Source: Octopus sinensis
Lineage: Eukaryota
Direction of reading: 5' to 3'
NCBI RefSeq assembly: GCF_006345805.1
Contig: NC_043021.1
Location: forward strand, 5,642,001-5,706,000
DNA length: 64,000 nucleotides
Within the stretch, counting starts at the first letter, position 1; the number at the start of each line of letters is the position of its first letter. Below the pieces are notes generated by a model. The model worked only from the letters and a program-made list of their open reading frames with translations. It was not told the DNA's origin and searched no databases. Positions 1-64,000 of the stretch are shown here, one piece after another. Both the position numbers and the translations under genes were made by a program.

Positions 1-250
1 GTTCTGTCCATATTTGCTTGATGATATTTAAGTCAGGGCTCTGAGATGGCTAATCTTTCAATACGGTAACACCTTCATCAGCCAGACTTTGTTGTGTTGC
101 ACGCGATCTGTGGAATGGAGTTCCGTCATGCTGAAATATCACACCTTCATCCAAGACTAGTATCAAATTGTCCTTCAGCGACTGGATGTGTTTGGCACCA
201 TTCAAGTTACCGTGAAAATTTAACCAACTTTCTTGAAACTTCACTTTTTA
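1..250 (-). pseudogene. Tc1/mariner transposase relic (DDE-domain fragment)
   Basis: The minus frame reads IFQHDGTPFHRSRATQQSLADEGVTVLKD*PSQSPDLNIIKQIWTE, matching the Tc1 QQD..P.H / WP.QSPDLNPIE motifs. It has an in-frame stop at the W of WP and E>K at the last catalytic position. It runs off the window start. Confidence 0.8.
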
Positions 251-304
251 TGTATCCCCAAATTTCACTGCTTTTCGTTGTGTAACGTAGGTCGTTTCGC
301 TTTC

Positions 305-430
<126 letters not shown>

Positions 431-475
431 ATAAATGACAGAAAATGACATGCAACAAAATAAGGTAAATTTTGA

Positions 476-700
476 CCCTTTAGCATTCGGATTATTCAGT
501 CACGTGTTATGTTTATTTATTCACGTTGTTCTAAATTGATCGTGAACTGCCTTGTAAGCCTCAAGACTTAAGATGGTGTGATTTTTTTTTATTTTTAGAA
601 TGACATTGTTGGGTAGGTGTGAGAGACTAGATCAAGTCAGATTGAACGTAAAGCAGGCAGAATATTTTGGCCGGATATTGCCGGTTTAAATGCTAAAGTG
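476..700. mobile_element. piggyBac-like MITE (family PB1), degenerate ends
   Basis: Starts CCCTTTAG and ends GCTAAAG. It is the reverse complement of the TTAA-flanked copy at 44201-44419. Confidence 0.6.
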
Positions 701-705
701 TTTGG

Positions 706-1225
706 GGTGCGAGGCAGAGCCGGCTCGACAGCTTTATATTCCCACTGCGTGGAACCCTGAGCAAATATCTTTTACTATAGCCTCGGGCCGGCCAAAGCCT
801 TGTGAGTGGATTTGGTAGACGGATACTGAAAAGAAGCCCGTCGTATATATGTATATGTATATATATAGGTGCAGGAGTGGCTGTGTGGTAAGTAGCTTGT
901 TTTCCAACCACATGGTTCCGGGTTCAGTCCTACTGCGTGGCACCTTGAGCAAGTGTCTTTTACTATAGCCTCGGGCCGGCCAAAGCCTTGTGAGTGGATT
1001 TGGTAGACGGATACTGAAAAGAAACCCGTCGTATATATGTATATGTATATATATAGGCGCAGGAGTGGCTGTGTAGTAAGTAGCTTGTTTTCCAACCACA
1101 TGGTCCCGGGTTCAGTCCTACTGCGTGGCACCTTGGGCAAGTGTCTTCTACTATAGCCTCGGACCGGCCAAAGCCTTGTGAGTGGATTTGGTAGACGGAA
1201 ACTGAAAGAAGCCCGTCATATATAT
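706..1225 (+). mobile_element. three tandem 5' halves of tRNA-derived SINE family A
   Basis: The roughly 190-bp unit GGAGTGGCTGTGTGGTAAG...GGTTCAGTCC...GAAAGAAGCCCGTCGTATATA occurs three times (first copy diverged). Confidence 0.85.
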
Positions 1226-1380
1226 GTATATTATCATTATTTCTAAATCTTTCTAAAGGAGACTACGGCAGCAGTACTGGGTATTAATAGTTATCGCCAA
1301 GCTAACATGACAGTCCAGAAAAATAGGACTTACCCAACCCTCGAAATTTCAGGTCTTAATAGAAAAGATTTATACTTCTA

Positions 1381-2020
1381 CTAGCAGTATCGCCCGGCGT
1401 TGCTCGTGTTTGTAAGGGAAATAACTATATAAGCATTTTTAGAGATGTAAAGTATAATAGCCATCTCAATATGGCTAACCACAAGAGGGGGGGGGTTACT
1501 GTAGCTTTTTACGTTCTGAGATTTAATAATAAATTTTTAGAGAGTTACTTCCCTTATATATGCCAAAAATGCATTAAAAATGGGAAAGATTGATGGTAAT
1601 TTTTTTTTTAATCGTAGACTCATCGTAGACGCGCGCTAATACCCAGAAGGGCTCGATATGAATCAAGGCGGCTAGCTGGTAGAAACGTTAGCACGCCTGG
1701 CGAAATGCTTAGCGGTATTTCGTCTGCCGCTACGTTCTGAGTTCAAATTCCGCCGAGGTTGACTTTGCCTTTCATCCTTTCGGGGTCGATAAATTAAGTA
1801 CCAGTTACGCACTGGGGTCGATATAATCGACTTAATCCGTTTGTCTGTCCTTGTTTGTCCTCTCTGTGTTTAGCCCCTTGTGGGTAGTAAAGAAATAGAT
1901 ATGAATCACGACTATAAGATACCTGCTTTTGGTTAAAACTGCACCGCAAAATGTGGGAGCAGTTAGGAATCTAAATCGTAGGAGACAGACAGCACACAAC
2001 CTCTCTTTTATATATAAAGA
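1381..2020 (-). mobile_element. non-autonomous Helitron with a nested SINE B
   Basis: The minus strand starts TC(TTTATATATA) and ends in a CCCG/AGCAAC/GCCGGG hairpin plus CTAG, at an A|T site. It is interrupted by SINE B at 1666-1897. Confidence 0.85.
1666..1897 (+). mobile_element. tRNA-derived SINE family B (central domain resembles Meta-SINE)
   Basis: Head AGGCGGCTAGCTGG, B-box-like GAGTTCAAATTCC, tail AAAGAAATA. An 11-bp TSD GATATGAATCA lies at 1655-1665 and 1898-1908. The superfamily label is from memory. Confidence 0.85.
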
Positions 2021-2166
2021 TAATTGCTATTGTTGTTGCTATTTTTATGATAATGTTTATTACTGAAAATTTTTTAAAGAAAAGAGAGAGAATAGTACAC
2101 ACCAAACTATTTCCTTCTGTTTGTTGCCACCAATCTTCAACAACAACTACAAGAATGTTCAGTCCA

Positions 2167-2432
2167 TCACCACAGAAACAAAATTAAAAGGATGGTAGAA
2201 ATGAGGAAAGTTCTTTTGTCTTTTGTTATCATAGGTGTGTTTGATGTTGGACAGTGTTTCTTGTTTGAACCAATGCATGATGAGTAAGCCAAGGCAAGTG
2301 GCACAAATACTTGCTCCCTTACACCGTGAAATATATGAGACATAGGACCACGAACAAAAATCGCGATTTCCTCAGCTCCATGCGTTTCACGGGTCAAAGG
2401 AACTGTAGCTTGTTGGAGATAAGATTTATCAG
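2167..2432 (-). CDS. alkaline phosphatase (ALPL-like), terminal coding exon
   Basis: After acceptor TTTTCTTAG| (phase 1) the frame reads DKSYLQQATVPLTRETHGAEEIAIFVRGPMSHIFHGVREQVFVPLALAYSSCIGSNKKHC...FLISTILLILFLW*. This matches the AP C-terminus (VPL..ETHG.ED/E, GPM.H.FHGV.EQ, AY..CIG....C) plus a hydrophobic GPI-signal-like tail. AATAAA is at 2056-2061 (minus). Upstream exons were not found. Confidence 0.85.
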
Positions 2433-2822
2433 CTAAGAAAAGACAAAAATGTTACAAATGAATAAGTAGAAATGTATAACGAAAAAGAAATCCGAAGAAA
2501 GAAAAAGAAAAAAAGAAAGGAAATTATCGAAATATATCTTTATGTTACTTTCTTTTGAATTATCATTGTCAGAAAACATTTCTACATTTTAATTTTCTTA
2601 TTTTTCAAACACATAGGTGTGGTCAGTTATAGCGTCGTCACGGTTAAATCCAAAAACGGGTGTAGAGTGAGAAGGCAGGTAAGTTAATAAAATAATGGAG
2701 TTAATTAGTTAGATTAGATTGGTGTTTAATTAGTAGTCATGCAGATTAGTAGTTGAGTAGAATGAACACGTTGCTAGCGAGATGCCAAAAAAAAGGTAGA
2801 TCTCAAAAGAGCAGAGGCGTGT

Positions 2823-2877
<55 letters not shown>

Positions 2878-2894
2878 AATGTGTGTGTGTGTAT

Positions 2895-2936
<42 letters not shown>

Positions 2937-3232
2937 GACAGAGACAGAGCTTCCCGCTGATCAAGGATCAAAAATGTTCCGGCCATGCCTACCAAGACTT
3001 TCTTTCAGATGTAGTGTATCTTGGACAATATTATATAACGTGTCCTTCATTTTTTAAGATTGTAGAGTTTAGATATGAAAGTGGTTTGACCGCTATCTCT
3101 AGCAGCCCGGTTGTTTTCCCTGTAACAGCTTCACATAACAGCTACTGAACGGTGGCACGTACGTTGATTACTGACTGGAAATCGGACAACTTCATACCCG
3201 TGGCCTGCTGGCAAACACTGAGTACTCTATAT

Positions 3233-3461
3233 GGCGGCGAGCTGGCAGAATCGTTAGCACGCCGAGCGAAATGCTTTGCGGTATTTCGTCCGCCGCTGCG
3301 TTCTGAGTTCAAATTCCGCCGAGGTCGACTTTGCCTTTCATCCTTTCGGGGTCGATAAATTTTGTACCAGTTACACACTGGGGTCGTTGTAATCGACTTA
3401 ATTCGTTTGTCTGTCTTTGTTTGTCCCCTTTATATTTAGCCCCTTGTGGGTAATAAGAAAA
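3233..3461 (+). mobile_element. SINE family B
   Basis: Full-length match to 1666-1897. Confidence 0.85.
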
Positions 3462-4114
3462 CATATATGAGTGATTCATATTTGAAAAAAATATCAGATA
3501 TATTCCTCTATTTCAGAGGTACAGAAGCTTATTTCTTTCGGTGCTAAATCTTCATAGCAAGACAATATCTCCCAATGCATTTGTACGCGCAAAAACATTC
3601 GTAGCGCACACTTACACATACATACAAACACACAGAGAAGCATACGGACGTAACTGCTCACTTCACGGAGAGAGTTAAGTTAACCAGATTGGTATCACAG
3701 AACTAGGGTACAGGAGGCGGGATCTGTATGAGCACCCCCTACTTACAAAGGGGATAGAAAATGCTCTGCGGTCACAGTTTGTGCGAAGCTTGAGGGATTC
3801 GGTTGATAAAAAAAAGGGTTATAAATCAAATTATCAAAATAAATAAATAAAATGATAATAATAATAATAATAATGATACAATCTATAAAAAGAAGTAATA
3901 AGCATAATATTAACTATAAAAACGATAATATAAATACTGATATTGATAATACAGATATAAATACTAATACTTATATAATAACAACAACAAACATAAAAGA
4001 GAAAACAATAAAAGTATTAAGATAGTTAAGGAATACAATGATAAAGTGGATAGTAACGAAAATAGTAAACAACCTAACGTAAATAATTTTAATTAATTGT
4101 AAACTACTAACAGG

Positions 4115-4356
4115 GGATCTTTTCCTTTTGAACAGCACATACTCTTTACTCTTTTACTCTTTTACTTGTTTCAGTCATTTGACTGCGGCCATGCTGGAGC
4201 ACCGCCTTTAGTCGATCAAATCGACCCCGGAACTTATTCTTTGTAAGCCCAGTACTTATTCTATCGGTCTCTTTTCCCGAACCGCTAAGTGGCGGGGACG
4301 TAGACACACAGCATCGGTTGTCAAGCAATGCTAGGGGGACAAACACAGACACACAA

Positions 4357-4453
<97 letters not shown>

Positions 4454-4910
4454 ATATATATATATTACATATATACGACAGGCTTCTTTCAGTTTCCGTC
4501 TACCAAATCCACTCACAAGGCATTGGTCGGCCCGAGGCTATAGCAGAAGACACTTGCCCAAGATGCCACGCAGTGGGACTGAACCCGGAACCATGTGGTT
4601 GGTTAGCAAGCTACTTACCACATAGTCACTCCTCTAGTAAACTAAACACTTTAAAACTTCGTATACTGGTAGAACGTGTCAAAGTAAAACATTTGACGCA
4701 GCAAATGATTTTAGCTCAATTAGAGGCGATTCATTGGTTAAAATTCGAAAAATTAAACTACGTTAAACAAACGAAGTACAATTTTCTCAAGAAAGCCAAG
4801 AGAAAAAAATGTTTTATTTTGACACATTCTACCAGCATACGAAGTTTTAAAGTGTTTAGTTAACTGGAAATTGTGTTGATGACATGTGCCGTTCAAATGG
4901 AAAAAGATCC
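4115..4910. mobile_element. Merlin-like MITE (GGATC TIRs, 8-bp TSD) with nested SINE A
   Basis: Termini GGATCTTTT...AAAAAGATCC with long TIRs. TSD CTAACAGG at 4107-4114 and 4911-4918. GG termini plus an 8-bp TSD fit the Merlin/IS1016 superfamily. Confidence 0.75.
4141..4633 (-). mobile_element. SINE family A, full length
   Basis: A/B-box-like head, internal (TA)n(TG)n tract, (AAAAGAGT)n tail. Confidence 0.9.
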
Positions 4911-5291
4911 CTAACAGGAAATAAATGTAATGAGGATAACTCTGAAGACATAGAATACAAGCACAGCTCTATTAGTAAGGAAACAAGTAACGTTTCTAAA
5001 AATAAAATTTTCGATTGCGCCAAAGGAAAACGATGTGCATTAAATTCTTTCTGTAGAGAAAATTTCTCACTACATTTATATTTTCCACTGAGCTCTCTAC
5101 ACATTCTGACTGAATCTTCCATGCGTTAACAGGTACCTCCTTACGACAATTTAATCAAGATATCCTTGGCCTGAAAAGTAGCCTGCGGTATACACCTCAC
5201 TTGGATATTTAACACTTCCGAGGTTCCGCTCGCTATGGAACATATGTAGCCCGGATCTTATTCTACTCCATTCCTTAACTCTGTATATATA

Positions 5292-5357
<66 letters not shown>

Positions 5358-5620
5358 TAAAGATCCAGGAATCAGGTGTAGGAAGAAAGTTAGCTTCAAG
5401 CAATCCGTAGTACAGGGGCAATTGTGGTTTATTGAGACGGAAGGTTGCGGATTTTTTCGTATCTAAATACAATAAACAGAAAAAAAGTTCTTTTTATATT
5501 TCACGATAGGTGACCGAGGTTGCCTCGTATGCGAATAAGAAAACATGTGTTAAGTAATGGAGTTGATATCATTTAATCAAGATATCCTTGGCCTGAAGAT
5601 TAGCCTGCGGTAGACACCTC

Positions 5621-5720
5621 NNNNNNNNNNNNNNNNNNNNNNNNNNNNNNNNNNNNNNNNNNNNNNNNNNNNNNNNNNNNNNNNNNNNNNNNNNNNNNNN
5701 NNNNNNNNNNNNNNNNNNNN
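5621..5720. other. assembly gap (100 N)
   Basis: Run of N. Confidence 1.
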
Positions 5721-6103
5721 ATGCTGGAGAAGGTAGGCTGGCCTCCTCGTGATGACCAGCGATGATCGGTATATCATTCCAGTGACCGCAGTGACCTCTA
5801 GTGTTCACCACAAGAACTCGTCTTGCCAGCGGCCCAAAGTAGACATTTGCACCGAACGACTCCATAGCATGATGATCTGATGATTACTGACACGTTCGTG
5901 TGTATATACATGTGTGTGTGTGTGAATGTGTGTGTGTGTGTGTGTGTAGATGCATATTTGTATATACAATATATAATATATATGTATGCACATATAGATA
6001 TCATATAGATATATATATATATATACATACATTTATATATGCATACATATGTATATATATATATATAATATATATTATATATATATATAATATATATAAT
6101 ATG

Positions 6104-6135
<32 letters not shown>

Positions 6136-6319
6136 ATATATATTATATATATAATATATATTATATATATATATAATATATATATTAATATATATATATG
6201 TATATATATATATATACAATACATTATATATATTTGAATGCACTCAAATACTTGTCACGTTCATATATTGTTTTACATATACTGTCATCATGTCAAATTG
6301 TTTATAAAAATTGAAGAAG

Positions 6320-7268
6320 GGATCTTTTCTTTTTGAAAGCCAGATTTTCCTAGTTAACTAAACAATTTGAAACTTCGTATACTGGTAGAATGTGTCAAAA
6401 GAAAACATAATTGTAAACCAAAATGAAAACGGAATTGTAATTTCTAAGTTTGACGTTGTTTAAAAATTCGAATTTTAACCAATGATATTCTTTCTTTCGG
6501 TCATATTATTTACAGCTTCTCAAAATATTGTTACTGTGACGTAAACAGCTATTTTGTGACGTGGTTAACGTAAACATGTAAATAGCTAAAATGTAAACAT
6601 CTCCGCTTATCGTAAACTTCGTGGAGTATATATAAAATTTGTGTAGATCCTAAATAGCTACACACACATGTGTATATATTTATAATGTGTGTGTATTATA
6701 GATGCATACATTATATATATATAAAAGATGTATATGTATGTATGAATATATAAGTACCACAGAATTTGAATCAAACTGTTTTGATCCATACATACACACA
6801 CACACACACACCAACACTACCATCCATGAGACATCCTAACATAATCAATGCTACTACTACAATCATCATCATTATCATCATCATCCACTGCCGCCACCAC
6901 CACCACCACCTCTACAAAAACATCAACACTATAATTGCTGCCATCATACACATCCACTGTCACCACTACCACCACTGCCATGATAACCACATCTACCACA
7001 GCTGTTTGCTTACTGCTTACCCACTCACAAAATAGCTATCTACGTCACATTAACACTATGCAGCTAATAATTTCAAATGAAAACAGACAATACGATTGGT
7101 TAAAATTCGCAGATTTAAACTACGTTTAAACTTATAAAATACATTTTTATCAAAAAAACTAGTAGAAATTATTGTTTTTTTTTACACATTCTACCAGTAT
7201 ACGAAGTTTCAAATTATTTAGTTAACTAGAAAAATCTGAAAAATCTGACTTTCAAAAAGAAAAGATCC
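6320..7268. mobile_element. Merlin-like MITE, second copy
   Basis: Termini GGATCTTTTC...AAAAGATCC with roughly 85-bp TIRs. TSD TGAAGAAG at 6312-6319 and 7269-7276. Confidence 0.75.
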
Positions 7269-7567
7269 TGAAGAAGTTTAACCAAAATTTCAACACGTGA
7301 AATATGTGTGTGCATGTATTACAAAAAGAAAATAGAAACTACACGTAGAAATGTAAGGGGAAAGTAAGAAGAAAAATTTGCGAAAATGCTCATTGGAAAT
7401 CAAAAGAAGTAAAGGCTTTTTATGAACAGTAACAATAGTTATATACAATTAGATGAACTGAGGTAGGAATAAAATCAGATTTAGGACTGAATCCAATTTT
7501 ATAGTAAAATATTATATAATATTAATTCATAACTTCATAACTTAAAATTGAATAGAAGATCTGAATA

Positions 7568-7613
7568 CCACCTGATGAATGTCCTTAGAAGAGACACGAA
7601 ACAATTGTAGTGG
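7568..7613 (+). ncRNA. type I hammerhead ribozyme motif (Penelope-type, palindromic stem III)
   Basis: CCAC-CTGATGA-a.TGTC..GACA.c-GAAA-CAATTGT-A-GTGG. Stem I is CCAC/GTGG, stem III is the palindrome ACAATTGT, and the cleavage triplet is GUA. There is an A.C mismatch at 10.1/11.1. Confidence 0.65.
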
Positions 7614-8410
7614 CGAATTTAATTTTATTTAATTTATATAAAATTTTTTATGTATTGGATTAAGTCTTTCTTTGTTTGATTTGCATAATAGTGGTTTTGT
7701 CTCTAATTAATATTATATATATATATAGTAGACCCGACACCGTTTGGTAATCGGTGTGCATTCAAAGCAGTGATTTTACGAAACCGGTATGCTTTTGAAT
7801 CTCTTTAACAATTCACAATAATGACTTTTATTACTTTTATTCCTACCTCAGTTCATCTGTGCCTCATTCCTGGGTGATAGAATCACTATACCTTGCCAAA
7901 GTACCAGCTGCTTTAGTGAATGCCGCTGAAAGACCAACCACAACATGCTCCAAACAGTTACCACTGACAAACTATTAAAGCAATACCTATTGTTACAAAC
8001 AGATTTCAGCTATCAACAGGCATATTCCAGCTCTCTATCCATCCATCAATCCATCCAACTATCTTTTAATTATTCGATCGATATATCTATCTGTCTACCT
8101 ACCTATATATATATATCTCAATCTATTTTCTATCTACATACCTACCTACCTCTATTCCTCTCTCCACACTTATACACACCTTCCTCACTTCCTCTTTACC
8201 TCTCTTTCTCTCCCTCTCCTTTTCTCTCCCTCTCCTTTCCCCCCCCCCTTCTCTCCCTACATACCTCCATCCATCCTATCCCTCTATTTCTCACCAGCTA
8301 TTTCATCCTACTCCACGTATACTAAACGTGCCAACACCAACATAATCTCTAAACTGCATTTTTCTCCATAAAATAAAATTATCTTTCTTATTTTAAAAAT
8401 AACATCAACG

Positions 8411-8810
8411 ACAGGAGTGGCTGTGTGGTAAGTAGCTTGCTTTCCAACCACATGGTTCCGGGTTCAGTCCCACTGCGTGGCACCTTGGGCAAATGTCTTC
8501 TACTATAGCCTCAGGCCGACCAAAGCCTTGTGAGTGGATTTGGTAGACGGAAACTGAAAGAAGCCCGTCGTATATATGTATATATATGTGTGTGTGTCTG
8601 TATGTCTGTGTTCGTCCCCCCAGCATCGCTTGACAACTGATGCTGGTGTGTTTACGTCACTGTAACTTAGCGGTTCGGCAAAAGAGACCGATAGAATAGG
8701 TACTGGGCTTACAAAGAATAAGTCCTGGGGGGGTCGATTTCCTCGACTAAAAGGCGGTGCTCCAGCATGGCCGCAGTCAAATGACTGAAACAAGTAAAAG
8801 AGTAAAAGAG
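8411..8810 (+). mobile_element. SINE family A
   Basis: Full-length copy. Confidence 0.9.
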
Positions 8811-8959
8811 GGAGAGACAGCAACAACGACAACAAAAATATTAAATTAATCAAAAAATATTATATTGTTTTAAGAAATGTTGTCGACAACAGAGTTGGTG
8901 AGGAGCATACTTCTGACAAGCTACCTTGACCTAAAAACACTAGTTTCTTAAAGTCCATT

Positions 8960-9211
8960 TGTTGTTGTTGTTGTTGTTGCTGCTGCTGCTACTGCTGTTG
9001 CTGCTGATGTTGTTGTTGTTGTTGTTGTTGCTGTTGTTGTTGTTGTTGCTGTTGTTGTTGTTGTTGTTGCTGTTGTTGTTGCTGTTGTTGTTGTTGTTGC
9101 TGTTGTTGTTGTTGTTGTTGTTGCTGTTGTTGCTGTTGTTGCTGTTGTTGCTGTTGGTGTTGTTGTTGTTGTTGTTGTTGTTGCTGTTGTTGCTGTTGTT
9201 GCTGTTGTTGC

Positions 9212-9264
<53 letters not shown>

Positions 9265-9415
9265 TTGCTGCTACTGCTGTTGCTGCTGATGTTGTTGTTG
9301 TTGTTGTTGTTGTTGCTGTTGTTGTTGCTGTTGTTGTTGTTGTTGCTGTTGTTGTTGTTGTTGTTGTTGTTGCTGTTGTTGTTGTTGTTGTTGTTGTTGC
9401 TGTTGTTGCTGTTGC

Positions 9416-9449
<34 letters not shown>

Positions 9450-9481
9450 GCTGTTGTTGTTGCTGTTGTTGTTGTTGTTGC

Positions 9482-9512
<31 letters not shown>

Positions 9513-9620
9513 GCTGTTGTTGTTGTTGTTGTGTTGTTGTTGTTGTTGTTGTTGTTGCTGTTGTTGTTGTTGTTGCTGCTGCTGCTACTGCTGTTGCTGC
9601 TGATGTTGTTGTTGTTCTGC
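8960..9620. repeat. (GTT/GCT)n trinucleotide array with higher-order repeats
   Basis: The variant block GCTGCTACTGCTGTTGCTGCTGATGTT recurs near 8985, 9268 and 9580. Confidence 0.9.
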
Positions 9621-9699
9621 TTCTGTACTGTTTTGATCTCATTTGTAATTTCTAGACGATGGTTCAACCAAAGCCGACGCATAAGCGCAGACATGGCGA

Positions 9700-9974
9700 T
9701 ATGGCGACGCGAGGTGTCATGGCCGTCCGGTTAAGAAGTTCTCCTTCGAGTTCCGTCCAACCACGCGCGGCACCTTTAAGCAAGTGTCTTCTTCCATAGT
9801 CCCCCGGACCAACCAACCAACTAACGAGACCTGTGAAGTGTGAATTCAGCAACCCCTACACCCATTTCAGATATGCATTTGGGTGCGTTCGAGATTCAAG
9901 TTTTATCGATCGATCGACTGAAAATATGGAGAACGCGCCTCACAATGAGATCTTCGTCAGAGCTAAAACAAATC

Positions 9975-10013
<39 letters not shown>

Positions 10014-10987
10014 TCTGTGTGTGTGTGTATGTGTGTGTGTGTGTGTGTATGTGTGTGTGTGTCTGTGTATGTGTGTGCGTGTGTGTATGTGTGTGTGTAT
10101 GTGTGTGTGTATGTGTGTGTGTGTGTGTGTCTGTGTATGTGTGTGTGTGTGTGTGTATGTGTGTGAGTGTGTATGTGTATGTGTGTGTGTGTGAGTGCGT
10201 GTGTGTGTGTGTGTGTCTGTGTGTCTGTGTATGTGTGTGTGTATGTGTGTGTGTATATGTGTGTTGTGTGTCTTCTGTGTGTGTGTGTGTATGTGTGTGT
10301 GTATGTGTGTGTGTATGTGTGTGTGTGTGGATGAGTGCGTGTGTGTGTGTGTGTGATCTGTGTATGTGTGTTTGTGTATGTGTGTGTAGTGTATTGTGTG
10401 TGTTGATGTTGTTGTGGTATGTGTGTGTCCTGTGTATGTGTATTGGTGTTGTGTGTGTGTGTGGTTCTGTGTATGTGTGTGTGTATGTGTGGTGTGTATG
10501 TGTGTGTAGTATGTGTGTGTGTGACGTGAGTTGTGTGTTGTATGTGGTGTATGTGTGTGTGTGTGTGTATGGTGTGTGTATGTGATGTGTGTGTGTGATG
10601 TGTGTGTGGTGTGAGTGCGTGTGTGTGTGTGTGTGTCTGTGTGTTGTGTATGTGGTGTGTATGTGTGTGTGTATGTGTGTGTGTGTGTCTGTGTATGTGT
10701 GTGTGTATGTGTGTGTGTATGTGTGTGTATGTGTGTGTGTGTGTGAGTGCGTGTGTGTGTGTGTTGTCTGTGTATGTGTGTGTGTGTGTATGTTGTGTGT
10801 ATGTGTGTGTGTATGTGTGTGTGTGTGTATGTGTGTGTTGTGTATGTGTATGTGTGTGTGTGTGTGTGTCTGTGTATGTGTGTGTGTAGTGGTGTGTATG
10901 TGTGGTGTTGTGTGTGTGTGAGTGCGTTGTGTGTGTGTGTGTGTGTGTGTATGTGTGTGTATGTGTGGTGTGTGTGATGTGTGTGTA

Positions 10988-11022
<35 letters not shown>

Positions 11023-11525
11023 GCGTGTGTGTGTTGTGTGTGTCTGTGTGTGTGTGTGTGGTGTGTGTGTGTGAGTGTCTGTGTATGTGTGTGTGTATGT
11101 GTGTGTGGTGTGTGTATGTGTATGGTGTGTGTGTGTGTATGTGTATGTGTGTGTGTGTATGTGTGTGTATGTGTGTGTGTATGTGTATGTGTGTGTGTGT
11201 GTGTATGTGTATGTATGTGTGTGTATGTGTGTGTATGTGTGTGTGTATGTGTATGTGTGTGTGTGTGCGTGTGTCTGTGTCTGTGTCTGTGTATGTGTGT
11301 GTGTTTCTTCGTGTTTATGTTGTGCTTTTTTCCACCACCCAACCGCTCGGCAAGCGGTGATGGTTTCTTTACGTCCCCGTAACATAGCGGTTCGCAAATA
11401 AGAAACCGATAGAATGAGTATCAGACTTTTTTTAAAAAAAGGTACGGGTGTCGATTTTTTTTACTAAAACTCTTGAAAGAGGTGTCCTAGCATGGCTGCA
11501 GTTCAATGACTGAGACAAGTGAAAG
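9700..11525 (+). mobile_element. old SINE A copy with internal microsatellite expanded to about 1.3 kb (9979-11300)
   Basis: Diverged head at about 9705-9830 (GCACCTTTAAGCAAGTGTCTTC), then a (TG/TATG)n array, then a diverged 3' half ending GACAAGTGAAAG. Confidence 0.65.
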
Positions 11526-11730
11526 ATAAAAGATATCTATTAGCGACGGAGGCAGTATTAATACCGAGGGGGTAATATTAATCCCCCTCTTAAACATGGA
11601 TGTTCTGTTAGAACAAACTATACTGCGGTAGATATCACGAGAGAAACTATCATATTGGCTTTCGGGACAAAACGCTCTCGTGTTTATATTGCTAACAGGG
11701 AGATAAATCCCCTCCACCTCCAGCACCGAG

Positions 11731-11779
11731 ACCACCAGATCACGTGATTTCAACCTTGCTTGGTCTCGTCAGTGATGGG
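11731..11779 (-). ncRNA. type I hammerhead ribozyme, copy 1
   Basis: Minus: CCCATCA-CTGACGA-GACC-aagcaa-GGTT-GAAA-TCACGTGAT-C-TGGTGG. Stem I is 6 bp, stem II is 4 bp and stem III is the palindrome ATCACGTGAT. Predicted cleavage is after AUC (11738/11737). Confidence 0.8.
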
Positions 11780-12100
11780 CGCTCGACCGCTAGAGACAGC
11801 AGTAATTCGTCTCCCCGCCTGTGATATATGGAATAACAGCGTCAGGACAGACGTTGGTATGGTGGTTATGCTTGTGAGCTTGTTGAAACAAAAAGATAAA
11901 AGATATCTATTAGCGACAGAGGCAGTATTAATATCGAGGGGGTAATATTAATCCCCCTCTTAAACATGGATGTTCTGTTAGAACAAACTATACTGCGGTA
12001 GATATCACGAGAGAAACTATCATATTGGCTTTCGGGACAAAACGCTCTCGTGTTTATATTGCTAACAGGGAGATAAATCCCCTCCACCTCCAGCACCGAG

Positions 12101-12149
12101 ACCACCAGATCACGTGATTTCAACCTTGCTTGGTCTCGTCAGTGATGGG
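12101..12149 (-). ncRNA. type I hammerhead ribozyme, copy 2
   Basis: Identical to copy 1, shifted by exactly 370 nt. Predicted cleavage at 12108/12107. Confidence 0.8.
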
Positions 12150-12251
12150 CGCTCGACCGCTAGAGACAGTAGTAATTCGTCTCCCCGCCTGTGATATATG
12201 GAATAATAGCGTCAGGACAGACGCTGGTGTGGTATTTATATAGTGGTATTT

Positions 12252-12643
12252 AAGGCGGCGAGCTGGCAGAAACGTTAGCACGCCGGGCGAAATGCTTAGC
12301 GGTATTTCGTCTGCCGAGGTCGACTTTGCCTTTCATCCTTTCGGGGTCGATAAATTAAGTACCAGTTACGCACTGGGGGTCAATATAATCGACTTAATCC
12401 GTCTGTCTGTCCTTGTTTGCCCCCTCTGTGTTTAGCCCCTTGTGGGTAATAAAGAAATAGGTATTTCGTCTGCCGTTACGATGTGAGTTCAAATTCCGCC
12501 GAGGTCGACTTTGCCTTTCATCCTTTCGGGTTCGATAAATTAAGTACCAGTTACGCACTGGGGTCGATGTAATCGACTTAATACCTATGTCTGTCCTTGT
12601 TCGTCCTCTCTGTGTTTAGCCCCTTGTGAGTAATTAAGAAATA
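12252..12643 (+). mobile_element. SINE family B tandem dimer
   Basis: A monomer followed by a second unit joined at AAAGAAATAG|GTATTTCGTC (12451-12470). Confidence 0.85.
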
Positions 12644-12844
12644 GGTATTTATGTAGTGAGCTTGTTGAAAAATAAAAATTTAAAAGATATATAAAATAAA
12701 GTTTGAACATTCTCCTTGTTGAAACTAATTAATGCTAGTCACGCGGGTAAGAGCGGTTGTCAAAATCTCTTTTAAGGTGGTTGATGAAAATTTGCTCCAA
12801 TAATTCCTTAGTTTGGAGGACGTGATTCTAACCACGGCTTTCCT

Positions 12845-13370
12845 CTTTTGATATTTCTTTCTTTCTTTTACCTTTTGCTTGTTTGAGTCATTGGGTTGCG
12901 ACCATTCTAGGGCACTGCCTTGAAGAGTTGGGTTTAGTCGAACAAATCGAGCCCGGTACTTATGCTAGTTTTTTGAAGTCTGGTACTTTATCATATCGGT
13001 CTGTTTTTGTCGAAACCGCTAAGCTAGGGTGACGTAAACAAACCAACGCTAGTTATCAAGCTATAGTGGGCGACAAAAACATCGATACACATACGGACAC
13101 ACACAGATCTATACGTGTGTGTGTGAGAGAGAGAGAGACAGAGTGACAGAGAGACAGAGAGACAGAGTGAGTGAGTGAGTGAGTAAATATATGTGTAAAT
13201 ATATACACAGCGGACTTCTTCACAGTTTTTGTCTACCAAATTCACTTACAAAGCGTTGCTGATCCCAGGGCTATCGCTGAAGGTACCTGCTTGTCTAAGG
13301 TGCCGCGCAGTGGAACAGAGCCTGAAATCTCGTGGTTGTAAAGAGAGCCTCTTTAGTAGACAGCTATGTC
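12845..13370 (-). mobile_element. diverged SINE family A
   Basis: Recognisable tail, internal microsatellite and head. Confidence 0.7.
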
Positions 13371-13717
13371 TACGCCTATATCAAACAACCTGTTTCACAA
13401 ACTTCCCAAAAATCAATTGTCTCCGCCCCCCCCTCCAGTGGACGGTGCTGAGTTGTCAAACATTTAAACCAAATTTTCTCAAAACAATTGTCAATGTAAA
13501 GAGATGAAACTATAAAGTGTTTAGAATTGAATTGAAAACAGAGACAATTGCGGAATTGGATAAGAGATTTGAGAAGAAAATAGGGAATAATGTGTATTGT
13601 ATTTCGGACAGGTAAGTGATGCTAGCGGATGGGGCCGTTAGCATCGCTTTCATCTACCATTTTCATTTTCCATTTTTTCATAAACAGGTAATTGTGATGT
13701 TTTATGTCCCCAATGTT

Positions 13718-14110
13718 ACTCTTTTACTCTTTTACTTGTTTCAGTCATTTTGACTGCAGCCATGCTGGAGCACTGCCTTTAATCGAGCAAATCGACCCCG
13801 GGACTTATTCTTTTTTGTAAGCCCAGTACTTATTCTATCGGTCTCTTTTGCTAAGTGACGGGGACGTAAACACACCAGCATCGGTTGTCAAGCAACGCTA
13901 GGGGGACAAACACAGACACACAAACACACATACATATATATATACATATATACGACGGGCTTCTTTCAGTTTCCGTCTACCAAATCCACTCACAAGGCAT
14001 TGGTCGGCCCGGGGCTATAGCAGAAGACACTTGCCCAAGATGCCACGCAGTGGGACTGAACCCGGAACCATGTGGTTGGTTAGCAAGCTACTTACCACAC
14101 AGCCACTCCT
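13718..14110 (-). mobile_element. SINE family A
   Basis: Full-length copy. Confidence 0.9.
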
Positions 14111-14544
14111 ATTCTGTATCTTCTACGTTGGCCCCTTGTGGGGTAATAAAGAAATCGAAAAGAGAAGTAGAGCGATAGAAAGACTGAAAGAAAGGTGGAA
14201 AGAACGATAGAACAAAAGGTGGAAAAATGAGAGGAACCAAATGCTAAGGTGAGAGCCGAAGAGAGCATAACTGGACAGGTGAGCGGTCAAAAACTAAAAG
14301 GTAAGGTGAAAGGAGAAACGGGATGGTCAGGTGGAATCGAAAAGGCAGGGGAGGGAGAGAAAACAGATAGTGAAGGGTAGAGAGGAGGGCGGTATCAGTC
14401 TCCTTGTTAATGAACCGTTGATTTACAGGGACATAAATGAACCAACACTCATTGTCAAGTGGTGGGCGGGTGGGGTCGGTGGAAAAACACAAAACACATA
14501 CGACGATGATGATGGGGAAGATGGCGCCGGAGATGATGATGCAT

Positions 14545-15205
14545 AGGTGGTGGTGGTGGTGCTGCTGCTGCTGGTGGTGGTGGTGGTGGTGGTGGTAGTG
14601 GTGCTGGTGCTGGTGGAGGAGGCGGTGGCGGCGGTGGTGGTGGTGGTGTTGGTGGTGGTTGGTGGTGGTGGTGGTGGTGGTGGTGGTGGTGGTGGTGCTG
14701 CTGCTGCTGGTGGTGGTGGTGGTGGTGGTGGTAGTGGTGGTGCTGGTGCTGGTGGAGGAGGCGGTGGCGGCGGTGGTGGTGGTGGTGTGGTGGTGATGTG
14801 GTGGTGGTGGTGGTGGTGTAGTGGTGCTGGTGCTGGTGCTGGTGGAGGAGGCGGTGGCGGCGGTGGTGGTGGTGGTGGTTGGTGGTGGTGGTGGTGGTGT
14901 GGCGGCGGCGGGGTGGTGGTGGTGGTGGTGATGTGGTGGTGGTGGTGGTGGTGGTGATGTGGTGTGGTGGTGGTGGTGGTGGTGGTGGGGTGGCGGCGGC
15001 GGTGGTGGTGGTGGTGGTGGTTGGTGGTGGTGGTGGTGGTGGTGGCGGCGGCGGTGGTGGTGGTGGTGGTGGTGATGTGGTGGTGGTGGTGGTGGTGGTG
15101 ATGTGGTGGTGGTGGTAGTGGTGGTGCTGGTGCTGGGGTGGCGGCGGCGGTGGTGGTGGTGGTGGTGGTGGCGGCGGCGGCGGCGGCGGCGGCAGCGGCA
15201 GCAGC
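14545..15205. repeat. (GGT/GGC)n G-rich trinucleotide array
   Basis: Read directly. The sub-block GTAGTGGTGCTGGTGCTGGTGGAGGAGGCGG recurs three times. Confidence 0.9.
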
Positions 15206-15729
15206 CATCGTGGCACTGGTCTAGGAGTGATGGTAATGTGGGATTGAGATGGTGTGAAAACAAAGAACAGAAAAATTTTTATTTTTTAAAAAAGATATTT
15301 CATTCATTTATTTATTTATTTATTTCATTTTTGTTTTTTTCCTTTTTCTGTCTGAAACAAGTGAAGACGCCATGAAAAAGCCCAACAGCCAATTTTTAAA
15401 AAAGATGTCGTCAATCTTGTTACAACAACAGCAACAACAACAACAACAACAAACAGCAGAAGCAACAAAAACCACAACAGCAGATAGAACAGAAACAATA
15501 TGAACCCCCCCTCAAACACACGCGCGCGCACGTGCACGCACATGCGCACACACTAACACATTCCGACTGCTGCAAGATGAAAGGTGACATTTAAAAAGTT
15601 CTAAGAAAGAAAAAGGTTTATTAGATAAAGAAAAGAAAGAAAGAAAAAGAAAAGATAAAGAAAAAAGTATTTAATTTAAAGTGTAGAAGAGTGGAATGAA
15701 GTCAGAAAGAGAAAAGATAAAGGAATAAA

Positions 15730-16260
<531 letters not shown>

Positions 16261-16525
16261 GATCAGTTAAAACATGTTAAAAAAAAGGCAATTTTCGTTG
16301 CTGCTTGCTGTTGAGCAAATTTATCGCTTTCGGCATAGGTATGCAAAACACCAACAATGAAAGCATTTGTAGCTCATGGCTGTCATCAGTACCATATACC
16401 GCAAGAGAGACAACTCTGAGATGACTCTGAAAGTCTTTGCCCCGTTATAGTAGATTAGTATCAAAACGTGTGGACTAATTACATGCAACGCCGGCCAAGG
16501 CAAGAACAAAATAGTGTAGTAGACA

Positions 16526-16570
<45 letters not shown>

Positions 16571-16888
16571 TATAGAGAGAGAGACAGACAGACAGATAGA
16601 AAAAGATAGAAGAGAGAGAGTGTGTGTGTCTGTGTGAGAGCGAGATTGTTTATAAGATATTTATACCGACTTACGTACGTTTCATTAACGTTAAGTGATT
16701 AGTTACATAATGAAATTACATAATCAAGACTTAATTGCACGATGGTGAATACTGCTAGCTTTTAAATGCAATTATATTGCGTATACTAGTTACATGTCTC
16801 TGATGATATATATTAGCGGAGATACCCGGCGTTGCTTGGGATTAAAATGGCCTAGTTTGTATATATATATGTATGTATATATCTGTAT

Positions 16889-17430
16889 GTCAAGTCACTT
16901 TCGAGTGCTACTGGTAACATGTAACCCAGTACAACCTGTTGCATGGTCGGGTCGTCGGCAACTAAACCGGCAACCCCACCAAGCTTGCTTGGTGAGGAGG
17001 GTGTTTATTGGACACCCTGCGGGATGAAAAACAAAACCCGTCAAAGGGCGGAGGAACTCTTGAGAGTCAACGGCCATCCAATAAATGTTTTTTTTTTTTT
17101 AAGGCTTAAGGCTGTATCATGCGCGGGGACATAGAAATAATCGGACTGAATACCCGATCGCGCGGTTAAACCATTGGGAGTGAAGGACTCCTAGCCTTTG
17201 TTAGGGCATCCTTCTAGGAGAAGGTAACTCAGATAACTGGGATAACTCCGACATAAAACCTACGGCTCAGTGGTTACCGATGATGTTGACTTGTTCTTCT
17301 TTTCGGATTATGGCTGCTGTTGCTTAGTGAGTGGGATTGACTCAGTGCACAGCCTTTCCTCACTTCGAAAAAATATATTTTTGCACAGGTATTGCACGAT
17401 AACTACATTGGATTGATTAAAGTGATTAAC
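16889..17430 (+). mobile_element. probable structured 5' leader of an RTE-type LINE
   Basis: GC-richer island with several hairpins (CACT-TTCG-AGTG, TACTGG..CCAGTA, GGGTGT..ACACCC) and CTAGGAGAAGG..AACTC..AAACC resembling RTE 5' ends. No intact ORF. Confidence 0.4.
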
Positions 17431-17482
17431 TAATTCATGATTGTTGATAGTTCTGTGAGTCTCAACATAATATATATATACA

Positions 17483-17997
17483 CTAGCAGTATCGCCCGGC
17501 GTTGCTCGGGTTTGTAAGGGAAATAACTATATAAGCATTTTTAGAGAGTTACTTCCTTTATAGATGCCAATTCGGGCTTTCTTAGCCATTTCTGTTTTGG
17601 TGTCTTCAAGCCATGAAGTCGTTGTTCTAAAAGAACGCTGGTCTCCTTGACAACGCATTACGACGTTGATTTCCTTAAACTCCCTTCCCCACAGCTTCAC
17701 GAGGAGGGAAGAAGGGGGAGAAGCAAACACAGGTGCAGGTGTTTGAGCGTGGACGCCAACTCCGCCACCATCGACACACGAAAAATTATGCATAAAATGG
17801 AATAAAAAATGATGTTAAATTATTTTTAAAATCGTAGACTCATCGTAGACGCGCGCTAATAGCCAGACGGGCTCGATATTAATCACGACTATAAGATACC
17901 CGAATTTGGTTAAACTGCACCGCAAAATGTGGGAGGAGTTAGGAATCTAAATCGTAGGAGACAGACACTCACACAACTACAGTTTTATATATATACA
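17483..17997 (-). mobile_element. non-autonomous Helitron (long subfamily)
   Basis: 3' hairpin plus CTAG|T at 17483. Reverse complement of 26835-27349. Confidence 0.85.
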
Positions 17998-19218
17998 TAT
18001 TACAGTCATGTTGAAACAGGTGGTACAGGAAAATGCAGCATTGACGACAAAACATTTGTGGAGTAAATTTTAAAGCTTTGCATGAACGACTATATGAGTT
18101 TAGCACACCAATTTGGACAGAATTATCATTTTTATAAGAATGGGATGGATCATGTCTGAAAGCAGGTCCAGGTGTTGTAACGAATTTGTACGTGGTCTGT
18201 TTCTGAGAGCTATTCTATTGGACTTCTGTGTAATATGACGAGCTAAACCTCGTTTTAATGATTCAGCATTAAGTCGACTAAATGCGGTGCTCCATCATGG
18301 CCACAGTCAAATGACTGAAACAAGTAAAACAGTAAAATAATTCAGAAATATTAAATTTCTAAATATCTCATAGAGATATATGCGGTGGTGGAGAGATAGA
18401 GTGAGCTGTTGGGGGTGTTTGTCTCCCCTCCGTAAATATATAAGGACACAGGAAACGTGTCACGGCCGACAGGAAGCGTCGATGCTTCCTAGGGCTAAAC
18501 AGCGGTGAGTAATTCCCTTCACGGGACTGTCACGTTAAGTTAACAGTATATAACCACTCAGTAAAATAATTAATTTTACAAATGTGAATGAAATTCAGTT
18601 TAGATAACTCTGAGTTTGTAAAGTACAGAGTTATGTAACTTGAATAAAATCACACTTTCTCGGATGTAAAATCTTATTTTGTTGGAGATTTCTAAATATT
18701 GGATGAGCAACGACATTTCGTCGGTGGAGCAAGATTTGATTACCTCTGATGGAGTAACTTCAGATTATTAGCGGAAGAATAATTCTCCTTGTTATTCATC
18801 AATTCTGTCACAAATTATAATTATTTACGACTGTGATTTTCTTTCGTTTTACTTTTATCTTATACTTATTTCAGTCATTGAAGTGCAGCCATGAAGTAGC
18901 CCCCCCCCCCTAGAAGGGTTTTAGTCGAACGAATCGACCCTAATACTTACTTTATTAAGGCCTTGTACGTATTTAATTGACCTTTCTTTACCGAACCGCT
19001 AGGCTACGTGGATGTAGACAAAACCATACAGCGTGCCTGCTTAATTGGTGCTGGCTGTGACTTAACATCAGTAAATGTGGTTTTTGTATAATGTATGTGA
19101 CAGTGAGAAACAGAAATTATGAAATATCGAAGCTGTAAGTTTGGAACAATTACAAGTATTTGCATTATTTACATTATTTACATTCGACGGATATTTTGTC
19201 CTCGTCTTGTTTGTTGTT

Positions 19219-19264
19219 AACACAAGGTTTCGGCTGATATACCCTCCAGCCTTCATCAGGTGTC
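19219..19264 (-). ncRNA. degenerate Penelope-type hammerhead motif
   Basis: Minus: GACAC-CTGATGA-a-GGCTGG..TCAGCC-GAAA-CCT-T-GTGTT. Stems I and II are intact, but stem III is ACCT rather than the ACGT palindrome and there is an extra A after the core. Confidence 0.5.
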
Positions 19265-19379
19265 TTGAGGAGATTTCGAACCTGGGTTCTCATTCCTAAG
19301 GTATTTTGCGTTGTTGTTGTGTCCACGGGCAATATGGCTCAGTGGTTAAAAGTGCGGGCTATTAACCCCAAGATGACGT

Positions 19380-19598
19380 CTATTGAGGTGAAAACATTCT
19401 GTGCTGTATGAATATGTCCCTCGTTTAAGAAACAGATTGGGTTTATTTACATTTCTGAAGAAAAAATGATACCCTTCCAGCCCACCCCTAACCCTAAAAC
19501 AGTTTGAAATGCAATAGATCGATTCTAGGGTCATAATTATGGGTGACATTTTCATATGACACCGCTAGAAAAAACTGCCGTTCAAACCGAAAAGATCC
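19380..19598. mobile_element. partial Merlin-like MITE (one end only)
   Basis: Ends CCGTTCAAACCGAAAAGATCC, like the TIRs at 4910 and 7268. Confidence 0.55.
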
Positions 19599-19847
19599 TA
19601 TTCCATTTACAAAGTTCCATAGCAATGGTTTGTTTATCACTGATTCACTTACCACTGTATTTTTCTAGAATCAAACACCAGTCTTAAATGAGAACGGATG
19701 TATAAATATTATAATAGTATGCAGTGGTTCTAGAGTGGTGGTCGTGCTGAAGGAATACGTTGCTGGAAAAGAACTATCAAGGAGTGAAAAACATGCAAAG
19801 ACAAATTTAAAATACAAAACAAATAGTTACAAACAAAGAGAGGGAAG

Positions 19848-20232
19848 GGAAGCACTCCATCGGTTACGACGACGAGGGTTCCGGTTGATCCGAATCAACG
19901 GAACAGCCTGCTTGTGAAATTGACATGTAAGTGGCTGAGCACTCCACCGACATGTGTACCCTTAACGTAGTTCTCGGGGATATTCAGCGTGACACAGAGA
20001 GTGACAAGGCTTTCGCCCCTTTGAAATACAGGTACAACAGAAACAGGAAGTAAGAGTGAGAGAAAGTTGTGGTGAAAGAGTACAGCAGGGATCACCACCA
20101 TCCCCTGCCGGAGCCTCGTGGAGCTTTAGGTGTTTTCGCTCAATAAACACTCACAACGCCCGGTCTGGGAATCGAAACCGCGATCCTATGACCGCGAGTC
20201 CGCTGCCCTAACCACTGGGCCATTGCGCCTCC
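19848..20232 (-). mobile_element. tRNA-derived SINE family C
   Basis: Head GGAGGCGCAATGGCCCAGTGGTTAG, B box GGTTTCGATTCC. A 13-bp TSD ACAAACAAAGAGA lies at 19829-19841 and 20235-20247. Confidence 0.85.
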
Positions 20233-20699
20233 ACACAAACAAAGAGAAATAAATGAAAAATAATTAAATGCAAATGCATCAATATAACAGGTGTTGTAAT
20301 TGAATTAATAAGTAACTAAAAACAAATATTTAAAAATAATTAAACATTTTCTCTTTATTAATTTACTCTCATCCCAGCCATAAAAACATAATTAAAAAAA
20401 TTTTTGTCAATTATTTTTTTCCACAGATTCAAAAAAAAAAAAAAAGAGAAAACAGAACTTTGAGAGATTGAACCAACAATATATTCTTCACAATAAACAC
20501 AATAAATTATTTATAAAAGAATTAGAGTAAAAAAAAAAACCCACTTGTAAAATACTACTTTAAAACACTATTTTGGTATGTCTAGCAGGAGAAAAATATA
20601 ATACACACACGTACACATATATATACATACATACACATACATACATGCATGCAGACATACAGACATACATAACCTGAATTTTACATGTTATATGCATAT

Positions 20700-21013
20700 T
20701 ATTGTTTGTATATATATATATATAATATATATAAAATATATATATATACATATATTATATAATATATATATATATATATATGTATATAAAATATATATAT
20801 ACATATATTATATAATATATATATATATATATATATGTATATAAAATATATATATACATATATTATATATATATAATATATATATATATATGTATATAAA
20901 AATATAGATATACATATATTATATAATATATATATATATATATGTATATAAAATATATATACATATATTATATAATATATATATATATGTATATAAAATA
21001 TATATACATATAT

Positions 21014-21050
<37 letters not shown>

Positions 21051-21271
21051 TATATATACATATATTATATAATATATATATATATATATTATATGTATAT
21101 AAAATATAGATATACATATATTATATATAATATATATATATATATATATGTATATAAAATATATATATATATATTATATAATATATATATATATATTGTA
21201 TATAAAATATAGATATACATATATAATATATAATATATATATATGTATATAAAATATAGATATACATATAT

Positions 21272-21310
<39 letters not shown>

Positions 21311-21344
21311 AAATATAGATATATACATATATTATATAATATAT

Positions 21345-21380
<36 letters not shown>
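20700..21380. repeat. (TA)n array with a roughly 55-bp higher-order unit
   Basis: GTATATAAAATATA(G/T)ATACATATATTATATAA recurs about ten times. Confidence 0.85.
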
Positions 21381-21381
<1 letters not shown>

Positions 21382-21639
21382 ATGTATCATACACACAAAC
21401 ATCTCACTATGTGTAGTGTGTGTGTGTGTGTGTACACCTTAAACAATTACTCCAAAATTTCACAAAAGAAGGCTTTTCAAAAATAACAGTCTGAAAGAGA
21501 GTTTTGTTATGTGAAACTTTGAACTAATTATGAATCTAGCAAAAATATTTGTTTTACATTAACAGATATATATATTTATAAACACCTATATAAATACATA
21601 TAACACACTCAGAATATATTCTTTCTTTTCTTTTCTTTC

Positions 21640-22037
21640 TTTTACTTGTTTCAGTTATTTGACTGCGACCATGCTGGAGCACCGCCTTTAGTCGGGCAAA
21701 TCGACCCCGGGACTTATTCTTTGTAAGCCCAGTACTTATTCTATCGGTCTCTTTTTTGCCGAACCGCTAAGTAACGGGAACATAAATACACCAGCATCGG
21801 TTGTCAAGCAATGCTAGGGGGACAAACACAGACATACAAACACACACACACATATATATATATATACATATATACGACAGGCTTCTTTCAGTTTCCGTCT
21901 ACCAAATCCACTCACAAGGCATTGGTCGGCCCGGGGCTATAGCAGAAGACACTTGCCCAAGATGCCACGCAGTGGGACTGAACCCGGAACCATGTGGTCG
22001 GTTAGTAAGCTACTTACCACACAGCCACTCCTGTGCC
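21640..22037 (-). mobile_element. SINE family A
   Basis: Full-length copy. Confidence 0.9.
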
Positions 22038-22684
22038 TATATATATATATATATATATATAACACAAAACACACATATACATTTGACATGTAATGTACTT
22101 ATGGGCATGTGTAAATTCTTAATATTTTTTTGTCCAAAAACTCTGGAGAGTGATGTCTGCTTGACTGGCATCAATCTCATTGCTGTTGGAGGGACTGCTA
22201 CAGCCATAGCTATGACCTCTTTCAGGTTCACCAAGAAAAGGAAATATGAAAAAAAAATTGTATGTATGTATACACAAACATTATATGCAGCTATGAACAT
22301 ATACACACATACAAGTACATAATATTCATAAATGTATACATAAATATATATCACCATCATCATCGCTGTTGCCGTCTAACGTCCGCTTTCCATGCTGGCA
22401 TGGGTTGGACATATATACCAGAGTTTGTATGGTTGTGTATAGGTCAATATATTAATCAATGAAATTCTCAAATAGTCTAATTTTTGGGTTTTATTTTTAT
22501 ACTTTTTACAATTTTACAATATTACACATTACAAATTCCACCAAGCTCAACTTTGCTTTTCAGTTTTTCAGCTTCAACAAATTAAATATCAACATAGTGC
22601 TAGGGTTGATGTCATCAACTTGCTCTTTTCTCTAAATTTCAGATCTTGTGCATATAGTAGAAAGGAGTATTACATATTCAAATA

Positions 22685-22855
22685 ATACAAGTACTCTCAT
22701 GCTTTTAGCAATCTTCAGATTTATGTAATAACAGCTTTAACTGATAGCGGTAATTCCCAATTGACAACAGTTGTCAACTGTGAAGCACAATTGTCTGTTA
22801 AAGTTCTAAGCACATAAGCCTGAAGATTGCAGAAAGCATGAAAATACTTGTGTTA
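22685..22855. repeat. fold-back with hammerhead-like arms
   Basis: Inverted arms, each CTGAAGA-TTGC-loop-GCAT-GA(A/G)A-(G/A)TACTTGT. Central hairpin TTGACAAC-A-GTTGTCAA at 22761-22777. Confidence 0.55.
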
Positions 22856-23027
22856 ATGTAATATGTAATACAGTAAAATTGTAAAAATTACTAAGATGAA
22901 ACCTGAAAATCAGACAATGTTCAAATTTCATAGACATACATTACATAAATATATACACACACATGCATTATATCTATGTATACATATATGCACACACATT
23001 TTGTGTGTGTGTGTATATATATATATC

Positions 23028-23334
23028 ACATGATCACGTGACCGACCAGGCTATCAGATGTTGCTACACATCGCTGGTCACAATGCGCTTCGCATTGTTT
23101 TAGCCTCCAAATGACGCCACCCCGCTGGCTAAGCGAGCAGGCCAACTGAAGAAAGAGTGAGAGAAAGTCGTGGCGAAAGTGTACAGTAGGGATCGCCACC
23201 ACCCCCTGCCAGAGCCTCGTGGAGCTTTAGGTGTTTTTCGCTCAATAAACACTCACAACGCCCGGTGTGGGAATCGAAACCGCGATCCTACAACCGCAAG
23301 TCCACTGCCCTAACCACTGGGCTATTGCGCCTCC
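23028..23334 (-). mobile_element. SINE family C variant (different 3' half)
   Basis: Head and first roughly 180 bp are shared with 19848-20232; the 3' part is different. Confidence 0.8.
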
Positions 23335-23335
23335 A

Positions 23336-23369
<34 letters not shown>

Positions 23370-23669
23370 CGCATCATATAAACATGCACATATATGAATA
23401 TTATAATTTATGCAAGGATGTTTGTGTGTGTATATGAGTATAAACACACACACATCTATAAATATATATTAAATTAAATCTTGCAAAATATACAATACTA
23501 TTTCTAACATGGCACATGGATATCAATATATATCAAGATACATACACATACATACATATCAATATCATGTGACAGAGCTGATTAAAATAAATATACATTT
23601 AAATCATCTAAAGAAACTGGAACCAATGTAATCTATATGTACATATATTATAAATATTCTGTACCAGTA

Positions 23670-23723
23670 CCCAGACTTTGAGACTTCAAAGTTTCATGTG
23701 TTACATACACAATCATCAGTGGA
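23670..23723 (-). ncRNA. type I hammerhead ribozyme motif with full stem III
   Basis: Minus: TCCA-CTGATGA-t.TGTGT-atgta-ACACA.t-GAAA-CTTTGA-agtc-TCAAAG-TC-TGGG. Stem III is 7 bp, the cleavage triplet is GUC (23674/23673), and there is a U.U pair at 10.1/11.1. Confidence 0.65.
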
Positions 23724-24495
23724 AGAGAATGTTTTATAATCATACATAATTTGTACATACTGATTATTTGTTTCCTCTATATTTGGATGTTTTTTTTCAT
23801 GTTCATTAATGCACACAACACACACACATACACACGTGTGTGAGTGAGTGAGCATGTGTGTGTGTGTGTGTGCATCTATACCAATCAAATTCAAACAATG
23901 TGTAAAATACTGATACAAAGCAATGTTAAAACATAGTCGATATAAAGTTATATTTTGTTTTTGGTCCTTCATCATGGCAGTTTAAAGTGTATATATGTAT
24001 GTATATATGTCGTGCGTGTGTGTGTGTGTGTTGTTACACAGGGTTTAAATCAGTTACATCGACCCCTAGTGTTCAAGTGATACTTATTTTATCGAACTTC
24101 AAAGGATGAAAGGCAAAGTCGACCTCAGCAGAATTTGAACTCACAGCGTAAGAACTGACAAAATGCCGCTAAGAATTTTGCCCGGCGTGCTAATGATTCT
24201 GCCAGCTCATCGCCTTCTTATAATAATATATAATAATATAATACGCTGTGAGTTTGAATTCTGCTGAGGTCGACTTTGCCTTTCATCCTTTGAAGGTCGA
24301 TAAAGTATCAGTTGAACTCTGGGGGGGTCGATGTAACTGACCTTTCCTCAGTTTGTTACTATATATTGTATATGTGTGTGTGTGTATGTGTATACACACA
24401 AACACACACACACACAGTCAACGTCCGATCTATGATGAACAGCCAGACACACACACACATATATACATGCACACACATATATATATTACATATAT

Positions 24496-24535
<40 letters not shown>

Positions 24536-24650
24536 CCCTCTCTCTCTCTTTCGGAGAGGCACAAGCACCTACACGCACATATACACACATGGCAGAAACT
24601 TCCGCCTGCCGTATTCACAAATAAAGCTTCATATATATATATATATATAT

Positions 24651-24841
24651 ACTCTTTTACTTGTTTCAGTCATTTGACTGCGGCCATGCTGGAGCACCGC
24701 CTTTAGTCGAGCAACTCGACCCCGGGACTTATTCTTTTTTGTAAGCCCAGTACTTATTCTATCGGTCTCTTTTGCCGAACCGCTAAGAACGGGGACATAC
24801 GCACGCCAGCATCGGTTGTCAAGCAATGCTAGGGGGGACAA

Positions 24842-24872
<31 letters not shown>

Positions 24873-24879
24873 ATACAAT

Positions 24880-24911
<32 letters not shown>

Positions 24912-25158
24912 ATATATACATATATATTATATATAACATATATATATATATATATTATATATATATATATATATATATTACATATTATATATATACGACA
25001 GGGTTCTTTCAGTTTCCGTCTACCAAATACTCACACAAAGGCTTTGGTCGGCCCGAGGCTATAGTAGAAGACACTTGCCCGAGGTGCCACACAGTGGGAC
25101 TGAACCCGGAACCATGTGGTTGGTAAGCAAGCTACTTACCACACAGCCACTCCTGCGC
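24651..25158 (-). mobile_element. SINE family A
   Basis: Full-length copy with an expanded TA tract. Confidence 0.9.
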
Positions 25159-25358
25159 ATATATATATATATATATATAATACATATATACATATATATA
25201 TATAATACATATATATATATATAATACATATATACACACACACATATATATATATATACACGCGTACATACACATACATATATGTGGTTTTCCTAAAAGG
25301 CTTATTAACTGATTTCAGCATAGAGACAGGAGGAGGAGGAGGAAAAGAAGAGAGAGGA

Positions 25359-25402
<44 letters not shown>

Positions 25403-25929
25403 TGTGTGTGTGCGTGCATGCATATGTGTATCATTGCTGAACTGAAGCTGCTTGATGAATCGGAACCAGAATATCGTTATCATCATCATCATCACCACCA
25501 TCATCATTATAACTATGGTCATCAATCATCAATCATCATCATCATCACCTTTACCATGACTGTTACCACATACAAGTTCATTATTCAAGACAGATTATAT
25601 ATCAAGACTCTGGAATGTATGAAAATTTTCTAATAGTTCAATAAATAATCAAGAGAGACTAATCAATCAATAATCATTCAATACACACTCCATACATATT
25701 TTTTTTTTACTTTTGCTTTGTTTTGTTTGGGTTTGTTTTTTTTTACATGTTTAACTTTGTTTCTTTTTCCTTTCTTTCTTTAAATATCTCATTTAAATCC
25801 CTTAATTATCTAAACAATCAATGACAACAATAAAAACAACAATAACAACAACAACAAAAAAACAAATTAAAAATTAATTAAAATTTTGTAAAAACAAAAA
25901 ACCAATCTTCTAAAGAAATTAAGTTTCAT

Positions 25930-26082
25930 ATATATATATATATGTCTATGTATATACACATATACATATATGTTAATATATATATATACATACATATATG
26001 TTAATACGTATATATACGTGTGTGTATGAGTATATATATATATATATTATATATATATATATACGTATATATACACATATGT

Positions 26083-26118
<36 letters not shown>

Positions 26119-26345
26119 GTATACATATATATATATATACGTGTACATATACATATACGTATACATATATATGTATATATATATATATACATACATATAT
26201 ATATATTATATATATATATATATATTATATATATACATATGTATACAGACATACTCACATATACATGTGTACAGAGATATGTATATACATATGTATATAT
26301 ATATATATATACACACACATATATATACATACATACATATATATA

Positions 26346-26394
<49 letters not shown>

Positions 26395-26395
26395 C
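25930..26395. repeat. (TA/TACA)n microsatellite
   Basis: Read directly. Confidence 0.9.
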
Positions 26396-26571
26396 AAGTA
26401 AAAGGTTATAAACCTCATTAAGGGATCGTAAATCCAATGAAATTACTGGTTAGTTACCAGTCTATAGAAAGTTCAACTATGAGGTAACCATATAAACCAT
26501 GGGTTATATATTTATATATTTAAAGAATAAGGAGTAAATGTAGAGGTAATTCATAAAATCATTTATTAATT

Positions 26572-26835
26572 ATAAAATATGACAACGTCTCTGACAGCTG
26601 TTTCGATTCAGAAATCTTTAGATAACTAATTTATAAAATTAAAATCATTAAAAGATGAATCTCTTCAGAGGTAATAAAGACATACTAATTAGAAATAGAT
26701 GCTGTAATAACAGTCGTTATCTCAACATGTTTTTCTAATCAAGAGATTCATCTTATAATGATGTTAATTTTTTTTAATTAATTATCTAAAGATATCTGAA
26801 TTGAAATAGCTGACAGAGACGTTGTCATATTTTAT
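26572..26835. repeat. inverted repeat (about 94-bp arms) containing a hammerhead core on the minus strand (26589-26670)
   Basis: Arms 26572-26665 and 26741-26835. Minus: CTGAAGA-GATTCA...TGAATC-GAAA-CAGCTGT-C-AGAG. Stem I is weak. Confidence 0.65.
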
Positions 26836-27349
26836 CTATATATATATAAAACTGTAGTTGTGTGAGTGTCTGTCCCCTTCGATTTAGATTCCTAACTACT
26901 CCCACATTTTGCGGTGCAGTTTAACCAAATTCGGGTATCTTATAGTCGTGATTCATATCGAGCCCGTCTGAGTATTAGCGCGCGTCTACGATGAGTCTAC
27001 GATTTTAAAAATAATTTAACATCATTTTTTATTCCATTTTAATGCATATTTTTTCGTGTGTCGATGGCGGCGGAGTTGGCATCCACGCTCACGCCTGCAC
27101 CTGTTTGCTTCTCCCCCTTCTTCCCTCCCTCGTGAAGCTGTGGGGAAGGGAGTGTAAGGAAATCAACGTCGTAATGCGTTGTCAAGGAGACCAACGTTCT
27201 TTTAGAACAACGACTTCATGGCTTGAAGACACCAAAACAGAAATGGCTAAGAAAGCCCGAATTGACATCTATAAGGGAAGTAACTCTCTAAAAATGCTTA
27301 TATAGTTATTTCCCTTACAAACCCGAGCAACGCCGGGCGATACTGCTAG
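26835..27349 (+). mobile_element. non-autonomous Helitron
   Basis: A|TC...CCCGAGCAACGCCGGG...CTAG|T with no TSD. Confidence 0.9.
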
Positions 27350-27625
27350 TATTTTATAATTAATAAATAATTTTATGAATTACCTTTGCATTTTTTCCTT
27401 ATTCTTTATATATATATATATATACATATATGAATATTCATAACAAACACAAGTTTACATGTGTGTGTATATAAAAAATTCTAGAAATTTAAAACAAAAT
27501 ATAATGTCAAATTGAATTTCTACGAAACATTTGGTATCTGAACTGAATTAAATTGGTCAAGATCTCTGGACATATCTGCCTCCTCGTCCTTTTGTTCCAC
27601 TGTCCACAGAAACCTGTTGACCAGG

Positions 27626-28577
27626 TCAAAGAATTGTTTGATAATTAAGGGACATGAAATACCGTCCAAAAGTATGTCTGATGTTAGAGGAAGCACCATC
27701 GACAGAGTAGATGTCTGTGTCCAAGCGCTCGTTTGGCTGTTTCAGGTACTGAGAGCCCCGATAATCAAACAGCCACTCTTCTAGGAACTGCTCCTTGTTC
27801 AGCTCACAGATGTTGTGCAGTACGCAGCATGCTTCTACAATCAGGGCGGCATTATCAATTTTAAGAATCTGCTTCCTCAGCAGACACTGCCAGCGTCCCT
27901 TCAGACGACGGAAACTGGTCTCTATCACAGTGTTGGCATTGTCCAGTCTACTATTGAATGTATTTTGCATGACTGTTAATTTTCTGCCACTACTACCACC
28001 ATTACTGTTGCTGCCAGCCTCAAAAGGCACCATCAGCCAATTCAACAATGGGTACTGTGTGTCCCCAATGAGCACAATTGGCATTTCATTGTCCCCCATC
28101 TGCCGATACTTAGGAACAAACAATTTACTGTTTCTTCCGTGTTCATAAACTTTGGAATTTGAAAACACGTGGATGTTATGCAAGCGACCTGGCCATCCCG
28201 TGCTGATGCTGGTAAAACAGAACTCATCGTCGGCAACAGCTTGCAGTACTATCGATGGCCATCCGCAACTATTGTAGTAGTCCGTGCTGTTGTCCTGAGG
28301 GGTGAGGATCGGTACATGGGTGGCATTGATCACGCCAGCACAGTTCGGGAAGCCCCACCGACTCTCAAAGCTCTCGATCACACTTTCAAGTTGCTTGCCT
28401 CTTGGAATGTAAATGTATTTTTTACTGAGTACTTTCACTATCGACTGGCACACCGACCTTAGAATCGAATGTGCACTTGATATTGCAATGCCAAACATGT
28501 TTTCAGCAATCCGATAATCACAGCCAGAAGATAGGATGTAGACTGTTACAGCGACCCATTTTTCAATCGGAAGACTC
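27626..28577 (-). CDS. Harbinger-transposase-derived HARBI1/ALP1-like protein, exon 2 (DDE_Tnp_4-type domain)
   Basis: Acceptor TTTTGCAG| at 28578 (phase 2). Reads SLPIEKWVAVTVYILSSG..FPNCAGVINATHVPI..SIVLQAVADD..GWPGRLHNIHVF..LIGDTQYPL..IETSFRRLKGRW..CCVLHNICE, with stop at 27626. The joined CDS complement(27626..28577,33517..33875) is 1311 nt (436 aa). Confidence 0.88.
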
Positions 28578-29516
28578 CTGCAAAACAAAACAAAAGGAAA
28601 ACAATATATTATTGGTTTCATACAAAGACTTAAAAGCAGAAATTTGGGAAGGCAATGATGATAGTAGTGGTGGCGATGGTAGATGCTTCTCTCAGTTTCC
28701 ATCTACCAAATCCACTCACAAGGCTTTGGCCAGCCAAACGCTATAGAGGACACTTGCCAAGGTGCTACACAGTGGGACTGAACCCAGAACCATATATATT
28801 TTCTATCTTTTACTTGTTTCAGTAATTTAACTACGGCCATGCTGGGGCACCACCTTGAAAGGATTTTTAGACAAACAAATCATTACCAGGACTTCTTTTT
28901 TTTAAAGCTTGGTACTTATTCTATCAGTCTCTTATGCCAAACCACTAATGATGATGATGATGGTGGAGTAATGGTGGAGCTGATGATGAGAATGGTGATG
29001 ATGTCAATGTAATGATGAAGGTGGTGGTGGTGGTAGTGGAGCTGACAATGACGAGGATGGTGATGGTGATAATCATGATGGAGAGGTGATGATGAAATGG
29101 TGGTGGTGGTGACGACGATGATGATAGTAAACTAATTAGTTAGTTAATTTTTTGGCTCAAAAAGCAAAAAGCAAGGCCATGTAGGGGGACATGGAGTTAT
29201 GTACAGGGTGGTGTTCATGTAAAGAGTTCAGGCCACTTGTGGTCAAGGGAGACTGGATGCCCCTCTTCTGCCACCACCTCCACTATTAAGAACCACTCTA
29301 TTACAATAACATTGTCTTTTTTTTCTCAACTTATAGTTTTAATTAGTTTCCTGATGTTTACTGTATTAAACAAAAAAATATGTTAAACACTAACTTAAAT
29401 ATATTATGGCTGGAACTGAAATATAGGATGACCAAAGCTTGAAACGAACACCTGTTACTAGATTAACGCTCAAAAGGTGCTTTTTACATGCCCTGGTTAT
29501 GTATGCATGTGCATAT

Positions 29517-29930
29517 ACTCTCTTTTACTCTTTTAGTTGTTTCAGTCATTTGACTGCGGCCATGCTGGAGCACCGCCTTTAATCGAGCAACTCGACCCCG
29601 GGACTTATTCTTTTTGTAAGACCAGTACTTATTCTATCGGTCTCTTTTGCCGAACCGCTAAGTAACGGGGACATAAACACACCAGCATCGGTTGTCAAGC
29701 AATGCTAGGGAGACAAACACAGACGCACAAACACGCACACGCATATATATATATATATACATATATACGACGGGCTTCTTTCAGTTTCCGTCTACCAAAT
29801 CCACTCACAAGGCTTTGGTCGGCCCGAAGCTATAGTAGAAGACACTTGCCCAAGGTGCCACGCAGTGGGACTGAACCCGGAACCATGTGGTTGGTAAGCA
29901 AGCTACTTACCACACAGCCACTCCTACGCC
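29517..29930 (-). mobile_element. SINE family A (intronic)
   Basis: Full-length copy, followed by diverged copies to about 30820. Confidence 0.85.
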
Positions 29931-30361
29931 TATATATATATATATTCTTTTATATGTTTCAGTAATTTGACTGTGATCATGCTGGGGCATTGCCTTGAAG
30001 GGTTTTAGTAGAACACACCGACCCCAGGACTTATTTTTTTAAGCCTAGTACTTATTCTATCACTCTCTATTGCCAAACAGCTAAGTTACGGGGACATAAG
30101 CACACCAACACCAATTGTTAAGCAGTGGCTGGGGGACATAGATACATATATATATATATGACAGGCTTCTCTCAGTTTCCATCTACCAAATCAACTCACA
30201 AGGCTTTGGTCAGCCCAACGCAATAGAGGACACTTGCCAAGGTGCTACACAGTGGGACTGAACCCAGAACCATATATATTTTCTATCTTTTACTTGTTTC
30301 AGTAATTTAACTGCGGCCATGCTGGGGCACCAAGTAAAAGAGTATATATATATAGATAGAT

Positions 30362-30395
<34 letters not shown>

Positions 30396-30651
30396 CAGGT
30401 TTGCTACCCATCCTCATGGTTTCAGGTTTTGTCCCACTGCAAGTATCTTCTACTATAGCCTTGTGACAACCAAAGCCTTGTCAGTGGATTTGGTCGATGC
30501 AAACTGAAAGAAGGATTTTTAGACAAACAAATCATTACCAGGACATCTTTTTTTTAAAGCCTGGTACTTATTCTATCAATCTCTTATGTCAAACCACTAA
30601 GTTACAAAAACATAAACACACCAATACGTGTTGTCAAGCGGAACAAACACA

Positions 30652-30697
<46 letters not shown>

Positions 30698-30842
30698 TAC
30701 AACAGGCTTCTTTCAGTTTGCATCGACCAAATCCACTGACAAGGCTTTGGTTGGCACAAGGCTATAGTAGAAGACACTTGCAGTGGGACAAAACCTGAAA
30801 CCATGAGGATGGGTACAAACCGGATATATAATATATATATAT

Positions 30843-30877
<35 letters not shown>

Positions 30878-31202
30878 GATATCCTTTAGTGAAAGTGCAT
30901 TCGAAAGTTCATGATCGTAAAAGCGAGTATAGCTCAATAAAAAAACTCTAATGAGGAATGAGGTACAGAGTAGGGACCACCTCACCACATTAGTATTTAT
31001 GGATCAGCATTAACTATGTTGGCACGTCATGCAATTTTAACGATTCCATAGTTTTATACACCTGCGTGTGTGTATGGTGGGATTTGGTGTTTATAAAAAT
31101 ATCTTTAAAATATTCGGTAATATAAACAAACAAAGCACTTGAATGAGTTTATATTGAAAACACGACTGTGTCCCTCCTTTTCAAGCTCCATACCTTTTAT
31201 AG

Positions 31203-31427
31203 CAGTGGTTCTTAACCATTTTTTTGCCTATGGGCTCCTTTAATTCCTATTTCACTTCGAGAAACCCTCATAAACAGTGCTTTGAAAATTCCATTGTATG
31301 TTTATAATTAAATTATTATTAGGAATTGAATTAAAAAATTTTGGGGTATTGCAGAAGCATAACCAATTTATTGCGAATAAAACTTTAACAACGAAAATCT
31401 TATATATACCCAGTTTGAGAACCACAG
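31203..31427. mobile_element. hAT-like MITE
   Basis: Termini CAGTGGTTCTTAAC...GTTTGAGAACCACAG resemble Charlie-type TIRs. The 8-bp TSD is only partly matched. Confidence 0.45.
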
Positions 31428-31856
31428 CACTATAATTTCAAACTAAGCAGAAAGGAAGAGTAATTAAAGGAGCAGAGGGGAAATCAGTAACCAAAAGATA
31501 GGACATATACACACAATGTGTTTTCCTTATAAAAACAAACAAAATCGTTAAGGCGTCGGGAAAAGAATCACATGAAGCATTCCTTCCGGTTTTTTTCACA
31601 TTCTGAATTCGAATTCCGCCGAAGTCGACTTCGCCTCTCATCCTTTCGAGGTCGATAAAATAAAGCACCAGTCAAGTACAGAAGCTGGTATAATCGAAAC
31701 TGCTGGCCAGGTGCCTAAATTAGAAACAACACACATTCACACATGAAATATACAAGGTGAATGTGACTTCGAATTTTCACGAGAGAGAGAAAGATGTAAT
31801 ATATATAATTATTAAGGTTGGTTGCTATGCCGCAATGTGTGTGTGTGTATATATAT

Positions 31857-31887
<31 letters not shown>

Positions 31888-31889
31888 AC

Positions 31890-32191
31890 AGGAATTTGGT
31901 ACGAATAATATACATATATATATAATTAAAGTCAAATACGGGTGGATTCCCTTTGCGGATCTATATCTAGCGTAAGAGCATCCACATAGTGATTCTCTCT
32001 TATAGTTGTGTATACATATATATATATATATAATATATTATGTATGTATGTATACACAACTATAAGAGAGAATCCACTATGTGGATGCTCTTACGCTAGA
32101 TATAGATCCGCAAAGGGAATCCACCCTTATTTTGACTTTAATTATATATATATGTATATATATATATAATATATATTCGTACCAAATTCCT
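31890..32191. repeat. near-perfect palindrome (about 130-bp arms, TA spacer)
   Basis: AGGAATTTGGTACG...GTTGTGTATACAT is mirrored by ATGTATACACAAC...CGTACCAAATTCCT. Confidence 0.9.
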
Positions 32192-33263
32192 TACTGTAGG
32201 TAGTCAATATAAATATAATAACGCAATGTAAAGAAGTTTCATCTCCCCAAAATACGCATTCTTCCTTCTACACACACACACACACATAAGTAGAATCCTG
32301 GTTTAAGCACTTCATATAATCTTTTATAACTTTTTTATTTTCTATATACGTGCGTGTTACTACTCGGAGTTTCGCTAATATCGTTCGTAGCGTTAAATTT
32401 TTTTTTTATTTTGATCAACGATATATATCGAAAAGTTTAATCTCTATTTTACAATAAATATGTATACATTCGACTTCTGTAAATAAAGTAGTTTTTCGTC
32501 CCTTTATAATAAGCTCGTGTGTGTGTGTAGGAAACGTTAATCAGTGGTTGTCGTCAACGAAGATGACTTTGTCCACATGTAAGGTTGTATCGCTAGTGAT
32601 TTCAACCTGGGGAGGCCCACCTCTCTCTCTCTCTCTCTCTATCTCTGATTATACAGTTGCATGCCGAAAACGAAAGAAAACGGAAAATAATGGAACGGAT
32701 CACGAGAAGAACAGGAACCTAGTTCGGAGTAGTGCTTAATTATCAGTTAATTACATTCATGCATATATGGATGTGTGTGTCTACACAAACTTATACATAT
32801 ACGGATGTGTGTGTATATACACTCATACATATATGGATGTATGTATACACACCACATGCACAGATAAATACATACGTATTATACATACATACATACATAC
32901 ATTTATATATTATAATATATATATATATATTATATATAATATATATCAATAATATAGGGTGAAATTAATTAATTTAGAAATAATCATTAATTTCACCAAG
33001 TAGAGTTCGGCATGTAAAAGACCCATTCAAGGAAGGTTTAAGTAATACTATTAATTAAGGGTTCAGCACGATTTTGCCTCACCACACACCGAATTTTAAA
33101 TAGCAGTCAAAAAGAATAGCCAAATACATGTATATATATATAATATAATATATATATATATATATAATATATATTAATTGTGCCTTTCGAAACACTGTTA
33201 AATAAATAAACGATTTCTTTCAATCTGCGTTCAGCTCTCATTTCTTCAATTCACCAATAATAT

Positions 33264-33301
<38 letters not shown>

Positions 33302-33303
33302 CA

Positions 33304-33343
<40 letters not shown>

Positions 33344-33516
33344 ATATATATATACATGTATATATATATATACATGTATATATATATATATACATGTATA
33401 GGTATATGTTTGATTGGTTTTTTTTTTCTCTTTTTTTTTTGTCAAATTTAATTTTTGATTTCGATATTCGGTGTTCGTTTAGAATATATTTTACATAAAA
33501 TAACCAAAAACTCTAC

Positions 33517-33875
33517 CTGGGCATATCTGGAATGGAATATTCTATATCGGATCTGATACAGTTACACAGATACTCAAAAGTTTGTTTCGACATTCTGAAA
33601 TTCTCGATCCAGTCCTGAGAGGAGAACGTGTTCTGTACAATATGGTCCCACCAGTAGGAGTAACGATTCTTGGTCCAAGCCACTCTGTTGGCCGACGGTT
33701 CCAGCAGGAGCGTAGGCAATATGTTGAATACGAAATACATCCTTTGGCTCGATTGGAACCTAGAAAAGGCTCTGATTCGTCTGAAGTGCCGTTTTTTCAT
33801 GTGGTAGCATCTTTTGTCGGCTTCTAATCGTCTTTTTCTGATCATCGCGAATACGAATGCGAGTAGTTCAGCCAT
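33517..33875 (-). CDS. HARBI1/ALP1-like protein, exon 1
   Basis: ATG in AAAATGG context. Reads MAELLAFVFAM...WWDHIVQNTFSSQDWIENFRMSKQTFEYLC..., containing the W.ENFRMS..TF..LC motif typical of Harbinger transposase N-termini. Donor AG|GTAGAG at 33516 is in frame with exon 2. Confidence 0.85.
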
Positions 33876-33956
33876 TTTGAGATGATTTGATGATTAAAGA
33901 AATAAATAAAAAAAAAAAAAAAGGGAAATAAATGAAAACAAATTATCAAAGAAAAA

Positions 33957-34000
33957 CCGGATGTAAACAAGTGAGAAGCTAAATCCTTGCCACCGGAAGT
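33957..34000. promoter_or_regulatory. paired ETS-class motifs upstream of the HARBI1-like ATG
   Basis: CCGGATGT at 33957-33964 and CCGGAAGT at 33993-34000, 80-125 bp upstream of the start codon. Confidence 0.4.
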
Positions 34001-34060
34001 GGATAACTCGATCGGTTTATTTCCTTTTCATAATACGTCGGCTGCATTAAAGTCATTGAC

Positions 34061-34838
34061 TTGGCGAGCTTTCGTCTCTAGTAGACCTTTCCGTCGATTT
34101 CCGTAAAAAATTTTTTTTTTTATACATATGGGCTTGCGGGAACTTTTGAAGTAATGAGAGCGAAAGAGACTAAGAGAAAGCGGCAATCTTTCGTCTCTAG
34201 TAGACCTTTCCGTCGATTTCCGTAAAAATTTTTTTTTTTTTTACATATGGGCTTGCGGGAACTTTTGAAGTAATGAGAGCGAAAGAGACTATCATTGGCG
34301 ATCTTTCGTCTCTAGTAGACCTTTCCGTCGATTTCCGTAAAAAAATTTTTTTTTTTACATATGGGCTTGCGGGAACTTTTGAAGTAATGAGATCGAAAGA
34401 GACTATCTTGGCGATATTTCGTCAGTAGACTTTCCGTCGATTTCCGTAAAAAAATTTTTTTCATATGGCTTGCGGGATTTTTGAGTAATGAGAGCGAAAG
34501 AGACTATCATGGCGAATTCGTCTTTGTAGACCTTTCCGTCGATTTCCGTAAAAAATTTTTTTTTTTACATATGGGCTGCGGGAATTTTTGAAGTAATAGA
34601 GCGAAAATAGACTATCATTGGCGATATTTCGTCTTTTAGTAACTTTCCGTCGATTTCCGTAAAAAAATTTTTTTTTTTACATATGGGCTTGCGGGAACTT
34701 TTGAAGTAATGAGAGCGAAAGAGACTATCATTGGCGATATTTCGTCTTTAGTAGACCTTTCCGTCGATTTCCGTAAAAAAAAATTTTTTTTTTACATATG
34801 GGCTTGCGGGAATTTTTGAAGTAATGAGAGCGAAAGAG
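34061..34838. repeat. tandem repeat, 7 units of about 105-120 bp
   Basis: Unit TTGGCGA..TTTCGTC..TAGACCTTTCCGTCGATTTCCGTAAAAAATTTTTTTACATATGGGCTTGCGGGAA..GAGAGCGAAAGAGACTA. Confidence 0.9.
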
Positions 34839-35385
34839 GTGGCTTCTTAAATAAGTACCTTGTTTTTTAGTCATCGTTTTGTTTAGTTGTTGCAATATTC
34901 TAGTGTCCCCTTAAGGAACGGATAGAAAAGACACACTTCCTCTCAAAGAAGTTTATAAAAATTTTAAAAAGATACGTAAAAATGTATATGAGAGGAGACT
35001 CTCGTGAAATCCCATTTTCCGTCTCTGATTTTGTTGTATAAACTGATATCATTTAAAATAATTCAATGAAAAGGAATGTATTTTACAAAAACTAAAAGGA
35101 GAAAGAAAAAATATCAATGCAGGCCCCCAAACAAGCATTGTCAAGATACCAGACATTCAAGTCTAGGTCAGCTCCCATCTTGATAACATCGTCAATAGCC
35201 AGGGCAAATAGAGAAGGTCCAAGTGGGTGGGTCATCCTGTTAATTTCAGGATAACTTCAAAACGACATGAATAAAAGAAAATATTACATTTGATAGAATA
35301 ATCTGAATACTGAAGGGTTAAACAACTGTATGTCTACATTTGCCCACACCCCTGTATTCACTAATCCAGCATTGACAGATCAATA

Positions 35386-35900
35386 TCTATATATATATAA
35401 AACTGTAGTTGTGTGAGTGTTTGTCCCCTTCGATTTAGATTCCTAACTACTCCCACATTTTGCGGTGCAGTTTAACCAAATTCGGGTATCTTATAGTCGT
35501 GATTCATATCGAGCCCGTCTGAGTATTAGCGCGCGTCTACGATGAGTCTACGATTTTTAAAATAATTTAACATCATTTTTTATTCCATTTTAATGCATAA
35601 TTTTTCGTGTGTCGATGGCGGCGGAGTTGGCGTCCATGGTCACACCTGCACCTGTTTGCTTCTCCCCCTTCTTCCCTCCCTCGTGAAGCTGTGGGGAAGG
35701 GAGTGTAAGGAAATTAACGTCGTAAAGCGTTGTCAAGGAGACCAGCGTTCTTTTAGAACAACGACTTCATGGCTTGAAGACACCAAAACAGAAATGGCTA
35801 AGAAAGCCCGAATTGGCATCTATAAGGGAAGTAACTCTCTAAAAATGCTTATATAGTTATTTCCCTTACAAACCCGAGCAACGCCGGGTGATACTGCTAG
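35386..35900 (+). mobile_element. non-autonomous Helitron (long subfamily)
   Basis: A|TC start, hairpin plus CTAG end. Confidence 0.9.
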
Positions 35901-36285
35901 TCTTTATATATAAGAATAAGGTTGTGTGTCTGTCTCCTACGATTTAGATTCCTAACTACTCCCACATTTTGCGGTGCAGTTTAACCAAAACCGGGTATCT
36001 TATAGTCGTGATTCATATCGAGCCCTTCTGGGTATTAGCGCGCGTCTACGATGAGTCTACGATTTAAAAAAAAATTTACCATCATTTTCCCCCATTTTAA
36101 TGCATTTTTTCGCTAATATATAAGGGAAGTAACTCTCTAAAAATGTCTACGATGAGTCAACGATTTAAAAAAAATTTACCATCATTTTTTTCCATTTTTA
36201 GTGCATTTTTTTGCTATAACTCTCTAAAAATGCTTATATAGTTATTTCCCTTACAAACCCGAGCAACGCCGGGCGATACTGCTAG
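35901..36285 (+). mobile_element. non-autonomous Helitron (short subfamily), head-to-tail with the preceding copy
   Basis: Starts TCTTTATATATA directly after the CTAG of the previous copy and ends CTAG|T. Confidence 0.85.
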
Positions 36286-36369
36286 TTTGATGATAAAAAA
36301 AAAGACAATAATAATAAATATGGTTCAAGTGGGTCATCCTATTGGACTTCAAAGACAGGTGGAATGAGG

Positions 36370-36908
36370 TGGTCACCAAAGGCGAGGTTGGAGGGCTCCC
36401 GATAAGCTTACCAAGCAAAGTGATAGAGCTTTTGGGCAGTCTCCCTTACTACACGGAAGATGACATCCCAACTGATGGAATTGAAGGCGTTTTTGAAGTC
36501 TAGTTTAAGGATGACCCTTGGGGACTCAGAAAGCAAGTTAGTGAAAGCTCTAGTGGCATGGGCTTCAGCCTCATAGTCTAGCTTAGTACCCACCCGTAGC
36601 TGGGTAGGAGAAAATTTGGTTGACAGGCATTTAGAAACTGAGGACAGACACACCTGTCGCAGAGTACCACTAACTGCTATGGGGCGGAAGTCACCATTGG
36701 GCTTGGTAAGAGCAAATAGTTTGGCACCAAAGAACAGGGGACGAATGTAGGGAAGAACACACTCGCACGAGAACAAGTTTATAAACTGCGATAGGTTCTC
36801 CAAGAGCTCAAGACCAGCATCACCGGCTGACAGGGAGATGCCATCTCTGAGATGTCGAGACCGTAAGCTATCGATCCCAACACCAGAAACCCACTGGAAA
36901 AGATGCAA
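36370..36908 (-). mobile_element. CRE-clade-like non-LTR retrotransposon reverse transcriptase fragment
   Basis: LFALTKPNGDFRPIAVSGTLR..PTQLRVG..AEAHATR..KLDFKNAFNS..W*AYREPSNLAFGD matches CRE-type RT motifs; it carries a stop codon. Confidence 0.7.
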
Positions 36909-37950
36909 TCGGGATTTCCTAGCCGGCGGCCCGTGTCTCTCGGCATGTAAGGCGGAGCGCTATGAAAGGCCGATCACATTTGCGGAGGTCATAGAGGTGC
37001 TTTGAGAGTGCCCCGGGGACAAGTCACCGGGACTGGATGGTCTTCCTTACGAATTTTATAAGAGTATGCCAAACTTGTTTGGGAACATACTGGCCGGTGT
37101 ATATGCGAACTGCTAGCAGAACAGGAGAATCCATAAATATGTGAGCCGGGGAGTAGTGACACTGATCAGGAAGGACCCGAGCAAGGGTAATGACATTAAT
37201 AACTTTAGGCCCATAACTCTGCTAAACACAGAGTTAAAGATTTTGGCCAATTGTTAGCCAAGAGATTGAGGCTTGTAGTGGGCGACCTGGTGGGAGAAGC
37301 ACAGACATGTGCCATCCAAGACAGGACAATACGCGACAACCTTCACCGCATACACTACACTATAGAGCGGGTGGGTAAAATTTCTGGCAAATGTAGGGCA
37401 CTGGTGAATTTAGACCAGTCTAAGGCATTCGATAGGGTTGACCATCGGTATCTGGGAGCAGTCCTCAGGGCGGTTGGACTGGACCCGACTTTTCGTAGAT
37501 GGTTCAATGCTATGTATAGCGACATCGATTCAATCGTCCGGGTAAACGGTTTCTTCTCGAAGCCGTTCGTGATCGAACGTTCAATTCGCCAGGGCTGCCC
37601 CCGCTTCTGTATGTATTGGCACTTAAGCCACTGCTGCGGAAATTGGAGGCCACGGGGGGAGATCCGCGTGATCTATGTTACGGTAGGAGAATGACGGCAT
37701 ATGCGGATGATGTCACCATCATCGTGTCTGATGAAGGGCAGCTACCTCGTGTAGAAGAGGCCATCAAAAGATACGAAGAAGTGGCAGGAGCAAAAATTAG
37801 CTAGGAAGTATCAGTCGGCTTGCAACTCGGCACCCGTAGGGGCAAGTCGATGTCTCCCAACAGCGTCGTGGGACGTTGGACGGAGGGCCCGGTTAAATTG
37901 CTTGGAGTCTGGTTTGGACCAGATCTCCAGATGGAGAAAAACTGGAGCGA
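36905..37950 (+). mobile_element. Tx1/L1-like LINE RT fragment (frameshifted)
   Basis: KSPGLDGLPYEFY, NFRPITLLNTELKILA, LDQSKAFDRVDH, SIRQGCP and AYADDVT motifs, with stops and frameshifts. Confidence 0.85.
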
Positions 37951-38056
37951 GGTCACAGTAGGGCATTAGAATAGCGCTATACTATAGCAAACACTCTGCA
38001 CATAGTACCCTTGGCTGGAGGGATTGGTTTGGTTAGGCTGAATAAAGGTATATAAT

Positions 38057-38404
38057 GTTGCTCAGGTTTGTAAGGGAAATAACTATATAAGCATTTTTAG
38101 AGATGTAAAGTATAATAGCCATCTCAATATGGCTAACCACTGTAGCTTTTTACGTTCTGAGATTTTAGAGAGTTACTTCCCTTATATAATAGCAAAAAAA
38201 TGCATTAAAAATGGGAAAAAATTATGGTAATTTTTTTTTTAATCGTAGACTCATCGTAGACGCGCGCTAATACCAAGAAGGGCTCGATATGAATCACGAC
38301 TATAAGATACCCGGTTTTGGTTAAACTGCACCGCAAAATGTGGGAGTAGTTAGGAATCTAAATCGTAGGAGACAGACACACAACCTCACTTTTATATATA
38401 AAGA
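38057..38404 (-). mobile_element. non-autonomous Helitron, 3' end truncated
   Basis: TC 5' end at 38404 and body matching 1381-2020. The CTAG end is missing. Confidence 0.8.
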
Positions 38405-38655
38405 TTTAACTTTAGATTAGATGGGTTGATAGAATATATTGCCAGTCCAGTAGTGAAATTTTATTCAAAATACAACGTATCCCCCCCACCAACAACCTGT
38501 CGCTTTCTTGGAAAAAACATCATTCACTTTTCCTTTATTTATAATTGAATAATGATATATTTTCAATCGTAGTTACGCTAATGAAATAACATAAAAATAA
38601 AATAACGCTCAAAATCGGTTTCTAGCTTTACTTTAAGAAAAATAAAAACTGGAAA

Positions 38656-38782
38656 ATGTCGGACGAAGCTTTTCGGAAAGCTGGATTAAATATCGATGAA
38701 TTAAATAATATACGGTTATTAGATCCTGATATATTTCAACAGAGCTCTGAACTGAAGGATGCTTGCAAAGAATTTACAGACA
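38656..38782 (+). CDS. IFT20: intraflagellar transport protein 20, exon 1
   Basis: MSDEAFRKAGLNIDELNNIRLLDPDIFQQSSELKDACKEFTD, donor A|GTAAGT. The full CDS join(38656..38782,41323..41408,44530..44633,49513..49594) is 399 nt (132 aa). Confidence 0.95.
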
Positions 38783-39090
38783 GTAAGTTTATTTATTTTG
38801 GTTACTTTATGTAATCTTCGAAGAGAAATCATTTCTCCGTAGAAGACATTGTTGTGTTGGTAACTAAGGGACATCAATGTAATCAAAATAATGGGTAGAG
38901 ATGTAGTTTAGCTTGTTTAATTAATTACTATTTCAGTGAACGAGAAGTAATTATCAAATTACAACAGATATTTATTACGTAAATATTGTGCAGCAACGAA
39001 AGCTGTAGATATAAAAAAAAAGATTGTTTGTTAATGGTTTAAAAAAAAAAAAAAGCTCAAGTCCGACTTCGATGTGTCTATACATATATA

Positions 39091-39471
<381 letters not shown>

Positions 39472-39913
39472 CGATAGTTCCTGAGCTAACGTAGGATCTT
39501 TTACTAGCTAGAAATAACAGCTATATATCCCTCAAGTCACAGTCACCGTCGTAAAGGTGTAATACGTTGGATTATGTGGTTCTGGATTCTGTGCACAGAA
39601 GGGAAAAGATGTTTTATCAGGGCTGACCTGGAAGCTAAACAACAACAACAAGAAAAACATGAAAGAAATTCCGTGTAACCCCTGTGAACCATAGAAAATA
39701 TTGGGATCAGACATTGTAGGGCCCGAAGCCCACATTTTTGTGAGTAGCGAAAAGTGGGAACGGGGGTAAGGATGAAGAATCTACAAAATTCACTTCCCTT
39801 CCAAGAAATATAGCGATTTTCACATGAGTCGAACTTAGAACGTCAAGAAACGCAACTAAAGTCGGTAGGTAGGTATTTTCGATGAGAAGGGGTGAGGAAA
39901 CAATCCGGAATTT

Positions 39914-40166
39914 ATCATCATCATCATCATTTAATGTCCGCTTTCCATGCTAGCATGGGTTGGACGGTTCAACTGGGGTCTGGGAGGCCCGAAGGCTGCA
40001 CCAGGCCCAGTCTGATCTGGCAGTGTTTCTACAGCTGGATGCCCTTCCTAACGCCAACCACTCCTTGAGTGTAGTAGGTGCTTTTTATGTGCCACCGACA
40101 CAGGTGCCAGACGAGGCTGGCGAACGGCCACGCTCGGATGGTGTTTTTTATGTGCCACCGGCACGT
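39914..40166 (-). mobile_element. SINE family D (RTE-like 3' tail ending (GAT)n)
   Basis: Tail AGCATGGAAAGCGGAC..AAATGATGATG and internal GTGCCACCGG repeats. Other copies lie at about 46930-47175, 49955-50278, 52506-52795 and 56745-57045. Confidence 0.75.
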
Positions 40167-40841
40167 GTCGTCCATGAAGTACCAGTCAAGCACTGGAGAT
40201 CAATGTAATCGACTTAGCCCTCCCCAAAAAATTTCAGGTCTTGTGCCTTTAGTAGAAAGGATTATTATTATTATTAAGGTGACAAGCTGGGCAAAATGCT
40301 TTGCAGTATTTCATCCATTTTTACATTCTGAGTTCAAATGCCATCGAGGTTGACTTTTCCTTTCATCATTTCAAGATTAGTGAATTATGTAGCAGGTGAG
40401 CACTGGAGCCATGTAATCAACTTGGACCCTCCCCCAAATTTCTGGCTTTGTACTTATAATAGAAAGGATTATTGTTGTTGTTGTTGTTATTGTTATAATA
40501 TTTTACTTCTCAGAGCTCTCAATCTTACTTGCTCTGGTTAATTCTGTGAGAGCAGACAGCATCCTGTTGTGAAAGGTCTCACAGGGTCTCTTTCCATAAA
40601 TTATAATACTTGGAACTTTGGTGTTAGGTATCATAGAAGATACTCAGTTCTTTGAGCATGCTCTACCCTCATGTCAATTCCAATGTCTCTGACATATTTC
40701 TCAGAGCTGGATTTTCTATGGGGAGCATGCCCTTGCTTACTCCCAACCTCAGTTTCTAGACACGAGTGGTCCCAAGACCAAGGCCTCTACCACGATTTCT
40801 AAGGAATGTGGTGAAAAACTAGCTAGGAAGGCAGGGACGTT

Positions 40842-41192
40842 ATCAAAGAAGCTTGAGAGGCGGTTGGATGGAACCTACACTCGCCTCCTTATGAGAGCTC
40901 AAAATCTCTCGTGGAAGCGCCATCCAACCAAAATGCAAATATATGGGAAATTACCACCTGTGTCATCTCTTGTGAAAGATAGGAGAGTCCAGTTTGCTGG
41001 ACATTGTTGTAGAGCTGAAAAAGAGGCAATTTCTACTCTTCTCCTCTGGAAGCCATCTACTCGCAATACCAGAAGGCGCACACTCTCCTACCCTGATGTA
41101 ATCTCCAGGGATACAGGCATCCAGCAACAGGACCTGGCGTAGCATGGTAAATTCCATTGTCTCGACCACAGTCGAACAATGATGATGATGAC
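40842..41192 (+). mobile_element. RTE-type LINE 3' end
   Basis: LDGTYTRLLMRAQNLSWK..RRVQFAGHC..DTGI, followed by a (GAT)n tail. Confidence 0.75.
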
Positions 41193-41322
41193 TACTCCCT
41201 GAGACGCCTTTTGGAGCCCCTTCTACCTATCAATTTCTACAATTTACCACCTCGGTGTTATCATTGTTGTTCATGTAACTTACTATGTACTAAACCCCTG
41301 ATGTTTTGTTTGTTTATTTCAG

Positions 41323-41408
41323 AAATCGAGTCCTTTCATAAAATCGTAGCGTCTGTCATTGCAGTAGTTGACAATGTTGCAAAAGAAGTGGAAAAAGAGA
41401 AAATGAAG
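41323..41408 (+). CDS. IFT20: IFT20 exon 2
   Basis: TTTCAG| (K)IESFHKIVASVIAVVDNVAKEVEKEKMK |GTACAT; 86 nt. Confidence 0.95.
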
Positions 41409-41489
41409 GTACATCTTCCTCATTACTTCTCAGACTTTTTTAAACCATTGCTCCCTTTTCTCTCACTAATATCTATTCAATGCTCCACC

Positions 41490-41908
41490 TATTTCTTTAC
41501 TACCCACAAGGGGCTAAACACAGAGGGGACAAACAAGGACAGACATAGGTATTAAGTCAGTTTACATCGACCCCAGTGCATAACTGGTACTTATTTAATC
41601 AACCCCGAAAGGATGAAAGGCAAAGTCAACCTCGGCGGAATTTGAACTCAGAACGTAGCGGCAGACGAAATACCTATTTCTTTATTACCCACAAGGGGCT
41701 AAACACAGAGGGGACAAACAAGGACAGACAAACGGATTAAGTCAATTACATCGACCCCCAGTGCGTAACTGGTACTTATTTAATCGACCCCCGAAAGGAT
41801 GAAAGGCAAAGTCGACCTCGGCGGAATTTGAACTCAGAACATAGCGGCAGACGAAATACCGCTGAGCATTTCGTCCGGCGTGCTAACGATTCTGCCAGCT
41901 CGCCGCCT
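41490..41908 (-). mobile_element. SINE family B dimer with a single 14-bp TSD
   Basis: TSD TTCAATGCTCCACC at 41476-41489 and 41909-41922. Confidence 0.85.
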
Positions 41909-43563
41909 TTCAATGCTCCACCACCACTCACTATGATAATCATGGATATCGATATATATGCACCATATTAGATTAAATACACCACATACAAAAATTGCTG
42001 GTCCTGTACAAAAATTAGAAACCAATATTCTTCTCATTCTTTCTGTCTGTCTCTTTCTCTCTCATTCTCTTTGTTTACGTATGTGTGATGTTTCTTTCTC
42101 CCCACCCCTCTCTCTATGTTTATGTGTGAGTTCCTAGATATTTTTGTGAGTATGTCTAATGTCTTTATTATTACGACTGAGGGCAGCAAGCTGTCAGAAT
42201 AATAAGTGCGTCAAACAAAATACTTAGTGCCATTTCTTCCATCCCTTTACTTGTTAAGCTTGAATTCCATTGAGATTGGCTTTGCTTTTCATCCTTTCAG
42301 GTTCAATAAAATATGTACCAATTGTGCACTAAGGTCAATGCAATTGACTAGGTTCCTCCCCATAAAATGTACTTAAAGTAGAAAGACTTACTACTATTAT
42401 TATTATTGAGCAAGAGAATAGCACATGCCATTAAAGTGACACTGGGGTAAAATATATTAAGGCGACGAGCTGGCAGAAACGTTAGCATGCCAGGAGAAAT
42501 GCGTAGCCGTATTTCGTCTGCCGTTACGTTCTGAGTTCAAATTCCGCTGAGGTCAACTTTGCCTTTCATCCTTTCAGGGTCGATAAATTAAGTACCAGTT
42601 ACGCACTGGAGTCGATTTAATCGACTTAATCCGTTTATCTCCCCTTGTTTGTCCCCTCTGTGTTTAGCACCTTGTGGGTAGTAAAGAAATATATATAAAG
42701 TCCATTATACCCATCATGATTACCCCTCTGATAAGGGTAGACCAGGCACATGCATCACAACCATATGTGCGCAAAATGGTGATCTCATATCAGGATGAGC
42801 AGCACATGACCTTGCAGGTGGGGCCCAGTTAGAATTTTCTTCAAGTCGAGTACCCCATCCCTGATATTCAGGTCCCTGATATTCAGGTTTGTTTTAAGGA
42901 TGATGAACGAAACACCCATGTTTCTAGAAGTGAATTATTCAAACCCCAAAGAATTCCCCTCAATATATGGCTATGATGCTCCTCCACTACATCAGCTCGT
43001 GATCAGAGATGCACATATCGTCAGCCACTAAGGGACATGGTCAACTGGTTAAGGTCAAACAACTGACAAGCAAATCTGTGGTATTGAGCAGAATATTTGC
43101 TGCAGTCTGCCTTTTATACCAAGACAAAACAATGTACATGATAACACTATCAATGAATTAAGATCAGAAGCCATGAGAGCCACTGCCTGGTAGAGTACCA
43201 AGCTGTCAGAATTGTTAGCACACCAGGCAAGATGCTCAGCAGCATTTTGTCTATCTTCATGTTCTGAGTTCAAATCCCACCAAGGTTGACTTTTGCCTTT
43301 CACCCTTTTGGGGTTGGTAAAGTGAGTACTAGTTGAGTATCGGGGTCAATGGAATTGACTTACTTCCTCCTCTGATCTTACAGGCCTTGTCCCTAAATTT
43401 GAGACCAATGTTACTGAAAGTGGCAAACTGGCAGAACCATCAGAGCATCAAACAAAGTGCCTGGTGGTATTTCATCCAGCTCTTTATGCTGCTCTGAGCT
43501 CAAATACCATCAAGAGCAATTTTACCTTTCATCCTTGCAAAGTAAACAAAAAATACAGTACCA

Positions 43564-43954
43564 GGTGCAGGAGTGGCTGTGTGGTAAGTAGCTTGTTTAC
43601 CAACCACATGGTTCTGGGTTCAGTCCCACTGCGTGGCACCTTGGGCAAGTGTCTTCTGCTATAGCCTCGGGCCGACCAAAGCCTTGTGAGTGGATTTGGT
43701 AGACGGAAACTGAAAGAATCCCGTCGTATATATGTATATATATATATATGCGTGTGTGTGTCCCTAGCATTGCTTGACAACCGATGCTGGTGTGTTTATG
43801 TTCCCGTTACTTAGCGGTTCGGCAAAAGAGACCAATAGAATAAGTACTGGGCTTACAAAAGAATAAGTCCCGTGGTCAAGTTGCTCGATTAAAGCCGGTG
43901 CTCCAGCATGGCCGCAGTCAAATGACTGAAACAAGTAAAAGAGTAAAAGAGAGT
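43564..43954 (+). mobile_element. SINE family A
   Basis: Full-length copy. Confidence 0.9.
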
Positions 43955-44200
43955 ACCAATCACGTACTGGGAATAATGTAATTAACCTTCCCGACTCTTC
44001 AAAATTGTTGTCCTTGTACCAAAATTTGAAAGATTTATTACTGTTGAGGGTGGTGAGCTGGCAGAATTGCAGAAGTGTTGGGAAAAGAACACCTGTTTGT
44101 TCCCACTAGAGTCATTTTTACCTTTCATCCTTTTGAGGTTGATAAAAATACTACAAATTGAACACAGGAGTTAATGTAATCACCTTCACCCACTCCTTAA

Positions 44201-44419
44201 CCCTTTAGTATTTAAACCGGCCATATCCGGCCAAAATAGTTAATCTGCTTTATGTTCAAACTGACCAGATCCAGGCCCTCACACCTACCCTACAATGTTA
44301 TTCTACATTAAGTAATTACACCATCAAGATCTTGAAGATATGAGATAATGCATGATTAATTCAAATCAATGGGAATCAATAAGCATTATGCTTGATGGAA
44401 TAATCTGAACACTAAAGGG
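44201..44419. mobile_element. piggyBac-like MITE (PB1)
   Basis: TTAA|CCCTTTAG...CTAAAGGG|TTAA. Confidence 0.8.
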
Positions 44420-44529
44420 TTAAAACTGCTATCCTCGTGTCTAAATCAGAAGCCATTATTATTATTATTGCAGTTGTTTTTATTATTCAAGAAATCATTG
44501 TTTGTATTTTATATGTTTCCCTTAATCAG

Positions 44530-44633
44530 GCAATTGGTTCGCGGAACATGCTGAAATCCATAACGAAACAGAGAGAAGCAGAACAGATGCAGCTTTTGGC
44601 ACTGATCACAGAAAAAACAATGCAGTTAGAAAG
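44530..44633 (+). CDS. IFT20: IFT20 exon 3
   Basis: TCAG| [34 protein letters not shown](R) |GTCAGA; 104 nt. Confidence 0.95.
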
Positions 44634-44810
44634 GTCAGAGTTCACCTTTTTCACATTTTTTTTTTTTAATACTTACCATATGTCCAACCCATGCTAGCAT
44701 GGAAAACGGACGTTAAATGATGATGATGACTTACCGAGTCTGCAGGAAGCAGCAGAAACAAACTGTGAGTTTTGCGGGCCCTCCAAGATCGGGAAGTTTG
44801 AAGCCATTAA

Positions 44811-45771
44811 CCCTTTCGTTACTGTATTTATTTTGAGATGTTCTTTGTTTTTTTCAGTTAATTTTAAATGTAACAAAGAATTTAGTAAAATAACTTAGTT
44901 ATCATTAAGCTAGTGTTAGGAACATAAATTGTGACTAAAGTTTGGTGGAAGATTTTAATTTAAAACTTATGAAAACAAGACATTTGTACTACAGAGCCAG
45001 AAGCAGTGTCAGCTAGGTTGGTATCAAAAGGGTTAAATATAACAAGGAATTTAGTAAAATAACTTAGTTATCATTAAGCTTGTATTAGGAACATAAATTG
45101 TGACTAAGGTTTGGTGGAAGATTTTAATTAAGAACTTTTGAAAATAAGACATTTGTAATACAGAGCCAGAGCCAGTTTCAGCCATGTTGGCATCAAAGGG
45201 TTAAATAGCATGGTGATTTTTACCCTTTTATTATCCTATTTCTGTTGAGATGCTCTGTGTTTCTTTCAATTAATTTTAAATATAACAAAGAATTTAGTAA
45301 AATAACTTAGTTATCATTAAGCTAGCGTTAGGAACGTAAATTGTGACTAAGGTTTGGTGGAAGATTTTAATTCAAAACTTATGAAAACAAGACATTTGTA
45401 CTACAGAGCCAGCGGTGGTTTCAGCCGGGTTGGTATCGAAAGGGTTAAACACACCTCTACATTTGGGCTGATGCACATTAGAAGCAGTTGGAAGGGTGCA
45501 GATTGAAGGAAATTTAGGCTATTATTTCTGCTGATTATTTTTCTTCTTAACCCTTTCGTTACTGTATTTATTTTGAGATGCTCTGTGTTTCTTTCAATTA
45601 ATTTTAAATATAACAAAGAATTTAGTAAAATAACTTAGTTATCATTAAGCTAGTGTTAGGAACATAAATTGTGACTAAGGTTTGGTGGAAGATTTTAATT
45701 CAAAACTTATGAAAACAAGACATTTGTACTCAGGGCCAGAGCTGGTTTCGGCCAGGTTGGTAATGAAAGGG
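44811..45771. mobile_element. cluster of four piggyBac-like MITEs (PB2)
   Basis: Copies at 44811-45032, about 45033-45200 (partial), 45223-45444 and 45551-45771. CCCTTT..AAAGGG termini, mostly TTAA-flanked, all in the same orientation. Confidence 0.75.
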
Positions 45772-46849
45772 TTAATGTTCTGTTTAAACTGTTGCAGCTC
45801 AACACCTGCAGGAATGGCATGAGTGGAGGTTCCAGAAGCACCTTGACTGAGGCCTTGTAAGTGGATTTGGCTGACAGAAACCGAAAGAGGCTTGGTATAT
45901 GGATGTATATCATAATCATCATCATTTAATGTCTGTTTTCCAAGATGGCATGGGTTGGATGGTTCAACAGAAACTGGCAAGTCAGAGGACTGTTCTATGC
46001 TCTGATGCCTGCTTTGGCATGGCTTCTGTGGCTGGATAACTTTCTTACTGCCAACCATTTTACACAGTGTACGAGATGCTTTTTATATGGCACCAACAAC
46101 AGTGAAGTTACCAAATAACCTACAAGATGACACTCGTCACCCAAAGGGTGGAGAGCACTGTTGAGGGACAGAAAAAGGTGTTTTGCATCAGAGAGGAAAC
46201 ACGGCCACCACAGGTGAGGAGTACACGTGACACATAAACGGCACCCAGTACATTCTGTAAAGTGGGTGTCATTAGGAAGGGCAGGCGGTAGAGCTTGGCA
46301 CAGTCTTCTGACTTCAGAGGAATTTGAACTCAAACCATCCAACCCATGTCAACATGGAAAATGAATGCTACATGTACATGTGGGAGTCTCCTTGTCTTAA
46401 CATCATGTGGCAGTTGTAAATAAGTGTCACTGTCACACAAGCAGTGTCCTTCACCCTTCACTTCCAGTCTTCTGTGAAAACGTGTCCACCTACGAAGAAA
46501 TATTGCTTTTGTCGGAAACAGGTGAAGATTGATGGCAATAAGGGCATCCAGCTATGAAAACGCAGCCTCAATGAATCCCGTCCGACTCTGTGAATCATGA
46601 CTTATTTCATGCTCTTTCTTTACCTTAGCAGTGTTAGAAATCCCACAAAAACAGAGTCACACACACTGCTCTTCCTGTCCCTAATTGATGAAGTCGTTGC
46701 AGAAAAATACAAAACAAAGGACAAGAGTCTTTCACTAGTTGTAATTGACCCCAGAAGAATGAAAGCTACTGTCAAATCTTGCTGTGATCTGAACATCAAG
46801 AGACAGATGTAAATGCTGAAATCTTACTCCACTGTTGTTATTATTCTTT

Positions 46850-48940
46850 TCTACTCTAGGCACAAGGCCCGAAATTTTGGGGAGTGGGCCAGTTGATTAG
46901 ATTGACCCCAGTACACTACTGGTACTTAATTTATCGAGGCACGTTAAAAGCACCAACCGATCGTGGCCGATGCCAGACTCCCCTGGCACCTGTGCCAGTG
47001 GCACATAAAAAGCACTCACTACACACGCGGAGTGGTTGGCGTTAGGAAGGGCATCCAGCTGTAGAAACACTGCCAGATCAGACTGGAGCCTGTTGCAGCC
47101 CCTGGCTTCCCAGACCCCGGTCGAACCGTCCAACCCGTGCTAGCGCGGAAAACGGACGTTAAACGATGATGATGAAAGGATGAAAAGCAAAGTCGACTTC
47201 GGTGAAATTTGAACTCAGAACGTAAAGGCAAATGAAATACCTATTTCTTTATTACCCACAAGGGGCTAAACACAGAGGGGACAAACAAGGACAGACATAG
47301 GTATTAAGTCGATTACATCGACCCCAGTGCGTAACTGGTACTTAATTTATTGACCCCGAAAGGATGAAAGGCAAAGTCGACCTCGGCGGAATTTGAACTC
47401 AGAACAAGGCAAATGAAATACCACTACGCATTTCGCCTAGCGTGCTAACATTATTATTCTTATTGTTAAGGCAAAGAGTTAGCAGAATCGTTAGTGCACC
47501 GGGCGAAATGCTTAGCGGTATTTCATCTGCCGCTACATTCTGAGTTCAAATTCCACCAAGGCCGACTTTGCCTTTCATCCTTTTGGGGGTCGATAAACTA
47601 AGTACCAGTTACGCACTGGGGTTGATGTAATCGACTTAATACCTATGTCTGTCCTTGTTTGTCCCCTCTATGTTTAGCCCCTTGTGGGTAATAAAGAAAT
47701 AGGTATTTCGTCTGCCGCTACATTCTGAGTTCAAATTCCACCAAGGTCGACTTTGCCTTTCATCCTTTTGGGGTCGATAAACTAAGTACCAGTTGAATAC
47801 TGGGGTCGATGTAATCGACTATCCCCCTCCCCCAAATTTCAGGCCTTGTGTCTACAGTAGAAAGGATGATTATTATTATTAAGGCAGTGAGCTGGCAGAA
47901 TCGTTAGCATGCCACGCAAAATGCTTTGTGTCGTTTCATCCATCCTTACATTCTGTGTTCAAATTCCACTGAAGTCGACTTTACCTTTCATCCTTTTGGG
48001 GTCAATAAATTAAGTACCAGTTGAGTACTGGGGTTGATGCAATCGGCTAGTCCCCTCACACAAATTTTAGGCCTTGTGCCTATAGTAGAAAGGATTATTA
48101 TTAAATTCTGCTGATGCCAACTTTGCCTTTCATCTTTTCGGGGGTTAATGAAATAAATACCAGTTACACACTGGGGCCAATGTAATTGACTAGCCCCCCC
48201 CCCCTCGAAATTCTAGGCCTTGTGCCTAATAGTAGAAAGGATCATTATTATTATTATTGTTATACTTTTGCTATAAGACTACTACAACTGTTAATTGCTA
48301 ACAAGCACACAGTATTTTGTTTTGCAACCATAATATACTATCAAGTATGTTGATTTCAAATTTGGGATATAGGCTGGCAAGTTCAGGGTAGATGTCACAT
48401 TGACCCCAGTGCTCAACTGGTAATTATTTTATCAACCCCAGAGGAATTTGAACTCAGACTATAAAGATGGATGAAATGCTGCTAAACATTTCACCCAGCA
48501 TGCTAATAAATCTGTCAAGTACTACCGGCGAGCTGGCAGAAACGTTAGCACGCCAGGCGAAATGCGTAGCCATATTTCGTCTGCCGTTACGTTCTGAGTT
48601 CAAATTCCGCCAAGGTCGACTTTGCCTTTCGTCCTTTTGGGGGCGATTAAACAAGTACCAGTTACGCACTGGGGTCGATATAATCGACTTAATCCATTTG
48701 TCTGCCCTTGTTTTCCCCCTCTGTGTTTAGCCCCTTGTGGGTAGTAAAGAAATGGGTATTTCGTCTGCCATTACGTTCTGAGTTCAAATTCCGCCAAGGT
48801 CAACTTTGCCTTTCATCCTTTCGGGGGCGATTAAACAAGTACCAGTTACACACTGGGGTCGATATAATCGACTTAATCCCTTTGTCTGTCCTTGTTTGCC
48901 CTCTCTGTGTTTAGCCCCTTGTGGGCAATAAAGAAATATA
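46850..48940. mobile_element. dense cluster of SINE B/D copies and dimers
   Basis: Repeated GTCGACTTTGCCTTTCATCCTTT core in both orientations. Confidence 0.8.
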
Positions 48941-49512
48941 TACTACCAAGTGTATGGAAGGTTTACAACTCAGTATTGTCTCATTTTAGAGTTTATTTTT
49001 ACAGATTTTCAATCAAATTCAGAACCAGTGCTTAATGCTACAGGAAATCTGTAGAGATAAATTTTAAAATGATTATTTCTATTATACTTCTGCTTCTCAG
49101 CTACATGGTTCCAGGTTCAGTCCCACCATGGGTGGGTGTCTTCTGCTGCTGTAGCCATGAGCTGACCAAAGCTTTGTGAGTGGATTTAGTTGAGGAAAAC
49201 TGAAACGAGCCACTTGTGTGTATATGTATGTATGTGTCTATTTGCTTTGACCACATGATTGTTGTAAATCAATGTCATTCGTTTGTAGTATTCTGCTAAA
49301 AACATGTCTGGCCATGGGGTAATATTATCTTGCTTGGAAACAAAAAGGGTATCAAGTCATACAAAATGTACCTCAACAAATTCCATCTCACCCATGATGG
49401 CATGGAAAAGTGGACACTAAATGATGATTATATATGAATTCTTACTACAGCTCCTATTATACCTTTACTCTGCTTCTTGTAATGAAATTGATTTTCCTTT
49501 TTTTATTTGCAG

Positions 49513-49594
49513 ATTACGCATCCAACATGAAGCTTTGTTAAAGCAGGAAAGAGATCAAAATGAATTTATTGAACAGTTAATGCTAGAAAAATAA
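49513..49594 (+). CDS. IFT20: IFT20 exon 4 (terminal)
   Basis: TTGCAG| LRIQHEALLKQERDQNEFIEQLMLEK TAA; AATAAA at 49777-49782. Confidence 0.95.
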
Positions 49595-50449
49595 TGGGCA
49601 TCTTTTTTGCAGAAGGTTCTTCAACAAAAATCTATTTTATATCTGTGGTTTGAAAAAAATATATACAAATATATAAATATATATATATACTAATCATGTA
49701 AAAATTAATTTAATATTTTTTTTCTTTTTTCCACCCTCATGTTTGAAAAGAAATTATTTTTTATTAAAGTTCTTTCAATAAAGTGTGCACGTTTTGAACT
49801 TTTCATATCATTTTACTTAATATATTTAATGGTGTATTAGATGCGTGTTTTGCCACTCCACCAAAAAAACTGTCCCCCAAAAAAATCATCCTAGGTCTAA
49901 TATGCAAAGTTGTGCACCCCCCATATACTTTAATGCTCTAAAACCTATTTATTTCCGACTGGCCTCATGCCGGTGGCACATAAAAAGTACCATCCGTTCG
50001 TGGCCGTTGCCAGCCTCACCTGGCCCCCGTGCCGGTAGCACGTAAAAAGCACCATCCGTCCATGGCCGTTTGCCAGCTCCGTCTGGCACCTGTGCGGGTG
50101 GCACATAAAAAGCACCCACTACACTCACGGAGTGGTTGGCGTTAGAAAGGGCATCCAGCCGTAGAAACACTGCCAGATCAGACTGGGCCTGGTGCAGCCT
50201 TCTGGCTTCACAGACCCCAGTTGAACCGTCCAACCCATGCTAGCATGAAAAGCGGACGCTAAATGATGATGATGATGAATATGTGCTACTGAAATCCTAG
50301 CATATCTGATATGCCTGTGTATTTTATGCCATTAAATATAGTAGGTTTTATTTTTTTTCCTGTGCATGCCTGAATTGGGTGGATTTAGTAATACAGAGAA
50401 CAACAGGAGGTTTCTATGGGACAACAGTGAGGCCTATTGAACAAATTTG

Positions 50450-51560
50450 TGGGTAGTGCAAAATCCATTCCAGATCTAAGGTAAGATTTGCAGCGGAACA
50501 TTGTAGTAGGCAGGGCCATTACAGCAAAGAAACGGGGCTAGAAGAGTGGTAGTAACAGGGAACTATAACAGGAGCTAAAAGATGGGCTAGGAAATAGGCA
50601 TGTTTTGCCAGGGGAGAAGCAGAAAAGAAGAAGTTTGCCAACGTTCAGCAGCTTGAGGTTTTTCGGATTGCAAGAGAGTGTGTGAGAGAAAATTGTGATG
50701 TAGGAGAGAAAATGTGTTTACAAGAACAATGGATCACTAGCCGTTAGCGATTCTGCAAAGTAAGAGGCTTGGAAGTGCCATCATGAAAGGGTGCTAAATG
50801 TAGAGAATACATGGGAGAAGAGTCTGCTTATTACGGACCCAATAGAGGAACCAGCTATCCGAATTGACAGTAGCTTGGTAAAGAAATTAATGATATGAAG
50901 ACTGGGAAAGCTCCCAACCCTTCAAGAATCTCTGCTGAGATGCTTAAAATACCTGGCAGAGTGGGATTTGGTCTTGTCACCTGTACAGATAATCAGGTGG
51001 TCATACCGAATGACTGGGTGTAGCAGCATTATAGTCAACTGCTACAAAGGTAAAGGTGATACTTTAGAAATAACTAGCAGTATCGCCCAGTGTTGCTCGG
51101 GTTTGTAAGGGAAATAACTATATAAGCATTTTTAGAGAGTTATAGCCAAAAAAATGCATTAAAAATGGGGGAAAAAAATGATGGTAAATTTTTTTTAAAT
51201 CGTTGACTCATCGTAGACATTTTTAGAGAGTTACTTCCCTTATATAATATAGCGAAAAATGCATTAAAATGGGGGAAAATGATGGTAAATTTTTTTTTAA
51301 ACCGTAGACGTGCACTAATACCCAGAAGGGCTTGATATGAATCACGACTATGATACCCGGTTTTGGTTAAACTGCACCGCAAAATGTGGGAGTAGTTAGG
51401 AATCTAAATCGAAGGAGACAGACACACAACTTGACTTTTATGTATAAAGAAGATTAGAGGTATTAAATTGTTGGCCCAGGTCATGAAAGTTACAGATTGG
51501 CTTATAGCTCAACTTATTAAGAAGAGAGTTAGCTTGGATGAGAGGCAGTTCAATTTTGAA
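50450..51560 (+). mobile_element. RTE-type LINE fragment interrupted by a Helitron
   Basis: KTGKAP..S.ISAEMLK..IPNDW..IVNCYKGKGD.LE / RGIKLL..VMKV, split by the insertion at 51074-51450. Confidence 0.75.
51074..51450 (-). mobile_element. non-autonomous Helitron
   Basis: A|CTAG at 51074 and TC 5' end at 51450. Confidence 0.85.
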
Positions 51561-51676
51561 CTTAAAAAGTAAGGCTCCTCAACTGAGTGGTGAGTGGTTT
51601 GAGCAAGGTGGTTTTGTACTAGGTGAGGAGAGGTTAGAGTATGAACAGAGGGACAGAAATAGGAGTCTTGCATTAA

Positions 51677-52009
51677 CCCTTTAGTATTTAAACTGGCCAT
51701 ATCTGGCCAAAATATTCTGCTTGGCCAGATCCAACATCTTGCATCTATCCTACAATGTCATTCTAAATATAAACAATCACATCATCAAAATCTTGAAGCC
51801 ACAAAACAATGCATGATTAATTCAAAACAATGTGAATAAATAGGTGTAGGAGTGGCGGTGTGGTAAGTAGCTTGCTTACCAACTACATGGTTCCAGGTTC
51901 ATTCCCACTGCGTGGCACCTTGGGCAAGTGTCTTCTACTATAGCCTCGGGCCAACCAAAGCCTTGTGAGTGGATTTGGTAGACAGAAACTGAAAGAAGCC
52001 TGTTGTATG

Positions 52010-52040
<31 letters not shown>

Positions 52041-52289
52041 GCGTGTGTGTGTCTGCGTTTGTCCCCCAAACATCGCTTGACAACCGATGCAGGTGTGTTT
52101 ACGTCCCTTTAACTTAGCAGTTCAGCAAAAGAGACCGATAGAATAAGTACTAGGTTTCTAAAGAATAAGTCCTGGGGTTGATTTGCTCAACTAAAGGCGG
52201 TGCTCCAGCATGGCTACAGTCAAATGACTGAAACAAGTAAAAGAGTAAATAAGCATTACATTTGACAGAATAATCTGAATGCTAAAAGG
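51677..52289. mobile_element. PB1 MITE with nested SINE A (51843-52246)
   Basis: TTAA|CCCTTTAG start. The SINE is flanked by AAATA (51838-51842 and 52247-52251). Confidence 0.75.
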
Positions 52290-53087
52290 TGAAAGGAGAT
52301 TCATGGCTACCTCAGTAGGAGAGAAGATACAGAAAATGTGATTAATACTAATGTGGGTAGTGCAAAATCCATTCCAGATCTAAGGTAACATTTGCAGCAG
52401 AACAGTGTGGTAGGCAGGGCCATTACAGCAAAGAAACGGGGCTATGAGAAGAGTGGTAGTAACAGGGAACTATAACAGTAGCTAAAAGATGGGCTAGGAA
52501 ATAGGCACCATCCGATCGTGGCGGTTGCCAGCCTCGCCTGGCCCCCGTGCCGGTGGCACGTAAAAAGCACCATCCGTCCGTGGCCGTTTGCCAGCTCCGT
52601 CTGGCGTCTGTGCGGGTGGCACGTAAAAAGCACCCACTACACACACGGAGTGGTTGGCGTTAGGAAGGGCATCCAGCCGTAGAAACACTGCCAGATCAGA
52701 CTGGGCCTGATGCAGCCTTCTGGCTTCACAGACCCCAGTTGAACCGTCCAACCCATGCTAGCATGGAAAACGGACGCTAAATGATGATGATGACGATGAT
52801 GGTGGTGATGACAATGAGGATGGTAAAACAAAAATTCAGTAAAGCAAACCTTGAAACATCTCAAAACTTTATTTTCTGTTTTTATTTTTATTTTTTCATA
52901 TTTTTGGTTGTAGTTTTTTTTTTTTTTCTGTTTGTTTGTTTGTTTGTTTAAAATCTTCACTGCTCCATTCTTACACCATCAACTGTAATATTTCTGTATG
53001 TCCATCTCTGTCTGTGTCTCCCTCGATATCATCTCCCTGCATCCATCCCTGTACGATTTTGGTTTGTAAAGGCAGTTCAAGTGAGTA

Positions 53088-53270
53088 CTATTTCTTCCGA
53101 AGCCTGTGCCTGTCCAGCCTCTCTTCTAGGTCTTCGTCGCTGTGATAGACGGTCGCCATTGAGCCACTGCGTGACGGCATAACAAAGTCCTTGTCAGGTT
53201 TTATATCGACATTTTCATAACACAAAACATTTAAAGTTTCCTCAAAGATCCTTGCTTCCGGATAATCAAC
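53088..53270 (-). CDS. KCTD10: BTB/POZ adapter for CUL3 (KCTD10/TNFAIP1/KCTD13 family), terminal exon
   Basis: TTCCAG| VDYPEARIFEETLNVLCYE...RLRKK*; 183 nt. The symbol stands for the family; a single invertebrate co-orthologue is likely. Confidence 0.9.
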   Translation of the reverse strand, partial: VDYPEARIFEETLNVLCYENVDIKPDKDFVMPSRSGSMATVYHSDEDLEERLDRHRLRKK

Positions 53271-54018
53271 CTGGAATGTTTGATGGTACAAAAAAGGGAA
53301 GTAAAGAAAGGTTAGAACATGTAGGACTACATTCAGACGTAACTATGATTAAGAAATTCACTTTGCAATTACATAGTCCCAGGTTCAATCTCACTACAAA
53401 GCAACTTGGACAAGTGTTCTCTACCATTATCTGCAAAGTCATAGGCACCGTTCTGTCTCCTCTAACTTAACATAAAAAAAAAAAAAAAATGATGGTTTAA
53501 GTGGAGGGGGGTCTTTCTCTGGGACAGATTTATACCACTTATTTACTGTTTGGTATTAAAAACTTTTACACCAGCCTTGGAAACATTGCAAAACGAAATC
53601 TCTTTATAACTTCCGAAAGTTCTTTGATCATAAGTCAGCTCAATCACTGTGAACCTGGGGTTAAATAGCACCTGCTTTGTCAGCTGGATTATGGCTAACT
53701 CAGAGCTAAACAACTGCTCACATAAACAAAAATCTATACTCATGCAAATATGAAAAAAAATATATATATATGAAAGCAGAAGACTGAACTCTTCATATCA
53801 ATGGAGAGAGAGAGAGAGAGAGAGAGAAAGAAGGAAGGAGAAAGTAGCAGTGAGGGGAAGAAGGAGAGGGGGAGATGGGCAAGGGAAAGAGATGAGAGAA
53901 AGTCAGATAGATATATAGAGGAAAAGGATGATAAAAAAGAGACAATAAAAAGAAAGAGAATAAATGAGATGATCAAGGATGGAGAGGAAGAGACTAAAAC
54001 ATGGCAGACCGTTATTAC

Positions 54019-54217
54019 CTTGGTGTGTTTTTTGTCAGTACCATATACTATTGATGTACAGCAGACTTCGCCAACCTTCTGGGAGCGACTGTAGAAGTAC
54101 CAGCAACATATTTCAACGGTGCCAATGACATCCTTGATGAGCAACAAACGGTTGCTGAACTGAAGTGACAGCTTGTCAAAGAGCTCGATATTCTTCAGAA
54201 AGTTATCATCTGAATTA
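54019..54217 (-). CDS. KCTD10: KCTD10/TNFAIP1-family exon
   Basis: TTGCAG| [45 protein letters not shown] |GTAATA; 199 nt. Confidence 0.93.
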
Positions 54218-54464
54218 CTGCAACAGAAAGGATTTAGATAGGTTGTTAAACAGATATACAGAAAGACAGATATATATAGAGAGACATACACATACAAGAG
54301 AGGCCACACACTCCAAAATACTACCATCAGGTAAATAGAAAGATATGCTGAATGCTATAGTCCTAAATATGTTATGACTGAAAAAGAGACAATTCAGTTA
54401 TAGTTCGTTTTTGGATTTGGTTTGCAAGATTCTTTATATGAGTTCATGTGTTGAAGCATATTCT

Positions 54465-54708
54465 GTTGTGTCTGGGGAGAGTCATTCTCTTTTAGTGCCT
54501 TATTATTTAACACACTCACCAGTAAAATTTCCAATTATTTCTTATTTTTATTTTCTAAAATTTTCGTTGTGTCTTGCAACCTTTTCAATAGTCTTGCAAG
54601 ATGCAACGAAAATTTTAGAAAATAAAAATAAGAAATAAGTGGAAATCTTACCGGTGAGTGTGTTAAATAATAAGGCACTAAAAGAGAATTACTCCCCCTA
54701 GACACAAC
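54465..54708. repeat. fold-back/MITE-like palindrome (about 115-bp arms)
   Basis: GTTGTGTCTGGGGAGAG..TCTTGCAA is mirrored by TTGCAAGA..CTCCCCCTAGACACAAC. No TSD seen. Confidence 0.85.
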
Positions 54709-54829
54709 CTGATTAAAATAAACCTGAGCAAGAATTGAACTCGCCAAAATACCACAAGCATTCTGTCCTGCACTCCACTAATTCTGCCATCCAGACACAT
54801 TGTAGCGTTGAATGACGGTTCACACACAC

Positions 54830-55320
54830 ACTGTTTGTGAACATCTGCCATATACAAAAACTACTTTCTCTGTTAGTCTACCTGTTATTCCACTGCACCT
54901 TTATGTGTTCATAGCTTACACTGGGTACATCAAATGGATTTCCTAACATCTTTCCAATATATCAATCAGGGCCATTTACCTGACAGAAAAAAGTATTCTC
55001 CACTTTCTTGCTAACTACAACTTTATCTTTAGAAGATTAGCTTCAAGGCCCCTTTGATTCCAGGTTCTACTACAGATTCCTCCATAAGAACAAAATCATT
55101 AGCATATAGTAGTTCCCAAGGACAACCAGTCTTAAATTCCTCTATTTTGGCTCAGGAAGCATCCTAGAAGTTGTAGATAATTTCTGTTACTCAGGTGGCC
55201 AAATTAGCAGTGGAGGGGGATGTTCTACAAGTATAGCTGCTAGAATAAGAATAGGATGGAGAAAGTTCAAAGAATTGTTACTCCTATTAGCAATAGATGG
55301 TACCTCTCTCTGGACATTAA
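54830..55320. mobile_element. RTE LINE fragment with an internal inversion
   Basis: The minus part (55140 to about 54830) encodes CPWELLYAND..SGKW..CTQCK..; the plus part (55141-55320) encodes LEVVDNFCY.G..IRIGWRKFKELL. Confidence 0.65.
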
Positions 55321-55342
55321 ATATTGATTTTATATATATATC

Positions 55343-55731
55343 TCTCTTTTTACTTGTTTCAGTCATTTTGACTGCGGCCATGCTGGAGCACAGCCTTTAA
55401 TTGAGCAACTCGACCCCGGGACTTATTCTTTTTTGTAAGCCCAGTACTTATTCTATCGGTCTCTTTTACCGAACCACTAAGTGATGGGGACATAAACACA
55501 CCAGCATCGGTTGTCAAGCAATGCTAGGGGGACAAACACAGACACACACGCACATATATACATATATGTGACGGGCTTCTTTCAGTTTCCGTCTACCAAA
55601 TCCACTCACAAGGCTTTGGTTGGCCCGAGGCTATGGTAGAAGACACTAGCCCAAGGTGCCACGCAGTGGGACTGAACCCAGAACCATGTGGTTGGTAAAC
55701 AAGCTACTTACCACACAGCCACTCCTGCGCC
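55343..55731 (-). mobile_element. SINE family A
   Basis: Full-length copy. Confidence 0.9.
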
Positions 55732-55790
55732 TACATATATATATATATATATACTTTGTTTATGAAGCAGATAAATAGATATGAACTTAC

Positions 55791-55843
55791 TTTGTGTATG
55801 AATACTTGTTATTGTGACGATTACAGCTGAGTTTGATCACAGG
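55791..55843 (-). CDS. KCTD10: KCTD10/TNFAIP1-family 53-nt exon (absent from the ORF track)
   Basis: CCACAG| PVIKLSCNRHNNKYSYT(N) |GTAAGT. The phases fit both neighbours and it matches the family P..KL..NR.NNKYSYT motif. Confidence 0.9.
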
Positions 55844-57519
55844 CTGTGGATGAGAAAAACAAATACTATCAATCATAGTAGTAATAATAATCCTTTCGAC
55901 TGTAGGCACAAGGGTCTGAAATTTGGGGAGGATAGAGTAAGTCAATTACATCGACCCCAGTGTTTCATTGGTACTTAGTTTATTGACGCCAAAAAGGATG
56001 AAAGGCAAAGCAGAATTTGAACTCAGATCATAAAGGCATAATAATAATTCCACCATTAGATCAAGATCATTAGCATATAGTAGTTCCCAAGGACAACCAG
56101 TCTTAAATTCCATGATGATGATGATGATGATGATGATGACCATGATGATGATGGTGATGAAAAAAATAATAATGTTTCAATTTAAGCACAAGGCCAGTTA
56201 TTTCAGGTGGAGAGAATTAGTCAGTTACATCAACTCTGGTACTCGACTGGTACTTGATTTTATTAACTCTAAAAGAACTTTGGAGTATCAAAAATTTCAT
56301 GTTAAATGCAGGAATTGGAAAGGTAGTGACAATGTATTATAAATATTTACACTAGATATTATATACTACATCAACTTTCATGAGATAGGTCAACTTATAC
56401 ACCAAGATGACTTTGGAGGGCCAAAAATTTCTGTGAAATGCAAGATTTGGAAAGATTGAGCTGATGTTTAAATGTTTACACATTGTGTACACTACACACT
56501 GTTCCACTGACTTGCATGCCAGAAAATATGGTATGTTGACTATTTTCAATATTAGAATTAAATATGTTGGATTACTGTTGTCCAACTATGAAGATTCAGT
56601 AAGCAAAGGTTTTTTTTTGTCATGTCTATAATTAAGGATGCCTATGCTTCAAGAATCTTTTCTGTTTGAAATAAGTAGAAAATTATTAAAGAGGATATAT
56701 CAATTATTAAGTATGTTGAAATTCACCTAAAATATAATTAATCATCATCAGCATTTAGCATCTGCTTTCCATGCTGGCATGGGTTGGACGGTTCAACTGG
56801 GGTCTGGGAAGCCAGAAGGCTGCACCAGGCCCAGTCTGATCTGGCAGTGTTTCTACAGCTGGATGCCCTTCCTAACGCCAACCACTCCGTGAGTGTAGTG
56901 GGTGCTTTTTACGTGCCACCGGCACAGGTGCCAGACGAGGCTGGCAGACAGCCACGATCGGATGGTGCACGGAGGCTAGTCGGGCGGCGCTGGCTACGGC
57001 CACATTCAGATAGTTCTCTTACGTGCCACCGGCACTGGTATCACAGCTACAAATTCCATTGATGTTGATAGATTACGATTTTGATAAAATTGCGTTTCAA
57101 AACAACACTTAGAGCAGCTTTTATTTTCAGAACAACCTAATATTTTATCAACCCTGAAAAGGCAAAAGGTTTTGTCAACCTTGGCAGAATCCCAAGTCAG
57201 GATGTAAAGACTGACGGAATCCCACTAAGCATTTTCCCAACATGCTAACAATTCTACCAGCTTACCACTCGATAATTTTTTCTACTATAGGAACAAGGCT
57301 TGAAATTAGGGATGGGGCTAGTTGATTACGTCAACCCCTTAATCTACTGATACTTATTTCACTGACCCCAAAAGGATGAAAGGCAAAGGTCAACCTCAGC
57401 AGAATTTGAACTCAGGCCATAAAGATGGATGAAATTCTGCTAAGCACTTTGCCCAGCATGCTAATGATTCTACCAGCTTGTTGCGTTAATAATAATTAAT
57501 TCTTTTATTGGCCACAAGG

Positions 57520-58105
57520 GCTGACAAAAATCAATTATCACATAAAGGGACAAAACAGGACGAAGGGTTACAAAGGGTTTTGTCCGTTTGTGAAAAATCC
57601 GAGTAAAAACAGTTTAACAACGAAAGATTATAACAATGAAAATCTCCCAAAAGGGGGAGGCGTTACGAAAGGTTCCTGGTGGAAAAAAACCCATAAAAGC
57701 CAACAGGAGCCTGGTAAAAAAAAGTGGGGTAGAGAGCCCCTTTCTTTTATATTACCTTTTTAAATCACAGGTGTATCCTCAGAATGACCCCTTTCACGCT
57801 GACCATTCTTGCGACATTTATCCACCTTTCATTAAACTTGCTTTCGGACAGCACTTCCCTCTCTACTCTCATCTTCCTTTTCAAGTGAAACTTGAAAAAG
57901 TTGATGAGGCCTGGGCCAAAGAGGAAATTGTCTGACCTTAGCCCTTTCAAATGGGTCCACCATACCACCTCTTTCGCTACAACCACTAGGCAAAGGATAA
58001 CTGCCTTGCCCTCCCGGTTAAAGGAGGTCAGCGGGGCAATCTTCACTATGGATTCAGCTGATAGCTGGATCAGTCCTATACGCGACAGTAGCTGTTCGAC
58101 ATAAA
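57520..58105 (-). mobile_element. Tx1/L1-like LINE 3' end
   Basis: ..LCLVVVAKEVVWWT..LINFFKFHLKRKMRVER..FNERW.. resembles the C-terminus of Tx1-type ORF2. Confidence 0.6.
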
Positions 58106-58346
58106 TGATAATAATAATAATAATCCTTTCTACAAAAGGCACAAGGCCTAAAATTTGAAGGGAACAGACTAGTCAATTACATCAACCCCAGTGATTCACT
58201 GGTACTTAATTTATTGACCCCCGAAAGGATGAAAAGCAAAGTCGACCTCAGCAGAATCTGAACTCAGAATGTAGCAACAGGTAAAATACCGCTAAGCATT
58301 TAATCCATTGTGCTAACGATTGCTGATTTATATAATAAGAATTTAC

Positions 58347-58603
58347 CTTGTGTGTGTTGGCAAACAGGTTCTGTTCCTCCTCTGTTGATGTGAGCAACGG
58401 GACCTGGCAGCTTGGCTGCACCTCTCTCTTCTTCTTTAGAGCTGGTTCGATGATGTTAACGAGGTCTTGTACAATGTAGTAACGGGCCTCTGCCTCTAAC
58501 TCCATCAGTCCAATTTCTGTGTCTGGCAGGGTTGTGTGGTTGTCCCGCAGGAAGTTCAGAATTGTATCAAAATGTTTTCCACTGCGATCTATCAGGATCC
58601 AAC
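58347..58603 (-). CDS. KCTD10: KCTD10/TNFAIP1-family exon (BTB domain, second half)
   Basis: TTTTCAG| (G)WILIDRSGKHFDTILNFLRD..EARYY..ANTHK |GTAAAT; 257 nt. The upstream exon(s) were not found in the window. Confidence 0.93.
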
Positions 58604-58935
58604 CTGAAAAAAAAAACAAACTGAAATTCTTTAACTGTTTTCAGATCAGATTTCAAACGACAATTCATTGCTTATACGTTGTCGTTATCATTTTAATGTT
58701 CACTTTTCCATGCTTGCCTGGATGATCAGATGGAATTTGTAAAGGTGGATTTTGTATGGTTGAGTACCTCGCTTGGCAACAGGTGGGGGTTGGCGTCAGG
58801 AAGAGCATTCGGCCATAGAAAACTTGCCACACGCATAGTGCCCTTCCTGTTGCCAACCCTCAACTATTTCTAAGTAAAGTAATTATTTTTCTATACCAGA
58901 CAGGTTTCCAGAAAATATTGGAAATAAATAACATT

Positions 58936-59111
58936 GCGCAGGAGTGGCTGTGTGGTAAGTAGCTTGCTTATGAACTACATGGTTCCGGGTTCAGTCCCAC
59001 TGCGTGGCATCTTGGGCAAATGTCTTCTACTATAGCCTCGGGCCGACCAAAGCCTTGTGAGTGGATTTGGTAGACGGAAACTGAAAGAAGCCTGTTGTAT
59101 GCATGTATATA

Positions 59112-59159
<48 letters not shown>

Positions 59160-59341
59160 GTGTGTGTGTGTGTCTGTGTTTGTCCCCCTAGCATTGCTTG
59201 ACAACCGATGCTGGTGTGTTTACGTTCCCGTAACTTAGCCCCGTAACTTAGGGCTTACAAAGAATAAGTCCCGGGGTCGATTTGCTCGACTAAAGGCGGT
59301 GCTCCAGCATGGCCGCAGTCAAATAACTGAAAAGTAAAAGT
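58936..59341 (+). mobile_element. SINE family A
   Basis: Near full-length, with an internal deletion. Confidence 0.85.
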
Positions 59342-59623
59342 AAATATTGCCTGTATGACCGACACACACAACTATCATGTGTTGTCAAAACAACACACTC
59401 ACACACACACACACAAGCTTCTTTCAGTTTCCATCTATTAGATCCATTCACAAGGCTTTGGTCAGCTCAAGGCTACTATAGAAGACACTTAACTCAAGGT
59501 GTCATGCAGTAGGTCTGACCCCAAAACCACATGGTTGCCAAGCAAACATCAGAACCAGGTATGAAAATACTTTAGACAGGCAAAAGGTTAATATTCAGAA
59601 TGTGTCTGTCTCTCTCTTTTACC

Positions 59624-59825
59624 CTTTTACTTGTTTCAGTCATTTGACTGCGGCCATGCTGGAGCACCGCCTTTAGTCGAGCAAATCGACCCCGGGACTT
59701 ATTCTTTGGAAGCCCGGTACTTATTCTATCAGTCTATTTTGCCGAACCGCTAAGTGACGGGGACATAAACACACCAGCATCAGTTGTCAAGCAATGCTAG
59801 GGGAACAAACACACACACACACATA

Positions 59826-59874
<49 letters not shown>

Positions 59875-60050
59875 ATATACATATATACGACAGGCTTCTT
59901 TCGGTTTCCGTCTACCAAATCCACTCACAAGGCATTGGTCGGCCCGGGGCTATAGCAGAAGACACTTGCCCAAGATGCCATGCAGTGGGACTGAACCCGG
60001 AACCATGTGGTTGGTTAGCAAGCTACTTACCACACAGCCACTCCTGCGCC
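59624..60050 (-). mobile_element. SINE family A
   Basis: Full-length copy, inverted relative to 58936-59341. Confidence 0.9.
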
Positions 60051-60067
60051 TATACTGTCTGTCTGTT

Positions 60068-60112
<45 letters not shown>

Positions 60113-60574
60113 CATACACACACACACATATATATCTCAATATTCAATATAATTAAGACATTGGAGGCAGTTTAATGATGTATCTGTATTCTATATTTGT
60201 TATTTTTTTAACCCCAGGTCAGTCAAAGAGATTCCATTTATATCAACAGTCAATACCTTGGACCAACAAGGGAGATCATATGGATGCTTGACCTGCTAGA
60301 AATAACAGTCAAAATAACTTCATGTTACATCTTGTCATCTAGGAAAATGAAAGAAACACAGCCTGAACTTAGCAGTTCAGTAGAAGAGACTGATAGCACA
60401 AGTACAACTCTTAACTAGTACTGGGGTTGATTTGTTTAACTAAAACCCTTCTGGTTGATGTTCCAGTTTGGCCACAGTCCAATAACTGAAACAAGTAAAA
60501 AAAATAGAAGATAGACTGCCAGACATCCCAAACTAAGAGATCCCCAGACACCAGGTGGGAACTACAGCAGTTGT

Positions 60575-60945
60575 GGAGGCGCAATGGCCCAGTGGTTAGG
60601 GCAGCAGACTCGCGGTTTCGATTCCCAGACCGGGTGTTGTGAGTGTTTATTGAGCGAAAACACCTAAAGTGCCACGAGGCTCCGGCAGGGGATGGTGCTG
60701 ATCCCTGCTGTACTCTTTCACCACAACTTTTTCCCACTCTTACTTCCTGTTTCTGTTGTACCTGTATTTCAAAGGGCCGGCCTTGTCACTCTCTGTGTCA
60801 CGCTGAATATCCCCGAGAACTATGTTAAGGGTACACGTGTCTGTGGAGTGCTCAGCCACTTACACGTTAATTTCACGAGCAGGCTGTTCCGTTGATGATT
60901 CGGATCAACCGAAACCCTCGTCGTCGTAACCGACGGAGTGCTTCC
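60575..60945 (+). mobile_element. SINE family C
   Basis: 11-bp TSD ACTACAGCAGT at 60561-60571 and 60946-60956. Confidence 0.85.
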
Positions 60946-60984
60946 ACTACAGCAGTAGGGTGGGATTAAAGGAAGATTTGGGCT

Positions 60985-61250
60985 ATCTTCTCAGAAAGCT
61001 TCATCATCATCATTGTTCGACCGTGGTCGAGACAATGGAATTTACCATGCTACGCCAGACTTCACGGTCCATCATAGCATTACGGAGGTCCTGTTGCTGG
61101 ATGCCTGTATCCCTCTCCAATGCCCAGTCTCTTTTACAATCTCTCGAACAATCCTCAAATTGTGTAGGTCTTTACCTCAATGAGGCCAAGACTGAATATA
61201 TAAACAAGGGCCTGTCCAACAGTGATTGCACCATCCATGCTCAACAGAAA
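60985..61250. mobile_element. RTE LINE 3' end (minus) joined to an inverted RT piece (plus)
   Basis: The minus part matches the 41100-41192 tail. The plus part encodes AQSLLQSLEQSSNCVGLYLNEAKTEYIN. Confidence 0.6.
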
Positions 61251-61659
61251 GCTAAGATAACTACATAAAAACTCTTGCTAGCTTTGTGCTAGACATTTCA
61301 TGGACTACATCAGATAATAAAGACCCCTTAAAACGATGAGGTGTTTGTGGCTGTAATGCCTAGCCTGGAGCTAAACAACGTGTTTATGCTGAGTGATAGA
61401 GATAGAGCTTAAGAGAAAAAAAAACTACAAAATAGTTAACTGGGAGTGAACAGGTACAATGAATGAACTTGGCTGATTACAGGTGTGCCGCGAAGGTGGT
61501 CATTGTGGGTAGAGAGGAGGGTTAGTCATTCTGGAAGTGGTTATGGGTAGAGGGGTGGTTAGTCATTCTGGAAGAGAGCTGTAGGTATGTTATTAATGGT
61601 GGGGGAGGGACTAATTAGAATAGTTAAGGTGAGTCATGGAACTATTTCAGTGATTGAGA

Positions 61660-62166
61660 GAGAGTACAGCAGGGAAGGATGAGAGGAGGAAGAGGGAGAG
61701 AAGTAAGAGAGAGAGGTGAGAAGAGAGGGGAAGGAGGGATGGGAGAGAGAGGAGGGGAGAGAGAGAGAGAGGAGGGGAGAGAGAGAAGAGGGGAGAGAGA
61801 AGAGGGGAGAGAGAAGAGGGGAGAGAGAAGAGGGGAGAGAGACGAGGGGAGAGAGACGAGGGGAGAGAGACGAGGGGAGAGAGACGAGGGGGAGAGAGAC
61901 GAGGGGGAGAGAGAGAGAGACGAGGGGAGAGAGAGAGAAGAGGGGAGAGAGGAGAGAGACGAGGGGAGAGAGACGAGGGGAGAGAGAGAGAGGGAGAGAG
62001 AGAGACGAGGGGGAGAGAGACGAGGGGGAGAGAGACGAGGGGGAGAGAGAGAAGAGGAGGGAGAGGAGGAGAGAGAGAGAGAGAAAAGGACAGGGAGAAA
62101 GCAAGAGAAGCAGAGACAGAAATAAAGAGAAGCAAAGCGAGCAAGAGAGACAGGCAGAGATGCAAA

Positions 62167-62202
<36 letters not shown>

Positions 62203-62240
62203 TAGAGAGAAGAGTAGAGAGAAGAGTAGAGAGAAGGTAG
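61660..62240. repeat. purine-rich (GA/GAGACGAGGG)n array
   Basis: Read directly. Confidence 0.9.
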
Positions 62241-62639
62241 TGCAGTCAATCGGTTGCTGGGTTACCAGTCAAACACCTGGAAATACAAATCCTGTAATCA
62301 ACAGTTGTTGGATGCCAGACCAGTCCTGAAACTCAAGTGGACCTATGACTGGAGACATTCCATCCATGATCATCCTGGCAACTTTTAAGAGAAAATTTAG
62401 GACTACATTATCCAATATGTCCTGTCATTTAAAATGGTAATGTCAGAGGTTCCCAACCTTTATCTTTTAGTTTTTACTGGTTACAGTCATTAGACTCTGG
62501 CCATGCTGGTGCACTGCCTTGAACCATTTTAGTTAAGCAAATCTACTCCAGTACTTTTAGTTTTTTTAAAGCCTGGTACTTATTCTATTGGTCTCTTTTA
62601 CCAAACCACTAAGTTATGGGGACATAAACACACCAATAC

Positions 62640-62875
62640 CTATTATTTACTACCCACAAGGGGCTAAACACAGAGAGGACAAACAAAGACAGACAAACGG
62701 ATTAAGTCGATTATATCGACCCCAGTGCGTAACTGGTACTTATTTAATCGACCCAGAAAGGTTGAAAGGCAAAGTCGACCTCGGCGGAATTTGAACCCAG
62801 AAATGTAGCGGCAGACGAAATACTGCTAAGCATTTTGCCCGGCGTGCTAACGTTTCTGCCAGCTCGGCGCCCTTA
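62640..62875 (-). mobile_element. SINE B nested in a diverged SINE A (about 62465-63010)
   Basis: The flanking TAAACACACCAATACC is duplicated on both sides of the insertion. Confidence 0.75.
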
Positions 62876-64000
62876 ATAAACACACCAATACCAGTTATCA
62901 AGTGGAGGGAGAGGAAGACACAAAGACACACATGATGGGCTTCTTTCAGTTTCAGTCTACCAAATCCACTTACAAGGCTTTAGTAAGCCTGAGGCTACAG
63001 TAGAAGACACTTATCCAGTACATCTCTCCTTTTCAAGCTGAGTGTAATATGAGGCAGATTCGGTTGCTATTTCCAGCAGTTGAAATGCCAACATAGCAGC
63101 ACCGTCAGTGACTTGTTATTTTGCATAAATGATGACAAATTCAATATGGGAGCAAACAAACTATTTACATCAGACAACTGCAAGTAATAATCCATCTTCA
63201 AATCAACCTACAGAAGCCAAAAAGCCAATGGTTTATTAACAATGACCCCTTTTGTCCAAATGAACTTTCCCACAAACCTCAAGCTTTTCAATGGTTTCAT
63301 CACCATCATTTTAACATCCACCTTTCCATGATGATATGGGTCAAATAGAATTTGTTGAGGCAGATTTTTTACAGTTGGATGGGTGCCCTTCCAGTTGCTA
63401 ACCCTCACCCATTTCCAAGCAAGGTAATACTTCCCCATAACCAGACATGCTTTAAGAGACTAGAAAACAAGGGGCTCTATATGCATGATGATCACACCCA
63501 TAACTATCTCATGATGTCAAGACAAAGAGGCACAAACACACACACATACCACCATCTAACATCCATGTGCCATGCTGACATGGGTTGGATGGTTTGACAA
63601 GATTCAAGAAGTCCAAAAACTGCATAGTGCTCCAGTGTCTGCTTTGGCATAGTTTCCACAGCTGGACGCCAGTCCTAACTCCAACCAATTTACAGTGAGT
63701 ACTGGGTGCTTTTCTCATGGTACCAGCACTAGTAAAGGTTGCCATGCAGCTTGCCAGCCTGTGGAAATCAAGGTGAAGAGGGTGGAGACAGAGAAGGTTC
63801 TTGTTGTAAGGAAGCTATAAAGCTTTTTGCATTAAAGAGGGAGTTGTTAAGGTGTTCGGAAAGTAATTGCACTTTCTTCACCGCTATGAAATATGAACTA
63901 ACCAATCACATCAGAGCCAAGGTCGAATGGGTGGGAACCGTCTACAAATAATATATTATCTCTTCTATCCAGCTGTGTGTCATTCATAGTTATTTTGGTA

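Follow-up and report, generated by a model that had tools for sequence, protein, structure and literature searches.

In vertebrates, HARBI1 is a single-copy host gene that derives from a Harbinger transposase and has lost the terminal inverted repeats (TIRs) of the element; with its DDE triad kept, it carries the annotation 'putative nuclease'. In Arabidopsis, ALP1 and ALP2 are accessory components of PRC2. ALP1 carries DGA in place of DDE, has a single conserved intron near its 5' end and acts by protein-protein contacts (PMC4671723). The criteria for the domestication of PIF transposases that we use here come from a study of insect genes, DPLG1-7 of Drosophila together with APLG, LPLG and BPLG (PMC9710019). 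These genes have an intact frame, often in two exons separated by one intron of variable length, lack TIRs and target-site duplications (TSDs), lie in conserved microsynteny and show dN/dS values of 0.04-0.33, and several of them are 'transposase-only' domestications without an adjacent MADF gene (PMC9710019).

How does the octopus locus compare with these precedents? The 64-kb stretch of Octopus sinensis DNA analysed here, which we call the window, contains on its minus strand a reading frame of two exons, 33875-33517 and 28577-27626, which together amount to 1311 nt, or 436 codons and a stop; the two-exon frame of 436 residues proposed in the earlier note is thus open throughout, with GT/AG ends. 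Coding exon 1 (33517-33875, 359 nt) runs from the ATG at 33875, which lies seven codons downstream of an in-frame TAA, to the donor CAG/GTAGAG, and specifies residues 1-119 plus 2 nt, with a basic helix at the N-terminus and the first part of a helix-turn-helix region. Coding exon 2 (27626-28577, 952 nt for residues 120-436 and the stop) follows the acceptor TTTTGCAG/GA and encodes the remaining helix-turn-helix region and an RNase H-like DDE_Tnp_4 core. The intron between them (28578-33516, 4,939 bp, phase 2, GT..AG) is rich in repeats. The protein is identical to the RefSeq model XP_029651090.1 of O. sinensis, and XP_014775530.1 of O. bimaculoides falls into the same 90% cluster. As the same two exons are joined in three annotations, namely those of RefSeq for the two Octopus species and that of GenBank for Argonauta hians, the 33517/28577 splice junction is predicted from these gene annotations and from conservation. 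The putative 3' untranslated region would begin with 27426-27625, the 200 nt past the stop on the same strand, which are 92.6% identical to O. bimaculoides; the first AATAAA and ATTAAA signals past the stop are found at 27033 and 27043.

By a full-length match to Pfam DDE_Tnp_4 (PF13359; E = 7.4e-28; score 97.6 bits, with the cut-off at 24.8; aligned to positions 2-158 of the 158 in the profile), the protein is a member of the PIF/Harbinger transposase family, with the domain spanning residues 204-375 (27812-28327, minus strand). An AlphaFold2 model with a mean pLDDT of 86 has the order of strands and helices of an RNase H-like fold and places residue 204 on strand 1 (199-209), residue 292 just after strand 4 (288-290) and residue 339 on the long helix 322-348. 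Searching the PDB with Foldseek produced no significant match (best E = 0.2), and the fold assignment therefore rests on the Pfam match and the predicted order of secondary structure.

Orthologues occupy the matching site, head-to-head with IFT20, in O. bimaculoides (locus L001) and in the distant octopod A. hians (locus L003), which establishes the gene for Octopus and Argonauta. IFT20 (38656-49594, plus strand), recognized by Pfam IFT20 matches on exon pieces, serves as synteny anchor and is transcribed away from the Harbinger-derived gene; its exons 38655-38793, 41314-41411, 44516-44642 and 49511-49594 match A. hians. On the far side of IFT20, O. sinensis and A. hians each have a BTB_2 gene, the order in the latter being BTB_2 gene, IFT20 and Harbinger-derived gene. 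L001 runs colinear with the window, and its splice sites are identical. In all three species exon 1 measures 359 nt with the same phase, and the intron (O. bimaculoides, 5,868 bp; A. hians, 1,662 bp) interrupts the same codon position. The open frames comprise 436, 437 and 654 residues in O. sinensis, O. bimaculoides and A. hians, respectively, exon 2 of the last being one open frame. The locus thus combines an intact exon-intron structure that has been conserved with syntenic orthologues in distant species, two of the features by which domestication is recognized (PMC9710019).

The coding sequence has evolved under strong constraint. Between O. sinensis and O. bimaculoides we counted 8 nonsynonymous and 48 synonymous differences (Nd and Sd), corresponding to dN = 0.0078 and dS = 0.199 and hence to a dN/dS of 0.039 (binomial P = 7e-25), significantly below 1 as expected for purifying selection (PMC9710019). 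Exon identity between these two species is 94-96% (exon 2: 96.2% at the nucleotide level), compared with 83-89% for the intron and flanks. Octopus and Argonauta proteins share 75% of their residues, with pN = 0.16 and pS = 0.85, a distance at which synonymous sites are saturated; the most conserved part is encoded by exon 1, where 102 of 116 residues (88%) are identical to Argonauta. The earlier proposal of an old, selected host gene is supported by the synteny across three species together with this ratio.

The same note had described the intron as filled with SINEs and other repeats of different ages. Copies of short interspersed repeats, each found as many as about 20 times elsewhere in the window, make up about 35% of it, and it also contains many microsatellites. 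One copy (28683-28953) lies upstream of the acceptor at a distance of about 105 bp and is repeated as many as 19 times in the window. It is confined to the O. sinensis lineage: in O. bimaculoides it is missing, and the orthologous interval there is 109 bp long as opposed to 573 bp here. Within a cluster of further copies (29512-30881, in segments 29512-30332 and 30344-30881), the part at 29931-30332 aligns colinearly to L001 13623-14039 (84% identity), and this repeat is therefore probably common to both species. The absence of one repeat and the colinearity of another in O. bimaculoides support the different ages; the repeats are at most putative SINEs, since neither ARAGORN nor Rfam detected a tRNA-like head in them.

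As a positive control for the hallmarks of a transposon we used P0002, the second-ranked match and the closest relative inspected, which is 40% identical in protein sequence over 95% of the length. Its element, whose ends were read from the boundaries of the alignment of two copies (L005/L006), is 2.88 kb long, with the copies 99.93% identical, and is bounded by 16-bp TIRs and 3-bp TSDs; inside it lie a Myb_DNA-bind_4 gene and a transposase gene that has no intron and whose DDE triad is intact. The octopod gene resembles this transposase in domain layout and conserved core, but differs in having an intron and none of the element's TIRs, TSDs, Myb_DNA-bind_4 gene and DDE triad, nor, within the window and the two orthologous loci, any near-identical copy. 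Specifically, the interval 24-38 kb yielded only (AT)n inverted matches and no TIRs, bearing out the earlier reading, and hence no TIRs with a 3-bp TSD of the kind that delimits a Harbinger transposon. No Myb/SANT/MADF Pfam domain occurs in reading-frame pieces of at least 55 residues across 20-41 kb, and the Myb protein of a relative found no tblastn match in the window, L001 or L003, a weak negative given that such proteins evolve fast; the note had likewise found no partner frame. Neither the window nor L001 or L003 holds a second copy of the gene, and the protein collections contain, apart from the orthologues, no octopus paralogue of more than 47% identity. Three of the four observations that the note had named as speaking against domestication were looked for, namely near-identical TIR-flanked copies (in the window, L001, L003 and the protein collections), a dN/dS near 1 and a lack of syntenic orthologues, and none of them was made.

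In its pattern of evidence the octopod gene matches the domesticated PIF/Harbinger genes of insects (PMC9710019), but it represents an independent event in another phylum. In a neighbor-joining tree the octopod sequences form a clade of their own (100 of 100 bootstraps) with no clear sister group. Orthology to HARBI1 was not borne out: in a set that was without a verified mammalian HARBI1, fish proteins of that name share 34-36% of their residues with the octopod protein and take up another part of the tree. Nor was orthology to ALP1, as the sole plant match is only 27% identical, compared with 40-47% for animal transposases, and forms the outgroup of the tree. The RefSeq name 'ALP1-like' is a statement of similarity only and implies no link to Polycomb. 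The parallels to these genes are of another kind: like HARBI1, the octopod gene has lost the TIRs and would be single-copy, and any Myb-type partner would be encoded at another locus, as is NAIF1; with the domesticated Harbinger transposases of the ALP1/ALP2 and HDP1/HDP2 systems it shares a mutated triad and a single intron.

What became of the catalytic center? Motif columns were scored in 43 homologues, with positions called conserved if at least 90% of the 43 carry the same residue. At the first catalytic Asp, IDGTH is changed to INATH, with Asn204 encoded by AAT (28325-28327, minus strand, as all codons below), where 42 of 43 homologues have D and Argonauta has GGC for Gly; judging from these codons, the position has changed independently in the two lineages. 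The Arg-Lys of the YYNRKG motif, present in 40 and 41 of the 43 homologues, respectively, is replaced by Ser223-Cys224 (YYNSCG; AGT TGC, 28265-28270), and by Ser-Arg in Argonauta. In the PGxxHD motif, the Asp found in 41 of 43 homologues is Asn254 (AAC, 28175-28177); as AAC is common to all three species, this change is older than the split of Octopus and Argonauta. Retained are the second catalytic Asp of the GD motif (Asp292, GAC, 28061-28063), which Argonauta also keeps, and in Octopus the catalytic Glu of the IE..F..LK motif (Glu339, GAG, 27920-27922), where Argonauta has GAC for Asp. The triad therefore reads N204/D292/E339 in Octopus and G/D/D in Argonauta. The readings GVINATH, PGRLHN and YYNSCG of the earlier note and the coordinates it gave proved exact, as did the retained GD and IE positions.

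Overall, Octopus keeps 45 of 55 family-conserved positions, and each of the ten changes (D204N, G205A, R223S, K224C, D254N, A255I, A294Q, K303V, R335N and G343R) falls within or next to a catalytic motif; all ten positions depart from the family residue in Argonauta too, eight of them to the same residue or a conservative counterpart. The triad of HARBI1 is kept and that of the octopod protein is not, and while ALP1 has lost the second Asp and the Glu, it is the first Asp that is lost here. With this metal-binding Asp turned into Asn or Gly, the Asp of the HD motif into Asn in each of the three species, and R223, K224, K303 and R335, four residues both conserved and basic, gone from around the pocket, it is likely that transposase catalysis has been lost. 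The 'probably catalytically dead' of the earlier note is thereby strengthened, by the Gly of Argonauta and the common N254 in particular.

Three other readings have to be weighed. That the locus is a mere relic of a transposon, be it a still-mobile Harbinger copy, a dead one that is open by chance or a mis-annotation, could be argued from the plain homology of the protein to Harbinger transposases and from a surrounding region full of other repeats. However, the orthologous locus with its neighbors and intron position is conserved in three species, whose shared flanks exclude independent insertions; the frame has remained open in all of them despite the saturation of synonymous sites between Octopus and Argonauta; dN/dS is 0.04 at a P of about 1e-24; and TIRs, TSDs and a Myb gene are missing. 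We therefore reject this reading, to which we give virtually no credence. Also very unlikely is that the protein still works as an enzyme, be it a nuclease or a recombinase, whose active site has been rebuilt, for which HARBI1 would be the model. Asn can still bind metal weakly, and with D292 and E339 kept in Octopus some residual or altered activity may persist; H207 and H253 and the whole fold are conserved in the octopus protein, and the core domain is under strong selection as well. But the first metal-binding position is no longer held, being Asn in one lineage and Gly in the other, Argonauta has exchanged E339 for Asp in addition, and the basic residues beside the pocket are lost; as cited in PMC4671723, a single substitution within the DDE triad sharply lowers the transposition of Ping.

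A domesticated gene could also serve to restrain related Harbinger transposons: a dead transposase that can still bind the ends of the element, the Myb partner or active transposase would poison transposition complexes. Among P elements, the KP protein is an example of a truncated or dead transposase that acts as a repressor. Such a function would agree with a protein that has kept its DNA-binding and oligomerizing parts, the N-terminus and the fold, while losing the catalytic pocket, with the N-terminal exon as its most conserved portion, and with the existence, in other animals, of canonical Harbinger elements that belong to the same lineage and were active recently. Yet the octopus data showed no related active element, no non-orthologous octopus protein in the collections exceeds 47% identity, and repressors usually decay once their transposon family dies, whereas this gene has survived since the Octopus-Argonauta split at a dN/dS of 0.04. 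On balance we consider the restraint of transposons unlikely.

We are thus left with a host gene of incirrate octopods that was almost certainly born by domestication of a PIF/Harbinger transposase, and the explanation set out in what follows is, taken as a whole, a reasonably probable one. A Harbinger transposase gene, stripped of its terminal repeats and Myb-like companion, sits head-to-head with IFT20. It has been held in place, with its single intron fixed, since at least the divergence of Octopus and Argonauta, and the protein has been under strong purifying selection throughout. The protein has likely kept its RNase H-like fold and the helix-turn-helix part at its N-terminus but lost the ability to cut and join DNA. 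By analogy with HARBI1-NAIF1, ALP1-ALP2 and HDP1-HDP2, a partner of the Myb/SANT/MADF type is probably encoded at another locus. More tentatively, the protein would act in the nucleus as a non-catalytic adaptor that binds DNA or other proteins, and a role in chromatin is conceivable on the same analogy; its targets would then be chromatin or transcription complexes, with the evidence pointing specifically to neither Polycomb nor any other complex. The octopod gene thus adds one further example to a well-known class of gene births.

What kind of gene is the Harbinger-like frame of this window? On the minus strand, two open segments (33875..33513 and 28702..27626) are joined across an intron whose donor, CAG/GTAGAG, follows position 33517 and whose acceptor, TTTTGCAG/GA, precedes position 28577. 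Read from the start codon at 33875, the spliced segments 33875-33517 and 28577-27626 amount to 1311 nt, 436 codons and a stop without interruption, just as the earlier note had described, and an in-frame TAA lies seven codons 5' of the ATG. The product matches the PIF/Harbinger transposase domain DDE_Tnp_4 over its full length (Pfam, E = 7.4e-28, residues 204-375) and, weakly, the related family Plant_tran. The codons previously named are exact, with AAT at 28325-28327 encoding Asn204 and AAC at 28175-28177 encoding Asn254, and the GD and IE positions reported as retained are indeed Asp292 (GAC) and Glu339 (GAG); Ser223-Cys224 is encoded by AGT TGC at 28265-28270. Given the open frame, the Pfam domain and the exact codons, the Harbinger-like spliced frame is real and far beyond chance. 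The gene is already annotated in Octopus sinensis, yet undescribed, and our literature search found no described Harbinger-derived host gene of cephalopods or other molluscs. Its 90% cluster has a sole other member, the 437-aa XP_014775530.1 of O. bimaculoides. All other proteins matched in our searches are at most 47% identical to the O. sinensis protein, bar one from Argonauta hians, a 'partial' entry of 237 aa found in an exhaustive search of 1.84 billion representatives (79% identity, residues 1-216).

Syntenic orthologues are present in both O. bimaculoides and A. hians, with IFT20 kept as the neighbour. The O. bimaculoides locus is colinear with the window over all 27 kb, IFT20 lying upstream on the opposite strand, and its orthologue shares the exon 1 length and the donor and acceptor sequences with O. 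sinensis. The gene order in A. hians is BTB_2 gene, IFT20, Harbinger-derived gene; matching this, the window has IFT20 exons at 38655-49594 and BTB_2 exons at 53087-54108, and the three-gene order is therefore conserved. The BTB_2 gene, of the potassium-channel tetramerisation type, is located beyond IFT20 in Argonauta, and the minus-strand translation of window positions 53087-53291 and 54016-54108 is 91-100% identical to its end. In all three species the intron interrupts the Harbinger-derived gene at the identical codon and phase. In O. sinensis it is 4,939 bp long, in O. bimaculoides 5,868 bp and in A. hians 1,662 bp. A search with an IFT20 fragment for the IFT20 loci of squids, cuttlefish and nautilus, by which the event might be dated, gave one short Logan fragment only. 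A second profile search, based on Octopus and Argonauta, returned no further cephalopod orthologue, a weak negative, as its index also missed the Argonauta protein.

The Argonauta orthologue consists of exon 1 at 10001-10359 of its locus L003 (359 nt, donor GTAGGT) and exon 2 at 12022-13627, which together form a single open frame of 654 aa. The public annotation (BAAFZT010000066.1, L003 10001-13627) divides it into three genes of 237, 231 and 113 aa, a division contradicted by exon 2, which is one open frame. The extra length of the protein is due to three large low-complexity inserts rich in Ala, Ser, Gln, Asp and Gly, comprising acidic runs such as DDDDDGDYEEDDDDDDEYD as well as poly-Gly, poly-Ser and poly-Gln tracts. 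The predicted fold places them in loops, one past strand 1, one ahead of the GD strand and one at 307-318, a loop that is already of low confidence in the AlphaFold2 model of the Octopus protein.

Between the two Octopus species, the coding sequences differ by 8 non-synonymous and 48 synonymous changes (dN = 0.0078, dS = 0.199), and the resulting dN/dS of 0.039 (Nei-Gojobori) is not near 1; the chance of so few non-synonymous changes under neutrality is 7e-25. Nucleotide identity is 93.6% and 96.2% in the exons, as compared to about 79-89% in alignable intron and flanks. Octopus and Argonauta proteins are 75% identical over 434 aligned residues, with synonymous sites saturated (pS = 0.85, pN = 0.16). 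The best conserved part in this comparison is exon 1 (102/116 residues), with the coding sequence for the basic helix of the N-terminus and for the first portion of the DNA-binding region. Synteny, the conserved intron and strong constraint exclude a chance open frame, a pseudogene or a neutral relic.

In line with the earlier note, we found neither flanking terminal inverted repeats (TIRs) nor a partner Myb/SANT frame at the gene. The inverted repeats found around it are (AT)n tracts only, and tblastn detected no second copy, whole or fragmentary, in either the window or the orthologous loci of O. bimaculoides and A. hians. No Myb, SANT or MADF domain was found by Pfam among the reading-frame pieces of 20-41 kb (stop-to-stop pieces of at least 55 aa, concatenated, with low-complexity pieces taken out); these matched only degraded reverse-transcriptase fragments and IFT20. 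As a control we used the transposase P0002, one of the closest relatives, with 40% identity over 95% of the length. Its element is a 2,880-bp block in two contigs of one assembly (ERZ25072196; L005 4676-7555 and L006 4676-7555), 99.93% identical between otherwise unrelated flanks. It ends in the 16-bp inverted repeat AGCCCCGTTTACACGT, with the 3-bp duplications ATT and TAT alongside, and carries an intronless gene for the 417-aa transposase together with a convergent Myb_DNA-bind_4 gene. It is a textbook Harbinger transposon, apparently recently active, and a search for its Myb protein around the octopod gene came up empty in all three species. The control comparison thus shows that a true element of the same lineage displays the hallmarks plainly; at the octopod gene they are missing. 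P0003, at 47% identity the most similar relative, likewise lacks an intron across the site at which the octopod gene has one. The gene is no longer a transposon: an active element is rejected by the lack of TIRs, of an extra copy in the searched loci and of a linked Myb gene.

The surroundings of the gene are rich in repeats. The start codons of the gene and of IFT20 lie 1,090 bp apart in the compact genome of Argonauta; in O. sinensis the gap is 4,780 bp and in O. bimaculoides 5,742 bp, taken up by later repeats in both. Degraded RVT_1 pieces at 36408-37700, probably a LINE remnant, partly account for the 4.8 kb in the window as against 1.1 kb in Argonauta. A minisatellite at 34061-34838 (115-bp unit, 6.9 copies, 88% matches) begins 186 bp upstream of the ATG; the O. 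bimaculoides alignment ends exactly at its edge, no tandem repeat was found in the corresponding interval, and the minisatellite, within the putative promoter region, is apparently confined to the O. sinensis lineage. A very abundant interspersed repeat of about 400 bp has at least eight full-length copies in the window, for example at 29523-29930, 21627-22037, 8412-8807, 13722-14110, 43564-43948, 51848-52252, 55348-55736 and 59624-60050. The copies are 79-87% identical to an O. bimaculoides copy, and a core of about 113 bp is shared with A. hians copies (L003 7069-7181) at 82-91% identity, which suggests a SINE family with a conserved core. ARAGORN and Rfam gave no tRNA-like head for it in the scanned stretches, and nothing meaningful on a SINE identity of the intron repeats. 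Further features are a 100-N assembly gap at 5621-5720, a 370-bp unit in 1.9 copies at 11522-12233, and very long microsatellites, (TTG)n at 8959-9616, (TG)n at 9978-11304, (GGT)n at 14546-15171 and (GATA)n at 15788-16210, which cause the extreme GC and AT skew and the long meaningless open frames of 8959-16228.

What has become of the active site? In an alignment of 43 homologues, Asp is found at position 204 in 42, at 254 in 41 and at 292 in 41, Glu at 339 in 40, and Arg-Lys at 223-224 in 40-41. In the AlphaFold2 model of the Octopus protein (mean pLDDT 86.1, pTM 0.78), residue 204 lies on the first core strand, 292 just past the fourth strand and 339 on the long helix; RNase H-like folds usually carry their DDE triad at these places. 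Residue 254 begins the helix following strand 3. Searches of the PDB found no solved structure of a close relative for the active-site geometry: the sequence search had no match at E up to 1, and with the model Foldseek reached E = 0.2 at best, its matches being weak ones to retroviral integrases. In place of D-D-E, the triad reads N-D-E in Octopus and G-D-D in Argonauta. Of the 55 positions at which 90% or more of the homologues agree, Octopus retains 45, and all ten altered ones (D204N, G205A, R223S, K224C, D254N, A255I, A294Q, K303V, R335N and G343R) lie in or beside catalytic motifs; Argonauta departs from the family residue at every one of them. The Asn254 codon is AAC in all three species, and the change is therefore older than their split. 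At position 204, Octopus has the codon AAT and Argonauta GGC, both a single step away from GAY. Hence the metal-binding residue changed or disappeared on more than one occasion, and the remainder of the protein was preserved. According to earlier work cited in the ALP1 paper (PMC4671723), a single triad substitution drastically reduces Ping transposition. Judging from the triad changes, transposase catalysis has very probably been lost.

A neighbour-joining tree of 30 sequences groups the three octopod proteins together in 100/100 bootstrap samples, in species-tree order; their clade has a long stem and is placed among the Harbinger transposases of animals. The best candidate for a sister group is P0003/P0007 (25/100 samples), and neither the plant sequence nor the fish proteins named HARBI1 group with the clade. 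The RefSeq name 'ALP1-like' therefore denotes similarity, not orthology. The ten next-best representatives, whose sources include brachiopod, caecilian, gastropod, sea urchin, fish, frog and crinoid, contain no cephalopod. As far as sequence relationships can tell, the octopod gene is an independent domestication. Two other homologues look like separate further domestications: P0023 of Apteryx mantelli (639 aa), in which a KRAB domain (PF01352) is fused to the transposase and the motifs read IDATH / YANCNG, and P0055 of Microcaecilia unicolor (441 aa; VVSALH, GKISHA), in which both the first Asp and the HD-motif Asp are gone.

The octopod gene thus descends from a Harbinger transposase and is single-locus, syntenic, intron-bearing and strongly constrained; the observation of the earlier note holds true, and the tests that could be run support its interpretation. 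We infer that the protein is catalytically dead and has retained its fold and its N-terminus for binding DNA and partners. That it is still an active enzyme with a rebuilt active site is less likely, with the triad altered in both lineages and one triad substitution already drastic in Ping. Also less likely is a dominant-negative repressor of Harbinger elements, a role for a protein with fold and N-terminus intact. Some Harbinger-derived proteins are known to work in pairs, HARBI1-NAIF1, ALP1-ALP2 and HDP1-HDP2. Modelled on these pairs, the most likely role would be that of a nuclear adaptor, paired with a Myb-type partner encoded elsewhere.

From this nuclear adaptor a more specific, rather doubtful scenario can be drawn, of an octopod-specific nuclear regulator built on the dead transposase. 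Paired with a Myb/SANT protein from an unlinked gene, it would bring chromatin or transcription complexes to sites resembling old Harbinger ends. It may owe its expression to insertion next to the IFT20 promoter, whose region may have captured the original element; in Argonauta a mere 1.1 kb separates the two start codons. If so, the acidic, poly-Gly, poly-Ser and poly-Gln inserts in the surface loops of the Argonauta protein would represent added interaction regions.

Harbinger transposases have been domesticated many times, as HARBI1 in vertebrates, as ALP1/2, HDP1 and PANDA in plants, and as a dozen insect genes, and the octopod gene leaves the understanding of transposase domestication unchanged. 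It does offer a clean case, confined to a single locus, syntenic across a deep octopod split and very strongly constrained, with its changes focused on the catalytic pocket, and thus provides cephalopod biologists with a defined candidate regulator. The loss of catalysis can, moreover, be traced residue by residue, from the shared Asn254 to the independent changes of position 204 in two lineages.
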